Origin: a virus
IMG/VR virus record: IMGVR_UViG_3300027905_000001
Location: 1 to 64,000 of that record
Reading direction: 5' to 3' (one strand)
DNA length: 64,000 bases
The translations under genes and the position numbers were made by a program. The notes under the pieces were generated by a model. It did no database searches. It saw only the letters and a list, made by a program, of their open reading frames with translations, and was not told the origin of the DNA. Shown piece by piece: positions 1 through 64,000 of the stretch (within the stretch, counting starts at the first letter, position 1; the number at the start of each line of letters is the position of its first letter).

Positions 1-296
1 CTTCCTCCACTTACACCTGGGTCAAGGATCGTTGCGGTGAATTGGGGAGTGCTGGATTTTACGAGCGCGATCATGGATGAGAGTTGGGCCGCTGTCATTG
101 TGCCCCATTCGACGGTGTACTTGCGTTTGTTGGCGATGTACTGGAGGTTCATTGTGCCTGCTGCGTTGCGTTTGCTGTCGCCAATCATATAAATTGAGTT
201 TGTGATCTTAGACGCCTCCGGTACGTTTGTTCCATTAACGGTTATAGTTGCCACGGCATCACATCCTTTCATTTTAGGTATAAGAAAAACCGCCAT
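1..296 (-). CDS. Tail-module protein, 5' part only (ORF runs off window start); start uncertain (ATG at 296, 272 or 188)
   Basis: Open minus-strand frame from window edge to about 296; called by position downstream of tape measure, no domain recognised. Confidence 0.3.
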   Translation of the reverse strand, partial: MAVFLIPKMKGCDAVATITVNGTNVPEASKITNSIYMIGDSKRNAAGTMNLQYIANKRKYTVEWGTMTAAQLSSMIALVKSSTPQFTATILDPGVSGG

Positions 297-348
297 GACA
301 GCGGTTGAACTTTTTTGGATTACACCAAAGTCCTTGAAGGAATCCAGC

Positions 349-1161
349 CTATCCAGTAACGCTCGATGTGTTCAAATTCCTAAGTACAGGTATAACGTTT
401 TCGTAATATCTAAAAGTTTCCACCTCCTTACTGCTACTCCTTGATTTATCATGGAATAACTTTCCGTATTCCTCAGTTTTAAGGCCATGTCTATTCGCGA
501 GTATCCCAACCATGTTGGCGCTTATCCCTAACTCCTTACCTATGTCTGTTGCTGAAAATGTTTTCATGCCAGCTTCGGGCAACGGTAGCAGGAATTCACC
601 TGTGATAATTTTAGTCGCATGGCTTTCTAGAACTTGTCTATATGTTCCGTCATATCCCCCAGCTATTTTCAGAAGAATAGCGGCTTCGCGAGCTCTAGCG
701 TTTGCCTCTCTGGTTTTTGATGCGCTCTTTTGGTATTCTGTCATTTCGATTAGTTTAGACTTGTCCGCCACATATGCGCCAGTTTGACGTATTTCAGGTA
801 GAACATCACGGCGTATCCATTTTCTGAATTGAATACCCATAGGCTTGTCGGTGTATTGGAGGAAACCATAGAGGCCGTCTTCGTAGAATATGGTTAATTG
901 GGTTGTTTTGTTTGGTACTACCATAGAAGTAGTAGCACTTTTTACCATTTCCTTGAAAGACTTAAGGACCTCGCCTCTCAATACATCATACTCGACACCT
1001 AGTTCGAATTCCTCTGCGCTGATGCAATCTTGAATAGTTTTCGAAGCGTCTGCATAATCGAGTAATGATACAACTTCACTAGCTATCCAGCATGGTTTTC
1101 CATTCCAGATAAAGGTGTGAACTTTGGTTCCGTTAAATTCTTTGATTATTAAATTATTCAC
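349..1161 (-). CDS. Phage antirepressor (Bro-N N-terminal domain plus KilA-C C-terminal domain)
   Basis: 270 aa; Bro-N-like core (FYEDGLYGF...FRKWIRRDVLPEIRQTGAY) and KilAC-like C-terminus. Confidence 0.8.
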   Translation of the reverse strand: MNNLIIKEFNGTKVHTFIWNGKPCWIASEVVSLLDYADASKTIQDCISAEEFELGVEYDVLRGEVLKSFKEMVKSATTSMVVPNKTTQLTIFYEDGLYGFLQYTDKPMGIQFRKWIRRDVLPEIRQTGAYVADKSKLIEMTEYQKSASKTREANARAREAAILLKIAGGYDGTYRQVLESHATKIITGEFLLPLPEAGMKTFSATDIGKELGISANMVGILANRHGLKTEEYGKLFHDKSRSSSKEVETFRYYENVIPVLRNLNTSSVTG

Positions 1162-1301
1162 TTTCTTTTCGCTCCTTTATTTGCCAACACTTGATAAAAG
1201 AGCATTCATTCTGTTATACTTGTAACAAAGTAAGCCTTTATTAAGGTTGGTTTTAGTTGTTTGGAAGATTCGTTGTTCTTGGTCGGAGAGCGAATCTTCC
1301 T

Positions 1302-1475
1302 TTAATTTTGTCTTTCTTTAGTTTTGAGCCATTCTGAGACAGCATCCTTGTCAAATCTAATGATGTTTCCTTGCTTAATGAAAGGCATACCGGCTTTTCG
1401 CCATCGCTCACTTGTTCTTCTGCTAATCTCAAGCCATTCGCATAACTTGTCAACCGAGATAAATTCCTTATCCAC
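1302..1475 (-). CDS. Excisionase/AlpA-family HTH (HTH_17-like) DNA-binding protein, GTG start, 57 aa
   Basis: Frame not in ORF track (under 60 aa): VDKEFISVDKLCEWLEISRRTSERWRKAGMPFIKQGNIIRFDKDAVSEWLKTKERQN; AAAGGG RBS upstream of GTG. Confidence 0.65.
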   Translation of the reverse strand: MDKEFISVDKLCEWLEISRRTSERWRKAGMPFIKQGNIIRFDKDAVSEWLKTKERQN

Positions 1476-1506
1476 CTCTCACACCCTTTCATATACCTAC
1501 ATGTAT

Positions 1507-1536
1507 ATTATACACGACAGCATACGACATGGTCAA
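1507..1536 (-). promoter_or_regulatory. Sigma-A-type promoter for the HTH/antirepressor operon (TTGACC-18-TATAAT)
   Basis: -35 TTGACC at 1531-1536 and -10 TATAAT at 1507-1512 on the minus strand, about 30 nt upstream of the GTG start. Confidence 0.5.
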
Positions 1537-1619
1537 GGTAAATTATGCAAATAAAACTCTTTACATAACCTTGTCCATAGCTGTATGATGAGGGAAATAT
1601 TAGAAGTTGGAGGAAAGCT

Positions 1620-2291
1620 ATGAATGATGAAATAGTAGGTTACGTTTGCCCTATTTGCGATACGCCAAACCCGTTGTCAACGAATTACTGCCTTAAGTGT
1701 GGGCATTGGCTATTGGATACAAATACTAAAGCAAGGCCTATTGCTAAGAGAGAATATAAACGGTATTTTAAGAATAACTCGATCGGAAGTAAGGTAGTAT
1801 CAATTATTAAATGGTTAGTGGTTGCCATACTCCTTATCTTCGTTGTTATGGTCATACTTGTTGCTTGCCATCTTCCTAGCTCGACGACTAATAACGTTCC
1901 TGTTACAAAACAAGTCGCTACGTTAAGTCCCGCCGATTTCAAAACCCAAAGTATTACTATTCCTTATGACGACATAGCCCGCCAGACTGAAGATTACGTT
2001 GGTAAAAAAACAATACTCACAGGCCAAGTGATACAAATCGAAGAAGGGCCTAATAATCAAATCATAATGCGGGTAAATATGACTAAAGGTCAATACGGAA
2101 TTTATAAAGACACAGTATGGGTAGATTACACTTACAAGCAAGGAGAGAAACGCTTCCTCGAAAAAGACATCGTGAATATATGGGGATCCGTTACGGGTCG
2201 AAAAACATACACATCAGCAATGAAGGTTGACATAACGATTCCAGAAATAAACGCATATATAATAGAGATGGCCCCACAATCTAACACTTGA
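1620..2291 (+). CDS. Membrane protein with N-terminal zinc ribbon and one transmembrane helix
   Basis: 223 aa; CPICD...CLKCGH zinc-ribbon motif, hydrophobic stretch VVSIIKWLVVAILLIFVVMVILVA; GGAGG RBS; divergent from the HTH gene. Confidence 0.6.
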   Translation: MNDEIVGYVCPICDTPNPLSTNYCLKCGHWLLDTNTKARPIAKREYKRYFKNNSIGSKVVSIIKWLVVAILLIFVVMVILVACHLPSSTTNNVPVTKQVATLSPADFKTQSITIPYDDIARQTEDYVGKKTILTGQVIQIEEGPNNQIIMRVNMTKGQYGIYKDTVWVDYTYKQGEKRFLEKDIVNIWGSVTGRKTYTSAMKVDITIPEINAYIIEMAPQSNT

Positions 2292-2296
2292 TAAAA

Positions 2297-2337
2297 ATAA
2301 CCTCAATTCGTTAATTTAGCGGACTGAGGTTATTTTA
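2297..2337. terminator. Hairpin plus T-run between convergent genes (likely bidirectional terminator)
   Basis: ATAACCTCA ... TGAGGTTAT stem followed by TTTT. Confidence 0.5.
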
Positions 2338-2340
2338 TTG

Positions 2341-5187
2341 CTACTTTGGATAGTTAAAACTCGAATCGTAACCCTGATTCGTCGAAATTCTATCATTCTC
2401 ATTCACCGTATAGGGTCTTATGATTCTCGCAAACGTGCGCCCGTCGATACTCACGTTAACTTGCATCATTTGCGATTGACCAGAATTACCACCGCTCCCT
2501 GATGTACTAGGATTGGAGTTGCTACTAATTATGCTTCCAAGTTGCCCGAGAGGTATTACTGCTTCGGGGCCAGCCTCCCCAATCATTGCTAATTGCGGTG
2601 CGGTCACAACTCCACCTGATGCAAGCGCAGGAATTGCCGACGAAGCAATACTAGCACCAACGCCAGCCAATGCCGTTCCGGCTGCCGCAATTCCTCCTGC
2701 AATCAAGTCTGTTCCACCAGTCGCGACAGTTAGCCCAGCTAGTCCAGCCGCGGCCAAGACACCTTTATTATTGCTGGCCCAATTCCCTATCCCTGTACCA
2801 ACGTTTGATATTGTTTGACCTGCCGCACTCGCTAAGGATGCTATAGATGACATCGCACTGCTGACAGCGGAGGAAAATGATTGCTCAACCTTCACCGCCC
2901 AAGTTGATACCATGGATTCAGTTGCACCAAGGGTAGCGTTCCACGCGTTTTGGAATTCTGTTCCGAACAATGACATGGCTGAGCTCGCGCTATTCGCAAA
3001 GGTCGAGAAATCAGAGGTTGCCGATGTTTCCCACGAGTGGATAGCTTGTGCTGCGGAATCGAAACCCGAATTGAAATCTTTTTCTAAAGTTGCTGCGAAC
3101 GCGCCGAGCGCCAACGAGGCGGCACCTTCCCAGCCGGAGATAGAGTTTCCGACGGATTCAAAAGCTTTTACAGCGCCAGTTTCCCACGCGGATATCGAAT
3201 TATTTATGGCGCTAAATTCTTTTTCTGCTGCGGTTTCCCATCCTGAAATAACCTCTCCAACTTGTCCAAATGCACTCGCTGCGCTTGATTCCCAATTTGA
3301 TATGGATTTTTCGACCGCACTCATATCTGCGATTAAATCAGCTTTCCAATCAGATACTTTATTTCCAATTGCATCTAAAGCCGAACTAATATCATCAGTC
3401 AGCGCAACGTCCACGTTAACCAAGCTAGGAGCAAATGATCTAACCTTATCTTGGATCTGACTGAATACCGGCTCAGTTTGATCCTGTATGTGGCAAGGTA
3501 TCATAAATGGGGCCGATGTGGGAGGGGTCGGAGGCGGCGGCATCGGCCCAAACATAACGGGTATCACTAATCCTTTATTCTTATCATTCCCCAACCCACT
3601 CAACGAATTAGCCAACCCCGATGGCACAACCGGAGGTGTTGGTGTGCCACCCGAGCCTCCTGCGCCACCTGAGCTATTACCCGAGCCTGTATCCTTCGTG
3701 ATATTATGCAATTGGTCGAAGCTCATGACATTCGCGTTCAGCGTCTTGCCTAGTGCTTTTTGCTTATCATTCAGTCCATCCGTCGATGTGCCAAGTCCAT
3801 CAGTAGACTTTGCTGCCCCATCTGCTGCCGTGCCTGTATTACTAAAGGCGTTCGACCAGTTAGCGGCCCATTGCTGCCCGATATTGCTAAAATCTCCTGA
3901 GACTAAATCCTCGAATACAGTGCGAACATCCCCCACAAAAGCGGTAATATAACGAATAGCAACGGCTAAGTCGTCACCTATCGTTATAAATACTTCTCCA
4001 ACGTCTGCGCCAACCTTTTCCAGCTCAGTTAATGCCGGAATCAAAGCATCGGACAAATTACGCTTCATTTGCTCCCAGTCTGCATTAAGTTTAGCCTGTC
4101 TATTCGAGAGAGTATCCGCTTGAGTGCCGTAATAACCAGTCGCGTCGCCAGTCTTTGCCATAATAGCTTGATAGGCCATTAACGCAGTTTGTGCGTCCGT
4201 CATAGTCTGGCCTTGTTTAATAACACCTTCGCTTAAGGCACGATTCTTAAGGTCAGTAGCGGTTATTTCAATGCCTAGACTTTTCAAGCCCCTCGTTTGT
4301 CCTTCCATGCCCATCTGTAACGACTGGAACACTTCTGACGGATCAACTCCGCGAAGCTTGCCTAAGTCATATGATAATTGCGTAATGTGCTCAGACATGT
4401 CCTCCGCTTGCTTGGGGTCGAAGCCCTGCATACTGGCGTTCATATATTCCTTGCCCATCATACCCTTGAGTGTCTGCTCGTCTACACCGTAAGAATCACT
4501 GAGTTTCTTGGTGAACACTTCTGCATCGTCACCCATTGAACCCATGGCGGCAGAGAATTGTCGCTGTGCATCTTGGGTAGTGGCTGCATAATTAGTAATG
4601 GCTTTGCCAGCGTTATATATTTTGTCGATGAACATAACTGCTAATCCAAGCGCAAATAATTCAGGTAGCGCGGTGTTAATTATGTCGCCAGCTGCTGATA
4701 ACTTCATTGCCATGCCTGTACTTGAATCACCAATCACGGCAAATGCTTCTGATAAAGTTGTCTTGAGATTGTTGAATTTTGTCATTGTTGCTGAGGTGTA
4801 CGCTTCTGCCGCATCTGCTGAGGCTGTAAAGCTCTTAACTGCACCCTTGGCGAACTCAACATGGACATCAGAAGCGTTTTGTAGGACTTTTTCGTACACC
4901 CCAATATCCACGCCAGCATCAGCAAAGGTCTGCCTTACTCGTTGTTGAAATTCTTGTAAATTCTCGCCGGATTGCATAGTAAAGTCGGCGATTGTCCGTT
5001 GGCCAGCGGCTATTGAAGCAACAAGCGAATCTGTATTCATTTTTGGAATAGCTATTCCTTTTAGGCCAACGAGTGCCTCGTTTTTAAATGTTAGTATGGA
5101 TTGTTGTGCGCCTTTTAGGGTTGTTTGGAGTTGCGAAGAATCTGCCCCAACGCGAGCAACTATATTTCCGACTACATTATCTGCCAT
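2341..5187 (-). CDS. Tail tape measure protein
   Basis: 948 aa, Ala/Gly/Ser-rich with tandem SxWE repeats and C-terminal MIGEAGPEAVIPL-type motif; last gene of the tail assembly block. Confidence 0.9.
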   Translation of the reverse strand: MADNVVGNIVARVGADSSQLQTTLKGAQQSILTFKNEALVGLKGIAIPKMNTDSLVASIAAGQRTIADFTMQSGENLQEFQQRVRQTFADAGVDIGVYEKVLQNASDVHVEFAKGAVKSFTASADAAEAYTSATMTKFNNLKTTLSEAFAVIGDSSTGMAMKLSAAGDIINTALPELFALGLAVMFIDKIYNAGKAITNYAATTQDAQRQFSAAMGSMGDDAEVFTKKLSDSYGVDEQTLKGMMGKEYMNASMQGFDPKQAEDMSEHITQLSYDLGKLRGVDPSEVFQSLQMGMEGQTRGLKSLGIEITATDLKNRALSEGVIKQGQTMTDAQTALMAYQAIMAKTGDATGYYGTQADTLSNRQAKLNADWEQMKRNLSDALIPALTELEKVGADVGEVFITIGDDLAVAIRYITAFVGDVRTVFEDLVSGDFSNIGQQWAANWSNAFSNTGTAADGAAKSTDGLGTSTDGLNDKQKALGKTLNANVMSFDQLHNITKDTGSGNSSGGAGGSGGTPTPPVVPSGLANSLSGLGNDKNKGLVIPVMFGPMPPPPTPPTSAPFMIPCHIQDQTEPVFSQIQDKVRSFAPSLVNVDVALTDDISSALDAIGNKVSDWKADLIADMSAVEKSISNWESSAASAFGQVGEVISGWETAAEKEFSAINNSISAWETGAVKAFESVGNSISGWEGAASLALGAFAATLEKDFNSGFDSAAQAIHSWETSATSDFSTFANSASSAMSLFGTEFQNAWNATLGATESMVSTWAVKVEQSFSSAVSSAMSSIASLASAAGQTISNVGTGIGNWASNNKGVLAAAGLAGLTVATGGTDLIAGGIAAAGTALAGVGASIASSAIPALASGGVVTAPQLAMIGEAGPEAVIPLGQLGSIISSNSNPSTSGSGGNSGQSQMMQVNVSIDGRTFARIIRPYTVNENDRISTNQGYDSSFNYPK
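2877..3330 (-). repeat. Tandem imperfect coding repeats inside the tape measure gene (repeated ISGWE/SAWETGA peptide units)
   Basis: Repeated peptide units around residues 620-770 of the tape measure; explains spurious antisense ORFs. Confidence 0.5.
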
Positions 5188-5721
5188 TTAATCACCCCCT
5201 ACCGTCATTGATGCTATAGCCTTATTAAGGCCGCTTCCTATTTCGCCAAGCATAGTCTGCTTTATCTCTTCAAAATGTTCGGGTAATGCTTTTTGAAGGA
5301 AGTGCGTTCCCTCCCGTTCGGTCAGACTACCATTTGCTATTCCTACCTCGCGTTCAGCAGTTCCCTTGCGTGGTATAACTCTCCTCGGTCCCTTGTAGCT
5401 CGTGAATCCAAGGTCGAAGAATCTGGCATACCACGTTGTCTTTATCCTATACACCGTTTTCCCTTGTGGAGTTTTTTCTATCTTGAGCGCCATTGCTTTT
5501 TTTAATGTTCCGCTTATGTGCTGTTCGGTTCTGCCGTATCTGCCAAGGAAATCTACCCCTTGCTGGTTGATAGGCACAAGATTTGCCAAGGCATAATTCA
5601 TAGCCATACTTGCACCTGATTTAGCAGCCTTAGTGATAAGAGATTGTGAGACATTGCCGAGTTCTTCAAATTTAGCTGTAAGTTCGTCGATTCCGTCAAT
5701 AGTTGGCTCGTAATCGCTCAT
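5188..5721 (-). CDS. HK97 gp10-like tail-component protein (likely start at internal ATG 5721)
   Basis: WYARFFDLGFT motif resembling gp10-family yARfvEfGT; GGAAGGAGG RBS before MSDYEP; stop abuts tape measure start. Confidence 0.5.
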   Translation of the reverse strand: MSDYEPTIDGIDELTAKFEELGNVSQSLITKAAKSGASMAMNYALANLVPINQQGVDFLGRYGRTEQHISGTLKKAMALKIEKTPQGKTVYRIKTTWYARFFDLGFTSYKGPRRVIPRKGTAEREVGIANGSLTEREGTHFLQKALPEHFEEIKQTMLGEIGSGLNKAIASMTVGGD

Positions 5722-5799
5722 ATTCACCCCTCCTTCCCATTCCTGCGCATTAGACAATAACCCGCCAATTACTCTCCAATATACAGGCAAGAGCAGGGC

Positions 5800-6444
5800 C
5801 TAGACCCCGCTCCTCAACGCCACAATTGTATAAACCTGCCCGCAATACTTAATCTTCATAATTCCCGGTCTGATCGCGTATGTCCCGTCTTTAGGCTTCA
5901 ATAACGTTCCGTCTATCGACAACGCTACGTCAGGCTGAAATAGTTTCTCGCTATCATTTTGCATTTTGTAGAAGTAACTAAAAATGCCAACATCAAAAGA
6001 CGGTGTGAGTTTCAAAGGGATACTAAAGTTCGAGCCAATGATTATAGGTCGACTACCGTTCAGCATTTCGGTTTTTTGCTTGAGAAGGTTGAATATCTCT
6101 TCGCCAGTCTGAGGTTTTTTGTCAATACCCTCTATGATACTGTCATAAAACTCTTGCGGCTTGGACGCTTGAGCAAAAACCCCTGTGTAGTAGTCATTCC
6201 GAATGTCACGGTAAAACTCTGTTTTTTGCTTTTCTTGATATGCCTCAATAATAAGGTTGTATTCAACAGGAGTTAAGTCCCAAAACTCATCAGGTCTTAT
6301 TCCTGCTCGTATAGCGTTTTTATAGACAACTTCCCAGTCCCAACCTATTGCAGGATCGTCTGCGGAGTTTCCGGTGCTGGTTCCGGCGTTACTGGTTTCT
6401 CCACCGCCGGTTGTTCGTTTTTTGGGAATGTCGCCGCGATACAC
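5800..6444 (-). CDS. Tail assembly chaperone extension (T-like part, expressed by -1 frameshift as a G-T fusion spanning 5800..6695)
   Basis: Frame opens in the -1 frame overlapping the G 3' end; no independent RBS; continues IPKKRTTGGGE after the slip site. Confidence 0.6.
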   Translation of the reverse strand: MYRGDIPKKRTTGGGETSNAGTSTGNSADDPAIGWDWEVVYKNAIRAGIRPDEFWDLTPVEYNLIIEAYQEKQKTEFYRDIRNDYYTGVFAQASKPQEFYDSIIEGIDKKPQTGEEIFNLLKQKTEMLNGSRPIIIGSNFSIPLKLTPSFDVGIFSYFYKMQNDSEKLFQPDVALSIDGTLLKPKDGTYAIRPGIMKIKYCGQVYTIVALRSGV

Positions 6445-6695
6445 TCAAATACTTTCTTGATAGCAGCATTAGGATCGCTGTAATCATCAACTAAATCCAT
6501 AGCTTTATCGGCAGTAATTTCCGGCAGCTCGCGTTTAAGTGATTCAGCAAGGATTTCCCCGACCTGCTGGAAGGATAGCTCTTTCAGATTCCATTTATCA
6601 ACATTGAGGTCAAATACTTTTTCAAGCTTAGCGATTCCCTTCATACCTAATCTGAGTGTTCTATCTTGGTCGAGTGTGTAAATTACTGGTAACAT
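6345..6695 (-). CDS. Tail assembly chaperone (G-like, short form)
   Basis: 116 aa acidic protein between major tail and tape measure; contains slippery heptamer near its 3' end. Confidence 0.65.
   Translation of the reverse strand: MLPVIYTLDQDRTLRLGMKGIAKLEKVFDLNVDKWNLKELSFQQVGEILAESLKRELPEITADKAMDLVDDYSDPNAAIKKVFECIAATFPKNEQPAVEKPVTPEPAPETPQTILQ
6417..6423 (-). other. Programmed -1 ribosomal frameshift site, slippery heptamer A_AAA_AAC
   Basis: AAAAAAC in the G zero frame (cca aaa aac); -1 slip reads aaa aaa cga into the downstream frame. Confidence 0.6.
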
Positions 6696-6895
6696 TATTG
6701 CTTTCCTCCTATTTTCGTTTGTTCTGGCGCAATGTCGGCAGTTACATTACTTACCAATGCCGCCACTTTGGACTGACTAGCAATTAACTGGTCCAGTCTT
6801 GACCTTATATCAACAAGTGCATCGAATAGCTCATTTACATCTGCTGCGAGCTTTGCGGCCATGTCAGTTTGGGCACTCATTTTAAATTCCTCCAT
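6695..6895 (-). CDS. Hypothetical small structural-module protein (66 aa)
   Basis: ORF between major tail and chaperone genes, coupled start/stop overlap. Confidence 0.45.
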   Translation of the reverse strand: MEEFKMSAQTDMAAKLAADVNELFDALVDIRSRLDQLIASQSKVAALVSNVTADIAPEQTKIGGKQ

Positions 6896-6936
6896 TTTAT
6901 TTTATGTAAGGGAAGAGGGGGTTTCAAGCCCCTCTG

Positions 6937-7668
6937 TTAAGTCGTACGTACAGCGGTGATGGTATACGTTTGCGAAGAGTAGCCTGCACCCGAAATGACC
7001 AGCGAAACTAAATGTGATCCAGCCGTTGAAAATGCAATAGCCGGGGATGCTGTACCTACTGTAAATGCAGCACCTTGGATAACTCCATCGACGTACAATG
7101 TGCATTGCAACGATTCTGAGGCTGTTGGTGTAAATGCAATCGACGTTGATGTAATGAAATCATATCCATATGACATTGTGGAGCCGCTAAAACTTGGCGA
7201 GAACGTGCCACTTGTGCCGGACGCTGTTAGTCCTGTTAGCGCAGGAGCAGGGACGGTAGCAAACGAAGGTTCGCCGTTTATCGTCAGCGTACACTTGAAT
7301 GTTGCCGCCTTTGTTACGTCCAAATCTCCACCCATTTGCAGGTCGCTTATCATGCATGTTGCAGACCAACTCGCTCCTACGATTGACGGGAAAGTAATCG
7401 TGCATAAGGCCATTTCACTAGCAATAAAGTTTGCATTCAGTGTCATTTGCCCGGCATCTGCTGTATCAAAAAGACCTTCAACGCCAAATGTTCCAGCGTC
7501 TGCAAGTCCGGCCATGATCTGCTTGAACCCGTTCGGACTGGATAGGGTCGTTACGTCAATGGCGGTGCGCTTCATCTGCGGAGTGGATAACTTGGTTAAT
7601 CCACCGATGTTGGTTGCGCCGATGGTAAGCGTTGCTCCTATGCCAGAGCTAATATTAGACAAATTCAT
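6937..7668 (-). CDS. Major tail protein
   Basis: 243 aa, Thr/Gly/Ser-rich beta-type sequence with Ig-like C-terminal portion, directly upstream of chaperone genes. Confidence 0.7.
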   Translation of the reverse strand: MNLSNISSGIGATLTIGATNIGGLTKLSTPQMKRTAIDVTTLSSPNGFKQIMAGLADAGTFGVEGLFDTADAGQMTLNANFIASEMALCTITFPSIVGASWSATCMISDLQMGGDLDVTKAATFKCTLTINGEPSFATVPAPALTGLTASGTSGTFSPSFSGSTMSYGYDFITSTSIAFTPTASESLQCTLYVDGVIQGAAFTVGTASPAIAFSTAGSHLVSLVISGAGYSSQTYTITAVRTT

Positions 7669-7677
7669 CGCCCTTTC

Positions 7678-8130
7678 TTAGTTTTGATTTTGGCTAGGGT
7701 TGTGCGTTACTGTGATGTCGAGCACGCCTTTGTAAAGTCTCACCCTAACCTCTTCGATTTTGGGTATTAACTCGTGATAATCGTCCTCGACTTCGATTTT
7801 TTGGATGTACTGCCCACCTACATACTGGAATACAAGCGATTCTAAGAAATCTCGGATTCGTTGCTGAAGGTCAAGTAATAACCATCCGGCATTGTGGTAA
7901 ATCTCAAGGCGATAGGTACTTATGAATTGAGCGATATTACCCACTAAATCCATTTCATGAGAGCGCCCCACGCGGTTGAATGTTGCATACGGTATACCAG
8001 GAGGATCAAAAACTCCGATATAGTAAAGTTGGTACTTTTGATTACCGTTACTATCCGTGTAGATGAAATCCGTGATGGTTGGGTTAACTTTCATGAAAGC
8101 GAACAACCCAGTTTCGAAGGATTGGTTCAT
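7678..8130 (-). CDS. Tail completion / head-tail joining protein (tentative)
   Basis: 150 aa, by position between head closure and major tail genes. Confidence 0.45.
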   Translation of the reverse strand: MNQSFETGLFAFMKVNPTITDFIYTDSNGNQKYQLYYIGVFDPPGIPYATFNRVGRSHEMDLVGNIAQFISTYRLEIYHNAGWLLLDLQQRIRDFLESLVFQYVGGQYIQKIEVEDDYHELIPKIEEVRVRLYKGVLDITVTHNPSQNQN

Positions 8131-8138
8131 TGCTTCAC

Positions 8139-8456
8139 CTACGTTTCTAACTTACAGAGAATTCTCATTTCCCTATTCAATCCGCCGACATTAAGGACAG
8201 TCTGAATAAGATACCTCACTCCGTTAAACAACACGTACATGTTGGATTGGGGAATCGGACTGTAATACAACTGAAATTCACATTCCGTCTCAGTGTGCAT
8301 GCTTGATGCCCCTTGATACATCCTGCCAGTGTTTGGCACGTATGCCACAAATCCAAACGTGATGACATCGACAAACGCATTGACTTCGCTGCCTACTAAA
8401 TCCTGTCCACTAGCTCTATTTTGCAGAGTGATGGAGTGAATCCGGTCATATCTCAT
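8139..8456 (-). CDS. Head closure / head-tail adaptor protein
   Basis: 105 aa; size, position and YVLFNGVRYLIQTV-type motif. Confidence 0.55.
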   Translation of the reverse strand: MRYDRIHSITLQNRASGQDLVGSEVNAFVDVITFGFVAYVPNTGRMYQGASSMHTETECEFQLYYSPIPQSNMYVLFNGVRYLIQTVLNVGGLNREMRILCKLET

Positions 8457-9039
8457 AACGGCAATGCCTCAGTTCTACCGTCAATGGTTGATAGTCAGTA
8501 ATGTTCATGAGAGCTATTTTCATCTTAGTGTAGGATTCCGTCATGAAGGGCTGATTATCTGGATCATAACCAAAATTAGCCTTACAGTACGTTGAGATGG
8601 CCCGTCTGACTAGGGGATCGCCACTGTCGAGTACGTCTTGAGCAACCCCTGCTTTAACCAAATCCGCTTGAGCAGCATTGATAAGGTCCTGCACTTCTGG
8701 ATCAAATGAAGTATTCGATGGATCGAGCCTAAGATAAGGCTTAATGTCATTTAGCTGCGGTCCGGTGCCAACGGTAAAAATATTCGTCGCATATTGTGTT
8801 GTGCCACCATGTGTTATTTGCCATGATATTTGATACTGCGTGCCAGTTATCAGAGCAGAAACGTCATACTGATAAACGCCAGTCACATAATTTGCAACTG
8901 GCGTATTGACGGGAACAACAACAGCTCCCGTGGCGAGATTGATAACGCCATAGGAGCCGTCAGAAGAGGCGAGAATAACGCTTGTAGCGCTGGTTAACTC
9001 GCCTCTGTGGTTTGTGCAGTTAAGAGTTTGGAGTGCCAC
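8446..9039 (-). CDS. Head-tail connector (gp6-like) protein
   Basis: 197 aa; C-terminal STYCKANFGYDP region typical of gp6-like connectors. Confidence 0.55.
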   Translation of the reverse strand: MALQTLNCTNHRGELTSATSVILASSDGSYGVINLATGAVVVPVNTPVANYVTGVYQYDVSALITGTQYQISWQITHGGTTQYATNIFTVGTGPQLNDIKPYLRLDPSNTSFDPEVQDLINAAQADLVKAGVAQDVLDSGDPLVRRAISTYCKANFGYDPDNQPFMTESYTKMKIALMNITDYQPLTVELRHCRYEI

Positions 9040-9054
9040 AAAGACCCCTCCTTA

Positions 9055-9645
9055 TTAGCCTGGAACGTCAAGCATAATGTCTAGTAGGTTACCTGCCAAC
9101 GCCGATGCTAGCGTGACCGTGTTGTTGCAGAGGTTAACCGAATCAAACGTTGTGGTAGGAGTAGTTGTTTCGAGCACGTTGTTGTTATACGCCTTGCTCA
9201 CCATATTCTTGGCAAAGGTATAAGGCAGTCCAAGCACCGATCCTATACCTACACTCACGCCATCACCCGCTCCAGAAGAGACTGGCAAGACAATTTGTGT
9301 AATGGTGACAAAAGCTTTGGTCCCGACTACAACAGTAGTTCCGTTAAGCGCGACTGTACTCGTTATGACGTTGCCGCCAATGTCTGTGCCTGTGATAACA
9401 ACGTTGCCTGTACTGGTGGATATTGCGCCCTTAACAACGTGATTGCGAGGAACATCAGGGCTTGTGATGCCTGTCGTAATTGTTTGGATAGCTGCCGTGA
9501 GCGCTGTATTTGCAAGCACGTAAACGTTACTTGCGGCAATCGGCGATATCTGATAGTCCACCTTTTGGAGCCATAGGCAATTTGTGCCCGCAACATTGGT
9601 CTGAATTACTTCGCCCATAAAGGGGTTGAATGGAGCAGTTGACAT
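9055..9645 (-). CDS. Hypothetical head protein (possible decoration protein)
   Basis: 196 aa Thr/Val/Gly-rich, immediately after capsid gene. Confidence 0.4.
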   Translation of the reverse strand: MSTAPFNPFMGEVIQTNVAGTNCLWLQKVDYQISPIAASNVYVLANTALTAAIQTITTGITSPDVPRNHVVKGAISTSTGNVVITGTDIGGNVITSTVALNGTTVVVGTKAFVTITQIVLPVSSGAGDGVSVGIGSVLGLPYTFAKNMVSKAYNNNVLETTTPTTTFDSVNLCNNTVTLASALAGNLLDIMLDVPG

Positions 9646-9710
9646 TGGATCACCTCATTCTTTCGTAATGGGAAAGGCCCTCCTCTGATTAGAGAAGAGA
9701 GCCTTATAGA

Positions 9711-11030
9711 TTAAGCGTGTGGAGTAGCCTCGACAAACGCCTCAGTCTGAGATACGCCGCCATCTCCCAATAACCAACCTTTATAGTAGACATCATTGGA
9801 GCCGAATCCCCATTCATACGATTTTTCAATCAAAACATCAGCAGACATATTGAAGTGGTAGAAGCTTAAGTCTCCAAAGAGAATCACGCCGTCAGCGATA
9901 TAAGGCGACATGATGACAGGATTACCGAGCAATCGTCCAACGATGGCCGTTTTCTGATAATCAACTTGCTCGCCGAGCGCGGTGCTTAACCCCCATTGTG
10001 GATTTTCAAGGAAGATCGGACGACCTACGGCATCCTTAATAGCGCATACGCCAGAGTAGAGGGTGTTACTGGACATTACCCAGAACGCGCCAGGATGATA
10101 AGGGGCCTTGAGTAAGGCTTTAGTGCCGGTGAATGTATCGTAGCTTAATCCTGCGATTCCTTGACCACTCTTGCCATATACATATTGGTTTTGACCTGAG
10201 CCAGCACCACCGGAACTAATCCAAGAAACTGCATTGAGGATACCCATAGGCTGCGAACTGGACTGACCAAGGCCGTTCAGTAACGCATTTTCGACAGCGA
10301 TCATGAGCTTTTTAAAGAGTTTGTCCACGATATACGCTTCAAAGGCATCGATGGAGAGTTGTTCAACTACGCGGGATACTTGAACCATTTTGATGAGGTC
10401 CCAAGCCATGAGAGAGAGATAACCCAAGGTATCAGTCCCTTGTGCTCCCGGAGCCATGACCATTGTTCCTTCTCCGGTCCATGCAGCATCCCCGAAAATG
10501 TTTTCAACGGCGATCTTGAGATTTCCCTTGACATTTGTTTTGCTAACAAAGGGATAAACAGCAGAAACGATGAGCATCTTTTGCACAACGAGGTCGAGGG
10601 TAATTTGCGGAATAGCTCCACCGGCGCTGGACGATCCAGAAGTGAAACGTAGCTCCTTAATATTACGATTGTTGCCAATGGCATTACCGGCATTGAGCAA
10701 GGAGCGTTCTTCGTCATTTAAGTCTTGAGCACCGTACTTGAGCATGCTGAAGAACGCATTGCGATACTCTTTAGTAGCACGAGTTTCGTACATTTTAGCT
10801 TCAGCAGTAGTAAGGCCACCGGCTGCACGGCTTTCGACGACAGGGATAACCGGAACTTGCTTGTTCTGGACTTTATTGCGAAGCTCAATCTTGGCAAGAA
10901 TGCCGCGTTTTTCTTCGCGTAAATCCTCTACCTCTTTGGAAACGACAGCCACATCCATTTCGGCACCTTGGTCGATTACTGCTCCGATTTCATCCATGCG
11001 GGCTTCGATTTCTTTAAGACGTTTTAACAT
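9711..11030 (-). CDS. Major capsid protein, HK97 fold
   Basis: 439 aa; N-terminal coiled-coil delta-like segment, then capsid-like core. Confidence 0.85.
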   Translation of the reverse strand: MLKRLKEIEARMDEIGAVIDQGAEMDVAVVSKEVEDLREEKRGILAKIELRNKVQNKQVPVIPVVESRAAGGLTTAEAKMYETRATKEYRNAFFSMLKYGAQDLNDEERSLLNAGNAIGNNRNIKELRFTSGSSSAGGAIPQITLDLVVQKMLIVSAVYPFVSKTNVKGNLKIAVENIFGDAAWTGEGTMVMAPGAQGTDTLGYLSLMAWDLIKMVQVSRVVEQLSIDAFEAYIVDKLFKKLMIAVENALLNGLGQSSSQPMGILNAVSWISSGGAGSGQNQYVYGKSGQGIAGLSYDTFTGTKALLKAPYHPGAFWVMSSNTLYSGVCAIKDAVGRPIFLENPQWGLSTALGEQVDYQKTAIVGRLLGNPVIMSPYIADGVILFGDLSFYHFNMSADVLIEKSYEWGFGSNDVYYKGWLLGDGGVSQTEAFVEATPHA

Positions 11031-11060
11031 TTATTTCATCCCTTCTTTTTGCAAAAATAA

Positions 11061-11083
11061 AAACACCTTATTTCAAGGTGTTT
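11061..11083 (-). terminator. Hairpin with T-run between protease and capsid genes (possible partial terminator)
   Basis: AAACACCTT ... AAGGTGTTT stem followed by TTTTT on the minus strand. Confidence 0.35.
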
Positions 11084-11961
11084 TAGAGCATAGTTCTTAT
11101 CTTGAGAATTTGACGCTTACGCTGTTCTTCAGCTTTTGTTTGCAGGTCTTTGGTTTCCTGCTCCTTTTGAGCTAGTGCGCGAGCTTCTTCGTCAGCAAGA
11201 CGCTTGGCTTCTTTAGCCTTTGTTTCCATATCCTTACGGTGAAGCTCTTTGTGCCGTTGCTCTTGCTCACTTTTCAGACGGCTTCGAGCACTGACGCTGG
11301 TATCCTCGTATGCTGGGAAGTCAACCACGGATACGTCATAAATCTTGTCAAATTTATAGATAGTCCGTGTCTTGGTTTTTTCATCCCAGTTATCACTCTC
11401 GGTACTGAAAGCGAAGGACATTTTATCTAGATTGCCACTCCTGACAAGTTCGTGAATATCACTAGCTTGTGTCGTATTAGCAAGCCTAGCGACTACTCCC
11501 ATGCCTTTAGCGTCTACTGTAAGATCAAGCGAACCTCCTTTTGTGGAGGCTAAAGGCGGAACGTGCATGCTGTGATTGTATTTCAGGACCACATTAGACA
11601 GGTCAACGCCCTCAAGCGCATTATGGTCAATCCGTTCGTACCATTGATCGCCCCGCCAATCTATAAATAAAGGGGTTGTGGTATCAAACACGATAGGACG
11701 TCCCTCAAGTACCTTTTGCGCTGGTTGATCATCAGTGCCACCTAATAGGCTTGCCCGAACCTCTACGGCCCTGTATTCGATCTTATCCACCTTGGAGCGT
11801 TTACTGTCAACCTCGGGATCATCTTCTTCGGGATCATCATCAACCATGGGATTACCATCTTCATCCTGCACCATCGGATTACCATCATCGTCAAGAATTT
11901 GGTTTCCCTCATCGTCAAGTGCCAGGATACATTTTCCTTCGGAATCTAGTTTCTTTTTCAC
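11083..11961 (-). CDS. Prohead protease (HK97 family) with coiled-coil scaffold-like C-terminus
   Basis: 292 aa; MSFAFS and SVVDFPAYEDT motifs; N-terminal acidic repeats; K/E-rich C-terminus. Confidence 0.75.
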   Translation of the reverse strand: MKKKLDSEGKCILALDDEGNQILDDDGNPMVQDEDGNPMVDDDPEEDDPEVDSKRSKVDKIEYRAVEVRASLLGGTDDQPAQKVLEGRPIVFDTTTPLFIDWRGDQWYERIDHNALEGVDLSNVVLKYNHSMHVPPLASTKGGSLDLTVDAKGMGVVARLANTTQASDIHELVRSGNLDKMSFAFSTESDNWDEKTKTRTIYKFDKIYDVSVVDFPAYEDTSVSARSRLKSEQEQRHKELHRKDMETKAKEAKRLADEEARALAQKEQETKDLQTKAEEQRKRQILKIRTML

Positions 11962-12032
11962 GTGCTCACCACCTTTCTGATTTATTTAGTCTTGTGAGGT
12001 TAGAGGGTTCGCGTGGCTGATTAAGCGGATGT

Positions 12033-13436
12033 TTATTCTTTAGCACCTTCGCCACCCCCGTTTTCATCTACAATAGGTTCTTTTGTTTTGCCATCATCGT
12101 TATTTGGTGCAGGAGGTTGCTTTGCTGTTTTTGACATATTAAGTTGGTAGTCGTTTTTGATATTCACATCCACGAAGTTTAGGGATTCTACTGTGCGTTC
12201 GCCGCCAACTTGAGGAGCATAACCAAACAATTCCCTGTACTCATTTATTGAGAAGATCCCCAACGGTCCTGCATATTGGAGAATTTGCGTTTTGGTCAAG
12301 TCGCTTGTGTGCTCAATACGGTTAGCTGTAAAAATAATCTTGTTTCCAAACCCTCTTTGCCTGTCAGTGAATACCTTATAGGTAAATGCTTCAGAATACT
12401 GTTTCAGGATTGGTGATATAACAGAGTTAAACACAGCGTTGAACTCAGATTCGTTGTATTCGGAGAAAACGAATTTTGCATTGACATTGTAGTACCCAAA
12501 TACTTGACGTTGTATGGCTTCCATCTGAGGTGCGTCCAGCAAGACCGCTTTACCGTCAATCGGCTTGAATTCCCCCATAGAATCGTCCGTGACAATAATC
12601 CCACCATTGTTGTTAATGTCAAAAAACTTACTTAATAACTCATTTGCCTTAGCCTTTAAATCCGAGACTTTTAGAACACCCGGGAATTTCAAGCTACCAC
12701 GAATATTTGCAGGGGCATTTTCAACTGCCTTAATAATGCCGTTGTGGACGGTATTAACCAACTCTGTGAGTGGGCGTATTGCTTGGTCGTTGTAGCTTCC
12801 CATGAGATCATTTTCGAAATAATCACGCTTGATATGGATAATCTGCTCATATGGAACTATGATTTCTTCCCCGCCTCGGAAGTTGAATTTGACGAATAAG
12901 TTTCCTGTTTCGTCGTCAGTTATGACTTCCTTCGATTCCATGTAGGTTACGAACGATGAATTGAGAGGGTAGAAACCTAACGTATTACCCATACTAGGGC
13001 CGGGGTTTTCGTCCTCCTTGAGGTATACCCAGCCGTTGTTATGGATAAGGAGGTTTGTCGTTAATTTAAAAAGGAACTCCGATGAGTTCATGTAAGGGTT
13101 GGGTTGGCCGCTCAGGAGGTTGGCTATGTTGCTATTCTGAGGGATTGTATCAGTAGCCGTGCTACCGTCTGCCCTTGTGCTGGTTACATATCGAATATGC
13201 TTCACGTCTGCCTTTGCTACATGCGTCGCTATGGCTCTTAGACACATGCGCATAAGGTAGTTGTAATAGATTGAGCCGTTGGTATTTGAGGCGACCGGGA
13301 GATACCCGTTGAGCGTTCTGAATTGACCGAATACTGGGGGGGATTGCTGTTGCTGGGGTTGGGTTTTCTTGGGGAACATGCCGGAGAACATGGAACGTAT
13401 TTCTTTGATCATTAGATGTGAACCACCTCCTTTCAT
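12033..13436 (-). CDS. Portal protein
   Basis: 467 aa, position between terminase large subunit and protease, portal-like composition. Confidence 0.8.
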   Translation of the reverse strand: MKGGGSHLMIKEIRSMFSGMFPKKTQPQQQQSPPVFGQFRTLNGYLPVASNTNGSIYYNYLMRMCLRAIATHVAKADVKHIRYVTSTRADGSTATDTIPQNSNIANLLSGQPNPYMNSSEFLFKLTTNLLIHNNGWVYLKEDENPGPSMGNTLGFYPLNSSFVTYMESKEVITDDETGNLFVKFNFRGGEEIIVPYEQIIHIKRDYFENDLMGSYNDQAIRPLTELVNTVHNGIIKAVENAPANIRGSLKFPGVLKVSDLKAKANELLSKFFDINNNGGIIVTDDSMGEFKPIDGKAVLLDAPQMEAIQRQVFGYYNVNAKFVFSEYNESEFNAVFNSVISPILKQYSEAFTYKVFTDRQRGFGNKIIFTANRIEHTSDLTKTQILQYAGPLGIFSINEYRELFGYAPQVGGERTVESLNFVDVNIKNDYQLNMSKTAKQPPAPNNDDGKTKEPIVDENGGGEGAKE

Positions 13437-13458
13437 GCATAGTCACGCTGGCTGTGAG

Positions 13459-13626
13459 CTAGTTACAAATTGGAGTTTTCTTTGAAGTTGGAACGCTAGT
13501 GATTTGCTGGCAAAGTAGAAGTATCGTTTTTGCTATATCGCAAGCAGCTTCGCCACTCACCTTACCTAATTCCTGAATTTTTTGAAGGTGCTCGATTTGT
13601 CCTTGAATGATTTTTACATAGTCCAT
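13459..13626 (-). CDS. Hypothetical small protein (55 aa) in the terL-portal gap
   Basis: ATG-started ORF MDYVKIIQGQIEHLQKIQELGK; RBS spacing suboptimal. Confidence 0.3.
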   Translation of the reverse strand: MDYVKIIQGQIEHLQKIQELGKVSGEAACDIAKTILLLCQQITSVPTSKKTPICN

Positions 13627-13685
13627 TATTATCTACCTACTTCCTTTTAATTTGGGCATAAAAAAATCACTCTATATGAGTGGTG

Positions 13686-15386
13686 TTAAATTAAACTGTC
13701 GAATATCTCTTTTTTCCTCAAGTAAACCGTATACGCATCCAGGAGACTAAGTGCCCCATCAATGAATCCTTTTGACTTGACCTTAACTGGGGTTATATTA
13801 GCGTTTCGGTCAGTTTCGACAGCTAAATTGCACAAGCAAAATTCGAGCATTGGGTTTTTATTGTAGTTAATTCTCTTCATTCCAAAGTCTGCACCCATGT
13901 CTTTCAACGGCCTATTTAACGTCTTCCCACCTTGAATAACCTTGGCATCCTCCTTGACCATCGCACTCCCAAAGCCCTCATTTTCCATTTCCTTAATCCA
14001 GTATTCGGAATTCCAAAAATCATATCCTATGGTTTGGATATACAAGTTATAATCATCACGCATATCCACGAACCAACTTGTTACATATGAATAATCAACT
14101 CTATTTCCCGGTGTCAGCGTGAGTAATCCGCGATCTATCCAAGCCTGATAAACAACTTGCTTGGCAGGTGGTGCGTTAATGAACGTTTCGGATGGCATCC
14201 AATACATTTGGTGGCAGAGGAATTTATTTTCTAGCCTCGGAAATAATAACGTCGCGCTCGTTAAGTCAGTCGTGCTACTAAGATCAACCCCTCCGACACA
14301 GTAAAGTCCTTTGATTTCTTCAAGCTCAAATGTTTCCTCATTCCGAATTGTACTGTATTCAAGGAACGCATTACTCAGCGTACCAATGACGTTAAAGTCT
14401 TTAGTCAAGACAGTATTCTTAAAAGTTCGGTCAACCGCCGCTTTCCTAACGTTTTCCCTCAGCGTTTTGACAACTTTAATAGTTCCAAGCCCAGGGTTCG
14501 CCTTTACCCAAACTGATTCATTCTTGAAATCGTCATCCTTGTCCAGTATATAAAGCAAAGGTAGAAAATGTTCGTCCTCGTAACCCTCTATCCCGTTTAT
14601 TACATTAACCGCATATTCGAACTGGAAGTCAAAGATACTCTCACGAATGAATCCGGCAGTCGTTATGCACCACATTAACGGTTGATCCCTAGTGCCGAAA
14701 GACTGTTTCATTACGTCATAGAGTTCTCTTGTACGCATTCCATGTAATTCGTCCATAAGACAAACGTGTGTATTCAATCCGTCTAGACTATTTCCATCAC
14801 TGGATAATGGCTCAAACTTACTAAATGTCGCGGGGAAGCTTAGGTCAGTTCGACGCTTTTTGATGTGCTTTTGAAGAGAGGTTGATTGCCTGACGATGTT
14901 CGTTGCTTCCGCAAAGATGATTTTTGACTGATCGAGCTTCGTGGCTACGCTGTAAACCTCACTGCCGCCTTCGCCATCCCCGACAAGCCCATACAATCCA
15001 AGCGCTGCCGCCAGACTACTCTTACCGTTCTTGCGACCAACTAGTAGTAATACTTCTGTATATTTCCTAAGACCTTCTGAATTAACAAACCCATAAACCA
15101 ATTGGAGCATTGCCTTTTCCCACAAATCCAGCACAAATGGCTTCCCTATCCACTTCCCTTTACTCTGCTTGCATAACGTTTCAACGAAGTCAATCGGCTT
15201 AGTGCCCTTCTTAATATCGAAGTGGTACTCGCCTGGATTGCTCAAGTCATCGACTATCTTTTCATAGGCTTTCTTAACATAAATACATGCTACTATTTCG
15301 CCTGATTGGATTTTATCGTTGTATTCTGTGATGTAGTTAACAAAAGGCTCACTGAGCGTAGCGTTGGAGGAATTCGAGCAAGTCAT
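13686..15386 (-). CDS. terL: Terminase large subunit (likely start at ATG 15386; track start 15410)
   Basis: Walker A GRKNGKS, Walker B-like LMDELH, C-terminal nuclease-like region; GGGGAGG RBS before MTCSNSS. Confidence 0.9.
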   Translation of the reverse strand: MTCSNSSNATLSEPFVNYITEYNDKIQSGEIVACIYVKKAYEKIVDDLSNPGEYHFDIKKGTKPIDFVETLCKQSKGKWIGKPFVLDLWEKAMLQLVYGFVNSEGLRKYTEVLLLVGRKNGKSSLAAALGLYGLVGDGEGGSEVYSVATKLDQSKIIFAEATNIVRQSTSLQKHIKKRRTDLSFPATFSKFEPLSSDGNSLDGLNTHVCLMDELHGMRTRELYDVMKQSFGTRDQPLMWCITTAGFIRESIFDFQFEYAVNVINGIEGYEDEHFLPLLYILDKDDDFKNESVWVKANPGLGTIKVVKTLRENVRKAAVDRTFKNTVLTKDFNVIGTLSNAFLEYSTIRNEETFELEEIKGLYCVGGVDLSSTTDLTSATLLFPRLENKFLCHQMYWMPSETFINAPPAKQVVYQAWIDRGLLTLTPGNRVDYSYVTSWFVDMRDDYNLYIQTIGYDFWNSEYWIKEMENEGFGSAMVKEDAKVIQGGKTLNRPLKDMGADFGMKRINYNKNPMLEFCLCNLAVETDRNANITPVKVKSKGFIDGALSLLDAYTVYLRKKEIFDSLI

Positions 15387-15645
15387 CTTTAGTTTCCTCC
15401 CCTTTCGCATCAGGTAACATCTTAAGTAGCTTATCCACTAAATTAGCATAAGCCCTAGTCCCGGAGTAGTACATGGTCACGTCTTTAGCCTTTGCTGTGC
15501 CGCCGTTTATTTTGGCACTAAGCTTTTTGATGATAATGTTTATGTCTGCCATTTGAGCTATGAAGTCGCGGGCTATGTTGCGTTGTTCAGGTTGGATTAG
15601 GGATAGGAGATCGTCGAGGGGGTTGAGTTCGATTGTTGGTTCCAT
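15349..15645 (-). CDS. Hypothetical protein (98 aa) overlapping terL start
   Basis: ORF with 3' end overlapping terL by about 38 nt; no motif recognised. Confidence 0.45.
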   Translation of the reverse strand: MEPTIELNPLDDLLSLIQPEQRNIARDFIAQMADINIIIKKLSAKINGGTAKAKDVTMYYSGTRAYANLVDKLLKMLPDAKGEETKDDLLEFLQRYAQ

Positions 15646-16011
15646 ATTTTAGCCTCCGTATAAAACCAAAAAAGGCGGCTACCAACACATTCCGTTATGG
15701 AGTGCATTGATAACCGCCTTTTGCAGGTAGGTTATGTTATTAAATTAAATGTTGATTTGAATTTGCACCACGCAGGAGCCTTGGTCATTAACCCTAATTC
15801 GCTAATAACTCTGGCCTTACCGCTCTCTCCCACTTTGCCTATCATGGCATCACTGAAGCTTTCATACGTGGTTGATGCCCATATAATCGTCCTGCCTCTT
15901 TTGCTTTCGAAAAAACACTTAGCGCGCCACGTTTTGCGATCGTCCTCTGAGATTGTGTTATACTCACAACCAATACAACTCAAATATCATCATCCTCTCG
16001 TTTTCGAGTCG

Positions 16012-16146
16012 TTAAATCTTCTCCTTAACAGTCGTCTCTACCGTCTTAACTTTTCCGTCATGACAGACAATCTTGACTTCTCCATAGTCGGGGAGTGTGA
16101 TCGTTTTATCCTTGCCGTCGTGGGATAGTGTGATTTTGTTTTGCAT
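16012..16146 (-). CDS. Hypothetical small protein (44 aa), translationally coupled (TAATG)
   Basis: MQNKITLSHDGKDKTITLPDYGEVKIVCHDGKVKTVETTVKEKI; GGAGGT RBS; ATG overlaps upstream stop. Confidence 0.45.
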   Translation of the reverse strand: MQNKITLSHDGKDKTITLPDYGEVKIVCHDGKVKTVETTVKEKI

Positions 16147-17018
16147 TAGTTACCTCCGTTGGGTGATTTCCACAAGTCTCGTTCACGGCACAAAGGACAT
16201 CTACTCAAGCCGTTATCTTCTTTGCTCTTGCAATTATAGCAGGTTATTGGTCGCCATCTGCTGTATTTAAAGCACCTCAACCCATCGCAACTTTCGCCGA
16301 TTGCTTCGGCACAATTCTGACATGACTTTTCTTTTACTTTTATTTCGATTGGCTCCCATTTATTGAGATTGGTACATTTGTAATATTGTCGGCAACACCC
16401 CTCCTCAACATTTCTGCAAGTGGTACAGCCCTTCGCTTGTTTCTCTTCACTGGGCTCACTGCTTGCCCCCATTTTAATTAGTGCTTGTCCGAGTTCGAGG
16501 GCTTCTTGTGGGGTTAATTTTTGATTAAGCACGTAGTACGTGCCATGCATCTGAACACGAACGCTGTCAATGCACCCACGGTCAACCTTCAGTGTCATAT
16601 CATCTTTAGTTATCTCGACATTTTCTATCTCGCCATCCTCATCATTGGCATTGTAGATGGCGTTTATTTGTTCCATGCACTCATTAAAGGTAATAGCTCC
16701 ACTATAAAGAAATGCCAGCCATTTAGACGCTTGTCCTTCTTTATCCACTGGCTTATATGTAATTTTAACGTTGGACATTTTGGGTTCCTCCTCTAACTTC
16801 TTTATTGCTAACTTAAGTTCTTCGAGTACGATTTCAATTCCGTCAAGTGGGTGATGTTTATCGAAAACATGATAACAACCGTCTGGAAGTCTTTTGTATC
16901 TATTTGCCTTTTTCCGCTTTTCGCTCAAGACTTTTATTAACTTCTCTATTCCGAAGCAAATACAGGTTAGAGACGTGATCGTTATTATGCAAAATGCCAA
17001 GGTTAGCATTAGTTGCAA
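16146..17018 (-). CDS. Membrane-anchored Cys-rich protein
   Basis: 290 aa; N-terminal hydrophobic helix; C-terminal third with many CxxC pairs. Confidence 0.5.
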   Translation of the reverse strand: MQLMLTLAFCIITITSLTCICFGIEKLIKVLSEKRKKANRYKRLPDGCYHVFDKHHPLDGIEIVLEELKLAIKKLEEEPKMSNVKITYKPVDKEGQASKWLAFLYSGAITFNECMEQINAIYNANDEDGEIENVEITKDDMTLKVDRGCIDSVRVQMHGTYYVLNQKLTPQEALELGQALIKMGASSEPSEEKQAKGCTTCRNVEEGCCRQYYKCTNLNKWEPIEIKVKEKSCQNCAEAIGESCDGLRCFKYSRWRPITCYNCKSKEDNGLSRCPLCRERDLWKSPNGGN

Positions 17019-17341
17019 CCCTCCGATTCCTGCACTATCTCTACTCGCTTATCACAAATAGGACAGTGAATAGTCGGTCTGCCAACAAGCTTCCTGCTTA
17101 TGTAAAGTTCAATCTTGCCACACCTTGGGCAGTCGCCGTATGTCATAATTCTAGGGTTTTTGACGCTTCCGTGGCCTACAGTTGGGATTAGTTGGCCTTC
17201 GTTTTTAGCTTTACACTTCTCCTTAGATCTATTTATGAAAATTATCATTGCCCACGAAAAGGCAACGCAAGATGCCATAAGAAGTATCCACGCAATCTCA
17301 AGAAAGAAGTTTGCTATCTGCTGGTTCATGCCGCACCTCAC
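17009..17341 (-). CDS. Small membrane protein with C-terminal zinc ribbon
   Basis: 110 aa; transmembrane segment IAWILLMASCVAFSWAMIIFI; CPRCG...CPICD. Confidence 0.5.
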   Translation of the reverse strand: MRCGMNQQIANFFLEIAWILLMASCVAFSWAMIIFINRSKEKCKAKNEGQLIPTVGHGSVKNPRIMTYGDCPRCGKIELYISRKLVGRPTIHCPICDKRVEIVQESEGCN

Positions 17342-17859
17342 TTCGACTTCAATAACCTAAACTTCTGTTTCGCATATTCAGGGATGAAATTATCTAAATC
17401 CTTTTGAAACAATAGGTAGAGATTGAGTGACAATCTATTCGACGAAAAGAAGTAGATCGGATTGAAGTACCATTGAGTGATTACATCATCACCAATCTTT
17501 ACCTCGATCTTAGCCATAATTCTTTTCTTAACCATCCTATTAAGGAATAAAACAGTATGTCTTTCGGTATCTCGGATTACGTTTGCCATTTGCGGTATGT
17601 CCATTGCCTTTATGCCACCATTGCCACGGTAGCCGATCATATTAGTTGTCGAGTAAACTTTCTTACTTAACAAAAACAGATTAGCTATATCAGACTTGGT
17701 TATTTCGTTTGGCAATTCTACATCCTGAAACGTTTTGACGAAACTGCTTTTATTCCAAAAGAGATAACCTTTTTCTTCGTCGAACATATCTTTGAAGTAT
17801 GTCTTCTTTGTGCTCACAACGTTACCATGGTCATCTGTTATTTCGGTCGCCCTTATCAT
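17338..17859 (-). CDS. Hypothetical protein (possible winged-helix DNA-binding protein)
   Basis: 173 aa ORF coupled to downstream gene; weak resemblance to RepL-like winged-helix proteins. Confidence 0.4.
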   Translation of the reverse strand: MIRATEITDDHGNVVSTKKTYFKDMFDEEKGYLFWNKSSFVKTFQDVELPNEITKSDIANLFLLSKKVYSTTNMIGYRGNGGIKAMDIPQMANVIRDTERHTVLFLNRMVKKRIMAKIEVKIGDDVITQWYFNPIYFFSSNRLSLNLYLLFQKDLDNFIPEYAKQKFRLLKSK

Positions 17860-18020
17860 CGAATCACCTCTAAAATCGTGGGTACATTTAAGGCGTTCTA
17901 TGTACCTGTAAAATTTGACTACCTAAAATGCTGAAACCCTTGGTATAAGCGACTTTAAGGGTTCTGGATTAAGTAAATCATGCAAACTCACATATATTAT
18001 ATACGTGTGAATCTGCATGA

Positions 18021-18329
18021 TTAGAGTTGTTTTGCGTCTACCTTCTCCACCCAAACTATATCCCCATTAGCATCGAACTTCAGCTCATCATCATGCCTAG
18101 CTCTAGTTTGTTCGTGGCACTTCCTGCATAGGAGTTCGAGGTTATTCCAGCTATAGCACTTCTCAGGGTTGTTAACGGTGTCCCATGCTGTTATAGGGTC
18201 CTTGTGGTGGACTTCTTCGCCTTTGGATCCGCATTGCTCACAGAGACCGAACTTAGAGGCAAAGAAAGCTTTGCGGCATTTGATCCAGGCGCTTCGTCCG
18301 TAGAATAGTTTGAGTTGGCCTTGACTCAT
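18021..18329 (-). CDS. HNH endonuclease (terminase-associated type)
   Basis: 102 aa; CEQCG...VHHKDP...LELLCRKCHEQ (HNH with zinc-binding Cys pairs). Confidence 0.85.
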   Translation of the reverse strand: MSQGQLKLFYGRSAWIKCRKAFFASKFGLCEQCGSKGEEVHHKDPITAWDTVNNPEKCYSWNNLELLCRKCHEQTRARHDDELKFDANGDIVWVEKVDAKQL

Positions 18330-18871
18330 TGGGTATCGTTTGCGATATCAACCGCATAGGGGAGTATCATTACCTTTAAGTTGGGGCATTGGGATTGTAG
18401 ATCGTTGCGCAGCCTTTCTATATCGTCACAACGTAGTAATGCACCAAGTTTCAGGACTAATGTATCGCTATTCATGATAGTAGCGGTGCTAATGATATAA
18501 TTAGTCTGAAAACTCATCTTTTTGTTAATCTCTTCAAGCATCGATTTCACATCTCGCTCAGAGTATTCCTTTTCTCTACGCCATGTTACGGTTATTGCGT
18601 CGTTGCTTTCTTGTACTTGGACATTATAAGTTGGTGTAGATTCCGCAAGGCCAAGTAAGTCAAATCGGTTTGAGTAGCCCCTGTATATCATACTTCTAGT
18701 CATAAAGTCGTTCTCAACGGCTACGACAAGAACATCCCTAAGTACCTCAACTACTCCTTCTGGATTAGATTGCAAAAGGTCTTGGCTTATAGAGAATGTT
18801 CCTCTTCTGTCGAGCAGGACGCTTTCTTTGCGCTTGTTTTGGCAGAAAACGTTTTTACCTAAGTTACCCAT
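18326..18871 (-). CDS. Hypothetical protein (likely start at ATG 18871; track start 18919)
   Basis: ORF with GGAGTGAGG RBS before internal MGNLGKN; no motif recognised. Confidence 0.5.
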   Translation of the reverse strand: MGNLGKNVFCQNKRKESVLLDRRGTFSISQDLLQSNPEGVVEVLRDVLVVAVENDFMTRSMIYRGYSNRFDLLGLAESTPTYNVQVQESNDAITVTWRREKEYSERDVKSMLEEINKKMSFQTNYIISTATIMNSDTLVLKLGALLRCDDIERLRNDLQSQCPNLKVMILPYAVDIANDTQ

Positions 18872-19047
18872 TTTCCTCACTCCTTCTTGTTCGGTTAGGT
18901 CATCGTCTCTAGTGTTCATGCAATTACCACCTTTTACCTATACTTACGAGAACATAAAATTACTTACCAAGTTTTTGCCGAATTTCTGGGGTGAAATCAA
19001 AAAACACCACTCAGTATCACGAGCCTTTGGTACACGGCAGATGGTTT

Positions 19048-19099
19048 AACCCCCTGGTATAGGGGTTGGGGGGTGCCTTTATCCCCTCTTTTATACCAG
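19048..19099. repeat. G/C-rich nested inverted repeats downstream of terS (possible packaging-site or structured element)
   Basis: AACCCC(19048-19053)/GGGGTT(19062-19067) hairpin nested within CTGGTATA(19054-19061)/TATACCAG(19092-19099). Confidence 0.35.
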
Positions 19100-19230
19100 T
19101 TTTCGACATAGTTGGGGCATCAATCCGGCATTTAACAACTTCCAGCGCTTGGTTAGCGCATCCGGCTGGCTATTCACCGCCTAAGTTATTCTTAGCCTCA
19201 CATCTCACCCCTGCCTCAGAAGTCTCCTGC

Positions 19231-20130
19231 CTAGATACTATCCTCAGCAGCCTTGCGCCGGATCTCTAAGTCAGCCTCATTAACTGCGGTCCTGCGCTCT
19301 GCAAGTTTAAGATTAGCGTCATCAACTTTGCGCCGATGCTGATCCGGAGTGAGGTCAAAGAAGTCCGCCAGCCGGTCAAGTGCCTTATGCTTGTCGTGGA
19401 ACTTAATAGAGATACCATCCTTAGTCTGCCGAATCTCCTGCACCATCGAAGTGTCCACCTGGTCGCTGTTTTTGATCCTAACGAAGTTGACATCCTGCAC
19501 CTGGTACTGACCGTCCGGGCCGACTACGCGCTGGCCGTCGAGATATACCCAATCCTGAGTGGTCCCGAACTCAAAGAAGTCTCCAGGATCGGACATTGCT
19601 ATTTTTTCGTAGACCTCCAGTACATCGCGCTTGGTAAGAAAGATGTCCTGAGCTATATCACCTTTCAGCCGCCGGATCTCTGCCGCAACCTTAACGTCTC
19701 TTAACATCCGGCTGCCCTGGACATGTGCGCCGGCCTTTGGACACCCTGCTTTTATTGCGGCCATCGTTGCGTTGTGATCCTTGACAAAGTGTAGCGCGAA
19801 TAGCTGCTGCTTTTCTGTGAGCGGCGAACTCTCTACTATATAATGCGTCTCGCTCCCGGCTGCTTCTTCCGGCCGTTTCTTTCCCTGGTCCGTTGCCGCT
19901 TTCTTCCGGCCGGACTTCTTGTCCGTTGCAACGCTCTTCTTTTGCGTTGCATTGCGTTGCTTGCCTTGCGTTGCGTTCTGCGTTGCATCGTTGGCCGCTT
20001 CTGCTTTGGCCCAGTTCTCTCTGTTCTTCCGGCTGCGGATCGTGCCCGCGCTGATTCCGTGTTTTGCTGCAAGGTCCCGAAGCGTAATCTCTGTCGTCTC
20101 GTATTCTGCGCGTATTACTAGCCAATCCAT
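19231..20130 (-). CDS. terS: Terminase small subunit
   Basis: N-terminal HTH (ITLRDLAAKHGIS), low-complexity basic linker, conserved LTEKQQLFALHFV...NATMAAIKAG core. Confidence 0.8.
   Translation of the reverse strand: MDWLVIRAEYETTEITLRDLAAKHGISAGTIRSRKNRENWAKAEAANDATQNATQGKQRNATQKKSVATDKKSGRKKAATDQGKKRPEEAAGSETHYIVESSPLTEKQQLFALHFVKDHNATMAAIKAGCPKAGAHVQGSRMLRDVKVAAEIRRLKGDIAQDIFLTKRDVLEVYEKIAMSDPGDFFEFGTTQDWVYLDGQRVVGPDGQYQVQDVNFVRIKNSDQVDTSMVQEIRQTKDGISIKFHDKHKALDRLADFFDLTPDQHRRKVDDANLKLAERRTAVNEADLEIRRKAAEDSI
19928..19994. repeat. Tandem imperfect TTGCGTTGC repeats inside terS (coding for NATQ-type repeats)
   Basis: About seven overlapping copies of GCGTTGC/TTGCG between 19928 and 19994. 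Confidence 0.5.
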
Positions 20131-20173
20131 TTACATTTTCACAACCCTCCCTACATGTTTGCTACTATATATC

Positions 20174-20202
20174 TTGCATATGTCTTGACACCATGATATA
20201 AT
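20174..20202 (+). promoter_or_regulatory. Sigma-A-type promoter for the plus-strand island (TTGCAT-17-TATAAT), overlapping TTGACACCATGATATAA motif
   Basis: -35 TTGCAT 20174-20179, -10 TATAAT 20197-20202; shared motif also present at 21448. Confidence 0.5.
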
Positions 20203-20236
20203 AAGTTAAGATCTAATTTTGAAGGAGGTAAACGGC

Positions 20237-20632
20237 ATGACAAAGCTCGAAATTGCTAAAAACATTAATGCCATCAAGGATTTAGGCCGCATTATTGCAA
20301 CGAATTGGGAGATGGACTTTGTTGAAGGAGGAATCTATGACAATAAGGGCAATGTCGAAAGCTGGACTGACCGTGATAATTCAAAAGTGGCCTTTAAGCC
20401 CGAAAGCACCGGCACGATAACTTATGTCCTTCAATGCAATAAAGTCCCCTGTCACGTAGTAGACTACACTAGCACTGATGAAACTCGCGCCCTTGGCGCT
20501 ACTGGCTGTGAAGATGAAGCTGAATGCCTGGTATTACCTGAAACAAAAATGATAATTACCTACGTTTCCACTGAAGATGATTTCAACGAAATGGGATATT
20601 ACTTAGTGGAAATGGAGATTGTCAATGAGTAA
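20237..20632 (+). CDS. Hypothetical protein (131 aa)
   Basis: GAAGGAGG RBS 8 nt before ATG 20237; no motif recognised. Confidence 0.6.
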   Translation: MTKLEIAKNINAIKDLGRIIATNWEMDFVEGGIYDNKGNVESWTDRDNSKVAFKPESTGTITYVLQCNKVPCHVVDYTSTDETRALGATGCEDEAECLVLPETKMIITYVSTEDDFNEMGYYLVEMEIVNE

Positions 20633-21230
20633 TCGCCATGGACACCCCCTTACTTCTGAACAAAAGGGAGCGAGGGAGATTGAATATCGGAAAATGGCAT
20701 TGGAATTTCATAAAGAAACAGGACGTTCGCCCCGGATGGCAGACTTACCTTTTCCTTATAAAATCTTTAAGGTTCACGACACGTGGAATGCATTTCTTGA
20801 AGATTGCGGGCTAGAGGTTAACCGTTTAACCACGGACGTTGAGAAATATTCTTTAATATTCGATTACAAGGAATTAGCTAAAAACTTAGAACGGACTCCT
20901 TACGCATTAGAATTTTATAAAAAATTTGGTTGCCAATACGCAGTCCGCAAATTATTTGGATCATGGAATGCATTTGTTAAAGCTTGTGATCTTAAATTAA
21001 ATAGATTCACAGGAGCAGAAAAAGAAGAACTTGTGGAACGCGTCTTGAAATTAGCTAAGAAATTAGGTAAAACACCTACAACTCGTGAATTTAATGCACA
21101 CGCAAAGAAAAGTAATCTATGCACGACGATGGTTATATGTCGGTATTTCGGAACATGGACGGAATGCCTTGAGTTTTGCGGGTTAGAGCCTAACCAAAAT
21201 AAAAATTTTAAGCGTAGAAAGAAGGATTAG
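20619..21230 (+). CDS. Protein with three tandem ~55-aa repeats (tentatively homing-endonuclease-associated HTH-like repeat)
   Basis: Repeats ending WNAFLEDCGLE / WNAFVKACDLK / WTECLEFCGLE. Confidence 0.55.
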   Translation: MSMSNRHGHPLTSEQKGAREIEYRKMALEFHKETGRSPRMADLPFPYKIFKVHDTWNAFLEDCGLEVNRLTTDVEKYSLIFDYKELAKNLERTPYALEFYKKFGCQYAVRKLFGSWNAFVKACDLKLNRFTGAEKEELVERVLKLAKKLGKTPTTREFNAHAKKSNLCTTMVICRYFGTWTECLEFCGLEPNQNKNFKRRKKD

Positions 21231-21232
21231 CG

Positions 21233-21397
21233 ATGGCAGAAACAACAACCGACGACCGCGAACGCATGACACTACGCATCCCCCAGGACATTTGGCGCAT
21301 GATCAAAATGGACCTGATTGACAAAAAAGAAAAGTCGGCCAATGAGCTTATCACAAACTTAATATATGAGCACTACAAAGTACCCCGGCCGCAATAG
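21233..21397 (+). CDS. Ribbon-helix-helix (CopG/Arc-like) DNA-binding protein, 54 aa
   Basis: Not in ORF track (under 60 aa); MAETTTDDRERMTLRIPQDIWRMIKMDLIDKK...; GAAGGA RBS; start overlaps upstream stop. Confidence 0.55.
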   Translation: MAETTTDDRERMTLRIPQDIWRMIKMDLIDKKEKSANELITNLIYEHYKVPRPQ

Positions 21398-21447
21398 CTG
21401 GGGGTTTTCTTTACCTAAAAATACTTAATATTTATTGTCTTAATGCC

Positions 21448-21476
21448 TTGACACCACGACATAAAAGATGTATTAT
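21448..21476 (+). promoter_or_regulatory. Sigma-A-type promoter (TTGACA-17-TATTAT) with long GC-rich leader
   Basis: -35 TTGACA 21448-21453, -10 TATTAT 21471-21476; shares CTTGACACCAYGAYATAA with the 20185 region. Confidence 0.55.
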
Positions 21477-21648
21477 TAACACATGGAAAACAGCACTCCA
21501 GCCCAATCCAGTGCAACAAACGCTTCCCCCGGCCAATTGCGGTCCGGGTCCGCCAAGAAGCCGAGAGAGAAAAGTTGACCGTGTGTCAGGGAAGAAGATT
21601 AATCCCGACAGGCTACAAAGGGAGCCGGGGAAAAAGGAGTTTTAAATT

Positions 21649-21858
21649 ATGAAACAAACTTATTACAGCGTTGGTTATTACTCAGGAAGATCGAACAGCA
21701 CTAGCACGGCGTTTTTTGATACTAAAGAGGCGGCTGAAAAATTTGCAGATCATGATTACAGGGATAACGTGGTAGCGCATCACGTGAGCAAGCCTGAGAC
21801 GATTGCGAAATACGATGAGCTAGTTGCTATGACGGCGTTTGAGCTTAGAGACCGTTAG
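21649..21858 (+). CDS. Hypothetical protein (69 aa)
   Basis: AAAAAGGAG RBS then ATG; no motif. Confidence 0.55.
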   Translation: MKQTYYSVGYYSGRSNSTSTAFFDTKEAAEKFADHDYRDNVVAHHVSKPETIAKYDELVAMTAFELRDR

Positions 21859-21971
21859 GATTTGCAGATGGCACCGGCCAGCACCCGGTGTAATGCACTA
21901 GCAGGCGTCCAAAGTCGCCGCAAATGCATCCCGACAGCTCGCAAGGAACGGGGAAAAGGAGGTCAGGACAG

Positions 21972-22418
21972 ATGCTCTATCACAGATTTACTAACTCATC
22001 AAACGTAATGTCCAACTGGGGTCACGCAATGTTTGCGGCCAACAGGGACGCGGTCGAAAATTACGGTAGTAAAGAGTTTATCTTTAAATCATCTAGGGAC
22101 AATAGCAAAACGATCAAGTCGCTCAAATCACTGATTATCAAAACTTGGAAGTACGATCAAAAAAATGGCTTTACCGGGGACTTTGGCAACGGCTGCACAG
22201 ATGATTACTACTACAACGTCAAGGATAATGCAGTGGACGCTATTAGTATTTACAACAGCTTTGACCCGTCTAGCGTTGTGGAGAGCGCCGATGCTTGGGA
22301 CTCCGAGCTTTATCAATGGTTTTGGGAGCGTATCGCGGAGCCTAACGGCATTATGGCAGTTACAACTCAAGATGGGGCAATAGTATTTGATGCAGACTTA
22401 ATTAAGGAGGTATGTTAA
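21972..22418 (+). CDS. Hypothetical protein (148 aa; track start 21924)
   Basis: GGAAAAGGAGG RBS before ATG 21972. Confidence 0.55.
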   Translation: MLYHRFTNSSNVMSNWGHAMFAANRDAVENYGSKEFIFKSSRDNSKTIKSLKSLIIKTWKYDQKNGFTGDFGNGCTDDYYYNVKDNAVDAISIYNSFDPSSVVESADAWDSELYQWFWERIAEPNGIMAVTTQDGAIVFDADLIKEVC

Positions 22419-22679
22419 ATGTCTAATGAGGATGACGTTATGTTTTTCAAAATAGCAAAGGTTAAAGCCGCTATCAGCAGGGTCCTAGACGGGTGCGTAA
22501 ACGAGTTGCCGGATATCCAGTTTGGATGGAGCGGATCAGTTATCGAGGTTTATTTATCCGGCGGTAATTATCAAGTCCGCAACCTTATCGAGTCCCATTT
22601 TGTAAATAGCAGGAGGTATAAAGGCGTTACAATTACAAACAACGACACCAAAAAGCGTATCAGCTTTATTTTAAATTAA
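22419..22679 (+). CDS. Hypothetical protein (86 aa)
   Basis: AAGGAGG RBS, start abuts upstream stop. Confidence 0.55.
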   Translation: MSNEDDVMFFKIAKVKAAISRVLDGCVNELPDIQFGWSGSVIEVYLSGGNYQVRNLIESHFVNSRRYKGVTITNNDTKKRISFILN

Positions 22680-22700
22680 GAAATTGAAGGAGTGTTAAAA

Positions 22701-22919
22701 ATGAAACGATTAGACATTTTTAAAAGCGAAGGTGGATACAGATTAGCATTGGGAATCTACAACGACAGCCCCGTAATTGACAAGTCTCCTTGGTTCGAAA
22801 CCAAGGAAGAGGCCGAAAAAGCAAGGCGCGAAGTCATAGAAGAAGATGAGCGAGAAGCCAAAATTGAGCAGTATATCCAAGATGGCAATATCGAGGCCCT
22901 CGAAAACATGGATAAGTAA
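22701..22919 (+). CDS. Hypothetical protein (72 aa; track start 22692 GTG)
   Basis: GAAGGAG RBS before ATG 22701; acidic C-terminus. Confidence 0.5.
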   Translation: MKRLDIFKSEGGYRLALGIYNDSPVIDKSPWFETKEEAEKARREVIEEDEREAKIEQYIQDGNIEALENMDK

Positions 22920-23013
22920 TTGCAGAGGATTAGGAGCCTAAAAACTCCTAATAATGCGCTAGGCAAGCGGTTCCAAGCCCGCGCCAATCGCAATTTTGAA
23001 AGGTGGAGCAATC

Positions 23014-23250
23014 ATGAAATACACCATAGCTGAATACCACGGCATAGACCGGCACCAAATGCAAGCCCATACCGAGGAAATCATTACCAAGCTTGAATTT
23101 ATTCGAACAACATGCACGGATGCCGAATCGCTCGAATACACTGACGCCCAACTCGAATTTTACCGCGAAGAACTAGCCAGTAAATCCCTGCTTATGTCAT
23201 CATGGTGGGAAGTTGAGAACTACATGCGGAAAGGTAGGAAAATAGCATGA
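23014..23250 (+). CDS. Hypothetical protein (78 aa)
   Basis: AGGTGGAG RBS before ATG 23014. Confidence 0.5.
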   Translation: MKYTIAEYHGIDRHQMQAHTEEIITKLEFIRTTCTDAESLEYTDAQLEFYREELASKSLLMSSWWEVENYMRKGRKIA

Positions 23251-23438
23251 CCATCTACATCCATGAGTTTTACAAGGACAAGGAAAAGGCGCTCGCATTG
23301 GCTGAACTACCGGACGAACTAGATTATCACCGATTTGTCCACGGCTGTGAGCCTAAAAAGGTGAACATAGTCCCTTATTGGGCAGATTGCGACAAGTACA
23401 AGGCGAATAAGTCCACCATGACACTGTTTATTAGCTAA
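23247..23438 (+). CDS. Hypothetical protein (63 aa)
   Basis: Start overlaps upstream stop (ATGA). Confidence 0.45.
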   Translation: MTIYIHEFYKDKEKALALAELPDELDYHRFVHGCEPKKVNIVPYWADCDKYKANKSTMTLFIS

Positions 23439-23518
23439 CATCAAGGCTTTTAGCCTTGGCTCAGCCGCTTTTTGAGCGGTTCAGCGAGGACTAAAAACGA
23501 ATGAAAGAGGTAATTTAC

Positions 23519-24439
23519 ATGAGCATGATCAACGAACAACTAGCCCAACGATCAAAGGAAAACATGAGTTTTTCCGACTACAAACCCGGCAGCGCAACGG
23601 CTGAATTCAACCAGGAAATAGCCAACGTCACCACGTTAGTTGAATCGGCCAAGCTCAGGGTATCCGACGAAGGGAAAGCCAAGCTAGATCGTTTCCTAGC
23701 CTCTTACACCTCTCGTTATGCCGCATGGACCAATAAGCGCAACGCAAATGGTGCAGGACATGTTAGTGTTATGATCGCAGGCCCAGCTAACTACAACATG
23801 AGAGCGCACGAAAAGTACATGAGCCGTGAAGGTAATCTCTGGAAAGAATACGAGGAATTCCGAAACCCTGAGTATAAAATTTCCTCCATCGTCGCAGGTG
23901 ACAGAGTTATAAAATCCAATGATGTCAACGCTATTGAAAAATTGCAGGAGAAAATAGACGGACTTGAAAAAATGCAGGAATTAATGAAAGCTTGTAACGC
24001 CATCATCCGTAAAAAGAAGCTGACCGACGAAGAGAAGATTGCTGCAATGGTAGAAGCTGGAGCCAGCGAAAAAGCCGCAAAAGAAACCTTGACCCCTAAT
24101 TTTATGGGCAGAATAGGTTTTGCCTCTTATTCGCTCAGTAATAACAACGCAACGATCCGAAACGCCAAGCAACGAATATCCCAGCTTGAGAAGATCGCTG
24201 CACGCGGCACGCAAGAGACTGTCATAGAATCAGACGCGGAGGAAACAAACGGCATACGCATAGTTGACAATGTTGAAGCGCATCGGCTGCAAATATTCTT
24301 TAATGGCAAGCCATCGGCAGAAGTTCGAACACAGTTAAAGAAAAATGGATTTAGGTGGACGCCTAGTATTTCCGCGTGGCAGTCGTATCGAAGTGAGAGC
24401 GCAAACCGGGCAGCGCGTGAAATAGTGGCAGCAATGTAA
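23519..24439 (+). CDS. Hypothetical protein (306 aa) with conserved-looking C-terminal RLQIFFNGKPS...GFRWTPSISAWQSY module
   Basis: AAAGAGG RBS before ATG 23519; C-terminal motif resembles small domains seen in phage/conjugative-element proteins (tentative). Confidence 0.5.
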   Translation: MSMINEQLAQRSKENMSFSDYKPGSATAEFNQEIANVTTLVESAKLRVSDEGKAKLDRFLASYTSRYAAWTNKRNANGAGHVSVMIAGPANYNMRAHEKYMSREGNLWKEYEEFRNPEYKISSIVAGDRVIKSNDVNAIEKLQEKIDGLEKMQELMKACNAIIRKKKLTDEEKIAAMVEAGASEKAAKETLTPNFMGRIGFASYSLSNNNATIRNAKQRISQLEKIAARGTQETVIESDAEETNGIRIVDNVEAHRLQIFFNGKPSAEVRTQLKKNGFRWTPSISAWQSYRSESANRAAREIVAAM

Positions 24440-24523
24440 TTATATCGCGGGACCATCTTTGGCCCTGCTCCAAATGTCCGATTATGGGCACTTGGAGGAG
24501 AATCAAAATTTAGAGGTGATCAA

Positions 24524-24712
24524 GTGGCGGAAACGTGGTTCTCTCGACTTAAAACAGAGATAGAAGATTCGAGAGACTTGCAAGAAATTCTTGGTGTTAA
24601 AGTTATCGAGCATCTTTTGTGGAACAATATCTCTCGCGAACAATACGAAACTCTCTCTAGCCTGCGCGTAAAAAGAATCCTGGAAAATTGGCACGAAGAA
24701 TTTTTGGCTTAA
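24524..24712 (+). CDS. Hypothetical protein (62 aa)
   Basis: Short ORF with GGAGGAG upstream. Confidence 0.4.
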   Translation: MAETWFSRLKTEIEDSRDLQEILGVKVIEHLLWNNISREQYETLSSLRVKRILENWHEEFLA

Positions 24713-24767
24713 ATCCACGCCGGACTATTCCGGTTTTTTCCCAACTAAAATTAAGGAGGAATAACTT

Positions 24768-25382
24768 ATGTTTCATGCGTTCACGCTCGAACAAGCGAAC
24801 CTCAGAGAGGTCCAAGGTTGGAAGGTCGGCCAACATGTCCAAGTCAAAGAATGGCGTGGTACTTACGAAATCGAAGGCTACCACCAATACGGAAGGCAAA
24901 ACGAGTACACCACTGTATACCTTGCCAAGCTCAAGAAAGACGGTACTAAGAGCAAATACAGCGGCGATACACCTATCGCTAACCTCATGCCATTGGGAGC
25001 GGCACAACCAACAACAGACAGCGCAGGACGAACAGCACTGCAGGCGGCACAGGAGCTATTCGGTAGCGGCTTTGCTAAACACGGATGGTATAACACGGAT
25101 CGCGAATCACTGGTAAAGGTTGAGACGATCAGTAAGACAGGACGCGTCAAGGTGCAAGATATAAGCGTCAAGGCTGGAATTACGGCACGTTCAAAGACTG
25201 TAGATGGACATAAAGTTTACAGTCAAGAAGATCGCCTGGTAAACTTTGCGGATCTCGAATACGGTCTAAGTGGAGATATAAAAACATTCACGCCGCGCCT
25301 TTTTTGGGGTGAATGGGGCTTTTGGCATGATGGGGAAATTATCAAGGCCCCAGATATGAAGCTTACGTGGTTGCTAGATTAA
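24768..25382 (+). CDS. Hypothetical protein (204 aa)
   Basis: AAGGAGG RBS; last gene of the island, followed by terminator. Confidence 0.55.
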   Translation: MFHAFTLEQANLREVQGWKVGQHVQVKEWRGTYEIEGYHQYGRQNEYTTVYLAKLKKDGTKSKYSGDTPIANLMPLGAAQPTTDSAGRTALQAAQELFGSGFAKHGWYNTDRESLVKVETISKTGRVKVQDISVKAGITARSKTVDGHKVYSQEDRLVNFADLEYGLSGDIKTFTPRLFWGEWGFWHDGEIIKAPDMKLTWLLD

Positions 25383-25392
25383 CATAATTTAA

Positions 25393-25416
25393 AGCCGGAC
25401 ATCATCCGGCTTTTTG
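25393..25416. terminator. Rho-independent terminator closing the plus-strand island
   Basis: AGCCGGA ... TCCGGCT stem followed by TTTTT. Confidence 0.65.
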
Positions 25417-25439
25417 GCGTTCCCGTTATTATCTTTCCG

Positions 25440-25835
25440 GCTCCATAGGCTTATACGCCACCCTAGCCCATGCAAGCCCTAGAACGCCGTATAAGCCCCC
25501 ATAATCTCCGTGTGGTCACTATGCAACCTATCGTTATCCAAGGCCCTTATATACCGTTCTGTGTCCTATCATATCGCAAGCCCTACAAGACGTTTTAAGC
25601 CCTCGAAATATCAAAGGCATAACTATGTCAATCCCTAACTATTCAACGCCATACAGGTGCCATTCTGCGCCTGTGATAACGCTCTGCGCCTATGTGCCGA
25701 TACCCTAACGACGGCGGCAAAACGTCCTCTAATTACCTCAATTTGTCGCCTATTGTCGAAGTTCGCCTGATTTCACCCTGATTTTATGACCATATTTCGA
25801 CATTCCCAAAATTCTCTCGACATTCCCAAAATATC
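25440..25835. repeat. Repeat-dense non-coding region (iteron-like direct repeats)
   Basis: Seven or more AAGCCCT-type motifs (including GCAAGCCCTAGAACG / GCAAGCCCTACAAGAC), TCTGCGCCTRTG x2, TCGACATTCCCAAAAT x2. Confidence 0.6.
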
Positions 25836-25893
25836 GGTTTCTTGTAATTTTTATAAAATCGCTCCACCGAAAAAATATCCCCAGCTTGTAAAA

Positions 25894-26133
25894 TTATTCG
25901 TCCTCGAATCGACAACCGCGGTTACTCTTCATCATCCGATCTCTTGCCATAAACGCCATACTGTTCTCGAACTCTTCCCATTTTCGAGCTGTCTCGTATC
26001 GCTTGTATGCACTTAGGTATTCGTCGCAATATGAAGCAGGAACATTGGCGCAGCTAGAACAACTAGAACTAGAGCGTCCTATATCGCGATATATTCGGGG
26101 TTTGTAGCATCTGCATCGAGGCGGTTCTCTCAC
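25894..26133 (-). CDS. Small Cys-rich protein (79 aa), GTG start
   Basis: TAAGGAGGG RBS 8 nt before GTG 26133; CRCYKPRIY...CSSC...C. Confidence 0.45.
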   Translation of the reverse strand: MREPPRCRCYKPRIYRDIGRSSSSCSSCANVPASYCDEYLSAYKRYETARKWEEFENSMAFMARDRMMKSNRGCRFEDE

Positions 26134-26257
26134 TAGTTGCTCCCTCCTTAATCCATAGGCAATGGTCAACGTCATACTTCCTGCATAAGGCGCAGTTGGT
26201 TCGTTCAAGGCTTTTGTCTATTGCGCTGAATTCTTTGCAGCTTCTGTTCTCTCCCAT
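26069..26257 (-). CDS. Small Cys-containing protein (62 aa), overlapping the downstream ORF
   Basis: GAGGG RBS before ATG 26257; CKEF...CALC...HC. Confidence 0.4.
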   Translation of the reverse strand: MGENRSCKEFSAIDKSLERTNCALCRKYDVDHCLWIKEGATSERTASMQMLQTPNISRYRTL

Positions 26258-26293
26258 AAATTAGCCCTCATTTTAGGATAATTTTCGAACAAT

Positions 26294-26429
26294 ATTAAAG
26301 CATGCTTTTTTAGTTTGAATTAAAGCATGCTTTTTTGGTTTTTGTTTATGTAATTAAGGCATGCTTTTTCTATGTCTGAAATTAAGGCGTGCTTTTATGT
26401 ACCACCATCAAGATTAAGGCATGCTTTTT
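26294..26429. repeat. Five tandem copies of palindrome-containing site ATTAARGCRTGCTTTT (candidate protein-binding array)
   Basis: Copies start at 26294, 26319, 26353, 26381, 26413; each contains AAGCATGCTT-like palindrome. Confidence 0.7.
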
Positions 26430-26703
26430 GAGTAAAAAAGTGAACACCCTCAATTAAGAAGGTGTTCGAGTGAGAATAGAGAAGGAGGACAAAATTAAAA
26501 GCCCTTGCGAGCTTGTCAAATATTCAAAATAAAGCCGGTTCCAGATCGTAGAACCGGATTCTCCTTCTACACACGGTAGATGAGTTAAATAAACGAAGCA
26601 CCGAACGACCACGATACGTAGGTCAATTCGATGCTTCTCAATGTTATAATCATAAACCTTTTACAGCTCAAATGTGGTAATAAATCGGTAATATTCTGGT
26701 AAT

Positions 26704-27276
26704 CTATACGTATTTACTAAAATAAAGGTATCTTTGAAATAATGGCCCTAATATCTCCCACAATACTTCAAGCGCTTCTCTGTTAATCTTCCTTAACATT
26801 TCGTTTGTGATATAAACTCTACCAACAGAATGGCGCTCGTTAAACACAATCTCAATGTTCCTCCATGTCATGACTTCAAAGTATTTAGACCTAATAACGG
26901 TTTCCTGTTCCCTCGTTAATGCCTTCAGCGCTTCATCAATCTGCTCCATCTCAAGCGTCTTAAACCTCATCTTCGACCGATCCTCGTCAATCCAAGCCTC
27001 AACTAATTCCCTCGTAACCTCTCTGCGCCCTGCTATATGCTCGGTCGGCGAAGTTGTAGTTGTTGCGTGCGGCATACCGATAATTCTACTTACGCTGTTC
27101 TCGAATAACCATAGCTCTCCCGCGCTCAATGCTTGTTCCCATACCAGGATTCTCTGCATAGTTGTCACGACTTCTGCTTTATGTTTTTTATAGAGTTTCA
27201 AGCGTTCTTCGAGTATGTTTTGGGATTCTTTTATCATTGCTATGGTTATTACCTCCTCTCTACCGTTTTGCGCCAT
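26704..27276 (-). CDS. Sigma-70 region-4-like late transcription regulator (ArpU/RinA-like, tentative)
   Basis: C-terminal LTREQETVIRSKYFEVMTWRNIEIVFN...VGRVYITNEMLRKI resembles region 4 HTH; sits before the packaging module. Confidence 0.5.
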   Translation of the reverse strand: MAQNGREEVITIAMIKESQNILEERLKLYKKHKAEVVTTMQRILVWEQALSAGELWLFENSVSRIIGMPHATTTTSPTEHIAGRREVTRELVEAWIDEDRSKMRFKTLEMEQIDEALKALTREQETVIRSKYFEVMTWRNIEIVFNERHSVGRVYITNEMLRKINREALEVLWEILGPLFQRYLYFSKYV

Positions 27277-27619
27277 AACTTCCAGGCAAGCGGTTATTTA
27301 AAGCGTCGGAATTTGGATAAAGTTTATTTCTGTTTTTTTCCCAATCAGTGTGATCAACTTTTCCTGAGAGTTGGCGAGATAGTTCGCGCGTCTTTAAGAT
27401 ATCCTGCATTTTCCCGTTTTCAAATATTTCTATTTCTTCACTTTCAAACATCTCGAACCCTTCCTCAAAAACCTCGTTGATGAATTTCAACGTATACCCA
27501 TTATGGTAATCGTGCTTTATCATATTTCCTAACATGTGAACCTTTTTCTCGATTTCCATCCATCTGGCAATTCCGCTTCTTACATCATCTGCCTCAGAGC
27601 CAAACATTATCTTTTTCAT
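27260..27619 (-). CDS. Hypothetical protein (119 aa)
   Basis: GGGGGAAATTGAGGAA RBS then ATG. Confidence 0.5.
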   Translation of the reverse strand: MKKIMFGSEADDVRSGIARWMEIEKKVHMLGNMIKHDYHNGYTLKFINEVFEEGFEMFESEEIEIFENGKMQDILKTRELSRQLSGKVDHTDWEKNRNKLYPNSDALNNRLPGSYGAKR

Positions 27620-27634
27620 TTCCTCAATTTCCCC

Positions 27635-27799
27635 CTATCCCCTAAATACCATCGTTACAACAAAATAAAATATCGGAGCTTGCACAATCAAGAGGATGAA
27701 TCTTTTTAGCGGTTTTTCATTTCCGAAAATGTTCATTAGTACTATTGCCGTGTTTATTCCGAGTGCGTAGTAGCCACATATTTGTAAGGGTAGGTTCAT
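27635..27799 (-). CDS. Small membrane protein (54 aa, two predicted TM helices), ATGA-coupled
   Basis: Not in ORF track; MNLPLQICGYYALGINTAIVLMNIFG...; GGGAGGAAC RBS; ATG overlaps upstream TGA. Confidence 0.45.
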   Translation of the reverse strand: MNLPLQICGYYALGINTAIVLMNIFGNEKPLKRFILLIVQAPIFYFVVTMVFRG

Positions 27800-28191
27800 G
27801 ATTGTTCCTCCCTATACTTTTCTTTCAACCTAAGATATTCTTCGCGCTCGTGCTTCTCATGGCGTTCCTTCTGCTTTCTATCAGATTCCTCTCTGGCTAA
27901 CCTTCTAGCCTCGCGAAGTTTATCATAATCGTCTCCTCCGATAACACCGAGTTTCTTAAGCTCTTCAACTAGCCATTTTTGTCCATCTTTTTCAAAGAGA
28001 TATTGTTGAACGGAATGTGATTTATAAATCCTTATTTCACTGCTATCTCCGTCATCATCTTGCTTAGCAACCATCAATCCACCGTCTGTAGTGGCTATGG
28101 TTATCGCTTCTGCGAACTGAGCACAATGAATGAATGCGATTGTTTTACCTATGAGATCTTCACCTTTTTCGATAAAATACATTTTATTCAA
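27796..28191 (-). CDS. Hypothetical protein (131 aa) with charged coiled-coil-like C-terminus
   Basis: ORF track frame, operon context. Confidence 0.5.
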   Translation of the reverse strand: MNKMYFIEKGEDLIGKTIAFIHCAQFAEAITIATTDGGLMVAKQDDDGDSSEIRIYKSHSVQQYLFEKDGQKWLVEELKKLGVIGGDDYDKLREARRLAREESDRKQKERHEKHEREEYLRLKEKYREEQS

Positions 28192-28795
28192 CTTCCTCCG
28201 TTTCCCAATAACTCATTTCGGATTCCATTGCTTCGATAAGTTGTTCGATGGTTTCTATGGGTTCTTCATAACCAGTGAAGGCTTCGAATTCAGATTCGGT
28301 GGCCCTGGCTTCGTTGAAAATCTTGATTAACTTTGATAGTTTTATTAGATTTTCTTTCATTGCTTCATCCATTACCTCGGTTGGTCCGTCCCACTGCCCC
28401 AAACTCTTAATATCAAACACGATCCCCACACAGAAAAGCGCATCATCTTCCATAATCTTAAACTCGGCATGATGAATATCCGTCTCATATGCCCAGGCCA
28501 CTTCTCCTTCATTATGCCAAATAGCTTCTATCTGTTTACATTTCTGTTTCGCTAAAGCTGAATGAACGCATTCGCAATCACATTCCTCGAAAATTCCGTG
28601 TTCATCGAGGTAAATTGTCTTTCCATCAAAACATCCAACTTCTTCGTTAATAGCTCCCCTAAATTCTGCGTTGTCATCCGAATATCCGAACACTACGACG
28701 AACCCGAGTTCCTTAGCCCTTATTGTATCCACTTTGCTTATCTCATTACCCATTTCATTACCGTCCAACATCTCGGCAAACTCCTGTATATTCAT
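28184..28795 (-). CDS. Hypothetical acidic protein (203 aa)
   Basis: ORF track frame, operon context. Confidence 0.5.
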   Translation of the reverse strand: MNIQEFAEMLDGNEMGNEISKVDTIRAKELGFVVVFGYSDDNAEFRGAINEEVGCFDGKTIYLDEHGIFEECDCECVHSALAKQKCKQIEAIWHNEGEVAWAYETDIHHAEFKIMEDDALFCVGIVFDIKSLGQWDGPTEVMDEAMKENLIKLSKLIKIFNEARATESEFEAFTGYEEPIETIEQLIEAMESEMSYWETEEVE

Positions 28796-29025
28796 TACTT
28801 TTCCTCCTTAGCCGAATTCAAGTTCCTAATCCTAAATCCCAAACCCCTCAACTTCTCCCTAATCTCATTAATCGAAAAGCTGGACATATTCCTTATCTCT
28901 GGCAATCCGAGATACGACATCTTAGTCAAATCCTCAAGGGTATTGATTCCTGCATTTCTCAGGCAACGCAAAGTTCTTGCGGTTAATCCGAGCTCTTCGA
29001 TTGTTTTATTGAGCGTGTCGTTCAT
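28795..29025 (-). CDS. RNA polymerase alpha-subunit C-terminal-domain-like (helix-hairpin-helix) protein
   Basis: 76 aa; IEELGLTARTLRCLRNAGINTLEDL matches alpha-CTD HhH pattern. Confidence 0.6.
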   Translation of the reverse strand: MNDTLNKTIEELGLTARTLRCLRNAGINTLEDLTKMSYLGLPEIRNMSSFSINEIREKLRGLGFRIRNLNSAKEEK

Positions 29026-29035
29026 ACTTTTACTC

Positions 29036-29242
29036 CTATTCCATCTTTTGTTTCGGCTTCAATTTGCCGCGCTTCTTATCCCGAACATACTGGATGAACT
29101 CCTTCTTGATATACAGTAAATCCAAAACCTTACCGAACATCCATAAATAAGCTTTTATCCCCAGCGCAACGATAATCATGGCCATAATGAGTAGTGATAT
29201 CGTGACTATTATCCAAGCTGTCCAGTAGTTAATTGTTGTCAT
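29036..29242 (-). CDS. Small membrane protein (68 aa)
   Basis: Single TM helix WIIVTISLLIMAMIIVALGI followed by basic tail. Confidence 0.45.
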   Translation of the reverse strand: MTTINYWTAWIIVTISLLIMAMIIVALGIKAYLWMFGKVLDLLYIKKEFIQYVRDKKRGKLKPKQKME

Positions 29243-29544
29243 TATCCCAGCTCCCTTGGCTTAATCAACTCAGCCATAACCCCCAACCATATTGCATCCG
29301 CTACATTCGATGTTATCCATGCCGTAATACTAGCTGCAACCAGCGTTGCGAATAAGATCAACTTAAAATCATTTATCATCGTTGTCCTCTGCCTTCGCCT
29401 GGTTATTCACATCCGGCATTTTAAGATAATACAACCATAATATTCTTAGCATCCTGAGCATCGTCTCATTAGTCATCGTTGATTACTCTCATTAGTCCGC
29501 AAACAATGCAACGCTTTGACTTTTGGTAATAGCTCCACTCGTGC

Positions 29545-29964
29545 TTACATCTTTTCTGTTGTTTTGTCATACGCTTTCTCCTTTCGATAGTTCAACTCAA
29601 GCGTGGCGTAACCAATTATGTCGCGTATGGTGTCTTCTATCGCCTCGTCCTTTACTTGTGCAGGATTATTATCCAATTGTTCGATGCGGTTCAGCTTGTC
29701 CGATATGCGGATATAGAATCCTACCGGGCCATATTTGTCACGAAGTTGATCATAGGAATTTCCGTAGTCAGTGTTTTTACGTTCGATCAGATCAGCTATT
29801 GGATTAAGGATTTCGGAGAATTTGTTTTCCTTCGGAACTTCGATTGGCATCCAACATTTAAGCCTTGGGATGCATTGATTACATACTATCTGGGCATTAT
29901 CATACTTACAGGTTTTGCACGTTTTATTGATCATTTTGTTCCCCCTTAGCATCGAATATCTCAA
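29545..29964 (-). CDS. Hypothetical protein, tentatively DUF1599-like (nucleotide-modification-associated) with N-terminal Cys pairs
   Basis: CKTCK...CNQC then ERKNTDYGNSYDQLRDKYGPVGFYIRISDKLNRIEQL. Confidence 0.4.
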   Translation of the reverse strand: MRYSMLRGNKMINKTCKTCKYDNAQIVCNQCIPRLKCWMPIEVPKENKFSEILNPIADLIERKNTDYGNSYDQLRDKYGPVGFYIRISDKLNRIEQLDNNPAQVKDEAIEDTIRDIIGYATLELNYRKEKAYDKTTEKM

Positions 29965-30127
29965 GCCTCTTCAGCTCCATCTCGCCATTGACAACTCGAC
30001 TAAATATGTCGCAAAGGATAGCGTTGAGGTCGTTTCGACTTTTGATAGGCGTTGCTTCTGATCGCTTACCGCTGGCCGGAATATCTCCTGCGTAGTATTT
30101 GCCGTTGATGGCTAGGATTTTATTCAT
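29924..30127 (-). CDS. Hypothetical small protein (67 aa; track ORF 29924..30202 trimmed to ATG 30127)
   Basis: MNKILAINGKYYAGD...; upstream part of the track ORF overlaps MazG-like gene. Confidence 0.35.
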   Translation of the reverse strand: MNKILAINGKYYAGDIPASGKRSEATPIKSRNDLNAILCDIFSRVVNGEMELKRLEIFDAKGEQNDQ

Positions 30128-30654
30128 ACTTCCACAAAATATCCTTTCGAAATCAATTTCTTTTCGTGCAATATCCGTTGATCTTCGACCGATATCCCCC
30201 ACTTATCCGCAATAGTATAGATCATCGTGACCGCACTCTGCGCAACGTCGAATGCCTCTTCGATTAATCTTAAAGGATTTCCTTCGCCCGTCTTAAGTCT
30301 CGGTTTCTCTCCGCTCATTTGATTATTTTTACCGATTACTTGAAGTAATTCCCCTAGCTCCTCAATCAACTTGTAGGTGCATGATTCGATAGTTGGTAGG
30401 AGTCCATTGAGTCGGTCGAAGGATATAAATTCTATGGCATCATCTTCTCTGCCTTTCGCCTCAAACCACTCCCCATCCAGACAAGTTTTCCCATCGCAAT
30501 CAGGGTATTTTTTGCAGTTGTTGCAATCCCACTTTTGTTTCCACCCTGTTAAATCATAGACCGTACAGGCCATACTACATGCTAATGTTTCGTGCTTGGC
30601 ACAATTCTCGCATGTCATTTCTCGTTCTTGTCTCATTTCACCGCATTCTTTCAT
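30124..30654 (-). CDS. MazG-like nucleotide pyrophosphohydrolase with N-terminal Cys-rich extension
   Basis: IEELGELLQVIGK and EEAFDVAQSA (MazG-type EExxE helix pair); N-terminal CxxC clusters. Confidence 0.6.
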   Translation of the reverse strand: MKECGEMRQEREMTCENCAKHETLACSMACTVYDLTGWKQKWDCNNCKKYPDCDGKTCLDGEWFEAKGREDDAIEFISFDRLNGLLPTIESCTYKLIEELGELLQVIGKNNQMSGEKPRLKTGEGNPLRLIEEAFDVAQSAVTMIYTIADKWGISVEDQRILHEKKLISKGYFVEV

Positions 30655-30706
30655 TTTGTACCTCCAATTTTTATTTAATTATTGCTATTTAGTTAAACTT
30701 TACTTA

Positions 30707-31219
30707 TTAAAAATCTCCATATAATTCAAGATAGTCTAAAACTACACCACCACACTGACAAACAACATTAAATCCATCAAACTCGCTAATTGGTATACTC
30801 TTCCTTCCTCCTGAGAGTGCATCATTCCAAAACCGCATGAGCTCATCTAGTTCCAGCCTGTAGATTTTATACTTGGTTGTCATTTCGATGAGTAGGAAGG
30901 ATGTTCCGCCTTGAGCCTGCCAATTCTTTAGAAATTCAATTTGATGTGGTTCGATGTTGGATAAAGGGAATCGTTTTTGATCGTGGCATTGTTTGGCATC
31001 AAAGGCGACAGGTGCTCGTCCTTTTACTACTCCAATGTAATCTATTGTTGATTTTTCGCTTGGATAAGCTGACGTAACTTTTCCTTTTGACCAAATAACT
31101 TTCCAAGGAACCCAAACTTTTTGGATAAGAGCATCACCTTTGGCTTGGTATTGCTCGTTGGCATGTTCGATAAGTTGCTCTAGCCCCTTACCCCTATTAG
31201 CGTATAGCGTATTACTCAC
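30707..31219 (-). CDS. recU: Holliday junction resolvase RecU-like
   Basis: 170 aa; STIDYIGVVKGRAPVAFDAKQC...FLLIEM matches RecU core. Confidence 0.65.
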   Translation of the reverse strand: MSNTLYANRGKGLEQLIEHANEQYQAKGDALIQKVWVPWKVIWSKGKVTSAYPSEKSTIDYIGVVKGRAPVAFDAKQCHDQKRFPLSNIEPHQIEFLKNWQAQGGTSFLLIEMTTKYKIYRLELDELMRFWNDALSGGRKSIPISEFDGFNVVCQCGGVVLDYLELYGDF

Positions 31220-31337
31220 TACTTAATTCCCATCCTCCGATCCGTCTTATCCGCCGTTTTCACCATCGCTATTGTCACAATGTAAATAATAATGGCAATT
31301 GTGGATATTGCGCCTGTCCAAAACCCTTGCCACCACA

Positions 31338-31778
31338 CTAGGAATCACCTCTTTCCATGTACAATAAGACAGCCTTGCAAATGGCTCCTGACGCCGTATC
31401 GGCTACCACCCAATCATATTCAATAGTGGCTTTATATACAGTTTCGTCGCCGATACCTGAATAATGTTGGAGATTAGTTGGATAGAAACGGTCAAATAGT
31501 TTCATGGCATCCTCAATACTTCTTGACCAATCTTTTAAGCCATGGACGATATGTTTCATTTCATCAATTTCGCTAGCCTCTATTTGCCTGTATCTTTCCT
31601 TCATGATTTCCGGATTCCTAAAGGCTCTCCACGGTTCCCTATCGTTGGGTTTTTGGAAAATGACATAAAGGTAATCACCTCTTTTTTCTTCCCAAATTGT
31701 CCAACTTAAGACTTTTGTTGCTATTAATAGATTTAGTTTCGTGCCGGGTTTTAAGGTTAAAATCTCATCTCTACTCAC
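31338..31778 (-). CDS. Hypothetical protein (146 aa)
   Basis: ORF track frame, operon context. Confidence 0.5.
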   Translation of the reverse strand: MSRDEILTLKPGTKLNLLIATKVLSWTIWEEKRGDYLYVIFQKPNDREPWRAFRNPEIMKERYRQIEASEIDEMKHIVHGLKDWSRSIEDAMKLFDRFYPTNLQHYSGIGDETVYKATIEYDWVVADTASGAICKAVLLYMERGDS

Positions 31779-31984
31779 TCAACATTCCCCCTCTTCGCCT
31801 TTTTCTTCTTATTCAAAATCTTCTCACATACCCAGCTCATACACTCGCCACATGATCCATTGCACGCTTCTTTCAGCGTTTCACAAACTAAGCCAGCTCC
31901 ATCTTCGCGAGGTGCAGATTCGGGGCATTGTAGGCACTTACACGGACTTCTTACGCGCAGCTTCGATTTAGCTATAGTGATCAA
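31775..31984 (-). CDS. Small Cys-rich protein (69 aa)
   Basis: CKCLQCPE...CNGSCGEC; coupled to neighbours. Confidence 0.4.
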   Translation of the reverse strand: MITIAKSKLRVRSPCKCLQCPESAPREDGAGLVCETLKEACNGSCGECMSWVCEKILNKKKKAKRGNVE

Positions 31985-32004
31985 TCCTTTCTGTTTGTCG
32001 AATT

Positions 32005-32208
32005 TTAGAAGGGTAGCTTAGGTAATTCCTCTAGTAATGGGTTTCTACCATAAACCCTTACCTCGCATTCATCGCAGAAGACAGGGTTTATTGGCATCCC
32101 CCTGCATCCGCATTGTTCACCTTTACAGCAAAATTCTGGTTCGTATTCGTCGTAGACTTCTATTTCTTTGTGGCATCCATCGCATTCGTAGATTTTCAAC
32201 CGAATCAC
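32005..32208 (-). CDS. Small zinc-ribbon protein (67 aa)
   Basis: CDGCHKE...CCKGEQCGC...CDEC. Confidence 0.45.
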   Translation of the reverse strand: MIRLKIYECDGCHKEIEVYDEYEPEFCCKGEQCGCRGMPINPVFCDECEVRVYGRNPLLEELPKLPF

Positions 32209-32216
32209 TCCTTTTG

Positions 32217-32735
32217 TTAATTGATATAATTTGACATTAATTTTGCCCCGGCTTCTTGTACGACCTTAACCGCTTGTTCAAGTTCTTTATATACTCCTAG
32301 CCCTATCTGTTTTCGATTAATCATTAAGTAGGCTCGCCATTTTTTGGATGATTTGCGCCAACTAACGCCCCTAAATCCTGAATTAGTTTTGCATTCTGCT
32401 TTTCTATTTTGCATGTTTACTGAATGAGTTACATTTCTAAGATTCCCTTTTGTATTATTTAATGTGTCATGGTCAACGTGATCTACCACTAAATCATCGG
32501 GGCAATTGGTTATTAATCGATGTAGGCGTTTTGGTTTCAATCCTTCGCTAATCGACACATTACTTATGGCATAAAACGAACTTGTCCCTTCAGACCAAAG
32601 AGCATGCCACTTTGCACCACCTTTTTGGGCTATCTCTAAATCCTCCCTATCAATTAAAGTTTCCATCACAGATCCATCTTCTCTATCTAAAAATATTGCC
32701 ACTTTATCCCCTCTAAATTCGAATCTGTTTTTCAT
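32217..32735 (-). CDS. HNH homing endonuclease with AP2-type DNA-binding domain
   Basis: HRLI...DHVDHDTLNNTKGNLR (HNH) and SGFRGVSWRKSSKKWRAYLMINRKQIGLGVYKELEQA (AP2-like). Confidence 0.75.
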   Translation of the reverse strand: MKNRFEFRGDKVAIFLDREDGSVMETLIDREDLEIAQKGGAKWHALWSEGTSSFYAISNVSISEGLKPKRLHRLITNCPDDLVVDHVDHDTLNNTKGNLRNVTHSVNMQNRKAECKTNSGFRGVSWRKSSKKWRAYLMINRKQIGLGVYKELEQAVKVVQEAGAKLMSNYIN

Positions 32736-32783
32736 ATTCTCACCTCCTTTTCTTATCTATATTATACCATAAGCTTACCTAAG

Positions 32784-32812
32784 TTGCACTAAGGTTAAGC
32801 ATGGTATATAAT
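32784..32812 (+). promoter_or_regulatory. Consensus sigma-A promoter (TTGCAC-17-TATAAT) with flanking inverted repeat TATACCAT/ATGGTATA
   Basis: -35 32784-32789, -10 32807-32812; IR arms at 32763-32770 and 32801-32808. Confidence 0.6.
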
Positions 32813-32830
32813 ATAATTCGAGGTGAGGAA

Positions 32831-32992
32831 ATGGGAGATTTAAAAAACAGGCAAAGATATACAACTTCCTTGGATAATGAGCTAGTGGAAAAGCTCAAAA
32901 AGTTATCAGAGAAGACGAAAATTGCCCAATCAAAGTTACTGGATGAAGCAATAGAATTAGTTCTTAAGAAATATGGGAAGCCTGATAAGTAA
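32831..32992 (+). CDS. Ribbon-helix-helix (CopG-like) DNA-binding protein, paralogue of 38993..39172
   Basis: GAGGTGAGGAA RBS then ATG 32831; RQRYTTSLDNELVEKLKKLSEKTKIAQSKLLDEAIELVLKKYG. Confidence 0.6.
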   Translation: MGDLKNRQRYTTSLDNELVEKLKKLSEKTKIAQSKLLDEAIELVLKKYGKPDK

Positions 32993-33031
32993 GGGTTTCC
33001 CTTCCTTTCTGGTATTTAATTAGAATGATTA

Positions 33032-33446
33032 TCAAAAAGGAATGTCATCATCTAAGGAAACTCCGTGACCAAATGAGCCTTTAGCCTCACTTGAGCTATT
33101 CGAGGATTCCGATAAGTTGCTATTCTTCGGGCTAAGGAATTCCACTTCGTCGGCAATCACGTCGTATGACCTTTTTTTTATTGCCATCCTTATCCGTGTA
33201 ATCACTAATCTGTAGCGACCCTGTGACAAGGGCCTTATTTCCTTTTGCTAATGCGTTTGCACATAGCTCTGCAAGCTGTTTAAAACATTTCACGTTAATA
33301 AAATCTGTCTCTTTCTCGCCTGCGGAATTCTTAAACCTTCGCCCGACCGCTAGTGTGAAGTTGGAAATAGCAACGCCCGAAGTTCCATAGCGTAACTCAC
33401 AATCCCTCGTTAAATTCCCTGACAAAATAATCTTATTCATGCTCAC
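33032..33446 (-). pseudogene. ssb: Single-stranded DNA-binding protein gene interrupted by a frame change in an A8 run (33172-33179)
   Basis: N-terminal OB-fold frame 33132..33446; C-terminal frame 33032..33229 ends in acidic tail DDDIPF; one fewer A restores a ~137-aa SSB. Confidence 0.75.
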
Positions 33447-33615
33447 TTACCTCTTTCTGCTCAATCTCGAACTTAGCCCATAACCACACAATGATATTTA
33501 ACAGATCATCCTTGGTTGTTCCGTTGTGAGTTACTAGGTCTAACTCGTTTTGCACAACTTTAATCTTTTGATATTCTTCTAGCTCATCCCAATTTGGATA
33601 TTTCATTTTTGGCAC
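33433..33615 (-). CDS. Hypothetical protein (60 aa)
   Basis: ORF track frame, coupled to ssb. Confidence 0.4.
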   Translation of the reverse strand: MPKMKYPNWDELEEYQKIKVVQNELDLVTHNGTTKDDLLNIIVWLWAKFEIEQKEVSEHE

Positions 33616-33627
33616 ATCCTCATCCTT

Positions 33628-34032
33628 TTAGATCAAGTATCCTTTTCCCTTGCAACATTCGCACACCTTCCATTGAGTACACATACCCAAGTCGATAAAC
33701 CAACCCTCAAGAACCTCGGTTACCTTTAGCCCCATGCCTTTGTCACCCACCTCTTTTGGCTGTTTCGAACAAGGACTTATATTGCTATCACACTCACATT
33801 CATCGCACTCTTCACAGGCAGTAACCATCGGCATCTTGTCCCACAATATGGATTCCGGCGTTGCTGTGCATTTTTGCTCACCAAGCATTTGCTTTATCGC
33901 TGGATTAAGATTAATTGACCAAAAAAGCATAGCCTTGTTATCCTCATCGTGCCTTAGTGGATGCTTGCCTAAGTAAATGTGAGTCGGTCCACCTTCGAAT
34001 TCGTTGATTATTCTTGGATTCATTTTAAACAC
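33628..34032 (-). CDS. Hypothetical Cys-rich protein (134 aa)
   Basis: CEECDECECD and CECCKGKGY clusters. Confidence 0.45.
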   Translation of the reverse strand: MFKMNPRIINEFEGGPTHIYLGKHPLRHDEDNKAMLFWSINLNPAIKQMLGEQKCTATPESILWDKMPMVTACEECDECECDSNISPCSKQPKEVGDKGMGLKVTEVLEGWFIDLGMCTQWKVCECCKGKGYLI

Positions 34033-34048
34033 ACATCCTCATTATTTT

Positions 34049-34744
34049 CTATTGTCCTATTGGTTCGCTTATTTTCTCGAATTCCAGTACATACACCCAC
34101 GGATTTAAGCCCCATCCGTAGCCTCGTTTTTTGTTTAAATTATCCCAAAGTTCACTAAATGCATCCCTGGCCGTGAGATCAAATTCGGCAACATCGTCAA
34201 ATTTTCCATCACCTATTTTGTCGTGAAAATCAATACAACCTTCGCTTCTTGCGTCTTCCTCAGTTATGATCTGCAACCTCTCGGCTCTAATATTTGTCAC
34301 CTTCAGGAATAACCTAGCGGCTTTGCGTGGCATATAGATCGATGGCCGCCAGTAGTTAAAATGCTCAGGGTTATCATCTGCCCTGTATACTATTGGGCAA
34401 CCTTCAAAATCGTCGATATCAAGTTTTCCAGTTACTACCCGATAGTCCATATCAAGCTGTGACCACGTTTCTCGAACCCAAAGGATATCTCCGACATCAC
34501 GGGGTATTTTGCAATAATGACTTACCCGCCCATTATCCGACTCCCAGCACACGCACCCCTCGTTTTTGGAATTTGTCGAACTCGTGATTCTGCCAATAAT
34601 ATGATAATTTTCAGGCGGTTGATATTTAACTACTCGCCTTGTTTGAGTTTTCCTCCCTTCCAGAATCGCATTAATGGACTCACTAGAAAAAATTATCGGC
34701 TTTTCTTTAATCATTTTTTGCTCCTTTCTAGGCCCTCTATCCAT
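34049..34744 (-). CDS. ASCH/PUA-like domain protein (tentative)
   Basis: 231 aa; EGRKTQTRR motif near N-terminus. Confidence 0.45.
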   Translation of the reverse strand: MDRGPRKEQKMIKEKPIIFSSESINAILEGRKTQTRRVVKYQPPENYHIIGRITSSTNSKNEGCVCWESDNGRVSHYCKIPRDVGDILWVRETWSQLDMDYRVVTGKLDIDDFEGCPIVYRADDNPEHFNYWRPSIYMPRKAARLFLKVTNIRAERLQIITEEDARSEGCIDFHDKIGDGKFDDVAEFDLTARDAFSELWDNLNKKRGYGWGLNPWVYVLEFEKISEPIGQ

Positions 34745-34830
34745 CTCGCCTTATAGTTTTGTACCTATTTTAATTTATCCAAGCCCTAGCACCACTCTAT
34801 GGCCCTCTCATAGGATTATGCTCACTCCCA

Positions 34831-35490
34831 TCATGCGCGGATTACTCGCAATAACATCTCCTCAAATTCAATCTCCCTCAGCTCTCGAAGCGACCTTATG
34901 TTATCTCCCACGACAACCCATGCTTGCTTTATTTTTTCTTCAAGGCCAAAGTTCTCGTCAATATTTGCCATGATTCTGTCCATGACTTCTTCCGTTTCCT
35001 CGACTTCTCGCGCGGTCCATGTTGGTTCTGGTTCGGCTAGGTCGCCAACATCATGATACAAATATGATTCATCCTCAACTTTTTCGTCGAAACATTCTGC
35101 TTCATATGTCCCGTAACATTCTGAAACTTCGCTTTGTGATGTTTTAGGTTCGACTTTACCAACTTCCGCACAATCATCCACCCCCTCACTCTCCAACGCC
35201 TCAGACACATCTTCTCGCTCTTCTACGGCAACCTCAGCCACTTCCTCCGCACTCTCTTTAACTTGCTCGATGACCACCTTTCTTATCTTGATCTTCGCGT
35301 TAGCCTCCAACCCTTTTTTAAGCAAATAAGCTACACTTGTGCTAACGTCATACTTTCGCGCTACGTCGATGGTTAGCCCAATCGCGTTAAACTGTTCTAT
35401 TGTTGTTATTTCTGCTCGCAATTTGTTTGCATTTTCAGATATTTTTGACATGTTCAGCCTCCTCATTCTTGTTATAGTTGCGTTTTCCAT
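34831..35490 (-). CDS. Hypothetical acidic protein (219 aa)
   Basis: ORF track frame; highly acidic middle region. Confidence 0.45.
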   Translation of the reverse strand: MENATITRMRRLNMSKISENANKLRAEITTIEQFNAIGLTIDVARKYDVSTSVAYLLKKGLEANAKIKIRKVVIEQVKESAEEVAEVAVEEREDVSEALESEGVDDCAEVGKVEPKTSQSEVSECYGTYEAECFDEKVEDESYLYHDVGDLAEPEPTWTAREVEETEEVMDRIMANIDENFGLEEKIKQAWVVVGDNIRSLRELREIEFEEMLLRVIRA

Positions 35491-35701
35491 TGTCTGAGTA
35501 TCCTAATTCGTCCCAATCGAAGATACCCACGTTCGAGCCCATGTCATGTTTGGCTCTAAAATTGCAGATCCTTTTGGTGTTGCATCGTAATTCCTCCGCT
35601 ATTTGCCTGTCTGTAAGTCCGTTTAGCCATAGTTGCTCGATAGCTTCAGCTTCCATAGGGCTTATTGATTGTGCCATTTTCATTTTGTACCTCCCTAACA
35701 A
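35435..35701 (-). CDS. Small HTH protein (sigma region-4-like)
   Basis: LWLNGLTDRQIAEELRCNTKRI pattern. Confidence 0.45.
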   Translation of the reverse strand: MLGRYKMKMAQSISPMEAEAIEQLWLNGLTDRQIAEELRCNTKRICNFRAKHDMGSNVGIFDWDELGYSDNGKRNYNKNEEAEHVKNI

Positions 35702-36029
35702 GTTTTACTCCATAAAAATCCATCAACTTCGCACATGTAGGGCAAGGTATAGGATCAACCTCATCAGCGCATACTAGATACAACTCTGCACCTTCAAGGC
35801 TTTCCCTCGCATTAATGAGTGCCATTTGCTCTGCATGCACACTAGAACATTCGGCGTAATCTCCTACGTTATGCTCTATATCCAATCTGGAGCACGTAAC
35901 GCATGTTGTAGGGCTTGTATTCCATCCCTTTGATATAATCTGACCATGCAGGACGATTACGCATGCGTAGCGACGCTTGAGGCAGTTCGAGCAGGGTAAT
36001 AGTTTTCGTGCTTCGTCGAAGTAGTTCAA
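35646..36029 (-). CDS. dCMP/cytidine deaminase family zinc-dependent deaminase
   Basis: VHAEQMALINA ... PCPTCAKLM (HAE and PCxxC zinc-binding motifs). Confidence 0.8.
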   Translation of the reverse strand: MNYFDEARKLLPCSNCLKRRYACVIVLHGQIISKGWNTSPTTCVTCSRLDIEHNVGDYAECSSVHAEQMALINARESLEGAELYLVCADEVDPIPCPTCAKLMDFYGVKLVREVQNENGTINKPYGS

Positions 36030-36751
36030 ATGTTACCCTCCATAGCTTTTCTCAAATCATCCTTGATGTAATAATTGCACCCGTGCATCTTAAGTACCAT
36101 TTCGACATTCTCGCCAGTCTGTTTCCAGTCAATCTGATTCGCTCTTGAATCGTAATTCCAGCGACCAACTTTCCAAAGGTCAACGTGTTTATGGAGAATA
36201 TGGATAAAGTCAAGTGCATCGGCAGGAATGATGATAGGCTCAAGACTTACCCATGTTTTTATTCCAAGCGTTCTTGCCGTTATGATGGCAGCTATTCGAT
36301 CATCTACGGGTGCTGCGCCTTTTTCCCACCGTTCAGAGCATTTGCGGACAGTCAAGGTTGTCCCGAACGAATCACCCTTTTCGTACAAGCTAAAATCTCT
36401 ACTCGCCCTCATGCCGCCTTTTGTTAGAACGGTGAAGTTTGCTCCTGCGTTTTTGATGGCTTCGATAATTTCTTTGGTTGGAGTTGTGTCAATATCGCAA
36501 TAAGGATCTGTTGAAAAGCATAGAAGGATATTCTTGCCTTTGAACTTACCGCTTGATAATTGCTTTTTGGTCGCTTCAACTATTCCTTCGCGCGGTTTAA
36601 CGTCAGCGAAATCTTCGTTTGGTTTCCATCTGTCGTGCATCTTTTTGGCAAAGCAATAAGTACATAAATGTGAACATCCCTCGTAGATATTAAGAGCTAA
36701 GGGTGCATATTCAAGAGCTTTTCCGCTCGGCTTATAAATCGGATTGATCAT
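36026..36751 (-). CDS. Radical SAM enzyme (function unknown)
   Basis: 241 aa; CSHLCTYC (Cx3Cx2C) cluster near N-terminus. Confidence 0.65.
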   Translation of the reverse strand: MINPIYKPSGKALEYAPLALNIYEGCSHLCTYCFAKKMHDRWKPNEDFADVKPREGIVEATKKQLSSGKFKGKNILLCFSTDPYCDIDTTPTKEIIEAIKNAGANFTVLTKGGMRASRDFSLYEKGDSFGTTLTVRKCSERWEKGAAPVDDRIAAIITARTLGIKTWVSLEPIIIPADALDFIHILHKHVDLWKVGRWNYDSRANQIDWKQTGENVEMVLKMHGCNYYIKDDLRKAMEGNI

Positions 36752-36766
36752 ATTCTTCCTCCTCTA

Positions 36767-36949
36767 TTAGTCCCTATAGGCTTTTATACACTTCCCGATA
36801 TCCATTTGCGTACCTGCACTTTTTGCAAGAACTGAACCCACTAACACGGAATCAAGGAATTCCCTAGCCTTCTTAGCTTCGTCGGGCGTTAGGTAATCTC
36901 TATATGTTTTTCGTGGCTTTTTGAATTGTCGGGCTGTTTTACCGAGCAT
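36767..36949 (-). CDS. Hypothetical small protein (60 aa)
   Basis: ORF track frame between loader and radical SAM genes. Confidence 0.35.
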   Translation of the reverse strand: MLGKTARQFKKPRKTYRDYLTPDEAKKAREFLDSVLVGSVLAKSAGTQMDIGKCIKAYRD

Positions 36950-36961
36950 GGCTTGCCCCTC

Positions 36962-37471
36962 CTAATCTTTTTTTGTCCTGTGGTCAAAATCTTTGGCAAA
37001 TAATAAATGATCTACCGTCATGCCTAAAATCCTAGATACTGTAGCCTCGCCGTAATCTCCTAATCTTTCTTCAAGTGGTTTGGGGTAGTAGTTCGTCGTA
37101 AACCCCGTCAATAGATTGGCGCGATACCTTAGATCAATCAGCCGGTAATACATCGCTTGCACCCATTCTGTGGGTTTTTCCTTGCCGACATCGTCCAAGA
37201 TCAGAGCTTGAGCCTTGGCTAAAGTTTCAATCTTTGCCTCCATGCCACTTTCGTTTTTCCTGAACTGAGCATCCCTTAACTCTGCAAGTAAGTCGGCAGA
37301 CGATACAAACACAACCTGCACCCCTTTATCAAGCATGTCCTTGGCGATAATGCTGGCTAACATCGTTTTCCCTACTCCTGGATTTCCGAGCAATAAAAAC
37401 CCTTTGGCGTCCGATTCACTTTTGATTAATTCAGGCCATAGCTTTAAGTAATTAATTACACCCTTGTGCAT
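36962..37471 (-). CDS. DnaC/IstB-like helicase-loader ATPase (N-terminus probably longer; frame open upstream to about 37730)
   Basis: Walker A GNPGVGKT, Walker B LILDDVG; upstream 87 in-frame codons lack a canonical start. Confidence 0.7.
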   Translation of the reverse strand: MHKGVINYLKLWPELIKSESDAKGFLLLGNPGVGKTMLASIIAKDMLDKGVQVVFVSSADLLAELRDAQFRKNESGMEAKIETLAKAQALILDDVGKEKPTEWVQAMYYRLIDLRYRANLLTGFTTNYYPKPLEERLGDYGEATVSRILGMTVDHLLFAKDFDHRTKKD

Positions 37472-37730
37472 GTTTCGGTTTCCGTCGTTGACTTTATAAT
37501 TAGCAAGGCTGTATCTGAGCTGTTGAGATGTTAGCCCGGATGATTTTAGTTTTCTGGCCGCGTTCTTCTTAATCTTACAAACACACTCCTTGTAAAGCGT
37601 TAGTCCGTATAAGTCTTTTTCATCAGTGGCAACTATCTCCCGATCTTCACAATCAGAGCAGTTATATTTCTTTTCGACAGGTTTTAAACTGTATCCAGAT
37701 GTTCCAGTGTTGAAAAGGTTAAGTCTGTTC

Positions 37731-38651
37731 CTAACTTCTTCCTCTGAGGATTTCGGAGAGTATGGGGTCCGTTTCCCAAGGTTTAGAATCTCCTTGATCG
37801 ATTGAATTGCTTCCAGTTTTGTTACCTCCCTTGGCTTTTAAGTTCTTGCCCCATTTAACACAATTTCCCAGCCACGTATTAATCTGTGATCTTGGTTTAC
37901 TTTTTACATCAAGCGGCTTATCTAGTTTGTCGAAAGACCAGTCCTTAATCGCTCCCAAGATATCTATGGTTGGGTATCGTTCTTGAAGCTCTCGGTACAT
38001 TTTCAATTCCTTCGCCCTGTCAATCGGATAATCCTTAACTTTTTCAAGTGTGCGAATTAGGTCTATTTCATCAGGCAGAAGAATGAGATCATTTTCTTTT
38101 CTTTCTTTTACTTCCTTTCCTTTACTATTCTCTTCTTTAGGGATTTCTGTAGGAAATAATCCATCTTCAAGAGGATTAATGTCTACATTAACTACAGATG
38201 GTAGGTTGTTACCGTCAACATAAACCATATTTACAGTAAAATTATCAGTTTGCTTAGGTGGAGAAATAAGTAGATATTCAGATATGAGCGTTATCTCTTT
38301 GCGTCTTTCTACAGATTTGAAGTATCTTTTTTGGATTCCTCCGCTAGTAAGTATTTCGTATTTTAGATACAAGGATGAATTGAAAAATTCCCACTTAATG
38401 CAATCAGAAACTATCTCGGTGATAATATTAATGTCTACATTAACCTTACTGGAGAGTAGTAATTGTTCGCGCTCTGTCCATTTATAGAAATATCCTTCCT
38501 TATATATTTTCATAAGAAGTTTGATTAAAACCGCAAATCCAGTGATCTTATGCTTTGCTTCAATAAGCAAAACTTTGTCGTCTTGGTCCATGTCAATATC
38601 GAGGGGAAAATAATCCAATCCCTCTTTTTGCGGTCTTGCCAAGTCATTCAC
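37731..38651 (-). CDS. Phage replisome organiser (DnaD-like, Lin1244/Lin1753-type N-terminal domain)
   Basis: 306 aa; N-terminal FPLDIDMDQDDKVLLIEAKHKITGFAVLIKLLMKIYKEGYFYKW. Confidence 0.65.
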   Translation of the reverse strand: MNDLARPQKEGLDYFPLDIDMDQDDKVLLIEAKHKITGFAVLIKLLMKIYKEGYFYKWTEREQLLLSSKVNVDINIITEIVSDCIKWEFFNSSLYLKYEILTSGGIQKRYFKSVERRKEITLISEYLLISPPKQTDNFTVNMVYVDGNNLPSVVNVDINPLEDGLFPTEIPKEENSKGKEVKERKENDLILLPDEIDLIRTLEKVKDYPIDRAKELKMYRELQERYPTIDILGAIKDWSFDKLDKPLDVKSKPRSQINTWLGNCVKWGKNLKAKGGNKTGSNSIDQGDSKPWETDPILSEILRGRS

Positions 38652-38862
38652 CTTCCACTAAAGAAAAAATATCATCATATGGAATATCAAGCTCCTCAGC
38701 TATCTTCTTGGCTGTAGCAGGACTAGGGTTGAATCTGCCCTTTTCGATTGCATAAATACTTTCCTTGGACACTCCAACCTTCTTGGCTAAATCTGCAATT
38801 GACACGCCTTTTCTTATCCTTAACTCCGCTAATTTAGCTCGGTCGGTTTTAATTTTTAACAC
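38644..38862 (-). CDS. XRE-family helix-turn-helix transcriptional regulator
   Basis: 72 aa; LRIRKGVSIADLAKKVGVSKESIYAIEKGRFNPS (Cro/CI-type HTH). Confidence 0.75.
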   Translation of the reverse strand: MLKIKTDRAKLAELRIRKGVSIADLAKKVGVSKESIYAIEKGRFNPSPATAKKIAEELDIPYDDIFSLVEGE

Positions 38863-38942
38863 TTACTTACCTCCGTTTCCTTAATCATCCTACTTATACA
38901 TTATAACATATACTTGTACAAGTAACAATCAATAGGTATAAA

Positions 38943-38979
38943 TTGAAATAACTTTGTGTAGACTGTATAATACAAAGTT
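38943..38979 (+). promoter_or_regulatory. Consensus sigma-A promoter (TTGAAA-17-TATAAT) bracketed by 8-bp inverted repeat AACTTTGT/ACAAAGTT
   Basis: -35 38943-38948, -10 38966-38971; IR arms 38950-38957 and 38972-38979 flank the -10. Confidence 0.6.
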
Positions 38980-38992
38980 GGGAGGAGATATT

Positions 38993-39172
38993 ATGACTGG
39001 CGAATTAAGAAATAGAGAACGTTTTGGCGCTGCTTATGATAAAGATTTACTGGCCGGATTACGCAAATTATCAAAAGATACACGAATTCCAGCCAGTAAG
39101 TTGATTGATGAGGCGTTAGAGGATTTATTGAAAAAATATGGAGTTGAGGTGAAGAGAGAAAGCCAGGAGTGA
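38993..39172 (+). CDS. Ribbon-helix-helix (CopG-like) DNA-binding protein, paralogue of 32831..32992
   Basis: GGGAGGAG RBS then ATG 38993; RERFGAAYDKDLLAGLRKLSKDTRIPASKLIDEALEDLLKKYG. Confidence 0.6.
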   Translation: MTGELRNRERFGAAYDKDLLAGLRKLSKDTRIPASKLIDEALEDLLKKYGVEVKRESQE

Positions 39173-39213
39173 TTCCCTGGCTATTTTTTTACTCCCAATA
39201 CATCTGACTTTTC

Positions 39214-40440
39214 TTACTCGACCCCTATTCTAGCCCTTGCAATACCCGCATAAGCTTTTTCTTTGTCAATTCCGATAAAATGGCAACCTACACCCTTTGC
39301 GGCCAATGCGGTTGTGCCTGATCCAATAAAGGGGTCTAGCACCGTACCGCCTTGAGGTGTGACAAGTTTAATTAAGTACTTCATGAGATCAAGGGGCTTT
39401 ACGGTAGGGTGATTATTACCTTCGCCCCGTTCCCTCTTGGAGGCCTTAGCACAATAAAAGAATCTACTTGCCCCTCCCGAATCGCCATAACTAATCATTT
39501 CCGTTCCCTCTGGACGACTTTCTCTTGCGTAAGCATTAGCCTGATAACCTTTACTTGATACTCCCTTTTTAGCTCCAGTTCCACTTTTCAGTATGCCTGT
39601 TTGCTCATCCAGAACTGCAGCTGCTACTTCATCAAAAATTATGTTTGCGGGAAATCTTCCCAATGGATTACTTTGGCTTTCTGTTAAGTTGGTTCCCTTT
39701 CCGTTTCCATATACTGTATTTGGTGTACGTGGTGGTCTACCTCTATCGTCATTGGTCCCTATTCGGCTATCGTTGATATTGATCCCACCTGTTCCCCATT
39801 TAAGAACATTAGCCGCCACTGTCTTTTCGCTTAATGGTTTTCTGGCAACTACAATAGGTTCATGCGCAGGTTTTAGAGCCGTACCCCAACCGTCCCATTG
39901 CTTTGCTTCATCAGTTTGAGCATCTAGATCGAATGTTCCACCCAACTCATACGATGCTGGCCTATCTCCCTGCTCTAAATGGATGTTATTGAAACCCATC
40001 CCTTGCTGCTGAAAATTAGTCTTTTCCAGCTTGCAGTAATCCTTTGTATTAGCTGACCCGTAAAGCAGTTTACCTTCAATACCCTTGGCAATGTTGTAAG
40101 ACTTAGGGAATCCACTGCCATAAATCCACATGATCTGATCCCTGATCTCGAATCCAGCGTCTTCAATAGCACAAGCCATTCGGTGGTATGTTCTGCTCCC
40201 ACCGAAGGATAGTAGATATCCCCCAGGCTTTAGTACACGTAAAAATTCTTTCCACATTGCAACGTTGTAGGCAATTCCGGTATTGTCCCAAGACTTCCCC
40301 ATGAATCCCAATTCATAAGGCGCATCCGTTACGCCAGAATCTATACTATTTGCGGGTATTCCCTTCATAACTTCCAGGCAGTCACCTAAAATAATTGAAT
40401 CAAGCAAACTTTTACCCCTCCCTTTACTCAGCCTGTCCAC
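39214..40440 (-). CDS. DNA amino-methyltransferase (N6-adenine or N4-cytosine, beta-class motif order)
   Basis: 408 aa; DAPY catalytic-type motif near N-terminus, AdoMet motif VLDPFIGSGTT near C-terminus; no cognate nuclease adjacent. Confidence 0.75.
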   Translation of the reverse strand: MDRLSKGRGKSLLDSIILGDCLEVMKGIPANSIDSGVTDAPYELGFMGKSWDNTGIAYNVAMWKEFLRVLKPGGYLLSFGGSRTYHRMACAIEDAGFEIRDQIMWIYGSGFPKSYNIAKGIEGKLLYGSANTKDYCKLEKTNFQQQGMGFNNIHLEQGDRPASYELGGTFDLDAQTDEAKQWDGWGTALKPAHEPIVVARKPLSEKTVAANVLKWGTGGININDSRIGTNDDRGRPPRTPNTVYGNGKGTNLTESQSNPLGRFPANIIFDEVAAAVLDEQTGILKSGTGAKKGVSSKGYQANAYARESRPEGTEMISYGDSGGASRFFYCAKASKRERGEGNNHPTVKPLDLMKYLIKLVTPQGGTVLDPFIGSGTTALAAKGVGCHFIGIDKEKAYAGIARARIGVE

Positions 40441-40523
40441 CCAGCATCAATAACCCATCCAACTTATAGATAAAATAATCCTTCTGCTCCTTTTTGTTTT
40501 TATTCAAATGCCCAGCTTTGGCA

Positions 40524-40892
40524 TTATTCTATGAACCATTTACCGTACTTTAATTTTTGTCTAGTTACCGTCCATGTTCGCTCATTATCCTGCAAGCACT
40601 GATTGTCGGTATCCCTACCACGATAAGTACTTTTATCATTACCGCTCAATGTAACTATGACAGTTTTACCTTCGATCCATGCCGAAAGAGCTTCTTGCCA
40701 AGTGACTTCTTGAGGCACCGGCTCCCAATCCTCATCAAATAGCAGCTGTGTAGGCTCGTCGGTTGATCCTTGTCTCTGGAGCCTCTTGAATGAATTAAAG
40801 AAATATATTTCCCCGTTCTTCATCCTTTTATAAGGAGTTATTGCTTCTGGATTATTTAAGGCAAGTGTATATAATTCTCCAGTTTTAAGCAT
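40524..40892 (-). CDS. Hypothetical protein (122 aa)
   Basis: ORF track frame. Confidence 0.45.
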   Translation of the reverse strand: MLKTGELYTLALNNPEAITPYKRMKNGEIYFFNSFKRLQRQGSTDEPTQLLFDEDWEPVPQEVTWQEALSAWIEGKTVIVTLSGNDKSTYRGRDTDNQCLQDNERTWTVTRQKLKYGKWFIE

Positions 40893-40924
40893 TTAATCAC
40901 ACTCATTTCTCTCTATTATTATCT

Positions 40925-41571
40925 CTAAATGTAATCATTCACGTTTTTCCTAAACAATCCACCCATACTCTTCTGCCATACTGACTTATTATTTTTGCCA
41001 ATTTCCTGCTTGGTCATGACAGGTTTTGTCGCTGCTTCGAGTTCTGGCATGCCGGATTTTATTCTGGCGTTGAAGCATTTCCTTGAGATGTTATTGGATT
41101 GTGCGAGTTGGATGTAGCTCGTGGTCATAAGGCGCATCTCTTGGAAAATCTAGTATCAATTGGAGTAGTGGCTGCTATTTCGGCGCTCCATCCCCTGCCC
41201 ATTCTGGTAACAAAAGTACCCTTTGATATTCCGTTTCTCACAGCTATGTCCTCATATTCCTTGGGATATTTGCGCTTCTTTTCAGCCATGATCTTAATGA
41301 TCGTATCTCGCTCAATAGAAGGTATCTCTGACGCTTCTTTAGGTGACATGCCCCCTCTCGTTACGCGAGAATAAAACAATGACCTGCTTATGCCGTTTCG
41401 TTCTGCTATGATTAGCCATTCACCCCATTTGTGGTAGTTGACAGGGGTTGTTATAGCTCGCTCAATACTCCACGCTAGGTCACGCACTCTTGCTGTGACT
41501 ACTCTTTCGTTGATGCCATTTTGTGCCGCCATAGCATACTTGTCAGGATTGATATAGAAGGAGTAAGACAT
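40925..41571 (-). pseudogene. HTH-repeat protein (four NGIS-type repeats) split by a frame change at an A4/T4 run (41143-41146)
   Basis: Repeats 1-3 in 41125..41571, repeat 4 in 40925..41137; one extra T on the coding strand joins them. Confidence 0.5.
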
Positions 41572-41622
41572 ATTTACCTGCTTTGATTAATGGGGCGGCC
41601 TTTCAACCGCCCCTATATTTAA

Positions 41623-41862
41623 TTACTCAATCACTATGACCTTGCCTGATTCTAGCCACGTTTTTACACCTTCACATTCCGAACCTCCATTTATAGATTC
41701 ATAGAGGTATCCTTCGCAAAAACCATCGCCATCGTCACAGTTTTTGCAACCAAAGCAGTATTCTTCGGTTACTTCCCAGCACTCAGGATGGAGATGTACG
41801 CTAGATACTGTTCTGCCATCTGTTGATACCCACTCGACAGACTTGCTTCCTTTTTCAATCAT
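41623..41862 (-). CDS. Hypothetical small Cys-rich protein (79 aa)
   Basis: CFGCKNCDDGDGFCEG. Confidence 0.4.
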   Translation of the reverse strand: MIEKGSKSVEWVSTDGRTVSSVHLHPECWEVTEEYCFGCKNCDDGDGFCEGYLYESINGGSECEGVKTWLESGKVIVIE

Positions 41863-41986
41863 CTCATTGCACGCGAAACATCGTCGGGTCTTTCTGGTCC
41901 TTAAAATAGGTGAGCTCCTTATAAATGTGGCTATTTTACTCCCTCCTCGAATGAGGCAAGTGTGAGTTGCCGTTGTGTTTGGTTAC

Positions 41987-42731
41987 TTAAAAAGGATAAA
42001 GTTCTAGTGGAATATTTCTTCCAGCCTCCGCGATTACAACAATTTTTCCTGTCAACTCTTCGATTTCTCTAACCATTCTTTCTGCGTTGGAATTGCTGTC
42101 TGATAAATGAAGTAGCACTATCTTCTTCACTTGCGACAAATCATTAGCTCGCAAAAACTCTTTGACATGCTCAAGTGAAAAATGGCTTTCGAGTAGTCGG
42201 TTTTTCATGCTTTGGGGGATGTAGCCAGCTTCAATGTTTGCGTCAAGGGTATCTTTGCAGTAGTTTGATTCTACAAGGATATAATTTAGTGAATTAAAAC
42301 GATTGCGAATATAGTAGGTATCCGTACAAAAAATAAGTTTTTCGCTGGTTGGTTTGTATTGAATTAGGTAGCCGAAAGGCTGATCGCAATCATGTTGAGT
42401 GTCGAACGGTAAAACGATGAAATCTCCAACTTGAAACTGTACGCCAGCGTCAACCATTTGTGTTCTGTGGCTCTGAGATATGCCTATTTGCTTGGCTGTT
42501 CCGGAAGAGGTATAAATATCTACACCCGCCTTAATAACGTCCTTTGCGCTTCGTGAATGGTCAAAGATGTTCGTGGGTTATTAGGCACCCACGGATACGA
42601 GATAGATTAAAATCTAGGGATTGTTGTATTTTTTTAAAAGAAACTCCACATTCAATTAAAAGAGAACCGGTGTCGCTTTCTAAAACATAGCCATTTGCCC
42701 TTGATGACGAACTGATAACCTTGAGGTGCAT
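41987..42731 (-). pseudogene. MBL-fold metallo-hydrolase gene with frame change inside the HxHxDH motif; 5' end overlaps the HNH gene 3' end
   Basis: N-terminal frame MHLKVISSSSRANGYVLESDTGSLLIECG...ITHEHL then stop; C-terminal frame FDHSRSAKDV... (41987..42457); removing one T at 42563-42565 gives THEHLDHS. Confidence 0.65.
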
Positions 42732-43300
42732 TGTACTTTCCCCTTTCTCTCTTTAAATCTCCAAATGAATCCTCCAGCTTGTTTCCTAGTTAATCCTGGT
42801 TTGTATTCTGTCTCGCTTGCAACTTGAAGAATGTTCCTTCCGCATACTCCAGTTAACCTAAAGGCCTCTTGAGCGTTGGGATATTCGGCTAGTAGCTCGC
42901 CATTTAGGTTGTATTGTTGAATGGCATTAGGTCTTATGAATTTGTTGTATTTATTCATTCCTTTTAGCATGTTTGGATGAATAGATATTGCATGGATAAC
43001 ATTTTCGCTCCCAGATACCCACTCTAGGTTTTCAACCTTGTTGTTTTGCTTATTGCCATCCTTGTGATTTATCTGAGGCTTATTATTGACGTTGGCTATA
43101 AAAGCTTCAGCAACAAGTTTGTGAATTCTCGCATACCTTACACGTCCTTTATGAGTAAGGACTACGGAAAGATAATCCTTTTTACTGTTTTTATTAGACA
43201 AGATAAACCCTTCCCTTAATTTCTTGAAGCTTTTCAACCTACCCTTGGTTGATATTTGATATACACCCTCAAATCCCTCAATATCTTTCCATAGTTCCAA
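42680..43300 (-). CDS. HNH homing endonuclease with NUMOD4-type N-terminus
   Basis: WKDIEGFEGVYQIS...GRL (NUMOD4-like) and HKDGNKQNNKVENLEW (HNH). Confidence 0.75.
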   Translation of the reverse strand: MELWKDIEGFEGVYQISTKGRLKSFKKLREGFILSNKNSKKDYLSVVLTHKGRVRYARIHKLVAEAFIANVNNKPQINHKDGNKQNNKVENLEWVSGSENVIHAISIHPNMLKGMNKYNKFIRPNAIQQYNLNGELLAEYPNAQEAFRLTGVCGRNILQVASETEYKPGLTRKQAGGFIWRFKERKGKVQCTSRLSVRHQGQMAMF

Positions 43301-43357
43301 TTTTCACACCTCCCTAATTTACTTACTCCCTGAATTTATAACCTTTAAGTTCATAGC

Positions 43358-44380
43358 CTAAAACCCTGGGCCAGTGGTTTGATTATTCGCTTCCTCGGCC
43401 TTTTTATCCATCTCAACTATTTCAGCATCAGTAATCCCTTCTGGTTCCGTAACTGCTTCTCGGTCGCTTGAAACTTCCTCGCCTTGGATATCCACAACAT
43501 CTCCCTTATTAGCGTTTTCGGCAATGACCTGCTCGACCTCGGCTTCTTTAAATTCGTGTTCGAGCTGATTTAGTCGCATGTAATCATCATCAATCTTTTG
43601 ACTGTCAATGGTAATGTCTTTGTAGGCGGCAATAAAAACAGTTTTGAAGCACATTTTATCGAACCATCCCTCGACTTGCTCTTTACCGGCCGGCTTACCA
43701 TTTTTCCAGATTGTCTTTTCTCCGCCCCAAAACTCGGCAGAAGCTTTATCCGGTTTCCTCTTCTCGATATCCTTACGCGGCATAACAACAAGTTTGTTTT
43801 TCTCAGGATGATCAAAATAGATATGATAATAGAAACCTCCTACAATATCACCACGCTCAAAGTCGTTGGTGATCTCAAACTCATAATGTTCAACTTTATT
43901 GGCGTGGGATTTTTTATGCGATTTGAATTTATCCGTCGAATAAACAAGTTCGACCACAACGTCATCTGGCACATCTAAGCCATATTTAACTGCCTTGAGC
44001 TGCCTACCTCTGTATCCCGGCATGAAGGTAATGCCATATTTATTGAGTGCCCCTTGCTTGAAGGGGATTAGGCTAACGTGGTTCTCTTGTGTCGGGTCCC
44101 AGCCAATCCTAGCTGCCGCCACAACGCTCTGAGCAAGTTCCTCCATATTGATATTCCCCCAGGTGTAGGATAGTTGTTCCTGGTAATCTCCGGTCTTCTT
44201 GAGGCGCTTTTCCTCTGCCTTCTTGAGCATGGAATCGGCAACAATAAAGTAGTTTTGCGCTAAACGCTTCTGAAAGTTAGTTAGTGCAATATCGCCAACG
44301 CTACCTTTAAATTCAGCTAATACCTTGTTCATAAATCGTTCCGACATTGGTTGCTCTTTTACCGCTACTTCATTTGCCAT
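43358..44380 (-). CDS. recT: RecT-family single-strand annealing protein
   Basis: 340 aa; RecT-like core with PW...M..KT-type region and acidic C-terminal tail. Confidence 0.65.
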   Translation of the reverse strand: MANEVAVKEQPMSERFMNKVLAEFKGSVGDIALTNFQKRLAQNYFIVADSMLKKAEEKRLKKTGDYQEQLSYTWGNINMEELAQSVVAAARIGWDPTQENHVSLIPFKQGALNKYGITFMPGYRGRQLKAVKYGLDVPDDVVVELVYSTDKFKSHKKSHANKVEHYEFEITNDFERGDIVGGFYYHIYFDHPEKNKLVVMPRKDIEKRKPDKASAEFWGGEKTIWKNGKPAGKEQVEGWFDKMCFKTVFIAAYKDITIDSQKIDDDYMRLNQLEHEFKEAEVEQVIAENANKGDVVDIQGEEVSSDREAVTEPEGITDAEIVEMDKKAEEANNQTTGPGF

Positions 44381-46380
44381 TATTCTTGTACCTCCACTCT
44401 CAAAATAGGATCTTCCACACTGACGATCAACTTAATAACCTGCGAATTTACCCCCACAAAACTGCTCAAGCTTTCCGCGTTATCGACAAAAATAGGGCAA
44501 CTAACTCCATAAAACTCTGACAGCAAATTGATAATTTCTAATCCGGTATTAATTTTTCCACCGTTATTAGCACCATCGAATTCAACGAGCACTCCGTTCG
44601 TATCTACCAGTGTCCGACAAACTTCTTTCTCCGTCCCATCGTTCAGGGTGTCAAACAACTTGAACTTGACTGTTTCGAACTTGCTATTAATCCTATCTTC
44701 CAGCATTTTCACTTTCGCACTTGTGAACTGTTTAATCAGGAAATCGTGTCGTTCGTATTCGCTGAGTTCTTGTGCAAGTTTGCTTTCCTCTGCCTTTAGC
44801 TCATTAATGCGAATATGGGCCTTTTCGACTACTTCCTTCTGATTCAAGGTTTTGTTCAGGGCTTCAATTGTGTCTGCAATTTCTTGCTTTCTGGCTAGGA
44901 TTTCGGTTGTTGTATCTTCGACGGGCTTGTCCAGTTCGACGTTAATCCTGTCTAGAGTGGCTTTAAATACAGAATAAGTGCTGTCTGCATCATAATTAAC
45001 GACTGTCGGTTGTTGCTGCTCTGTTATTGCGGTTTCTAATTCGGAAAGGCGAATATTGATTCTTTTCAAAGATTCTTCCAACGTGCTGAGACTCGCAGAA
45101 TCTATTTCCTTTTCCTCGTTAAGAACTTCGGCCCTAGCCGCCTTATCTTTGCCCTTGGCGCGAATAGATGCCAATGCCTGAACTTTGTCCTTGTCGAAAT
45201 TCTCTTTCAGCTTATCTATCTTTTCTTGAGTTTTTCCTTCGGGCAAAGGTTGTTCGCAAGTTGGACAATTAAAGCCTTCTGGAGCTACAAATTGCCTCGA
45301 ATTTTCTTCGCTCCACTCTTTGCGAAGTTCGATAATTTTTCCAGCAATTGCATCAAGTTCCGCAATTCTTACAAGGGAATTAGAGCCTAACCTCGATACT
45401 TCCTTGGAAATGGAATACTTTTCACCTTCAAGATTTGCTTTTTCGTCAACCAACTTTTTGGATTCAGCCCCAGCTTTTACTTCAAGTTCTAACTTCCGCC
45501 CATTAATCTGATTCTGTAATGCATACGCCTGTTGCTGTTTCTGACGATACAAACTAGCCCCTTGAGCGTTTGTAGCTAGCTCTAATTCAATGCCCTGTAA
45601 AGTGGCTTTCTGCTCCTGTAGCGAGGTTTCTATAGCTGTGTAGTCAACCTCATCTACGGATATCGACCGTTGCTGTTCACTGATTCTGGCAGGTATCCCA
45701 TCAAGATCCTTTTTGGTGTTTTTGATCTTCTCGGCTATGACTAATTTGTGATTTTCGATTGTTCTGCCCGAATTGATTACGGTTAAAAGGTCCAACATGC
45801 TTTTATCGGATGCTGTTACGCATGAATCAATAACGCCTGAGTCTGATAAATTACCTGATATTTCGAACAGAATCTTGCGCCGTTCTTGCCAAGTCCAGCC
45901 CTTGCCATCCGTATTGAAAAAGAGGGGATTCGTTAGGAGTTTGAAGATATTTTCTTTTATGAGAAGGTTAATTTCTAGGACATAATCCTTGGCTTTCACA
46001 GGGACGTCGTTTACCCAGTAGGACGTTTCATTTCCGTCAAAGATGGTTTCTTGCGAACCTCTTTTTTTAACCCATTTTTCTGAGAGTTGGCGCTTTAGTT
46101 TTAGAGACTTGCCGTTTACAAGAAAGATTCCCTCGACGCTTGATTCAAGATGATGGATTTCGTTGCCGTCTTTGTCTTGTGGTTTTATTTGGTAGTCTGA
46201 TCTTCCGTCCGAATCCTTTCCAAATAAAAGCCACTGACTAGAGTTATAAATCGTGGATTTATAAGTTGCATTTCTTCCGTAAACATCAGCATTTTTTCCG
46301 TTTAACTCAAGGGTAAAATCCTCTACGCCTTTGAAATTAATTAGGTGCAGTGATTGTAATTGAATAATAGTTTGATTCAT
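44380..46380 (-). CDS. SbcC/Rad50-like ATPase with long coiled coil
   Basis: 666 aa; N-terminal P-loop-like YGRNATYKSTI, central coiled-coil, C-terminal ATPase lobe; adjacent to recT. Confidence 0.6.
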   Translation of the reverse strand: MNQTIIQLQSLHLINFKGVEDFTLELNGKNADVYGRNATYKSTIYNSSQWLLFGKDSDGRSDYQIKPQDKDGNEIHHLESSVEGIFLVNGKSLKLKRQLSEKWVKKRGSQETIFDGNETSYWVNDVPVKAKDYVLEINLLIKENIFKLLTNPLFFNTDGKGWTWQERRKILFEISGNLSDSGVIDSCVTASDKSMLDLLTVINSGRTIENHKLVIAEKIKNTKKDLDGIPARISEQQRSISVDEVDYTAIETSLQEQKATLQGIELELATNAQGASLYRQKQQQAYALQNQINGRKLELEVKAGAESKKLVDEKANLEGEKYSISKEVSRLGSNSLVRIAELDAIAGKIIELRKEWSEENSRQFVAPEGFNCPTCEQPLPEGKTQEKIDKLKENFDKDKVQALASIRAKGKDKAARAEVLNEEKEIDSASLSTLEESLKRINIRLSELETAITEQQQPTVVNYDADSTYSVFKATLDRINVELDKPVEDTTTEILARKQEIADTIEALNKTLNQKEVVEKAHIRINELKAEESKLAQELSEYERHDFLIKQFTSAKVKMLEDRINSKFETVKFKLFDTLNDGTEKEVCRTLVDTNGVLVEFDGANNGGKINTGLEIINLLSEFYGVSCPIFVDNAESLSSFVGVNSQVIKLIVSVEDPILRVEVQE

Positions 46381-46776
46381 CTATTTCCCATCCTTTTCAG
46401 TTTTATTTTTCCACCACAACGGAAGATTTCTCCTAAACAAGGGCTTATCTCCATCCCAACCGTCGATATTATAAATCGGTATCATCTCCATTAACGCGAC
46501 ATTATGCTCCCTATTGCACCCTTCCGACTGCTCCCAAGCCCCGCATAAAAATATTGCATCGCAGCTACTTACAAGCTCCTCGCAAAAGGTCAGAGCTAAT
46601 GCTCGTTGTTCTGGTACTTTGTCGCTGAGATAGGAAAAAGAGTGAACTGGCGAGATTGGGATAACGCCGAACTTTGTTAATGCTTGGCAGATGTGCGTGA
46701 TGGCTTGGAGGTTTTGCTTTTTGCCGTTGAAGGGGTGGCAGATATACACTTTTTTCATAATTGTCCTCCTTCGCAT
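46381..46776 (-). CDS. Nucleoside 2-deoxyribosyltransferase-like (DUF4406-type) protein
   Basis: VYICHPF...CDAIFLCGAWEQSEGCNREHNVA pattern. Confidence 0.55.
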   Translation of the reverse strand: MRRRTIMKKVYICHPFNGKKQNLQAITHICQALTKFGVIPISPVHSFSYLSDKVPEQRALALTFCEELVSSCDAIFLCGAWEQSEGCNREHNVALMEMIPIYNIDGWDGDKPLFRRNLPLWWKNKTEKDGK

Positions 46777-47183
46777 TCACACGGTCCGACCTGTTCTAAA
46801 TCTCCCTCGCATGGTCTATAATAGGGTTGAGATATTTTTTCTTCGTCCGGGGTTCCCTCTGCAAAGGGAGCCTCTTCTTTTTGCATAACTAAGCTAATAA
46901 GCGTTTCTCCTTCGTAATCGATAAAGTACAACTCACATTCAGCACCATTCATGGGGTCAACATAAGTAGTAGATGGTCCATGATAACAAAGCTCGGGAAA
47001 AACAAAGTCTAACTCGCTGTTAATGATGGCATCTACTTTGTCCCAACTCACATTCGGCATAGAAACTACTCTGATCACTGATGTTCCGTCGTTAAGGAAT
47101 TCAAGGCCAGATCTATGGATTAAGCTTGGATATTCGGCTAACCCTTGGACCGCTTGAAGTTGTTCGATTGTAAGTCTTTTCAT
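46755..47183 (-). CDS. Hypothetical protein (142 aa)
   Basis: ORF track frame. Confidence 0.45.
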   Translation of the reverse strand: MKRLTIEQLQAVQGLAEYPSLIHRSGLEFLNDGTSVIRVVSMPNVSWDKVDAIINSELDFVFPELCYHGPSTTYVDPMNGAECELYFIDYEGETLISLVMQKEEAPFAEGTPDEEKISQPYYRPCEGDLEQVGPCECEGGQL

Positions 47184-47403
47184 TTACTCACTCCCCTTCA
47201 TTCTTCATCATCCAGAAAACTCTCAAAAATCAACGTGTCTTCATACGTGTTGTCCGCCTTACCGTATAACCACCAATCCATCATTACGTTATACTACCTC
47301 TTTTCTTTAAAGATGCTTTATCCTAGCAATTTAAAGAAAGAGATATAACACATAATATGCTCTAGGTGGTTCGAGCTTTAGTTAACTAAAGCGTTTAAGT
47401 GAA

Positions 47404-48351
47404 TCATGTTAGTTTTTTACCAATTTCCAAGATAACTTTGGTAGTGCAAGCGTCACCAGCTCCTCGATACATTTGTGTGTCGCTAATTCCTGCAAGCATG
47501 ACCTTATCTATGATTAAGTCAGATATGCTCTGAAGCCTCCAAAACTCACGAGGAGTTAGCCTTCTTAATCTTCCTTCAATAAGTATCTTGGGTTGCCTAT
47601 TCCCGCCTTCACAGGGGGTTATGCAAGGACTTAAGCCATCAATTCCATATACTCTGCGAATATTGTCTTGACCATGTATATCCAGCATCCCGATGACATT
47701 AATCATTGTCATACCGCTGTGATTTCCCCCGCTATGTCCCCCTGCCGTTAATGTTCTAGCAACTGTGGTTTTTGTTGACTTGCCGATTGTAGAATATTCG
47801 TTAACTTCGTATTCGAGAGGAAATACTTTTCCAGTACCTCGTCCTCTAAGATGTCCGACAGTGAACACCCTCTCCCGATTTTGTGGGACTCCGAAGTTTT
47901 TGCTGTTGAGCAGTTCCCACTCCACGTCATACCCCAGTGCGTCCATTTGATAGAGTATTTCGAGGTAGTCAAATCCTTTATTGCTGGATAGCATTCCCTT
48001 AACGTTTTCATAGAGAATATACTTGGGTCGATATTCTTCTGGAGTCTCCCTGACGAGTCTAAATACTTCTGAAACAAGAGAACTTCTGTCTCCCTCAAGC
48101 CCTGCTCGCTTTCCTGCAATACTAAAGTCTTGGCAAGGTGCTCCGAAGCACCACATGTCTGCCCTTGGAATGTCTGTAGCATTAGTTGCTCTAATGTCTG
48201 CACCTTCTGGCTCCTTCCCAAAAATTATTTTGTATATTTGTCGTTTGTGCTTGTCCCATTCAACCGAGTAAACACATTTATGTCCAGCTTGCTCCATGCC
48301 CATTCGGATTGTGCCGATTCCACAGAAGAGATCGATGAAGGTTAAATTCAT
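47404..48351 (-). CDS. DNA (cytosine-5)-methyltransferase
   Basis: FCGIGT (motif I-like), PCQDFS (catalytic PC motif), ENV motif. Confidence 0.85.
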   Translation of the reverse strand: MNLTFIDLFCGIGTIRMGMEQAGHKCVYSVEWDKHKRQIYKIIFGKEPEGADIRATNATDIPRADMWCFGAPCQDFSIAGKRAGLEGDRSSLVSEVFRLVRETPEEYRPKYILYENVKGMLSSNKGFDYLEILYQMDALGYDVEWELLNSKNFGVPQNRERVFTVGHLRGRGTGKVFPLEYEVNEYSTIGKSTKTTVARTLTAGGHSGGNHSGMTMINVIGMLDIHGQDNIRRVYGIDGLSPCITPCEGGNRQPKILIEGRLRRLTPREFWRLQSISDLIIDKVMLAGISDTQMYRGAGDACTTKVILEIGKKLT

Positions 48352-48767
48352 ACGATTAACCCCTCTTTTATCAACATATCTTCTAAACTACGTCCAGTTG
48401 GCGTATACTGTTGGTGTATCGTTTCCTTTATGTCTTGGCTGTCCGTTGGCGCGGATAGCCTTTCTTCGCGTCCGGGTGCCCTCTTCAAGAAAAAGGTAAT
48501 ACTCGCTCCACTTGGATCATCAATGCCATACGCCTCATTAAATGTTCCATCTTCATCAAGAAGCACACTTGGCTTTCTGTAAACCGCGTCAGGGAATATC
48601 TTGTCTATTTCTACATCACACTCGTTGTAGTCGGCATTTGGTTGAGAGATGAAGTTAACCGTCCGCGAAATTCCTATGCCGCTGATGCTTGAATAAATGA
48701 ACAGTGATGGTACACGTTCACTGAGATTGACAATGGATAAAACTTGGTTATTGGTTAAGCCTCGCAT
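48348..48767 (-). CDS. Hypothetical protein (139 aa)
   Basis: ORF track frame, coupled to the C5-methyltransferase. Confidence 0.45.
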   Translation of the reverse strand: MRGLTNNQVLSIVNLSERVPSLFIYSSISGIGISRTVNFISQPNADYNECDVEIDKIFPDAVYRKPSVLLDEDGTFNEAYGIDDPSGASITFFLKRAPGREERLSAPTDSQDIKETIHQQYTPTGRSLEDMLIKEGLIV

Positions 48768-48927
48768 TTCCCTAACCCCCTCATATTCAGCGTTCTGACC
48801 TTTTCTGTGACACGATGCACTATCACCAAGCGGTCGGGGCAGTCAATTGAGATCAGCCACGCTTCGGGGTTAATGCCAAGCGCTTTGAGCTTTATCTTTT
48901 GTGAGCGAGTTGGACATTTTGCATTTT

Positions 48928-49185
48928 TCATCGTTCAATCCCCCACTGACAGCTATCCACATAAAGCGGTACAACCTGCCTCTGCGCCATCATGCGCGTA
49001 TCTACATAATCAACAACCTTATCCATCTCTGTATCCCTCATGCCCTGCATGATCAGTTGCCAGTCGTGATGATGCTCCTGCTTTTTAACCTTAGCTCGCT
49101 GACTGAGTTTTTCGCGCTTGTACGCTTCGATTTCGCGTCTGATGATGCTGCGCTTAAGGATCCAGCGCAGTAGTTTTTCTAGCAT
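48928..49185 (-). CDS. Hypothetical protein (85 aa)
   Basis: ORF track frame. Confidence 0.4.
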   Translation of the reverse strand: MLEKLLRWILKRSIIRREIEAYKREKLSQRAKVKKQEHHHDWQLIMQGMRDTEMDKVVDYVDTRMMAQRQVVPLYVDSCQWGIER

Positions 49186-49379
49186 TTTGATGCTCTCCTT
49201 TTTCGTTTATTTCTCACCTTTGCCCCTTTAGTAGCAAATGGGATAACAAGTTGAGAAAACCATACGCCGCCTTCATCCATCTCCCAAATTGTCCCGCATG
49301 GGCATGTAGTTTTTATCTGTCCATCGGGGAAATTCATCACTTTGCCGCAAGTGCAGATTTGGTCCTTTTGTTTGGTCAT
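49179..49379 (-). CDS. Small zinc-ribbon protein (66 aa)
   Basis: CTCGK...CPCG. Confidence 0.4.
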   Translation of the reverse strand: MTKQKDQICTCGKVMNFPDGQIKTTCPCGTIWEMDEGGVWFSQLVIPFATKGAKVRNKRKRRASKC

Positions 49380-49392
49380 AAAGGATGCCTCC

Positions 49393-49683
49393 TTAAATCC
49401 TTATACTTTCACCAAGCTCCTTTTCAATGCGCTCAACTTCAGACATCAGTTCTCTAAACCCCGACGCTCTGCTTTCGCGAATCTGACGATGGAGCAAGAA
49501 CTTATAGGCTTGATTGATCGTGCTCACTGAACCCTCAAATACTAACCTTTCATCCCCGGCCTTAGCTCCCTCGCGTGTCTCTGTACCCTTTTGATCGTTT
49601 TTGTGTGTGCTTTTGCTATACACCGTCCATTGGTAAGGGTCTGAGATGACGCAATACTTTTCGTTGACATCGATTCTTGCCAT
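49393..49683 (-). CDS. Hypothetical protein (96 aa)
   Basis: ORF track frame. Confidence 0.4.
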   Translation of the reverse strand: MARIDVNEKYCVISDPYQWTVYSKSTHKNDQKGTETREGAKAGDERLVFEGSVSTINQAYKFLLHRQIRESRASGFRELMSEVERIEKELGESIRI

Positions 49684-49937
49684 TAGTAACTCCTTCCACC
49701 CAACAGATTCTTCATTTGCGATAAAAACCTCATTCTTGGATTTGTGCTACGAGCCATAGCAGAGTTCATAACATCTTGGGATTCGCGCTTTTGCTTGCGG
49801 GTTTCTTTCTTGGACCCCCACACAAAATGACGAACGCAATGATAGGTTTTCTCCATGTAATCCCAATAGGATAGCCCTTGCTTTCTTGCAGCTTGACTGG
49901 CTTGGTTTGCCGTGTTATTGCTTTTCATTTTGTTCAA
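49683..49937 (-). CDS. Hypothetical basic protein (84 aa)
   Basis: ORF track frame. Confidence 0.35.
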   Translation of the reverse strand: MNKMKSNNTANQASQAARKQGLSYWDYMEKTYHCVRHFVWGSKKETRKQKRESQDVMNSAMARSTNPRMRFLSQMKNLLGGRSY

Positions 49938-50172
49938 CCTCTTTCTCGTCTTCGATGGCCTCGCTTAAATCAATCTGCCCCTTGGCTAATTCGATCAACT
50001 TGGCATTTTCAGCCTTGAGTTGGTCGAGTTCGTTTACTGGTTCATCTTTCCATCCAACTAACGTTTCGCCAGTTCCGGCACATTCATAACAAACCGCGTT
50101 ATATCCAGTTCCATAACCGAAAAATCCTCCACCATTACATTTTGAGCAAGGCGTTGTTATCGGTTTTTTCAT
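49915..50172 (-). CDS. Small zinc-ribbon protein (85 aa)
   Basis: CSKCNGGG...CYECAGTG. Confidence 0.4.
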   Translation of the reverse strand: MKKPITTPCSKCNGGGFFGYGTGYNAVCYECAGTGETLVGWKDEPVNELDQLKAENAKLIELAKGQIDLSEAIEDEKEVEQNEKQ

Positions 50173-50186
50173 GAACTATCTCCTTT

Positions 50187-50375
50187 CTACGCTACCTGAT
50201 ATCTCCTGATTAATCCGAGCGTAATCTCCGCCACTTGGACCGCATACGCCATGCTTGTCATCTTTCCAAGGTTGACATTATTAGCTCGTATGTCATTAGT
50301 GGTTAACGCCATGACTTCGCGAAATTCTGCGTTAGTCATTGAGCCTAATTTGGCTTCTAGGGTTTTTCTGAGCAT
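50187..50375 (-). CDS. Hypothetical protein (62 aa)
   Basis: ORF track frame. Confidence 0.35.
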   Translation of the reverse strand: MLRKTLEAKLGSMTNAEFREVMALTTNDIRANNVNLGKMTSMAYAVQVAEITLGLIRRYQVA

Positions 50376-50596
50376 GTTTTCGCCTCGCTTTCCTCGTTCT
50401 TGCGGTTAGCGAATTGGCAATTACCTACGCCAACCATCCCACCACATTCCTTTTCGCAATAATACTCAGTAGTCGGAGCTAAGACATGGCATTTGGGTAG
50501 ATTGCCGCATACCGCACATTGGCACTCCTTGCATGCTGGACCGCGTTCAATCCTCATTAATCTACTCCTTTCTACACAATCCTCAGCGGACACCAT
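50357..50596 (-). CDS. Small Cys-rich protein (79 aa)
   Basis: CKECQCAVCGN...C. Confidence 0.35.
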   Translation of the reverse strand: MVSAEDCVERSRLMRIERGPACKECQCAVCGNLPKCHVLAPTTEYYCEKECGGMVGVGNCQFANRKNEESEAKTCSEKP

Positions 50597-50854
50597 TCCG
50601 GGCTTGTCCTGGTATTAATCGACGGTATGCGGGTTGCACACTTCTTCGTGGACTGTGGCGCTTTAGGGTGATTGCAAAGGCTCTTTCTGCCTGAGCGTAT
50701 GAGCCATGGGCAGGTCTTGCATCTTGGTAGGATCATGGGGTTATCTCCTTTCGTCATCTAGTGATCCCATAAAAAACGAACGCCACCGCGAGGATAACAA
50801 CTATTAGGCTTATCACTTTTGTTCTCACCTCCCTTCGTGCCAACGTTTTCACAA

Positions 50855-51694
50855 TCACTCATTGGCTTTCACAAACCGTTCGCGCATATCGTCGATAAGT
50901 TTCAGATCGTTTTCGGTTAGTTGGGCATCATCAGGGACCTTCTCTGTCAACGCCTCCATAACGCTCTCATTCCACCTAATCTGATAGCCGCTATGCCCAT
51001 TCTTCACATAAGGGAATTCTTCGCCATAAGGTTTTCCAGCTTCCGTAATACGCCAATCCTTATTGCCTTTGGCATCTACTTGTTGTTCCAGTAATCCTTT
51101 AGCGAGTAATGCCTTATTCGCATTGACCGCACTAATTCCAAGACGTTTACCAACTTCGGTAGGATTTAAGTATCCGGTTTCGTGTTCGGCAGCAGGGAGA
51201 CATTTCGCAATATCCTGTAAATTTAGGCCGCTGTTTGTTTCTACTGCGCGAATACATGCGGCCTGGGCTATGCCGATACTTATACCTAGCTTTTCTTTGA
51301 GATATTCCGCTGTGTCAAATGCGTCTTTGATTGCTGGCCGGACGCGGGAAGATGTTCTCTTTTGCTTTGGCGCGGTTAACGTCTTCTCCATTTCCTCAAA
51401 CTTGGTCACGTAAGTTGCTGTGAAGAGTACGCCCTTTTCGCCTGTCATTTTGTTGGCTACCATGTCGCAGCCTTTGCGGGTTAGGAGGTAGCAGGGGCGG
51501 CTTTCGCCTTTGGCATCAATGTAAGTACTCGGGATGAAGAAATCTAACGAACGGAATTCTCCGTTGGTTAAGTGGGTTTCATACGTAGCGATCTTAGCGA
51601 GTAGGTCAGAATGCCTAACGTCTGTCATTTCGGCGGCATCCCGGCTGTCAATTACATAAACCCCGTCTTGGTTGATAACTTGCAATTTGTTCAT
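50855..51694 (-). CDS. Phage regulatory protein, Rha/antirepressor-like N-terminal domain
   Basis: 279 aa; VIDSRDAAEMTDVRHSDLLAKI near N-terminus. Confidence 0.55.
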   Translation of the reverse strand: MNKLQVINQDGVYVIDSRDAAEMTDVRHSDLLAKIATYETHLTNGEFRSLDFFIPSTYIDAKGESRPCYLLTRKGCDMVANKMTGEKGVLFTATYVTKFEEMEKTLTAPKQKRTSSRVRPAIKDAFDTAEYLKEKLGISIGIAQAACIRAVETNSGLNLQDIAKCLPAAEHETGYLNPTEVGKRLGISAVNANKALLAKGLLEQQVDAKGNKDWRITEAGKPYGEEFPYVKNGHSGYQIRWNESVMEALTEKVPDDAQLTENDLKLIDDMRERFVKANE

Positions 51695-51697
51695 ATT

Positions 51698-52363
51698 TCA
51701 CCCCCTCGCTAACCGCTTTTTGGCGATATTTGACTTTTTAATCAATAAGTCTCTAATTTGGTAGTAATCGAATCCAAGTTCATAAAGTACAGCAATCTTA
51801 TGTGTTTGATTCTCAACAAGTTCCATTTCGCCAGAAGTCATAAAGTCGAGTGCGACAGCCTTTTTATCCGCTCCACGTTCCTTACGGATACTTGCGGCAA
51901 TTTTACCAAGAGCCGCTTTGTAGGATAGGTCGATAAAAAGTTTGTAATCCCACTCGCTACGATTTGGATTTTCCTTAATCCTATCTAGCAAAGGTTTGCG
52001 AGTTGGTTTGAGTGTCATTTTACCGATTTGGCGTTTTTGAAGTTCGGTTCGCATTTCGTAGAATTGGCGAACGAGTTCGGTTTTGAAATCAATTACAGTT
52101 TCGGTATTTCTCAGGAAGGTAACTAAGAGTGTTGCTTGCTCCTCGTTCAGGTGATAAACCTTTCTAATTTGCGTACCACCTTTTGTTTCAAAGGGTGTCA
52201 TTTCAAATGATACCCTTCCGAACTTTTCGAGCCGTTGCTGATGCTTTTCAATCAATAGATAAACTGAACGGTTTGCAATTTTTGCATACTCAGCGATTAC
52301 ATCACTCGTTGTAAATGGTATAGCCTTGATAGAGTTCGGTTCAAGAAAAACTAAGTCACCCAT
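51698..52363 (-). CDS. Phage regulatory protein, Rha/ORF6N-like
   Basis: 221 aa; IPFTTSDVIAEYAKIANRSVYLLIEKH N-terminal motif. Confidence 0.55.
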   Translation of the reverse strand: MGDLVFLEPNSIKAIPFTTSDVIAEYAKIANRSVYLLIEKHQQRLEKFGRVSFEMTPFETKGGTQIRKVYHLNEEQATLLVTFLRNTETVIDFKTELVRQFYEMRTELQKRQIGKMTLKPTRKPLLDRIKENPNRSEWDYKLFIDLSYKAALGKIAASIRKERGADKKAVALDFMTSGEMELVENQTHKIAVLYELGFDYYQIRDLLIKKSNIAKKRLARG

Positions 52364-52662
52364 TAAAATCCTCTCCTTGATTTAGTTGGCCGCTTTTTGA
52401 TTCGACTCTTGAGCTTGAACCAAATTGATAATCGCGATAACTCCTTCACGAATCTTCTTAGAGCTATAAATTGGAGGAAGATACGTGACTTTATTTTTTG
52501 ATGCCAAATAATTTCTCTCCTTTTCGTTTTATGTGTATAATACTTTCGCAAATAGTAAATAATATTAACGTCGAGATCAAATAAAAAGGAATTGCTTAGA
52601 AAAAGCGTGGACAAGTATTGCGTAAATGTAAATACAATTTATAATGTAACGTGTAAGTAATA

Positions 52663-52905
52663 TTAACGCAATGCGTCCAACACCGCCTCGGATTGGGCTT
52701 CCATTTCTACGTCTGGGAACAACTCGTTAACTGGAGTATCAAACAAGAAAGATAGCTTCAGCATTAACTTGCCACTAGGCGTTGCGTTGCCGTTCTCAAT
52801 ATACCTTATCATGGTCCCAGTAACTCCGACGGCAGCGCCTACTTTATCCTGTGTGCCATAGGCTCTTCTTAGTTGTTTGAATCTTTCTCGTTTATGTCTT
52901 GTCAT
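52663..52905 (-). CDS. Cro-like XRE-family HTH regulator (first gene of early operon)
   Basis: 80 aa; QDKVGAAVGVTGTMIRYIENGNATPS HTH; divergent from repressor gene. Confidence 0.7.
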   Translation of the reverse strand: MTRHKRERFKQLRRAYGTQDKVGAAVGVTGTMIRYIENGNATPSGKLMLKLSFLFDTPVNELFPDVEMEAQSEAVLDALR

Positions 52906-52985
52906 TCTGTATCACCACCTTTGTCCTTGATAGAATATTATCACGTAAATCATATTAACGCAATATGTAAATTATACTTTCTTTT
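52906..52985. promoter_or_regulatory. Divergent promoter/operator region of the lysogeny switch (ATATTAACG operator-like repeats)
   Basis: ATATTAACG at 52953-52961, with related copies at 52660-52668 and 52560-52568. Confidence 0.5.
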
Positions 52986-53345
52986 ATGGAAATGAGGAAA
53001 ATATTTATGATTATCGGTATGGGCAGTAGAATTAGAGTTCTTCGACTTGAACGAGGGTTAACACAGGACCAAATGGCATATAAACTGGACATGAATCGTG
53101 CGAATTTCTCACATTACGAAAGAGACACATCTTCCCCACCGTGCGAAGTTCTGGTCAAAATAGCTGATATTTTAAATACAACTACAGATTTCCTTCTTGG
53201 ACGCACAGATACTAATCCACCCGATGCTGCAACAATCAAACAACTACAAGGAATTAATGAATTACCGCAAGACAAGAGAAGATTTGTAATAAATATAATA
53301 AATTCGATTATTTCAGAAATAATCGAAGAGGCTAAGGAGGAATAG
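52986..53345 (+). CDS. CI-like XRE-family repressor (probable start at ATG 53007)
   Basis: N-terminal HTH (LERGLTQDQMAYKLDMNRANFSHYE); start of integrase gene follows immediately. Confidence 0.7.
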   Translation: MEMRKIFMIIGMGSRIRVLRLERGLTQDQMAYKLDMNRANFSHYERDTSSPPCEVLVKIADILNTTTDFLLGRTDTNPPDAATIKQLQGINELPQDKRRFVINIINSIISEIIEEAKEE

Positions 53346-53347
53346 GT

Positions 53348-54826
53348 ATGCATGGAATACTATACCTGCGCAAAAGCAGAGAAGATGAGCAATATGAAAA
53401 AAATACTGGCGAAGATGTTCTGCAAACCCATCGCGAACGTTTGGTTATGCTCTGTAAGTCGCGGGAAATTACCTTCGACGAACGCGCAGAGGTACGAAGC
53501 GGTGATACGATCGCAGGTCGGCCTAAATTTCAGAATATACTAGATACGGATCTCCCCTCTGGTCAATACTCTTGTATCATTGTTACTGAAATTTCTCGAC
53601 TTGGCAGAGGGGACATGGAGGATGCAGGAAGAATATACAAAACCATAATCCACAACGAGATTAAGATTGTCACGCCGAATAAAATATATGATCCGTTAAA
53701 CCCTTCCGATCTTCGCCAGCTAAGGTTCGAGCTATTCATGTCTCGGGAGGAATACGAAAGCATTAAGGAAAGACTATGGAATAATAGAAATTACCGGGCA
53801 ACACAAGGTTATGCCGGCAATTATATTGTCACGCTCGGTTTTCGCCAGTCCAGGGGGATAGTCGAGATAATCCCCGAAGAGGAAAAATTAGTGCTTGAAA
53901 TATTTACGATGCGCTCTGAAAATTACTCCTATCAAGAAATAGCGGATTACTTTAATTCCAGAAATTTAAAGACAAAACGCGGAACAAAGTATCATGAATC
54001 TACAATATATAAGATATTAAAAAATCCCAGGTATATAGGAGTGGCTAAGTGGCAAGGCAAGGAATATATAGCTAAGCACCCTGCGATAGTCTCATTGGAC
54101 CTATGGAACTCTGCGCAGGATATCAACGCTGAAAGACATCACAAGAGACGAGGGTCAAAAAACGATAACCCTTATCTAGTAGAGCTATACTGTCGAGAAT
54201 GCGGGCAAAGGATGTACGGGGAACGCTCTACCCCGCAAAGGGTAATAGATGGTGTTCGAAAGCTATATAAAAGCAGAGACATCTATATTTGTAGGGGCAG
54301 AAAAAGCATCCCTAAATGTTGGCACCACATAGGAGCCAGCGTTGTTCACTCGACCATCCTTGATGAGCTTGGGAAGATAATATCAGATCCGCAGATTTTT
54401 CTTGAGTTAGTCAACGAGAGAGAATCAAGACTTGGCGTCGATACTAATGGTTTATCAGATCAAGTGGATGAATTAAATAAGCAAGTCAAGGATAAAAACA
54501 TCCTTTTGGTAAAAATAGAGAACGATTATGAAAAAGGCGACCTATCCGCTTTGCTATATACTAAACACGTTGAAAAAATATCCAAAGAAATAGCATCTAT
54601 TGAAGGTAGGATAAAAAAAATTAAGGCCGATTTATTAAAATCAGCCATTAAGATTAGTCCTCCTATGGAATTACAATCAATTTTGAAAACATTCCTAAAT
54701 AACTGGAACGCCTATCCTAATAGTGACAAGAAGCTCATCATTAGATCATTTCTTCCCAGGGTTGAGGTGAACAAGCAGGGTGAATTCTTTATCGCTATTA
54801 CTTTGCCTGATTCTATCGAAATTTAG
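53348..54826 (+). CDS. Large serine recombinase (prophage integrase)
   Basis: 492 aa; N-terminal resolvase-type catalytic region (YLRKSRED), recombinase domain, Cys-containing zinc ribbon, coiled-coil C-terminus. Confidence 0.85.
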   Translation: MHGILYLRKSREDEQYEKNTGEDVLQTHRERLVMLCKSREITFDERAEVRSGDTIAGRPKFQNILDTDLPSGQYSCIIVTEISRLGRGDMEDAGRIYKTIIHNEIKIVTPNKIYDPLNPSDLRQLRFELFMSREEYESIKERLWNNRNYRATQGYAGNYIVTLGFRQSRGIVEIIPEEEKLVLEIFTMRSENYSYQEIADYFNSRNLKTKRGTKYHESTIYKILKNPRYIGVAKWQGKEYIAKHPAIVSLDLWNSAQDINAERHHKRRGSKNDNPYLVELYCRECGQRMYGERSTPQRVIDGVRKLYKSRDIYICRGRKSIPKCWHHIGASVVHSTILDELGKIISDPQIFLELVNERESRLGVDTNGLSDQVDELNKQVKDKNILLVKIENDYEKGDLSALLYTKHVEKISKEIASIEGRIKKIKADLLKSAIKISPPMELQSILKTFLNNWNAYPNSDKKLIIRSFLPRVEVNKQGEFFIAITLPDSIEI

Positions 54827-54884
54827 CAAACGGGAAACCTTCCGACAATTTCAAAATAGGGAAGGTTTCCCGTTTGCGGTTTTA
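54827..54884. terminator. Strong bidirectional rho-independent terminator after the integrase gene
   Basis: Perfect 17-bp stem CAAACGGGAAACCTTCC / GGAAGGTTTCCCGTTTG, 16-nt loop, then CGGTTTT. Confidence 0.75.
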
Positions 54885-55145
54885 TATCTTTCCTTCATAT
54901 AATAAGGATTTCAAGAGTTCTATTCCGTCATTGAATCCCTGCTTATATGTATTTTCCAGAAGAGCATCCACTCTTGATGTTGATAATTCTTCATAGCGAT
55001 CAAAAATATTTCTTTCCTTACCCAGTAATCTTATTATGTCAACGCTCAAGGAAATGGATTCTTTTATCCACTCACTGTAATCAGTTGTTTCTTTTGTTTT
55101 TTGATAAGCAACGCCAAAGATTCTTTCCGGCATCAGCTTGTCCAT
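54882..55145 (-). CDS. Hypothetical protein (87 aa), convergent with integrase
   Basis: ORF track frame; weak RBS; lies in the probable boundary zone between the two elements. Confidence 0.35.
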   Translation of the reverse strand: MDKLMPERIFGVAYQKTKETTDYSEWIKESISLSVDIIRLLGKERNIFDRYEELSTSRVDALLENTYKQGFNDGIELLKSLLYEGKI

Positions 55146-55555
55146 GATAATATCAAGTATTTTTTCAGTCGGAATATTTTTTTCAATATCTATATCCTCA
55201 TCTCCTGCCTGAATTTATGTTTTACCAGTCTCTATATACTAGAACGTGTGTTCTTAATTTTCAAGGGGTAATTTGTCGCAAAAGAAATAAATCGTTTCTC
55301 TTCCCCTTTCTCTCGCTACCCGTAGGAACAAAGTCCTACAATCAGTCCTAGATATAATTCAGAATATTTATTTAAGTTATTGACAGTATACGCTATAACG
55401 TTTGTCGAAATCGCGTGAAATAAAGGAGGCCAAATGTGAATATTTTGTGATTATAAATTATACTTAAGTCTACATATTATAATACCTGCTACATTTTTGT
55501 GTTAGCAGGATTAATCCTATCCTCTGTGGAAGTATTTTCCTATGGTGGTGAGGCG

Positions 55556-55777
55556 ATGGATTTAGAAGATAAGTTAAAGGATAACAAAATACAATACATA
55601 CTAGACAAGCGTGATATGTCGCAAAAAGACCTTGCCGCAACGCTCGGGTGGTGGCCGAGTGACATAAGCGACATCGTTAACGGTAAGGTTAAGCGCCTTA
55701 CGCTCATTCGCGCTTCGATGATATCCGTTGCTCTCGGGTATTCGGTTGAGTATATTTGGCCTACTTTATTCAAGTAG
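55556..55777 (+). CDS. XRE-like HTH regulator (track start 55499)
   Basis: DKRDMSQKDLAATLGWWPSDISDIVNGKVKRLTLIRASMISVALG. Confidence 0.55.
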   Translation: MDLEDKLKDNKIQYILDKRDMSQKDLAATLGWWPSDISDIVNGKVKRLTLIRASMISVALGYSVEYIWPTLFK

Positions 55778-55914
55778 GCCAAATATTTTTTTATATTTTT
55801 TTAGTCATAAAATTAGACTTTCGTCTATATACTTTATCACACCCAGTAAGCCACCGTCACACCACGTCTTACACTATACTACGCCAGTCAGACAAAATTT
55901 TGAGAGGTGAGAAT

Positions 55915-56121
55915 GTGAAGAAAAGAAGAACTTTTTGGGACGGAGATGATCTTTGCTCAAAGCTAGACGCAATACCAGAAAATGAACTAAGTACCATAAT
56001 CCGCATGGCACTACGAGCATGGTTTAAGATCGACAGCAAGCCCGAACTAACCGTTACCGACGCAAGGCAGATAGCGCAGGAGCTGGTAAGGCAACGCAAA
56101 GTTGAAAGGAGCGAACGCTAA
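55915..56121 (+). CDS. Hypothetical small protein, GTG start (68 aa)
   Basis: GAGAGGTGAG RBS; ORF track frame 55756..56121 trimmed to the RBS-supported start. Confidence 0.4.
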   Translation: MKKRRTFWDGDDLCSKLDAIPENELSTIIRMALRAWFKIDSKPELTVTDARQIAQELVRQRKVERSER

Positions 56122-56281
56122 TGTTCTGGAAGAAATCCATTAAAGCCTCCAAACTCTCAGGGCTTATCAAGGAAATAGCTAAGGCGGCATCATTAGTACC
56201 TTATGGGGATGGCGCGCTGGACTTAGGTTGGGAGGAACTAACCGTCAGTGATCTACTCGAATGGATGGAGGAAAGTTTATA
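56121..56281 (+). CDS. Hypothetical small protein (52 aa), TAATG-coupled
   Basis: Not in ORF track; MFWKKSIKASKLSGLIKEIAKAAS...; start overlaps upstream stop. Confidence 0.35.
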
Positions 56282-56299
56282 GGAAGTGAGGTTGAAATA

Positions 56300-56527
56300 A
56301 TGGACATAACTAAAATCCAAAAAATCGTTCGCAAGGCTATCAAGGACTACGCCATTACCGCAAAGTACGATGAGGAAATTCTAGTATCATTTCTCAGCGT
56401 GGATATTTTCCGGGAGATCAACGAGGATTCCCCGGCACCTCTCTCGGATCCCAAGGCTCCCCCTCGCCGCAATACTAACCAGAATGCATTAGGTCTGGTA
56501 AATCACGAAGCAGGTGAAACGCCATGA
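56300..56527 (+). CDS. Hypothetical small protein (75 aa; track start 56261)
   Basis: GGAAGTGAGG RBS before ATG 56300; 3' end overlaps next gene (ATGA). Confidence 0.4.
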   Translation: MDITKIQKIVRKAIKDYAITAKYDEEILVSFLSVDIFREINEDSPAPLSDPKAPPRRNTNQNALGLVNHEAGETP

Positions 56528-57852
56528 GTGAAAAATCATCGTCCGTAAAGCCCGACCTGATCGGCTTGACATCCTCTACTCTGGTCAAACTTGGACGCTT
56601 TGCCCTACGTCATATCGGCAGTCCCAACAACTCCTATGCGAACAAGATAATGCTGAACTGGAAACGCAATGACATATGCACCGAAACCAAAGAGCGAGGC
56701 AAGGATTACACAGAGAAGAAATACCCTACGCTAGTGGAAAAGACAATGAAGGGTCATAATCGAGTACTTAGATACAAGATACCCACCGGTCTAAATCCGC
56801 AGAAAGTCATGAAATCCCTCTACGACATCGAGTTCGATCTCAAGTCAGAAGTCCTATTCAAGCGACTTGAGAACGATCCCAAAGCGCACTTCTCACTCAC
56901 TATCTTATCCGGCAAACTGTTAGACATTATCAACTACTCCAACGAGGCCAGTATTACTCCAGATGGCAAGGAGTTAAGCAAAGGTCTATGGATACCTCTA
57001 GGGTGGTCAAGAAGGGGCTTGGAACAACTTAATTTAGCCTCTAGCAACAGCCCTCATCTTATGATCGGAGGGGCTACAGGAGGCGGCAAGAGCATCCTTG
57101 GCAGGCTTATCCTTGCTACCCTCCATATCCGCTATAACCGTGATGAATGCCGACTATGGCTCTGTGACCTTAAACATGGCAACGGCACAGCAAGGCTAGG
57201 GAAAAACCCTCTCCTTGTAGATAGGACTATTTCTGATCCGGGCGAAGCAGAACAAATGATGGACGATCTCTCTGTGATTATTGGCGAGCGATATAATTTA
57301 TTTAAGGAGTATGAGTGCGACGATTTACAGGCGTTTAACGAGGAATATCCAAGATTGAGATTGCCGCGCATTGTGGTTTATGTGGATGAATTAACCAAAC
57401 TTGAGGGCAAGGAGTTCTCCAGGGCTCGTGAAAAGATGACTAAAGTCACGGGGGAATCCAGGGGTGCAGGAGTGCATGTTATTATCTCTTGTCACAGGCC
57501 CACAGCTAACCTTGTGTCCGGCACGATGAAGAACAATATCTCTGCCGTTGTCGCGTTTAATTGCAACGCTGTATCGGCTCGTGTGTTGCTTGGAGAAGAT
57601 CCGGAGGATTACAAGGCAGCCAGCATGATTGATCCAGATATCGAAGGTCGAGCATTGTTTAAATTTAAAGATGAGGTATTGCTGCAGGTCCCCTACATCG
57701 ACAACCATGCAATCAAGTCCCTTATGGCCAACTATCAAAAAGCGATAATTAAAGGTAAGGTCGAGCCAGTGATACAGGCTGTTATTTCCACTAGGGTGGT
57801 TGAGCACTCAGTCGGGCACTCACTCGGTCATACTATTGAGCACCCCCAGTGA
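56524..57852 (+). CDS. FtsK/SpoIIIE-family DNA translocase-like ATPase
   Basis: 442 aa; Walker A GGATGGGKS, Walker B-like VVYVDEL. Confidence 0.75.
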   Translation: MSEKSSSVKPDLIGLTSSTLVKLGRFALRHIGSPNNSYANKIMLNWKRNDICTETKERGKDYTEKKYPTLVEKTMKGHNRVLRYKIPTGLNPQKVMKSLYDIEFDLKSEVLFKRLENDPKAHFSLTILSGKLLDIINYSNEASITPDGKELSKGLWIPLGWSRRGLEQLNLASSNSPHLMIGGATGGGKSILGRLILATLHIRYNRDECRLWLCDLKHGNGTARLGKNPLLVDRTISDPGEAEQMMDDLSVIIGERYNLFKEYECDDLQAFNEEYPRLRLPRIVVYVDELTKLEGKEFSRAREKMTKVTGESRGAGVHVIISCHRPTANLVSGTMKNNISAVVAFNCNAVSARVLLGEDPEDYKAASMIDPDIEGRALFKFKDEVLLQVPYIDNHAIKSLMANYQKAIIKGKVEPVIQAVISTRVVEHSVGHSLGHTIEHPQ

Positions 57853-57966
57853 TTGTACTCAACGATTCAATGCGCTTTATAGGCTCCTTTGGTCATGCCG
57901 TGCGGTCCGTAAAGTGCTTTATTATCCTTACTTTTTTATTTTGTATTTATTTTATATTTTTGCGAG

Positions 57967-58605
57967 GTGAAAATTGTGAACTTAGTGGCATATGGCAAGC
58001 AACGAGACGAACGAATTATGGGGCTAGTAGGGCTTGGGACAGCCTTTACGCGAAGCCAAATAGAGCGAGTTATATTTAAGGGAAGTAAGCGTAAGGCTCA
58101 GACTAGACTGCAGGTGCTATCCGATTCAGGGCGACTAAAAAAGATTATCCGCAGTCCCCACGAACCAGCCATCTATTGCCTCAAAAAACCCCGAAATATC
58201 GATCATTATTTACTTATCAATGAAATCTATTGTGCCGTAATGTCTCAGAAAAAGTCTTGGCATATCGTCAAGTGGCAATGGTCATATCCAATTATGGAAG
58301 GTAAGATTTGGGCAGACGCAATGGTTGATATTTACGACCAACTCAATAAGCGTAGGCATGTTATATTTGTTGAGGTTGAGCGTTACGCAGACCGTAAGTT
58401 CGAGAAGGATAAAAAGTATTCAGCCATTACCAGCGCGAACTGGACGAAAGAAGAGTGGGCGATTAAGGAGCCTACAAGGATATTGTTCCCGGCAATCCTA
58501 GTTGTCACCGAATGCAAATTAGAGGTCAAAAGCGAGTTGGATTTCTTTGTTGCCACGATGGACCAAGTCAAAAAAGACATTTACTCTATTATCTTAAGGA
58601 GGTAA
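57967..58605 (+). CDS. Replication-relaxation-family-like protein (winged-helix N-terminus), tentative
   Basis: 212 aa; N-terminal LVGLGTAFTRSQIERVIF...RLQVLSDSGRLKKI; central VIFVEVERY. Confidence 0.45.
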   Translation: MKIVNLVAYGKQRDERIMGLVGLGTAFTRSQIERVIFKGSKRKAQTRLQVLSDSGRLKKIIRSPHEPAIYCLKKPRNIDHYLLINEIYCAVMSQKKSWHIVKWQWSYPIMEGKIWADAMVDIYDQLNKRRHVIFVEVERYADRKFEKDKKYSAITSANWTKEEWAIKEPTRILFPAILVVTECKLEVKSELDFFVATMDQVKKDIYSIILRR

Positions 58606-58609
58606 CACC

Positions 58610-58828
58610 ATGGGTAAACTAGGAAAAGTGACCACAAAGGCCACCTATGGAATCCTGAATCTGGCGATGAAACCTATTTACGATCAGATGAAAAAAGAGA
58701 GAAAAGAAGAAGTTAAAAGATGGAACAAATCGCTAGATATAGCTTCTCAGGATGCAATGGCCGAGGCTAGATATTTTGAAGTAAGGCAGCCGTTTGATTC
58801 GATTATCCACAAGCACCCATTGTGGTAG
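58610..58828 (+). CDS. Hypothetical small protein (72 aa)
   Basis: AGGAGG RBS then ATG 58610. Confidence 0.45.
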   Translation: MGKLGKVTTKATYGILNLAMKPIYDQMKKERKEEVKRWNKSLDIASQDAMAEARYFEVRQPFDSIIHKHPLW

Positions 58829-58848
58829 TAATGACAATAGTAATGACT

Positions 58849-58880
58849 TTTAGCCCCTTCGTAAACCGAGGGGCTATTTT
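58849..58880 (+). terminator. Rho-independent terminator
   Basis: TAGCCCCT ... AGGGGCTA stem followed by TTTTA. Confidence 0.55.
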
Positions 58881-59003
58881 AATGCCCTGACATAACGAAA
58901 CCCCAGCATTTGCCGGGGGTTAGTTTTTATTCTCTATTATTTATGGCTATTCGGATTATATGGTGGAAAATGAGTTTGGAATTTCCAGTTTTATAATAAA
59001 TAA

Positions 59004-59064
59004 TTACTACTATTATAGCGTTATCGCTTGACAAATTATAGCGATAACGCTATAATAGTAGTAA
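59004..59064 (+). promoter_or_regulatory. Consensus sigma-A promoter (TTGACA-17-TATAAT) embedded in a perfect 24-bp inverted repeat (operator-like)
   Basis: Arm 1 59004-59027 TTACTACTATTATAGCGTTATCGC; arm 2 59041-59064 exact reverse complement; -35 59028-59033; -10 59051-59056. Confidence 0.7.
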
Positions 59065-59124
59065 CAGCTAAAGATTACATGAACCCGACAGCCCATAAGG
59101 GGCGGGGCGAGAGGAGAATATAAA

Positions 59125-59985
59125 ATGGCAAATGAAGTCGTCAAGGAATACTACAAATGGGATGAAACAGGTGAAGCTTTTGGCATAAGTATAAGCTACG
59201 ATGCCGGAGATGACTGTGGTCCAGTTGCTGGGCTTAAACTAAGTGGTGGACAACCAAAAGAAGTCAACGGTCAAAATGTCGTTTGGTTCGAAAAAACAAC
59301 CAAAGGTCAGCCCGTCGCCATAAAGTATAACAGCCGTCCCGATTTAGCAGCCCTTGTGAACGAGTATAAAAAGTTTCAGGCTGAGCAACAAACAAGGCAT
59401 AATACCCGGGCTGCTGCACATCAAGCCGAGCGGGAAGCCATAGACAACCCTCTACTTGAGGACATGGAAGCAGAAGCTGTTGAATTGCGGAAAAAGATTC
59501 CGACCGGGCATATCGAGGTTGATGTCGAGGATAATGGCAATCTTGACGGCTATCCTAATTTAAAATACTCAGTAAACGGCGTTGAATTGCCTTGGGATAA
59601 GGTCAACCATATTGGCACTGCGAGTGCGATTCGCCCAGGCGCATTAGGTTCTTTTGCTCAAATTTATGTCGTATCTATCGCCAAGGATCAAATCGAACAA
59701 ATCAAAAAAGAGCAGGAAGAGAAATCGGCAATCAACCAAGCTAAAAAAGAGGCTTACCAAAGAGAATTAACTGGGACTATAATCCCTCCGGCGGCCTTAG
59801 AGGCTTACAACTATTACCACGGTGACGCAGAACTAGCATGGGAAAAAGAAGATGAATCCTCTTGGGCTCTTATTGAACGATGGACCACTTATATCGAGGC
59901 ACAACATGGGATTGCCCCTCGTAAATTACAGCACATGGTTTCGGAATCCGCGCGCGAAGAGAATTATGGGATCAATGAGGGTTAG
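59125..59985 (+). CDS. Hypothetical protein (286 aa) under the palindromic promoter
   Basis: GAGAGGAG RBS; no motif recognised. Confidence 0.55.
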   Translation: MANEVVKEYYKWDETGEAFGISISYDAGDDCGPVAGLKLSGGQPKEVNGQNVVWFEKTTKGQPVAIKYNSRPDLAALVNEYKKFQAEQQTRHNTRAAAHQAEREAIDNPLLEDMEAEAVELRKKIPTGHIEVDVEDNGNLDGYPNLKYSVNGVELPWDKVNHIGTASAIRPGALGSFAQIYVVSIAKDQIEQIKKEQEEKSAINQAKKEAYQRELTGTIIPPAALEAYNYYHGDAELAWEKEDESSWALIERWTTYIEAQHGIAPRKLQHMVSESAREENYGINEG

Positions 59986-60007
59986 TGGAGAGAGTGTTTG
60001 AAAAAAG

Positions 60008-60035
60008 AAAGAGCCGTAATCAATCGGCTCTTTCT
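60008..60035 (+). terminator. Hairpin terminator-like element
   Basis: AGAGCCG ... CGGCTCT stem followed by T-rich tract. Confidence 0.4.
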
Positions 60036-60077
60036 GGATAACTTTTTATTTCAATCCACGCCTTACGGCGACAATCC

Positions 60078-60106
60078 TTGATGGGATTTATTACCCATAA
60101 TATAAT
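60078..60106 (+). promoter_or_regulatory. Sigma-A-type promoter (TTGATG-17-TATAAT) with inverted repeat ATGGG/CCCAT in the spacer
   Basis: -35 60078-60083, -10 60101-60106. Confidence 0.5.
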
Positions 60107-60145
60107 CCAAATAGCAGTATATGTCAAGACTAAGGAGGGCATTTC

Positions 60146-60853
60146 GTGAAAAAGAAACATCGGTCTATTTCGCAGATACTTGATAGATCGAAATCTGCCG
60201 AATCAAGAAGAGCTATCACTATAAATTGGTCAAAGTCATGGGAAAATGAGACCATGGAACTCATACGTAACCTTGAACAGGCTGTAAGGGCCATGGATTA
60301 CGATCAGCTATGCATTAATACCAGGCAGCTTAAGGCGGTTACTCAAAAACGTTTTGGAGCCCTGCCAAATATATTTATGCACCTCACTAAGGCTGGTGCC
60401 GCAGAGAAAAACCCGGAAAAAGAACCCGAACCATTAGCCAATGCAGCTGTACAAGATATACACAAAAAGCAGGATGTCCCAAAAGAACCAGATGAGCCGA
60501 GCCATGCGGAGGAGCAGCATGTGCCCGGAATCTGCATAGACTGTGGTGTCAGTTTTAATGCTAAAACCAGCCGCCAAAAGCGGTGCCCCGAGTGCCAAGT
60601 TGAACACAACAAGGCGTTACGGTTAGCCGCGGCCAAGGCAACTCAAGATGTCAAAAGAGATAGGCCTCTTTTGGATATCATGGAGGGATACATTACGGTA
60701 AAAGAATGGGCGAGCAAGCACGGTAAGAGTCCGTCCAGCGCTCAGAATATATTGTCCAATTCCCCTACTCTTGTACCAGCTGCCAGAAAGGTGCGCAATC
60801 CTCGCGGCGGCGTGGATATCTGGGTCGTACCAAAAGAGACAATATGGCCTTAA
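60146..60853 (+). CDS. Hypothetical protein with C-terminal zinc ribbon (GTG start)
   Basis: 235 aa; CIDCG...CPECQ; TAAGGAGGG RBS. Confidence 0.5.
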   Translation: MKKKHRSISQILDRSKSAESRRAITINWSKSWENETMELIRNLEQAVRAMDYDQLCINTRQLKAVTQKRFGALPNIFMHLTKAGAAEKNPEKEPEPLANAAVQDIHKKQDVPKEPDEPSHAEEQHVPGICIDCGVSFNAKTSRQKRCPECQVEHNKALRLAAAKATQDVKRDRPLLDIMEGYITVKEWASKHGKSPSSAQNILSNSPTLVPAARKVRNPRGGVDIWVVPKETIWP

Positions 60854-60865
60854 TAAAATAAAGGA

Positions 60866-61054
60866 ATGATAGCGATGGAACTTAAAGACGTACTAACAGG
60901 TCCCGAAGCTGCGCAACTTTGGAGCATTGGAGAGTCAACAGTCCGCAATGCAGCTGCGGCGGGTAAATTCAACGAAGACGAAGCTCGAAGGGCAGGGAAA
61001 AACTGGCTAATCACCAGAGAAGGCATGAAAAGAGTATTTGGTGATCCTAACTAA
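60866..61054 (+). CDS. Small HTH DNA-binding protein (62 aa)
   Basis: LTGPEAAQLWSIGESTVRNAAAAGKF...WLITREGMKRVFG. Confidence 0.5.
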   Translation: MIAMELKDVLTGPEAAQLWSIGESTVRNAAAAGKFNEDEARRAGKNWLITREGMKRVFGDPN

Positions 61055-61161
61055 ATGGTCCATACCATTTAGTTACAATTATGGAAACAGGGTTTTGATC
61101 ATTCCACCATAAAATCCGCAGAGCCTATATTTCTTGGCTTTTAGGATATCTTCTGTATTTT

Positions 61162-61416
61162 TCACGCCTTATTCCTCCCATACTTCTTTTCGTACATTGG
61201 CTTAAGAATTGCATAAAAGTCGCAATCCTCCAATTTATTCCCATACTTATCCCTGAATTCAGCTTGCAGTTTTTGTCTAGGAATGTGGCAACTCCCTTTG
61301 TAAGGGCATTCGCAAGGCCCCTTGACCATCGTGTCGCCATAGCATTCTTTTTCTTTACAATCGTGATGTCCTTGGCAGATAGGATATTCCATGTAATGGC
61401 CCGAGCATTCTTTCAT
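61162..61416 (-). CDS. Small Cys/His-rich protein (84 aa)
   Basis: Multiple C and H pairs (CQGHHDCKEKEC...CECPYKGSCH). Confidence 0.4.
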   Translation of the reverse strand: MKECSGHYMEYPICQGHHDCKEKECYGDTMVKGPCECPYKGSCHIPRQKLQAEFRDKYGNKLEDCDFYAILKPMYEKKYGRNKA

Positions 61417-61781
61417 TATTTCATCTCTCTCCTAAAAATCTCATTAATCCTACCGACCATCTCCACCGGCAACGCAACCCGACACATCTCATAATTACTA
61501 TAATCCGAAGGAGATATACCAAGTGACTTAGCCATCTTTGAGATAGTTATCTGTAACTCTTTTCTCTTAGCCCTAATCGATATCATTTGTACTTCATTCC
61601 TACTATTTGCCTTGACCACTTCTCTTATTTCTTCTTCTCGGTATTCCCTGATCGATTCCTTGGTCTGCTTTGTTAAGCAACTGAGGTTACGGCAATCGTA
61701 TGTCCCGCCATGAGTTCCGTTCGGACCATCCCATAAGGCGAAAACGTATTTAGTCGGGTCGTTGCAGGTTTGACAGTTCAT
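61416..61781 (-). CDS. Zinc-ribbon plus C-terminal HTH protein (121 aa)
   Basis: N-terminal CQTCN...C; C-terminal LQITISKMAKSLGISPSDYSNYEMCRVALPVEMVGRINEIF. Confidence 0.45.
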   Translation of the reverse strand: MNCQTCNDPTKYVFALWDGPNGTHGGTYDCRNLSCLTKQTKESIREYREEEIREVVKANSRNEVQMISIRAKRKELQITISKMAKSLGISPSDYSNYEMCRVALPVEMVGRINEIFRREMK

Positions 61782-61967
61782 CTACTCATCCTCCTTCGTG
61801 CATCTTTTACCATTCCAGAACGCGCAATCAGCATAGCAACTCCAATTGTCTACACTAAATCCCATATAGCAATTCAATCGCTTCTGTTTATCTTGGGAAG
61901 ATTCCAATATTGGTTCTCTATCTTCCACCGACCCATTTATCGCATGCCAATTTTCCTTCATGTTCAT
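61782..61967 (-). CDS. Hypothetical small protein (61 aa)
   Basis: ORF track frame, coupled. Confidence 0.35.
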   Translation of the reverse strand: MNMKENWHAINGSVEDREPILESSQDKQKRLNCYMGFSVDNWSCYADCAFWNGKRCTKEDE

Positions 61968-62166
61968 TTATTTAACCTCCCTACATGTTCGCAAGTATTG
62001 CACATCCACCCTTGAAAGTAAGAATTCCAATACGATAAGCAACCACATTTTGGACAGAGTTTCATTTATTTCCCCTCTTTCTTCTTCTTTTTGAGTTCTC
62101 TAATGCAATCCTGCCTCAAATATCAGATTGGCCATTATTCCGTTGCGAAGTGGTTGGGGGTATTCT

Positions 62167-62421
62167 CTAAAATACACACTCGCACGGAAGTTCATCAAAA
62201 AAGCTCAATTGCTTACCATGCGTCTTGGCTAACTTCCAAAACTGAGCCGATGCAATATGCTCTGTCGCGGGAACATCATTACGCTTCATTTCTTCAAACA
62301 TTGGTTCCATTTCATCGAGATACATATCCGACTTTATGGAGTGACCTATTTCATTTTCTGCCTCTTTTGCCTTTAACCATATGTCGGGTCGCGTCATATA
62401 AACGATGTACCAATGTTGCAT
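62167..62421 (-). CDS. Hypothetical protein (84 aa)
   Basis: ORF track frame. Confidence 0.4.
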   Translation of the reverse strand: MQHWYIVYMTRPDIWLKAKEAENEIGHSIKSDMYLDEMEPMFEEMKRNDVPATEHIASAQFWKLAKTHGKQLSFFDELPCECVF

Positions 62422-62446
62422 CCCCGCCTTTAAACACCCAATGCAA

Positions 62447-63058
62447 TTAGCGTGTTTGAATGTGCCGTAGGTCCCAGGGGGGAGTTATTCCTATTTCTTT
62501 TGTGCTTTTTATTGTGTGATCCCAAAGAATAAGAGGGTAGTCCGTCTTGTATCCCCTTATGCCTAATATTGACGAACGTCTTTGCGCTCTGCCTTTTTCC
62601 TTCTCCGACTTGTCGAATCCGTAGTATATGGTAACTTCTTCGCAAATTCCGTCTTTGACAGGGAAATTTTCCTTGAGGTATTTATCGAAGGGAACCGTTT
62701 TTATTCTGTTTGTGCAAAGTATTTGTCCTGCTCCAAACTTGAACCCTCCTACTTCTCGGCATACATCGAATTGGTCTTTTACTTCCCATCCGTCCATATT
62801 TGCGTAGGTAATCGGAACGCCTATATAATTTGCTACATCACCCTTGAACCGTTTTATATCCGCATCCTCTACCCTTTTATTAATATCGTGATTAAGGAGG
62901 ATTAAATCTTTAGTTCCGTATTTCCTAGCTACTTCTATTGCTGTTTTTGCCGAACTATGTCCTCCAGAGTAACAAATCAAGCGTTTTATAATTATTTTAC
63001 CTCCCCTTCTCGATCCATTCAAGGACCGAATTTCTCTCAATTCTCCAATCTCTGGCAA
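62447..63058 (-). CDS. PAPS-reductase-family PP-loop ATP pyrophosphatase-like protein (start uncertain)
   Basis: PP-loop-like ICYSGGHSSAKTA; N-terminal 20 codons of the track ORF overlap the upstream HTH gene. Confidence 0.5.
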   Translation of the reverse strand: MPEIGELREIRSLNGSRRGGKIIIKRLICYSGGHSSAKTAIEVARKYGTKDLILLNHDINKRVEDADIKRFKGDVANYIGVPITYANMDGWEVKDQFDVCREVGGFKFGAGQILCTNRIKTVPFDKYLKENFPVKDGICEEVTIYYGFDKSEKEKGRAQRRSSILGIRGYKTDYPLILWDHTIKSTKEIGITPPWDLRHIQTR

Positions 63059-63176
63059 TCTTAAACGCCCTTAGTCCTCCACTTTTAATTGCCCTCTTGA
63101 CCGTTTGTTCGCTCACTTTTAAAAATGTTGCAAGTTCTTTAGGGGTTGTGATTTCTGGTAAATTATCAAGTACCAA
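62997..63176 (-). CDS. Excisionase/AlpA-family HTH (HTH_17-like) protein, TTG start, 59 aa
   Basis: Not in ORF track; (M)VLDNLPEITTPKELATFLKVSEQTVKRAIKSGGLRAFKIARDWRIERNSVLEWIEKGR; GGAGGT RBS 9 nt upstream. Confidence 0.55.
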   Translation of the reverse strand: MVLDNLPEITTPKELATFLKVSEQTVKRAIKSGGLRAFKIARDWRIERNSVLEWIEKGR

Positions 63177-63412
63177 CTATATCTAACCTCCATTCTATTA
63201 TATCTAAGTATATCACAAAATAGCATAGTTGTACATGTTAGCAAGGTAAAAAATGGTCAATATTTCTAGATACTTAGCCATTGTTGATAGTGACTTGCTT
63301 CGTCGTTCTTGCTTCGTTTATGGTTCGCGTATAGTTGTGATTTAGTAGCTCAACTTCGTCGTTCCCTTATAATCCGGTAAGAGGGAACGGAAACGTTTAG
63401 ATAGTTACCCCC

Positions 63413-63964
63413 TTACGCCACGCCTTGTACTCTTAACACTTTCATAATCTCATCCTCAAGGTTTTCTAGTTTTCCAAATTTGTAATTTATCCTATAGAGC
63501 CTTATGTTATTGTCCCTACAATACCTGTTCTTTAGGACATCATGAGCTACCGTATTCCCTCCCCACTCATCACCCTCTTTATGCTGCGCCCCGTCAATTT
63601 CGATTAAAAAGGGCCTTAATTCTCCTTGGATATAGAAATCGAACCTCAATAATTTACCGTTTAAGCCCTTTAACCCTTTAAATGTTTTTTCTTTCTGGAA
63701 TATAGCATTATACCTTGTTAATATTTCTATAGCCTTTTCTTCGCCGAATGATTTTCCCGTCATGCAATTTCGACAAATAGGGTTTTTGATTAATAGCTTT
63801 CTTTTAACAAGCATGGTGTTGTTGCATTTAGGACATAGGCATTCGATCTTGCCATATTTCTTACCTAGATTTATAAGTCCACTAACTTTTAACTTCTCTT
63901 GATTTCGTTCAAAGTTAATTTGATTAGTTATGGCTTTCTGTGCCTTAGATTTACTCAACCACAA
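63413..63964 (-). CDS. Endonuclease with N-terminal zinc ribbon and DUF559/Vsr-like PD-(D/E)xK core (possible homing endonuclease)
   Basis: CPKCN...CRNC; LRFDFYIQGELRPFLIEIDGAQH ... NIRLYRINY. Confidence 0.5.
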   Translation of the reverse strand: MWLSKSKAQKAITNQINFERNQEKLKVSGLINLGKKYGKIECLCPKCNNTMLVKRKLLIKNPICRNCMTGKSFGEEKAIEILTRYNAIFQKEKTFKGLKGLNGKLLRFDFYIQGELRPFLIEIDGAQHKEGDEWGGNTVAHDVLKNRYCRDNNIRLYRINYKFGKLENLEDEIMKVLRVQGVA

Positions 63965-64000
63965 ACACTCCTTATATACGTTCTTAAAGAAGATCCGGTA

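Follow-up and report, generated by a model that had tools for sequence, protein, structure and literature searches.

The closest described counterparts of the locus reported here are found in three groups of phages. P22-like phages carry the 'ant moron', which consists of the immunity I region with the genes mnt, arc, sar, and ant, plus sieA (PMC2629481). In HK97, the gene encoding gp15, a small YebO-like inner-membrane protein with a demonstrated function in exclusion, lies upstream of the tape measure gene (PMC3594210). In C. difficile prophages, Bro-N genes adjoin the tape measure gene (PMC4173771). The C. difficile phage CDKM15 (NC_048643) shows the gene order tape measure, SHOCT, CRISPR array, CopG, Bro-N, and baseplate; CDMH1, which is grouped with CDKM15, has an accessory island beside the tape measure gene as well. 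The order in the IMG/VR locus L046 is tape measure, TM protein, Bro-N, and baseplate. The insertion described below is of the kind already known from P22, HK97, and the C. difficile phages. It is located in a Desulfosporosinus prophage, of which a stretch of 64,000 nt, referred to as the window, has been analysed.

In this window, a three-gene accessory block of approximately 2.1 kb, which extends approximately from position 255 to position 2340, separates the tape measure gene from the first distal-tail gene. The tape measure gene (2341..5187, minus strand) forms the upstream border of the insertion and encodes a 948-aa protein, which matches the tape measure family phrog_1535 with an E value of 1.4e-36. 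As stated in the original prediction, this gene is not directly followed by a distal-tail gene, since a three-gene cassette intervenes, and all of the elements that the prediction listed are present at or near the places it gave them. The cassette genes encode a zinc-ribbon/TM/OB-fold membrane protein of 223 aa (1620..2291, plus strand), a winged-HTH protein of the excisionase family of 57 aa (1302..1475, minus strand), and a Bro-N antirepressor-like protein of 270 aa (349..1161, minus strand). Judging from the predicted signals, the block is composed of two transcription units with back-to-back sigma-70-like promoters, and a bidirectional terminator and a second terminator close the two units. 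The GC content of the block is 39.2%, whereas the tape measure gene and the DUF6711 gene on its two flanks have 47.6% and 50.2%, respectively, and the structural module has 45.3%.

Assignment of the distal flank relies on a minus-strand reading frame that is open from position 296 to the window edge. This frame corresponds to the N-terminus of a DUF6711 (PF20458) protein. The protein P0001, 134 aa as called, is 100% identical to it and scores 33.9 bits against DUF6711 (cut-off 27). The predicted open frame was confirmed, but its start at the ATG at 296 was not. The start is most likely GTG 254..252, because an AAAGGA ribosome-binding site (264..269, minus strand) is located 9 nt upstream of it, and because the DUF6711 homologues all begin with MAT(L/I)TVNG, aligned with this GTG. 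The ATG at 296 falls in the loop of a terminator hairpin (288..306). The 5′ part of the DUF6711 gene therefore occupies positions 1..254 (minus strand), and the gene runs past the window edge. A Logan contig ends at approximately window position 27. The DUF6711 protein has a tail-tube/Dit/lambda-gpM fold, a tail-tube-like beta-sandwich, and the tail module therefore resumes past the cassette, as had been expected for this frame. Among Pfam families, no named Dit or minor-tail family matched the protein, and the only matches were to DUF6711 and to phrog_1194, a family of unknown function. In the relatives, the DUF6711 gene is followed by a gene for a protein of approximately 600 aa, by further tail or fibre genes, and by an Amidase_2 lysin gene. 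We regard the DUF6711 protein as a minimal Dit/gpM-like distal tail protein.

Related loci were obtained with the DUF6711 alignment as a query. The tape measure protein as a query retrieved no related loci from GTDB genomes and IMG/VR, and megablast of the window positions 1..5200 against GenBank phages gave no match. In 20 distinct related prophage loci the DUF6711 gene lies immediately downstream of the tape measure gene, and at most approximately 50 nt separate the tape measure stop from the start of DUF6711; the relatives encode tape measure proteins that are 41–47% identical to the 948-aa protein. Because the two genes abut in these loci, the comparison identifies the block as a real insertion relative to about 20 related prophages. 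The comparison with relatives that had been suggested as a check thus shows that the cassette is not universal. According to the Juhala/Hendrix definition, a moron is absent from the same position in related phages, has its own promoter and terminator, and differs in base composition from the flanking genes. The cassette is missing at this position from the 20 related loci, contains predicted promoters (1536..1507, minus strand; 1560..1589, plus strand) and predicted terminators (2294..2336 and 288..306), and has a base composition unlike that of its neighbours. The earlier description of a regulatory moron within the tail module is therefore correct with respect to the moron, as seen from the insertion, the own signals, and the low GC content. 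It is not correct with respect to a single unit, since two nested modules are present, and a regulatory role is not evident for the membrane protein.

The window stops inside DUF6711, as do the Logan contigs L001 and L002, and this suggests a repeat that is difficult to assemble and might imply that the cassette is an assembly artefact. This is extremely unlikely, as is the possibility that the cassette genes genuinely belong to the tail module. The Logan contig L001/L007, which was assembled independently, has tape measure gene, cassette, and DUF6711 gene in the identical order, so that two independent assemblies agree. Against a structural role, the cassette proteins have domains of regulators or membrane proteins and not structural ones, one of the genes lies on the opposite strand, and 20 relatives encode the same tail module without these genes.

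The relative L008 carries the membrane-protein gene only, with the same promoter and without the HTH-antirepressor operon. It is 86% identical to the window from the 5′ end of the zinc-ribbon gene and its promoter up to position 1559, and nucleotide similarity is next detected from position 191, inside DUF6711. As read from this alignment, the island is layered: the zinc-ribbon gene and its promoter (1559..2340) are common to both, and the HTH-antirepressor operon (approximately 255..1558) is an additional indel of approximately 1.3 kb. Another relative, L021, contains a gene for a 292-aa GIY-YIG homing endonuclease at the same tape measure/DUF6711 junction. If this endonuclease is counted in support, the junction appears to be an insertion hot spot. 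Four states of one junction are represented: empty, with the membrane gene only, with the membrane gene and the HTH-antirepressor operon, and with a homing endonuclease gene. They provide a clean, comparatively dated case of layered moron acquisition in a poorly studied host group, the sulfate-reducing Desulfosporosinus from peat. A 13/14 direct repeat, ATGAAAGGRTGTGA, flanks the HTH-antirepressor module and was considered as an insertion scar. It was rejected as not significant, since by our estimate chance alone would give approximately 0.4 such repeats per 2.2 kb; that both copies are ribosome-binding-site contexts further weakens this candidate.

We propose, with a probability of roughly 0.6, that the segment of approximately 255..2340 is a composite moron island located where the tape measure gene meets the first distal-tail gene in a siphovirus-type Desulfosporosinus prophage, with the module roles described below. 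Similar to the P22 ant moron, the island is an independently transcribed accessory block between virion genes of the late operon, which late transcription must cross. In both cases, the gene of a small DNA-binding protein follows a strong promoter and directly precedes the antirepressor gene, a membrane protein is encoded in the same island, and the content differs strongly among otherwise syntenic relatives. Unlike P22, the phage is of the siphovirus type and has a Gram-positive host. The junction is that of tape measure and Dit instead of ejection protein and tailspike, and the regulator is an HTH_17 winged-helix protein and not a ribbon-helix-helix protein such as Arc and Mnt. The N-terminus of the antirepressor is Bro-N in place of P22_AR_N, with no P22_AR_N/ANT match in Pfam, and the membrane protein is unrelated to SieA. 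A counterpart of the sar antisense RNA is only weakly suggested by the sequence. The locus extends known concepts to a new host and to new protein families and leaves current concepts unchanged.

The promoters, the operator, and the protein targets named here are inferred at the sequence level. The best promoter-like site in the region 1..2700 is TTGACC-18-TATAAT (1536..1507, minus strand; 11/12 matches), which had been predicted as the promoter of the minus-strand operon and is designated Pant. A second site, TTTACA-18-TATGAT (1560..1589, plus strand), faces the zinc-ribbon gene and is conserved in L008. An inverted repeat, ATGGTCAAGGT / ACCTTGTCCAT (1529..1578), has arms 28 nt apart, of which one spans the -35 element of Pant and one falls within the zinc-ribbon promoter spacer. 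The 64 kb contain no further exact match to the arms, and the repeat is a candidate operator. It may also be promoter sequence and not an operator, because one arm is partly conserved in L008, which does not contain the HTH gene. No LexA (Cheo) box was found upstream of the HTH-antirepressor operon or at Pant, and the CI-operator-like repeat of the immunity region, ATATTAACG, is absent from the cassette promoters. The terminator at 2294..2336, common to the tape measure and zinc-ribbon genes, folds with -20.4 and -16.0 kcal/mol on the plus and minus strands, respectively (z-scores -6.2 and -4.5), and is followed by a U-run on both strands, which agrees with its predicted bidirectional nature. 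The HTH-antirepressor operon ends just upstream of the DUF6711 start with an intrinsic-terminator-like hairpin (288..306, minus strand; 8 pairs, 4 GC; -10.3 kcal/mol, z -2.7), followed by UUUUUCUU. Late transcription must cross these two terminators to reach the distal-tail genes, and antitermination or leaky termination would therefore be required. The HTH gene and the antirepressor gene are separated by a 140-nt spacer (1162..1301, minus strand). On its plus strand, the spacer contains the promoter-like site TTGATA-18-TATACT (1191..1220) and a strong hairpin (1263..1300) followed by a T-run. It is conceivable, albeit speculative, that the spacer encodes a short plus-strand antisense RNA; a search of Rfam gave nothing credible in 1..2500, including the spacer.

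The first gene of the minus-strand operon encodes the 57-aa protein. The product scores 27.5 bits against HTH_17 (PF12728; cut-off 27) and 33.2 bits against TIGR01764 'excise' (cut-off 28.8), and the HTH_17-like character ascribed to it earlier is thus supported by both curated cut-offs. This protein would autoregulate the operon, as Arc does in P22, by binding the inverted repeat overlapping the two promoters. Alternatively, it could be an excisionase or recombination directionality factor for the large serine recombinase (53348..54826), in which case the operon would be a 'xis-ant' induction module and not an Arc-like autoregulated unit. The TIGR01764 cut-off is that of an excisionase family, PHROG excisionase families are matched as well, the protein is weakly similar to the directionality factor RdfS, and no other excisionase candidate was identified beside the integrase. 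We nevertheless consider this role quite unlikely. HTH_17 is a generic winged-helix domain, which also occurs in regulators and terminase small subunits, and serine integrases use directionality factors from many unrelated families. The matching phage genes sit among early or replication genes; one is annotated as 'excisionase', and none has been shown to act as such. The position of the gene directly behind a strong promoter overlapping an inverted repeat suits an autoregulator.

The second gene of the operon encodes the 270-aa protein, which had been described as a Bro-N/KilA-C antirepressor. The Bro-N part of this description holds (PF02498, residues 14–122, 39.9 bits, cut-off 25.6), but the KilA-C part does not, since the C-terminal half gives no Pfam match to KilA-C/ANT (PF03374) at E<=0.1. 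The C-terminal domain is common to PHROG anti-repressor families, and in other proteins this half is joined to P22_AR_N or ORF6N N-termini. The protein strongly matches several PHROG anti-repressor families (E 1e-30 to 1e-40), and no solved structure matches it by sequence. Close homologues (69–76% identity) are encoded by late-region inserts between the tail fibre and lysin genes in the loci L034 and L074. In L034–L037, L074, and 38 IMG/VR loci, no homologue of the 57-aa HTH protein adjoins the antirepressor homologues. Bro-N proteins are called antirepressors mostly by homology. Antirepressors are used where the repressor has an HTH only, and are known from Gifsy and P22 phages. The resident repressor of the prophage (52986..53345) is a 119-aa HTH_3 protein with Pfam matches to HTH families only. 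We propose that the Bro-N protein would bind and inactivate a CI-type repressor, either this 119-aa protein or one encoded by a co-resident phage. These genomes contain several related prophages, whose induction the antirepressor could link, provided that it acts in trans.

It is less probable, and on balance unlikely, that the Bro-N protein, by itself or together with the HTH protein, is a DNA-binding or defence-type factor directed against other phages or host transcription and not a CI-type antirepressor. Bro-N homologues adjoin membrane proteins or lipoproteins in accessory islands, and the search for an inducing signal such as a LexA box was negative, both of which would fit such a factor. 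The strong match to the anti-repressor families speaks against it, as does the resident repressor, whose HTH-only Pfam matches represent the setting in which antirepressors operate. No PADLOC defence model matches the Bro-N protein; neither this protein nor the membrane protein gave a convincing match there, and PADLOC and NCBIfam yielded nothing beyond generic HTH similarity. A similar role has been suggested for the Bro-N genes beside prophage CRISPR arrays in C. difficile.

The locus can also be compared with the C. difficile phages. The N-terminal Bro-N domains are homologous, with 58–59% identity over 135 aa. In both cases, the island directly adjoins the tape measure gene and precedes the baseplate genes, the Bro-N gene is immediately preceded by the gene of a small DNA-binding regulator, and a membrane-associated protein is encoded as well. 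In contrast, the C. difficile phages are myoviruses of another host, their regulator is CopG (ribbon-helix-helix), their membrane protein has a SHOCT domain, and the phages carry CRISPR arrays. Their Bro-N protein has a C-terminal half unlike that of the 270-aa protein, and their island genes are co-oriented with the late operon. The findings suggest that, in Firmicutes phages, genes for a Bro-N antirepressor and a membrane protein repeatedly land in pairs at the border of the tape measure gene.

The plus-strand gene at 1620..2291 encodes a membrane zinc-ribbon protein, in agreement with the original prediction. The CxxC...CxxC zinc ribbon of the 223-aa product gives sub-threshold Pfam matches, and its homologues pass the DZR and Zn_Ribbon_1 cut-offs. 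The protein model contains one TM helix (residues 56–83) with a K/R-rich N-flank. The predicted layout is a cytoplasmic zinc ribbon, the TM helix, and an extracytoplasmic OB-fold domain; among viral structures, phage lipoproteins and membrane-anchored OB proteins match the protein best. We propose that the lysogen would produce the protein from the promoter of the zinc-ribbon unit and that the protein would reside in the cytoplasmic membrane, its OB domain facing outwards. It would be a lysogenic-conversion factor, most plausibly for superinfection exclusion at the step of DNA entry, like HK97 gp15 or P22 SieA. A predicted membrane anchor and a prophage accessory unit with its own promoter and terminator are also features of superinfection exclusion membrane proteins. 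Homologues occur in chromosomal and ICE-like contexts too, and the protein therefore need not have a phage-directed role. Much further reaching, and improbable in our view, is a Gram-positive functional convergence of the whole island on P22 immI and sieA. In such a scheme, an antisense RNA from the spacer and the HTH_17 autorepressor would gate a trans-acting antirepressor, the surface-exposed OB-fold protein would block DNA entry via the tape measure or Dit protein of incoming relatives, and the two internal terminators would tie the supply of distal-tail proteins to the state of the island.

The zinc-ribbon unit alone resembles the HK97 gp15 moron, in which one membrane-protein gene is likewise inserted in the tail operon beside the tape measure gene and has a promoter and a terminator of its own. 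It differs from gp15 in its zinc-ribbon/TM/OB-fold architecture, in its position downstream of the tape measure gene, and in that its exclusion role is proposed by analogy. Both proteins have homologues in non-phage bacterial DNA.

The stretch described here (window 1..5200) is read from the tape measure gene towards position 1. The tape measure gene (2341..5187, minus strand) encodes a protein of 948 aa that matches phrog_1535 (E 1.4e-36). It is followed by an inverted repeat at 2294..2336 with a terminator fold on both strands (-20.4 and -16.0 kcal/mol; z -6.2 and -4.5) and a U-run next to the fold on each of them. The zinc-ribbon gene (1620..2291, plus strand), encoding a membrane protein of 223 aa, is separated by a divergent promoter region of 144 nt from the HTH gene (1302..1475, minus strand, 57 aa), and a spacer of 140 nt lies between the latter and the antirepressor gene (349..1161, minus strand, 270 aa). 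Downstream of the antirepressor gene, a hairpin with a U-run (288..306) is followed by an open minus-strand frame that extends to the edge of the window. This frame had been regarded as a resumed tail gene, and it indeed encodes the N-terminus of a DUF6711/PF20458 protein, being 100% identical to the DUF6711 protein P0001. The 45 further homologues, mostly from Desulfosporosinus and Desulfitobacteriaceae, all begin with MAT(L/I)TVNG, which aligns with the GTG at 254..252 behind an AAAGGA ribosome-binding site; the frame most likely starts there, not at the ATG at 296.

Related loci were collected by a DUF6711 alignment search of metagenomes and GTDB genomes and by protein look-ups, and the window proteins were run against all of them by tblastn. 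Relatives without the cassette, which the original prediction had presumed, were found. In 20 distinct loci, at most about 50 nt separate the C-terminus of a homologous tape measure protein (41-57% identity) from the start of DUF6711, and the typical uninterrupted junction reads ...YN(L/Y)PK* TAG-GTGAAACC-ATG. None of the three cassette genes was found by tblastn in any of these 20 loci. With a GC content of 39.2%, the cassette is AT-richer than the flanking tape measure (47.6%) and DUF6711 (50.2%) genes. A chimeric assembly is unlikely, because an independent Logan assembly has exactly the same gene order. Judged by these sequence comparisons, the cassette is an insertion at the tape measure/DUF6711 junction. 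The observation is thus confirmed, and its interpretation as a regulatory moron within the tail module is supported by the insertion relative to the 20 loci and by the base composition. Two independent Logan contigs, L001 and L002, both break inside the DUF6711 gene (window ~27 and ~255). The MAG with this prophage holds at least one further DUF6711 prophage (protein P0025, 76% identity), and related prophages may therefore collapse or break assemblies inside this gene.

The junction is considered an insertion hot spot, because the related metagenomic phage L021 has, at the same site, a gene (1304..2182) for a 292-aa GIY-YIG-type homing endonuclease. In another related locus, L008, a zinc-ribbon homologue directly adjoins DUF6711 in divergent orientation. 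This locus shares 86% identity with the window from the 5′ end of the zinc-ribbon gene through the promoter, up to window 1559, and nucleotide similarity is next detected from window 191, inside DUF6711. Since the similarity stops at 1559 and restarts at 191, the alignment indicates that the HTH–antirepressor operon (~255..1558) is an extra indel of ~1.3 kb beside a shared membrane-protein moron.

The 270-aa protein was originally predicted to be a Bro-N/KilA-C antirepressor. Its Bro-N domain is confirmed (Pfam, 39.9 bits vs cut-off 25.6) and it is probably an antirepressor, both halves matching PHROG anti-repressor families (E 1e-30 to 1e-40), whereas no Pfam match to KilA-C or ANT was obtained. 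The family is large (>1000 matches), and the C-terminal half is fused in other proteins to P22_AR_N or ORF6N antirepressor N-termini. The 57-aa protein is HTH_17-like, as had been proposed (27.5 bits vs cut-off 27), and also exceeds the cut-off of the TIGR01764 "excisionase family" (33.2 bits vs 28.8). The nearest antirepressor homologues (69-76% identity) are likewise located in late regions, though at a different junction, that of tail-fibre and holin/Amidase_2 genes. The L034/L035 homologue belongs to a DUF6711-type phage and the L074 homologue to a baseplate-J phage; the HTH partner gene is absent beside both. Another homologue, with 68% identity, adjoins a lipoprotein gene (L036). The homologues in L034 (~7830..8000) and L074 (~7850..8000), which sit between tail-fibre and lysin genes, have in common a conserved 5′ leader of ~150 nt (AAAGGGGCGTTTGAATG ... 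GTGCCTACGCCGTGTYGRCCTAATGAKCGYTAGGCAT ... GGTTAGGGTGTTTTAAGTG) that holds a hairpin and may be a cis-regulatory RNA. Rfam gave no match in the searched L034 region, and the leader was not seen upstream of the antirepressor gene of the window.

The predicted operon promoter, TTGACC-18-TATAAT, is present at 1536..1507 on the minus strand and, with 11/12 matches, is the best promoter-like site of the region. A second site, TTTACA-18-TATGAT (1560..1589, plus strand), faces the zinc-ribbon gene, and 23 bp separate the -35 elements of the two back-to-back promoters. An inverted repeat of 11 nt, ATGGTCAAGGT / ACCTTGTCCAT, overlaps both: one arm lies over the -35 element of the operon promoter, the other within the spacer of the zinc-ribbon promoter, and the 64 kb contain no further exact match. 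The repeat could serve as an operator for the HTH protein, with the caveat that one of its arms is also partly conserved in L008, where the HTH gene is missing. The back-to-back promoters and the candidate operator suggest that the HTH–antirepressor operon could form an Arc-like autoregulated unit, and that the zinc-ribbon envelope protein would be expressed independently of it. The HTH–antirepressor spacer also contains a plus-strand promoter-like site, TTGATA-18-TATACT with an extended -10 TG (1191..1220), and a hairpin followed by a T-run (1263..1300) that resembles a terminator on the plus strand but not on the minus strand. All these elements (1191..1320, plus strand) are antisense to the spacer and might specify a short antisense RNA like sar of P22; neither conservation nor Rfam lends it support. 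A 14-nt direct repeat with two identical copies, AACACTTGATAAAA, is present at 1186..1199, within the same spacer and containing the -35 of the 1191..1220 site, and at 2283..2296, spanning the zinc-ribbon stop codon; by our estimate, chance would give about 0.01-0.03 such repeats in 2.2 kb. To reach DUF6711 from the tape measure gene, late transcription would have to cross two terminators, which implies antitermination or leakiness.

The remainder of the prophage also lies in the window, with terminase, portal, protease and capsid genes. The lysogeny module at 52.3-54.8 kb (52340..54826) encodes a 119-aa HTH_3 repressor, a large serine recombinase and two divergently transcribed Rha-family genes. 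In the repressor, Pfam detected HTH domains only. Induction by antirepressors is associated with repressors without a cleavage domain, as known from P22 and the Gifsy phages, and by analogy the antirepressor may induce this prophage. Three copies of a ATATTAACG-containing motif in the module may be operators. This motif is absent from the cassette promoters, at which no Cheo/LexA box was found either.

The island demonstrates no new mechanism, and islands of this kind are already known. In P22-like phages, the late operon contains the "ant moron" (mnt, arc, sar, ant, sieA), an island that varies and is expressed independently; for it, antitermination or leakiness of late transcription has been discussed (PMC2629481). 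The name moron was first given to HK97 gp15, a membrane protein gene for superinfection exclusion that is inserted beside the tape measure gene (PMC3594210). Just as gp15 has cellular YebO relatives, the zinc-ribbon protein has non-phage homologues, in L038 next to chromosomal genes and in L039 in ICE-like surroundings. Between the tape measure and baseplate genes, the C. difficile phage CDKM15 encodes a SHOCT protein, a CRISPR array, a CopG regulator and a Bro-N protein, whose N-terminal domain is ~59% identical to the Bro-N of the window. The annotated array (NC_048643, 5112..5531; 7 repeats of 29 bp) follows the tape measure gene between the SHOCT gene and the CopG/Bro-N pair; the window cassette contains no CRISPR array. 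Hargreaves et al. described Bro-N as well as ORF6N genes next to such arrays in the C. difficile structural region (PMC4173771). In CDMH1, a Bro-N gene lies between the XkdN-like chaperone and tape measure genes, and an IMG/VR locus (L046) has the order TMP, TM protein, Bro-N, baseplate. The present island differs in its partner families (HTH_17, zinc-ribbon/OB protein) and its host, but otherwise has the same architecture and position. Layered acquisition at a hot spot gives it some comparative value.

This prophage probably contains more accessory insertions. About 3.8 kb of ORFs (15411..19230), one of them on the plus strand and none with a Pfam match, part the large (13686..15410) and small (19231..20130) terminase genes. 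A further plus-strand island upstream of the small terminase gene (20219..25382) includes an HNH_repeat protein (20619..21230). The product of the minus-strand gene at 5188..5790 (probable start ATG ~5721) has 46-49% identical homologues in three related loci (L004, L005, L006), whose genes are flanked by the head-completion gene and by the gene ahead of the major tail protein. This canonical slot holds no gene in the window, and the structural gene has therefore apparently been relocated. Just past the integrase, FtsK/SpoIIIE-like and Replic_Relax genes (56524..58605) suggest an ICE-like or conjugative element adjoining the prophage.

Follow-up and report, generated by a model that had tools for sequence, protein, structure and literature searches.

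In HK97 (gp74, gp1 and gp2), in Bacillus phage B13 and in the Staphylococcus phi12/phiSLT-type cos phages, a Terminase_1-type large terminase (TerL) is paired with a small helical subunit whose gene overlaps the start of terL. A short HNH endonuclease gene lies just upstream of the pair, and genes for an HK97-type portal, protease and capsid protein follow downstream. In B13 the cos site was mapped by PhageTerm and restriction analysis to a position 62 nt upstream of the small ORF adjacent to terL. B13 gp1, which belongs to the same family as the 98-aa protein described below, is annotated as terS beside this experimentally supported site.

The locus considered here belongs to a complete Desulfosporosinus prophage with tail genes and an integrase; all positions refer to the window, the whole 64,000-nt stretch of DNA that was analysed, and related loci are designated L followed by a number. 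Its terL gene (13686..15386, or to 15410, minus strand) encodes a protein of the HK97/B13 type, with Pfam matches to PF03354 (ATPase) and PF20441 (nuclease) at 115 and 113 bits and a phrog_9 match at E 5e-140. The protein is 65-67% identical to the TerL proteins of L006, L009 and L010, and 43-45% identical to those of the cos phages phiCD481-1, HM T, B13 and iA2. Downstream lie the genes for an HK97-type portal (12033..13436, minus strand; phrog_12), prohead protease (11083-11961; phrog_80) and major capsid protein (9711-11030; phrog_10), while the backbone order of Holliday junction resolvase, regulator and, further along, HNH, small subunit and TerL is the same in B13 and iA2. Four of the elements by which an HK97-type HNH/cos module is recognised are present: a Terminase_1-type TerL, an HNH gene, a small subunit overlapping terL, and portal, protease and capsid genes downstream.

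Between this terL and an upstream Terminase_2-type small terminase gene lies an interval of 3.8-4 kb, which a preliminary description had taken for non-packaging cargo splitting terS from terL. Every ORF named there was found, on the minus strand, and the translational coupling it noticed was borne out (an ATGA overlap between the HNH and 197-aa ORFs, a 4-nt overlap between the 173- and 110-aa ORFs, and TAATG between the 290- and 44-aa ORFs). The Terminase_2 gene and terL are indeed separated by extra material, but the interval itself holds packaging parts. The reading we prefer, with somewhat better than even confidence, is that this is the interior of a mosaic packaging operon that has been stretched, and that it does not consist of cargo inserted between the two subunits of a single terminase.

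The 102-aa HNH protein (18021..18329, minus strand) is of the terminase-associated type, as had been proposed, with matches to PF01844 (E 1.7e-7) and phrog_144/119, and is 59-60% identical to the HNH proteins encoded directly before the small subunit and terL in L006, L009 and L010. In these closest TerL relatives, HNH, a small ORF of 111-126 aa and terL are contiguous. More broadly, a small P27-like subunit of ~110-125 aa overlapping terL, with HNH just upstream, is always present among the TerL relatives; in the linear genomes of cultured relatives the small ORF and terL stand at the start and HNH at the end. Here, by contrast, 2.4 kb and five ORFs separate HNH from the small subunit. Unrelated extra ORFs also occupy this slot in B13 (gp53), L083, L041 and L045.

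The small subunit of this module would be p98, a divergent, P27-like protein of 98 aa (15349..15645, minus strand) whose gene overlaps the start of terL. It matches phrog_1066 at E 1.1e-6, a family matched at E 1e-43 by the terL-adjacent ORFs of HM T, CBP1 and Athena, and a profile built from seven terL-adjacent proteins of the small-subunit family picks out p98 alone among the 659 ORFs of the window (E 2.7e-8). p98 itself has no Pfam match, PF05119 (Terminase_4) included, and five of 13 members of its family match PF05119 below threshold (best E 0.0016). Their position, the annotation in B13 and a weak similarity to Terminase_4 together mark phrog_1066 proteins as putative TerS subunits. p98 is short, with an internal deletion, and only 27% identical to its nearest homologue, that of L009, compared with 60% for HNH and 67% for TerL; it may be in decay and its work done by the Terminase_2 protein.

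The 86-nt spacer before p98 (15646-15731) folds at -37.3 kcal/mol (z -6.7) into a ~22-bp stem followed by UUUUUUGGUUUU, forming a strong terminator-like hairpin and U-run (15661..15722, minus strand) directly upstream of the p98 RBS. Smaller hairpin and T-run elements occupy the equivalent place in L006 and L009. The hairpin separates the cargo genes from p98 and terL, and it stands so close before p98 that a promoter would not fit between them; p98 and terL would therefore depend on read-through for their expression. The preliminary description had overlooked both the family identity of p98 and the non-coding DNA of the interval, three stretches of which (18920-19230, 17860-18020 and 15646-15731) are conserved, strongly structured or both.

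At the far end of the interval, the 299-aa Terminase_2 protein (19231..20130, minus strand) scores 118.1 bits with PF03592, for which the cutoff is 26.1, and matches phrog_2606 at E 4e-75; it is of the SPP1/PBSX type with an extra N-terminal helix-turn-helix. Its gene is a compositional outlier (GC 53.4%, GC3 60.7%, with neighbouring genes at 37-48%). It is not immediately upstream of a partner terL: 311 nt of non-coding DNA and then the gene for p197 follow, and the nearest terL is of another family than its usual partner. Among relatives at 48-59% identity the next gene is HNH or a p197 homologue, never terL directly, while relatives below 45% have a PBSX-type terL directly next. The order Terminase_2, HNH, small ORF and HK97-type terL recurs in at least four other Bacillota genomes, contiguously in L059 and also in L083, L041 and L045. 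Judged from sequence, this is a second small-terminase-type gene and not a one-off, and its product is probably a functional DNA-binding protein.

The 311 nt that follow (18920..19230, minus strand) are 75% identical overall to L021, with the last ~85 nt nearly invariant (~90%); the flanking proteins are only 56-58% identical to their L021 counterparts. This stretch contains a C6...G5 motif, the one C-run/G-run motif that is similar to the cos regions of relatives, and lies upstream of p197 and HNH, not beside p98. It is a candidate late promoter, cos region or both. The adjoining gene, p197 (18326..18919, minus strand), encodes a two-module fusion that is probably 181 aa long, starting at Met17 (18871). 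p197 is 58% identical to a 165-aa L021 protein, itself encoded downstream of a 56%-identical TerS, and the p197 and Terminase_2 genes appear to have a shared inheritance. Matches to the N-terminal module (residues ~34-135) come from 130 representative clusters of proteins of ~85-110 aa, and in L131 this module also lies between a p173 homologue and terL; the C-terminal module also exists as a stand-alone protein, and p197 has no Pfam, PDB or PADLOC match.

These features bear on a different account, in which the Terminase_2 protein is the sole working small terminase, p98 is a decaying relic or mere adaptor derived from an ancestral P27-like subunit, and terS and terL are truly 4 kb apart. We consider this unlikely. 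The anomalous divergence and shortening of p98 fit it, as does the state of the Terminase_2 gene, which is intact, preceded by promoter-like sites and, in the family alignment, conserved over its full length, with the cos-like C/G-run motif and highly conserved non-coding block just downstream. Set against this, every genome with Terminase_2, HNH and an HK97-type terL keeps the small ORF overlapping terL. Moreover, L083 has a B13-like cos sequence, and there it lies just upstream of the small ORF and not beside Terminase_2. The closest TerL relatives and the cultured cos phages, finally, package without any Terminase_2 gene. Counting against the reading we prefer are the absence of a B13-like cos sequence from the window, the location of the C/G-run motif away from p98, and the terminator-like hairpin directly before p98.

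Within the mosaic operon that we favour, only p110, p290, p44 and p83 look lineage-specific, and no homologues of the four were found in about 190 fetched loci. The 110-aa p110 (17009..17341, minus strand) has one hydrophobic window at residues 8-38 followed by K/R-rich sequence, and ends in a zinc-ribbon-like CxxC...CxxC domain that is predicted to lie in the cytoplasm and whose zinc-ribbon matches are all sub-threshold (YacG, Lar and Elf1 among them). The 290-aa p290 (16146..17018, minus strand, TTG start) begins with a membrane anchor, continues with a middle domain (residues ~78-185) that is conserved, and has three Cys4 modules towards its C-terminus; it contains 19 Cys in all, and eight K/R in the 15 residues after the transmembrane segment. 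It is a near-orphan, with three partial homologues among 5.8 billion proteins, all limited to the middle domain, and AF2 gave no confident model of it (pLDDT 41). Both proteins are Cys-rich and predicted to be membrane-anchored, in agreement with the preliminary description, and their Cys-rich domains would lie in the cytoplasm. A holin role was considered for p290 and rejected, the protein being too large and made up mostly of soluble Cys-rich domains; neither p110 nor p290 matches a holin family, and no endolysin lies nearby. The 44-aa p44 (16012..16146, minus strand) is XtrA-like, with a PF17356 (PBSX_XtrA) match of 29.0 bits just under the cutoff of 29.7 and a phrog_1551 match at E 1.7e-10. 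The 83-aa p83 (15732..15983, minus strand, TTG start) has four Cys (CxxC...C...C) and no relatives in Pfam, PHROG, PADLOC or the fetched loci.

It might be supposed from these genes that the block in its entirety has nothing to do with packaging and is a moron or accessory island inserted between terS and terL, conferring, for example, superinfection exclusion or toxicity through the membrane Cys-rich pair. Four ORFs without relatives in any related locus would suit such an island, as would the unrelated extra ORFs that other genomes carry between HNH and the small subunit. p110 and p290 each carry a single N-terminal anchor, an arrangement typical of many exclusion proteins. Elsewhere, however, HNH, p98 and p173 are linked to terminase genes, as p197 probably is too, and the genes of the block share the orientation of the late operon and are coupled to it in translation, not set apart as a separately oriented moron with its own promoter. 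Searches of PADLOC, PHROG, Pfam and NCBIfam, in which exclusion proteins are poorly covered, returned no defence or exclusion match for p110, p290, p173, p197, p44 or p83, and no holin match for the block, in line with the preliminary description of the membrane pair. An island of this kind seems to us a rather improbable explanation.

The remaining gene, p173 (17338..17859, minus strand; 173 aa), belongs to the phrog_31110 family. The structure model has a winged-helix fold, as the preliminary description had suspected, and no nuclease fold; the protein also has a beta-rich extension at its N-terminus and the conserved motifs NMxGYRGNGG and YFFSSNR, of which we know of no description elsewhere. 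In viral contigs, 36 of the 53 assessable family members lie no more than 2.5 kb upstream of a terL, and these synteny counts are lower bounds given the few TerL and TerS seeds. The link to terminase genes is one of position only.

p173 is preceded by a structured leader (17860..18020, minus strand; MFE -46.6 kcal/mol, z -5.0) in which a long hairpin at the 5' end is followed by a middle one and then by a terminator-like hairpin that directly adjoins the RBS. L126, L129 and L133 are among the loci with which the leader is conserved. In its alignment, pairing extends to 91.8% of cells, where slid controls give 22-51%, with compensatory changes at six pairs. An RBS-proximal inverted repeat occurs in 58% of 52 family members and in 5% of shuffles, and the sense strand folds better than the antisense in 44 of the 52 (p 1e-5). 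The covariation of the arms would also be explained in part by a DNA palindrome instead of an RNA hairpin. No Rfam match at gathering score was obtained in the window or at the same position of 11 related loci. The most likely role of p173 is to bind DNA, or else the leader of its own gene, and so to regulate or aid the operon next to terL. That leader and p173 are instead a selfish or mobile unit targeting terminase regions, like free-standing homing-endonuclease genes, with no packaging or regulatory role in its own phage, is very improbable: the cassette does adjoin at least three unrelated TerL and TerS families (75-79% protein identity, conserved leader) and L131 does carry two p173 paralogues, but the invariant columns of the family include no acidic or histidine catalytic residues, and the gene is very uniform in length and position and often overlaps terL translationally, which suggests integration into the operon.

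The claim that HNH alone in the interval has an evident packaging role is not supported by these comparisons: p98 falls in a terL-adjacent small-subunit family, dozens of phage contigs have a p173 family member placed between a terS-type gene and terL, and the 181/197-aa gene travels with the Terminase_2 gene. Ties to packaging genes in related phages, which the preliminary description had named as evidence against its reading, are therefore found for three of the nine ORFs (HNH, p98 and p173); p110, p290, p44 and p83 have none.

In the mosaic operon as we picture it, the backbone would be an HK97/B13-type cos module of HNH, small subunit, TerL, portal, protease and capsid. p98 would be its small subunit and, if HK97 and B13 are a guide, would bring TerL and HNH to cos. 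The Terminase_2 protein would be a second small-terminase-type DNA-binder, whose gene some of these modules carry upstream of HNH. Three additions would then account for the stretching: the 181/197-aa gene with the conserved non-coding region, inherited with the Terminase_2 gene; the leader and p173 cassette, found between terS-type genes and terL in many phage lineages; and p110, p290, p44 and p83, ending at the terminator-like hairpin before the small subunit. A wider reading is more speculative, and we offer it tentatively: packaging modules of environmental Bacillota-type phages may exceed the textbook TerS/TerL(/HNH) set in two respects. The p173 family with its structured RNA leader, placed between terS and terL whatever the terminase type, could be a third factor for packaging specificity or late-operon control, and two small terminases, a Terminase_2 protein encoded upstream of HNH and a P27-like one abutting terL, could divide DNA recognition from recruitment of TerL and HNH.

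Compared with the HK97-type HNH/cos modules, then, this locus differs not only in the distance between HNH and small subunit but in the added upstream Terminase_2 gene, the unusually divergent small subunit and the lack of a B13-like cos sequence. With the SPP1 G1P/PBSX XtmA-type proteins (phi4J1, D6E, PVJ1, phiCT19406A) the Terminase_2 protein shares phrog_2606 membership, strong full-length similarity, with 34-41% identity to annotated terS genes, and the extra N-terminal helix-turn-helix joined to the Terminase_2 domain. In those phages terS overlaps a PBSX/Terminase_3/6-type terL accompanied by an SPP1-type portal, whereas no such terL is present here. p173 is set apart from the winged-helix binders of other phages (the lambda gpO N-terminal domain, replisome organisers, MarR/ArsR-like regulators) by its lack of membership in their sequence families, its location in a terminase region instead of a replication module, and its beta-rich extension and the two motifs. 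Satellites likewise bring second small terminases into play (SaPI TerS; PICI Rpp and cos-redirecting factors), but here both genes belong to one operon of one complete prophage, with no split between helper phage and satellite and no sign of hijacking. As in those systems, two small-terminase-type proteins accompany a single TerL, and this raises the question of which of them sets packaging specificity.

The window contains a prophage, and proteins of Candidatus Desulfosporosinus infrequens are 100% identical to its 290-, 299- and 173-aa products. Early genes on the minus strand encode methyltransferases, RecT-like and SbcC-like proteins, a replication initiator and a Holliday junction resolvase (30707-31219); a transcriptional regulator lies at 26704-27276 and a serine integrase at 53348-54826, and the portal, protease, major capsid protein and tape measure genes come after the terminase region in prophage order. 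A megablast search of 13000-21500 against 50,697 phage records returned no match. The preliminary description had placed terS and terL about 4 kb apart, with an accessory cluster between them. All of the ORFs and overlaps that it listed were found, and Pfam and PHROGs confirmed the assignment of the 299-aa protein (19231-20130, minus strand) as Terminase_2 (118 bits; phrog_2606, E 4e-75), of the 102-aa protein (18021-18329, minus strand) as an HNH endonuclease, and of the 566/574-aa protein (gene at 13686-15386) as TerL, with ATPase and nuclease. The observation is confirmed and its interpretation is partly supported; a small subunit adjoining terL had been overlooked. A second HNH endonuclease, unrelated to the terminase HNH, is encoded in the early region (32217-32735, minus strand; phrog_99, E 5e-34).

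The large subunit is of the HK97 type, and in every relative examined (phages HM T, CBP1, Athena, iA2, phiCD481-1 and B13) the start of terL is overlapped by the gene for a helical protein of 110-129 aa. Three of these terL-adjacent proteins match phrog_1066 at E 1e-43. So does, at E 1e-6, the product of p98, a 98-aa minus-strand ORF at 15349-15645 that overlaps terL, and a profile built from seven terL-adjacent small proteins had p98 as its sole match among 659 ORFs of the window (E 2.7e-8). In B13 the corresponding small gene, annotated as terS, begins 62 nt past a cohesive end that is supported by PhageTerm prediction and restriction analysis (PMC9610010); the B13 cohesive-end sequence is absent from the packaging region of the window. 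The genomes of B13, iA2 and phiCD481-1 have the small gene and terL first and the HNH gene last, and HNH, small ORF and terL are contiguous in the closest TerL relatives, the viral contigs L006, L009 and L010 (TerL 65-67% identical). Sub-threshold matches to Pfam Terminase_4, the P27-type TerS, occur in 5 of 13 members of the small-subunit family, and a search of the family profile against the PDB gave chance-level matches only, none of them to a solved TerS. Family matches and the synteny of relatives together point to a backbone packaging module made up of the HNH, the small subunit and TerL, in which p98 is probably the TerL partner. The anomaly proper is that the HNH gene is set apart from the small subunit by five ORFs (2.4 kb). 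Contig L009 also holds, at 3365-3526 and upstream of its intact short HNH gene, a truncated piece of an HNH/P-loop gene of the L018 type, which suggests a past swap of one HNH type for another.

The p98 product is only 24-27% identical to the small proteins of L006, L009 and L010, with an internal deletion, and in the same comparison the HNH proteins are 59-60% and the TerL proteins 65-67% identical. This divergence could be taken to mean that p98 is a relic and that no TerS works here except the Terminase_2 protein, whose gene in the window is intact and shows conservation along its whole length. Such a reading strikes us as unlikely.

What, then, is the Terminase_2 gene doing so far from terL? 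Its homologues in cultured phages (34-41% identity) overlap a PBSX-type terL, which is followed by an SPP1-type portal gene. Among its closest public homologues (48-59% identity), none has terL following it: in loci L018-20, L022, L023 and L025-27 a 228-aa fusion of HNH and P-loop comes after the gene, and in L021 a 340-nt spacer and a 70-aa ORF lie between it and a 58%-identical homologue of p197, the minus-strand ORF of 197 aa (181 aa from Met17) of the window. The scan of viral contigs yielded no close relatives of the Terminase_2 protein, and the gene is a compositional outlier, with a GC content of 53% and a GC3 of 61% against 37-48% in its neighbours. The order Terminase_2, HNH(-P-loop), zero to three ORFs, phrog_1066-like small ORF and HK97-type terL is complete in four genomes or loci: L059 of Ca. 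Dichloromethanomonas, where it is contiguous, L083 of Bacillus sp. OV166, and two partly degraded loci, L041 and L045, of Chengkuizengella axinellae. With four such loci, an HNH gene flanked by two small-terminase-type genes is a repeated arrangement. In the Bacillus locus a sequence some 55 nt ahead of the small ORF, and over 1 kb past the Terminase_2 gene, agrees with the cohesive end of B13 apart from one insertion. We have down-weighted the idea that the Terminase_2 gene was stranded by an exchange of modules, since in other genomes it recurs together with HNH, a small subunit and an HK97-type terL, and we infer that its protein is functional. As to the conserved fusion, its P-loop has the motif GPPxxGK, and it also directly follows the Terminase_2 genes of L045, L059 and L083; in L018 it precedes an ORF with a radical-SAM-like CxxxCxxC motif, and in the Butyrivibrio phages Bo-Finn and Arian a homologue is annotated "small terminase subunit".

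By sequence comparison, p197 travels with the Terminase_2 gene. Locus L021 has the same gene order and intergenic DNA as the window at this point, and the spacer (18920-19230) is 75% identical overall, with a block of about 85 nt at about 90%, where the flanking proteins reach just 56-58%. Within the spacer lies the region's sole C-run/G-run motif, which bears a likeness to cos-proximal sequences of B13, phiCD481-1 and HM T; the conservation and the motif together make 18920-19230 a candidate for a late promoter, a cos region or both. In p197 two small modules are fused, each also known as a stand-alone protein. No function emerged from scanning 46 family members with Pfam or from a profile search of the PDB, and tblastn found no match in cultured phages.

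The product of p173 (17338-17859, minus strand), whose structural model shows a winged-helix fold, belongs to a large and uniform family of about 175 aa (phrog_31110; at least 127 clusters, 36-79% identity) with no tblastn match in cultured phages. Viral contigs contain 61 distinct genes of the family. By counts that are lower bounds, because few TerL and TerS seeds were used, a TerL-like ORF lies within 2.5 kb downstream in 36 of the 53 genes with enough flank (overlapping or no more than 300 nt off in 16 of these), a TerS-like ORF lies within 2 kb upstream in 25 of the 38 whose upstream flank is long enough (median gap 600 nt), and four further homologues have a TerS-like ORF just downstream. 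These terminase neighbours belong to at least three TerS and at least three TerL families. The frequent overlap with terL might suggest that p173 is itself a canonical TerS; this is unlikely, as known TerS proteins have long helices for oligomerisation that the model lacks, and most of these loci have a TerS-type gene besides. The protein probably regulates or assists the terL-proximal operon. One phage contig (L131/L150) carries two p173-family paralogues (5836-6468 and 7980-8546; mutual identity 30%) that flank a P22-gp3-type terS, with a homologue of the p197 N-terminal module between the second paralogue and terL. Two other p173-bearing contigs have matches to the int-alpA sRNA (RF02996) away from the terminase region (L159, 3526-3593; L149, 1077-1143).

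Directly upstream of p173 is a leader, conserved but non-coding, which in the window occupies 17860-18020 (fold -46.6 kcal/mol, z -5.0). Two hairpins in the leaders of nine close relatives are 91.8% paired, compared with 22-51% in slid controls, and include six pairs with compensatory changes and several G-U pairs. Of 52 distinct family members, 58% have an inverted repeat that lies 12-25 nt before the start codon, as against 5% of shuffles, and its arms vary between lineages. For 44 of the 52, folding is better on the sense strand than on the antisense strand (p 1e-5), and Rfam holds no family covering the leader. We favour reading the region as an RNA leader; part of the pattern would also follow from a palindromic operator.

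The remaining genes between HNH and p98 appear to be cargo. The p110 (17009-17341) and p290 (16146-17018) products each have one N-terminal hydrophobic segment followed by a K/R-rich stretch, so that the Cys-rich portions, with 8 Cys in p110 and 19 in p290, should face the cytoplasm. The impression that this pair resembles neither holins nor known exclusion proteins held up, as no defence, holin or exclusion family was matched, and PADLOC found no match for any accessory ORF. No homologues of p110, p290 or p83 occur among about 190 related loci, and p44 has weak matches only (XtrA-like just under the Pfam cutoff; phrog_1551, E 1.7e-10). Among 5.8 billion proteins p290 has three partial homologues, all confined to its middle domain, and its AlphaFold2 model, from a four-sequence alignment, has a pLDDT of 41. 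In p290, as in its three homologues, this conserved domain begins within the protein at 'EE-x-K-M-SNVKITYKPVDK' (residue ~79-81 of p290), and RBS-like codons upstream of the site make an internal start and a second, soluble product possible. Unrelated extra ORFs also occupy the slot between HNH and small subunit in B13 (gp53), L083, L041 and L045, so the slot behaves as one that tolerates insertions. The 86-nt spacer downstream of p83 forms a hairpin of about 22 bp followed by a U-run (z -6.7), directly before the p98 RBS. The membrane and Cys-rich genes are of local interest only, and the membrane pair is uninformative.

Upstream of the Terminase_2 gene, and divergent from it, a plus-strand island (20219-25382) breaks the minus-strand phage operons. 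It holds two Type-P5 twister ribozymes (21863-21919 and 22921-22982, plus strand; 39.7 and 44.1 bits, above the Rfam gathering score) and encodes a 203-aa protein with three homing-endonuclease-associated repeats (PF18780) and no nuclease domain; PADLOC had no match in the island. Farther upstream are two tandem copies (25897-26260, minus strand) of a gene for a 55-70 aa protein with the motif C-x(n)-C-x2-C-x6-7-C. In many phage contigs this family adjoins terS or sits between a p173 homologue and terL (L021, L022, L023, L127, L129, L142, L148, L162), and its genes directly adjoin the Terminase_2 gene in L021-L023, so the island looks like an insertion. That the Cys modules of p290 belong to such a family of small Cys proteins next to terS or terL was rejected, since the profile misses p290, p110 and p83.

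All told, we think it reasonably probable that an HK97-type HNH/cos module at this locus carries, besides lineage-specific cargo, a second small-terminase gene and a winged-helix cassette linked to terminases. Small terminases choose the DNA that a phage packages, and hence what gets transduced, and they are usually annotated by position or by one Pfam match. At this locus, such annotation can choose the wrong gene, or one of two. The p173 family and its leader, large, uniform, uncharacterised and tied to terminase genes of several types, offer a concrete and cheap target in the search for a new packaging regulator or specificity factor. As far as we found in the literature searched, neither this family with its leader nor the dual small-terminase arrangement has been described; if the recurrence of Terminase_2, HNH, P27-like and TerL genes in this arrangement reflects a division of labour, it represents a new design for a cos terminase.

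Follow-up and report, generated by a model that had tools for sequence, protein, structure and literature searches.

Two predicted twister ribozymes bracket a gene cassette in a mosaic accessory island within a prophage of Candidatus Desulfosporosinus infrequens

The clustering of self-cleaving ribozymes near certain phage genes has been published but is unexplained. Further ribozyme-associated genes were reportedly described by Roth et al. in 2014 and Weinberg et al. in 2015, as related in reviews. Ribozyme-associated gene clusters in prophages are the subject of Perreault et al. 2011 (PMC3088659), where, as in PMC6765202, the processing of polycistronic prophage RNA by ribozymes has already been proposed. 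In such clusters, a polycistronic region of a prophage holds several self-cleaving ribozymes on either side of single genes or short gene blocks, and the anti-restriction gene ardA has previously been seen between hammerheads. The island described here is carried by a prophage of Candidatus Desulfosporosinus infrequens and is an instance of this clustering, because two twister ribozymes surround a gene whose product has an anti-CRISPR-like predicted fold. Having two twisters, it therefore falls into an already described genomic-context class (PMC3088659, PMC6765202, PMC4604425). It differs from the published cases in that its anchor gene is identified, encoding a divergent DUF3560 protein, in that the bracketed cassette opens with a gene for a predicted AcrIF11-like ADP-ribosyltransferase (ART) fold, and in that at least two genes are free-standing modules of polyvalent proteins.

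Layout and transcription signals

Positions refer to the window, the whole 64-kb stretch of DNA that was analyzed. Its region 20131-25420 contains twelve plus-strand genes (ORF span 20219-25382) between minus-strand terS (19231-20130; PF03592, E 6e-34) on one side and, on the other, a gene resembling a late regulator (26704-27276; phrog_36, E 5e-9). For each of the twelve ORFs, the codon-usage score is positive in the ORF's frame and negative in all five alternatives, and a Shine-Dalgarno-like site is present. GC and AT skew reverse their sign across the island. These features agree with the earlier note on this DNA, which had read the region as a plus-strand block of about twelve small genes opposed to the phage operons.

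The promoter region P1 (20174-20212) consists of TTGCAT(20174)-17-TGaTATAAT(20202) with an extended -10 element and an overlapping second promoter, TTGACA(20185)-16-TAAGAT. Promoter P2 (21447-21476) reads TTGACA(21448)-17-TATTAT(21476). Both share the 18-mer CTTGACACCAYGAYATAA (20184-20201 and 21447-21464), which has two exact copies in the 64 kb where 0.2 are expected, and their likeness extends to 39 nt at 72% identity. The island is closed by a bidirectional terminator at 25391-25418, the 10-bp GC-rich hairpin of which (25391-25413; fold z -3.2) has runs on both sides, including a T run. The near-consensus promoters with a shared sequence and the clean terminator, placed at 25393-25416, had both been recognized correctly. 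The island comprises two operons, g01-g03 and g04-g12, because an extra intrinsic terminator lies at 21383-21413 (hairpin 21383-21403), with the g03 stop codon in its loop. This hairpin is absent from the earlier list.

The 170-nt leader of operon 2 (21477-21648) matched no Rfam family, and its fold stability is not unusual. Further plus-strand RNA signals are two adjacent hairpins upstream of g10 (23442-23485; fold z -2.2), which have no T run and are not conserved among relatives, a structured spacer at 24440-24523 (fold z -2.0; no known RNA family matched), and a short hairpin with T6 before g12 (24719-24740), which may be a weak internal terminator or attenuator. With its own signals and with gene swapping around g10 and the late regulator, the island is a genuine, separately controlled accessory block of the prophage, which is consistent with the autonomy ascribed to it before.

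Twister ribozymes in the island and in its relatives

The main feature of the island, absent from the earlier note, is a pair of plus-strand twister ribozymes of type P5. Ribozyme 1 (21863-21919) scores 39.7 bits against a gathering score of 37.6, and ribozyme 2 (22921-22982) scores 44.1 bits; both exceed the gathering score across the full model length, and they are the sole Rfam matches within the 64 kb. Starting 4 nt past the g04 stop codon and 1 nt past that of g07, respectively, they bracket the three-gene cassette g05-g07. The predicted cleavage sites are U21891/A21892 and U22952/A22953.

Both copies resemble the twister type P5 family RF02684 in their full-length matches, stems P1, P2, and P4, a covarying pseudoknot, and an intact core. 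When both were aligned with two homologues, standard pairs filled 94.5% of the cells, compared to 25-42% in slid controls, and 12 of 19 pairs had changed on both sides. The 3-bp pseudoknot covaries, with UGG:CCA in ribozyme 1 and GGA:UCC in the others. Unlike in RF02684, the P4 loop of ribozyme 1 is a variant (UCCAAAGU), matched by compensating changes in its partner, and the P5 stem of the window copies has just 3-4 A-U pairs. The two ribozymes are thus well supported by sequence and covariation, and self-cleavage is predicted. That they are decayed or inactive relics without a role in a plain polycistronic moron operon is improbable. Their scores of just 2-6.5 bits over the threshold, the off-consensus P4 loop of ribozyme 1, and the fact that many predicted ribozymes do not cleave in tests (PMC8782182) would fit decay, but where ribozyme 1 departs from the consensus, both sides of the pseudoknot and of the second tertiary pair show compensating changes, and both copies keep GCAGA, UAAUGC, and AAG, which are unaltered in each of the five twisters compared. 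The precise intergenic placement, shared with ribozymes of four further classes in homologous islands, also speaks against decay.

Among 40 g10-family loci scanned with Rfam, eight carry self-cleaving ribozymes at equivalent places, comprising twister-P5, twister-sister, pistol, and hammerhead types II and III, with RAGATH-5 also present in some; this diversity is a further likeness to the published clusters. All 23 RNA matches in related islands lie on the g10 strand in short intergenic gaps, most of them starting 0-15 nt past a stop codon and ending some 25-45 nt short of the following start. Since 32 of the 40 loci have no known ribozyme, ribozymes are optional in these islands.

As the 1061-nt g05-g07 segment lies between ribozymes of one class on one strand, which would leave the very ends that RtcB uses, it could be excised and circularized, either by RtcB or through ligation templated by the ribozymes, to give an mRNA resistant to exonucleases, and circular or spliced products have been considered for tandem prophage hammerheads (PMC3088659). 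For the island, this is very unlikely. P1, P4, and the pseudoknot all show compensating differences between the two copies, a chimera of the 5' half of ribozyme 2 and the 3' half of ribozyme 1 retains only one of three pseudoknot pairs, and a lone ribozyme is common in related islands (L007, L014, and L020). Perreault et al. sought such products of tandem hammerheads and detected none (PMC3088659).

Proteins of the island and the anchor gene g10

For ten of the twelve proteins, no function could be assigned. In operon 1, g01 (ORF from TTG at 20219; from ATG, 20237-20632, 131 aa) matches phrog_32996. The product of g02 (20619-21230; about 201-203 aa) has three tandem repeats, which the earlier note called HTH-like and which are copies of PF18780 HNH_repeat ("homing endonuclease associated repeat"; E 5.7e-28). 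No nuclease domain was found beside these repeats, and g02 is likely a DNA-binding protein. For g03 (21233-21397; 54 aa), the earlier assignment as a ribbon-helix-helix (RHH) protein is weakly backed by an Arc-like PHROG match (E 0.0022), and the protein is a candidate repressor. A 69% identical homologue is encoded in a related locus (L001), where a perfect dyad, TGTCTTGA-CA-TCAAGACA, directly follows 3' of its gene. The promoter element TGyCTTGA-CA-CCAyGAyA, shared by P1 and P2 over the -35 box, is partly symmetric, with just 5-6 of 8 positions symmetric in the window copies.

In acr-aca operons, an anti-CRISPR gene is combined with an autorepressor. The island resembles these in its strong constitutive-type promoters, a gene for a small DNA-binding protein, and a promoter overlain by an element resembling an operator, but its candidate repressor is a putative RHH protein encoded in another operon than the ART gene, and the operator is putative.

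Operon 2 encodes g04 (21649-21858; 69 aa), g05 (21972-22418; 148 aa), g06 (22419-22679; 86 aa), the start codon of which abuts the g05 stop codon, g07 (22701-22919; 72 aa), g08 (23014-23250; 78 aa), g09 (23247-23438; 63 aa), g10 (23519-24439; 306 aa), g11 (24524-24712; 62 aa), which has a GTG start and the lowest coding score of the twelve ORFs, and g12 (24768-25382; 204 aa), which belongs to a family of 17 hypothetical proteins.

With two methods, the best structural match of the predicted g05 fold was the anti-CRISPR ADP-ribosyltransferase AcrIF11 (PDB 6KYF, 8DWQ; PMC12421852), likewise a phage- or plasmid-borne single-domain ART fold of about 140-170 aa. In g05, a His close to the N-terminus is invariant, and Asp residues close to the C-terminus are conserved. 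For this protein, the earlier verdict that recognizable catalytic motifs are lacking is probably wrong. The likeness to AcrIF11 is one of fold, with no detectable sequence similarity, and the host of g05 is a Firmicute. The protein is a candidate AcrIF11-like enzyme, the activity and target of which are inferred. Unlike AcrIF11, the g05 domain is also embedded in polyvalent proteins with lengths of 1000-3700 aa, which carry the phage-type hallmark domains LPD38 and PBECR5. The g10 domain is likewise found in giant multidomain proteins, with YodL. Solo versions of some polyvalent-protein domains are frequent in phages (Iyer et al. 2017, PMC5512222); in the searched parts of that text, the g05 and g10 domains were not found by name. 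In contrast to polyvalent proteins, the modules of the island are separate small genes, parted by ribozymes instead of a processing protease.

The genes g05 and g06 are co-inherited in seven loci (L087-L093), with g06 identities of 79-81% in six and 53% in L089. This, together with their stop-to-start adjacency, would suit an ADP-ribosylating toxin with an antitoxin or immunity partner, expressed in the lysogen to protect it by abortive infection or to stabilize the prophage, with ribozymes tuning the toxin-to-antitoxin ratio. The host-type promoters pointing away from the lytic genes and the tyrosine recombinase that relatives encode within this block, as in lysogeny modules, are also compatible with such a module. 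It is nevertheless unlikely, as PADLOC found no known defense system among the ten island proteins tested, the best match of g05 is an anti-CRISPR protein and not a toxin, and the g10 homologue of Clostridium phage Maintenon is co-directional with the lytic genes. The LPD38 and PBECR5 context of the g05 domain (PMC5512222) points to offense rather than host defense. Of the earlier proposal of a moron or an anti-defense/defense island, the anti-defense part is indirectly supported, by the g05 fold and by g05 and g10 as free-standing polyvalent modules.

The C-terminal GFRW...AWQ domain noted before in g10 is real, with G277, F278, W280, W287, and Q288 invariant across 27 homologues. This divergent DUF3560 family is widespread on phages and conjugative plasmids, with matches in 453 plasmid records (252 conjugative); in pMG2200, the match forms the C-terminal region of a YodL protein of 1306 aa. 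In related phages, only g10 and the late regulator hold their relative position while the remaining genes are swapped in and out; a g12 homologue adjoins that of g10 in L102, and both are also present in L003. Judged by these comparisons, g10 is conserved as the anchor gene in equivalent islands, which are mosaic in all else. The island is a patchwork of cassettes exchanged independently of one another and not the single undescribed system that had been suspected. It is highly improbable that the block is core phage programme with g10 as a primase or replication factor and ordinary early or late genes around it. This would be suggested by the match of g10 to phrog_19458, labelled "primase" (E 6e-68), by the same label in phages Maintenon and FP_Toutatis, and by the location of the block, which Maintenon also has between late regulator and terS. 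However, the label stems from PHROG transfer only, g10 matches no Pfam or NCBIfam domain of the primase, Toprim, AEP, or zinc-finger kind and has no structural match to any primase, its family is far more common on conjugative plasmids, fused to YodL, and all of its neighbors are mosaic.

A proposed role in counter-defense or host takeover

The preferred reading, to which a probability of about 0.55 is given, is that of a mosaic counter-defense or host-takeover island in which ribozymes cut the operon RNA into separate mRNAs. Protein functions and the timing of expression are inferred in this model. The two operons would be transcribed against the lytic genes from the host-type promoters, and g03 may repress P1 and P2 via the shared element. 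The cargo would most likely serve counter-defense or host takeover, with g05 acting as an AcrIF11-like ADP-ribosyltransferase, g06 as its partner, and g10 as a DUF3560-type module of the kind fused into plasmid polyvalent proteins.

Close g05-g06 homologues without a ribozyme have their own TTGACA-17-TACGAT/TACAAT promoter directly upstream, which may serve in its place in other phages. Speaking against the preferred reading, no consistent change in predicted ribosome-binding-site accessibility upon cleavage was found. According to the passage of PMC6765202 that cites the case of glmS, a 5'-OH product is degradable by RNase J1 in Firmicutes, so that cleavage might reduce downstream expression instead of protecting it. 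In the proposed model, the RNA of operon 2 (about 3.9 kb) would be cut co-transcriptionally at both twisters into three RNAs carrying g04, g05-g07, and g08-g12. Upstream pieces would have the P1 hairpin at their 3' end and carry a 2',3'-cyclic phosphate there, and downstream pieces would begin with a 5'-OH and the P4 hairpin, followed by a leader of about 60-80 nt, so that each cassette would have its own ends, stability, and translation context.

Organization of the island and its flanks

The block at 20131-25420 is confirmed: it comprises 12 plus-strand ORFs (g01-g12) and, as had been claimed in the earlier note, is oriented opposite to the surrounding phage genes. After adjustment of the start codons to ribosome-binding sites, all 12 ORFs are positive in their own frame and negative in the other five under a codon model trained on the long genes of the window, and all have a GGAGG-type site upstream. 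Operon 1 contains g01 (20237-20632), g02 (20619-21230) and g03 (21233-21397). Operon 2 contains g04 (21649-21858), g05 (21972-22418), g06 (22419-22679), g07 (22701-22919), g08 (23014-23250), g09 (23247-23438), g10 (23519-24439), g11 (24524-24712), and g12 (24768-25382).

On one flank lies terS, encoding the small terminase subunit (19231-20130, minus strand; PF03592, E 6e-34), with the large terminase gene and more large minus-strand ORFs downstream. The other flank is formed by a late-regulator-like gene (26704-27276) with matches to phrog_36 (E 5e-9) and, weakly, to DUF722, which are phage transcriptional-regulator families. Between terS and terL, an HNH endonuclease gene (18021-18329, minus strand; PF01844, E 1.7e-7) is set apart from both by genes without an assigned function. 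The g10 protein is identical to one on a record from Candidatus Desulfosporosinus infrequens (123.5-kb contig), and the window contains a lysogeny module with genes for a cI-like HTH protein and a large serine recombinase of 492 aa (52986-54826); the DNA is therefore regarded as a Firmicute prophage. FtsK/SpoIIIE and Replic_Relax genes beyond this module (56524-58605) suggest either the edge of the prophage or another mobile element. No DNA similarity to the window was found among GenBank phages, and no convincing terminal inverted repeats mark an invertible or mobile segment.

Both promoters proposed earlier for the block are present on the plus strand. P1 has the structure TTGCAT(20174)-17-TGaTATAAT(20202) with an extended -10 element and overlaps a second candidate, TTGACA(20185)-16-TAAGAT; P2 consists of TTGACA(21448)-17-TATTAT(21476). 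The 18-mer common to both occurs twice compared to 0.2 expected occurrences, and the likeness reaches over 39 nt. A general promoter scan showed no enrichment (16 found vs 14.9 expected from shuffles), so that the case for P1 and P2 is one of quality, position, and the shared element, not of counts. Operon 1 ends at a terminator at 21383-21403 that is absent from the earlier note, while the terminator described at the island end corresponds to a hairpin at 25391-25413 (fold z -3.2), which closes operon 2.

The 54-aa protein g03 has a weak Arc-like PHROG match (E 0.0022) and no Pfam match. In the relative locus L001, a g03 homologue with 69% identity is directly followed by ATATGTCTTGACATCAAGACA, which holds the perfect 8-bp dyad TGTCTTGA-CA-TCAAGACA; in the window copies, 5-6 of the 8 positions are symmetric. 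The shared element thus fits a candidate operator of the small RHH protein g03, with the RHH assignment itself being weak. Minus-strand promoter-like hexamers for terS (20164-20243) overlap P1 back to back; GTGTCA among them corresponds to the shared TTGACAC read in reverse. Because of this overlap, a binder of the shared element could also affect terS transcription.

Twister ribozymes in the island and in related loci

Inside the island, an Rfam scan finds two type-P5 twister ribozymes (RF02684) that had been overlooked before, copy 1 at 21863-21919 (39.7 bits) and copy 2 at 22921-22982 (44.1 bits). Both exceed the gathering score of 37.6 bits, span model positions 1-58 of 58, and are the only Rfam matches at gathering level in the whole window. 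The region 21400-25500, which includes all intergenic gaps in operon 2, gave no further Rfam RNAs at E <= 10; for the entire island there were none at E <= 1, and the remaining ~58.7 kb of the window have no Rfam ribozymes. The 170-nt leader of operon 2 folds no better than shuffles (z -0.65). A conserved RNA upstream of g10 was not found, and the upstream regions of its homologues are unrelated.

The motifs GCAGA and UAAUGC and the loop AAG are intact in both copies, which show compensating differences from each other in P1, P4, and the pseudoknot. In an alignment of four sequences, consisting of the two window copies and homologues from the relative loci L007 and L023, 94.5% of the cells are standard-paired, compared to 25-42% in slid controls, and this value was unmatched by any shuffle. 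Double-sided changes are found at 12 of 19 pairs, including 6/7 pairs in P1 and 3/4 in P4, while P2 is invariant. The first pseudoknot (3 bp, columns 7-9 with 56-58) is 100% paired, with two of its three pairs doubly changed; it reads UGG:CCA in copy 1, as opposed to GGA:UCC in the other three sequences. The second tertiary pair (2 bp) covaries as well (AC:GU vs GC:GC) but is 71% paired, with an ambiguous register in the sequences from L007 and L023.

Twister ribozymes cleave 5' of the conserved A in P1-U^AA-P2. From this architecture, the cleavage sites are presumably U21891/A21892 in copy 1 and U22952/A22953 in copy 2. Copy 1 begins 4 nt past the stop codon of g04 and copy 2 begins 1 nt past that of g07, and the segment between the two predicted cleavage sites, which contains g05-g07, has a length of 1061 nt. 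Operon 2 is most likely cut into three mRNAs, and its cargo is regarded as accessory. Two other mechanisms were examined in silico and gained no support. Cleavage did not consistently unmask ribosome-binding sites. Circularization via a chimeric twister is disfavored because the two copies do not cross-pair, the chimera keeping only 1/3 of the pseudoknot pairs. Cleavage may either stabilize or destabilize the downstream RNA; the 5'-OH product of Bacillus glmS is degraded by RNase J1 according to PMC6765202.

The genes g04 and g07, both located just 5' of a twister, share the motif F-[DE]-T-K-E-x-A-E-K (FFDTKEAAEKF at 21700-21740 and WFETKEEAEKA at 22790-22830, respectively), for which there is no family match. 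In addition, the leaders of g04 (21603-21640) and g05 (21927-21962) have the 10-mer ATCCCGACAG in common, followed by a similar G-rich stretch ending in the ribosome-binding site. This sharing is compatible with chance and may alternatively reflect a duplicated leader.

An Rfam scan of 40 g10-family loci, including the window, revealed self-cleaving ribozymes in eight, two of which (L062 and L063) are near-identical. Apart from the two type-P5 twisters of the window, these are twister-P5 in L007 and L020, twister-P5 and pistol in L023, hammerhead III in L014, and twister-sister, hammerhead II, and RAGATH-5 in L062, L063, and L068. Thus, four classes (twister, twister-sister, pistol, and hammerhead II and III) plus RAGATH-5 are represented. 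All 23 matches in ribozyme loci have the same orientation as the g10 homologue; for most, a stop codon lies 0-15 nt upstream and the following start codon ~25-45 nt downstream. Unrelated ribozyme classes therefore recur in homologous gene contexts, in intergenic position and on the coding strand. In L063 (4308-8322), L062 (1456-5470), and L068 (4654-8150), five or six ribozyme-type RNAs (twister-sister, hammerhead II, and RAGATH-5) are packed into ~4 kb on one strand around a distant g10 homologue; all three loci are metagenomic viral contigs from a single IMG data set (3300045988). L023 also has an int-alpA RNA (RF02996; 2923-2990, minus strand) outside its island. An association of the ribozymes with g05 was rejected; none of 13 g05-family loci (90 kb) contains an Rfam ribozyme.

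The arrangement resembles that of the prophage hammerheads described by Perreault et al. (PMC3088659), in which several ribozymes flank single genes or short blocks, among them the anti-restriction gene ardA, and for which a role in cutting long phage transcripts into gene-length mRNAs has been proposed. It also agrees with later work in which twister, pistol, and related classes were found to have gene associations in common, a still unexplained pattern (PMC6765202, PMC4604425). The window twisters are therefore new members of a known ribozyme class in a known type of context.

Gene families and mosaic composition

The g05 protein (148 aa) was modeled with confidence (pLDDT 88.6, pTM 0.84), and the predicted structure has an ADP-ribosyltransferase (ART) fold. 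Foldseek, as an independent method, ranks the AcrIF11 structure 6kyf first (E 1.8e-3, probability 1.00, TM 0.56/0.59). At the sequence level, a profile of 23 g05 homologues retrieved no AcrIF11 chain from the PDB at E <= 10. The catalytic residues of AcrIF11, which modifies Cas8f in an NAD+-dependent manner, are H-F-H-D, or H/Y plus D-E (PMC12421852). Among the 23 members of the g05 family at 90% clustering, H18, D110, and D140 are invariant and D134 is nearly so. A profile search of 1.84 billion representatives yielded 427 relatives, many of which are internal domains of proteins with 1000-3700 aa. LPD38 or PBECR5, which are hallmarks of polyvalent proteins (PMC5512222), are present in three of five large g05-domain proteins tested. 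The gene g06 abuts g05 and is co-inherited with it. In close homologues, the g05-g06 pair lies directly behind its own TTGACA-17-TACGAT/TACAAT promoter, and in the window a twister stands in the place of this promoter.

The GFRW...AWQ C-terminal module noted earlier in the 306-aa protein g10 is real. The protein belongs to a large family (894 matches), whose strong conservation extends to this motif. It reaches only 13.2 bits (E 0.099) against DUF3560 (PF12083; gathering score 27.2 bits), while 16 of 27 homologues match DUF3560 at E <= 0.01 (best 7.3e-6) and plasmid homologues are annotated as such; g10 is therefore a distant relative of DUF3560 and not a scored member. Family proteins are encoded on 453 plasmid records, 252 of them conjugative. 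On the Enterococcus plasmid pMG2200, the g10 domain is the C-terminal portion of a YodL-domain protein of 1306 aa encoded beside topoisomerase III. In Clostridium phage Maintenon, a homologue flanked by a sigma factor gene and terS shares the strand of its neighbors. Both the g05 and the g10 domain thus resemble modules of polyvalent proteins (Iyer et al. 2017) in that they occur inside large multidomain proteins with hallmark domains. A function of g10 as primase is unlikely, since the label is transferred from PHROG only and neither a Toprim/DnaG or AEP domain (Pfam, NCBIfam) nor a primase fold match was detected. The g10 model (pLDDT 85) has no significant PDB match, and a likeness of its C-terminus to the MotA DNA-binding domain is unreliable (E 0.25).

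The three tandem repeats ascribed to g02 were confirmed; they are PF18780 'homing endonuclease associated' units and are not accompanied by a nuclease domain. PADLOC-DB 2.0 gave 0 matches at E <= 0.01 for ten island proteins (g01, g02, g04-g10, and g12), NCBIfam none for g01-g10, and PDB sequence searches none for g01, g06, g10, and g12. The profile searches run, among them Pfam, PHROG, and NCBIfam, assigned no function to the remaining small island proteins.

Relatives were collected as ~90 viral, plasmid, and genomic loci encoding g10 or g05 relatives. In a synteny comparison of these loci, as proposed in the earlier note, conservation of relative position was limited to g10 and the late regulator. 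The gene g03 recurs in one relative, g12 in three (L003, L099, L102), and g05-g06 in several without g10 nearby. Because only g10 and the late regulator are positionally stable and the rest is patchy, the island represents a mosaic hot spot and not one co-inherited system.

In three relatives (L001, 7061-7951; L007, 8963-9856; L102, 9943-10836), the oppositely oriented island ends, on its 3' side, with a gene for a tyrosine recombinase of ~297 aa (Phage_integrase and SAM-like domains), which the window phage lacks at this place. At the corresponding end, the window has ~470 nt adjoining the island terminator (25420-25890) without a convincing ORF, which contain an imperfect but long hairpin (25448-25497) as well as two copies of TCGACATTCCCAAAAT in tandem (~25797-25835). 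The interval separating the late-regulator-like gene from a small Cys-rich minus-strand ORF (25894-26208) contains a fivefold direct repeat of ATTAARGCRTGCTTTT with spacings of 25-34 nt (26294-26428; 0 expected by chance), which may be a packaging signal or an array of sites bound by the late regulator. L102 encodes a Tad2-like protein (PF11195; 57-509, minus strand) outside its island.

Possible function of the cargo and the ribozymes

Of the earlier interpretation, the autonomous accessory nature of the block is supported and its anti-defence flavor indirectly so, while the single undescribed system has to be given up in favor of a mosaic of exchanged genes in an already known ribozyme context. 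We infer a counter-defence cargo from the AcrIF11-like fold of g05, the polyvalent provenance of g05 and g10, and the mosaicism of the block. The odds for this are roughly even when set against a toxin or defence function of the island and any other function taken together.

A broader reading, to which we assign a probability of roughly one in five, is that the ribozyme-rich neighborhoods described in 2011-2015 serve phages and conjugative elements as counter-defence islands and consist of free-standing polyvalent modules (such as DUF3560-like g10 and AcrIF11-like g05), with the ribozymes as insulators. Ribozymes of any class would be placed just after each stop codon, and a newly recombined cassette would obtain its own RNA ends, its expression thereby becoming independent of its neighbors. 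If true, this insulation would account for the gene associations that unrelated ribozyme classes have in common.

The clustering of unrelated self-cleaving ribozyme classes near the same phage genes is a question more than 10 years old (PMC6765202). As far as checked, the DUF3560-like anchor, the AcrIF11-like cassette, and the make-up of polyvalent modules are new, and part of this may already be contained in published lists of ribozyme-associated genes; the novelty makes the old question more testable without answering it. The locus is a compact, testable case, with two twisters at defined sites and, between them, a cassette that includes a plausible gene for an anti-defence enzyme, and relatives in which the same cassette has a promoter instead of a ribozyme are natural controls. 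Further islands of this kind can be collected in large numbers via the DUF3560-like anchor family. Should the cargo turn out to act in counter-defence, ribozymes would offer a way of searching for new anti-defence genes, and the g05 family would be a new group of ADP-ribosyltransferases with a target in Firmicutes.
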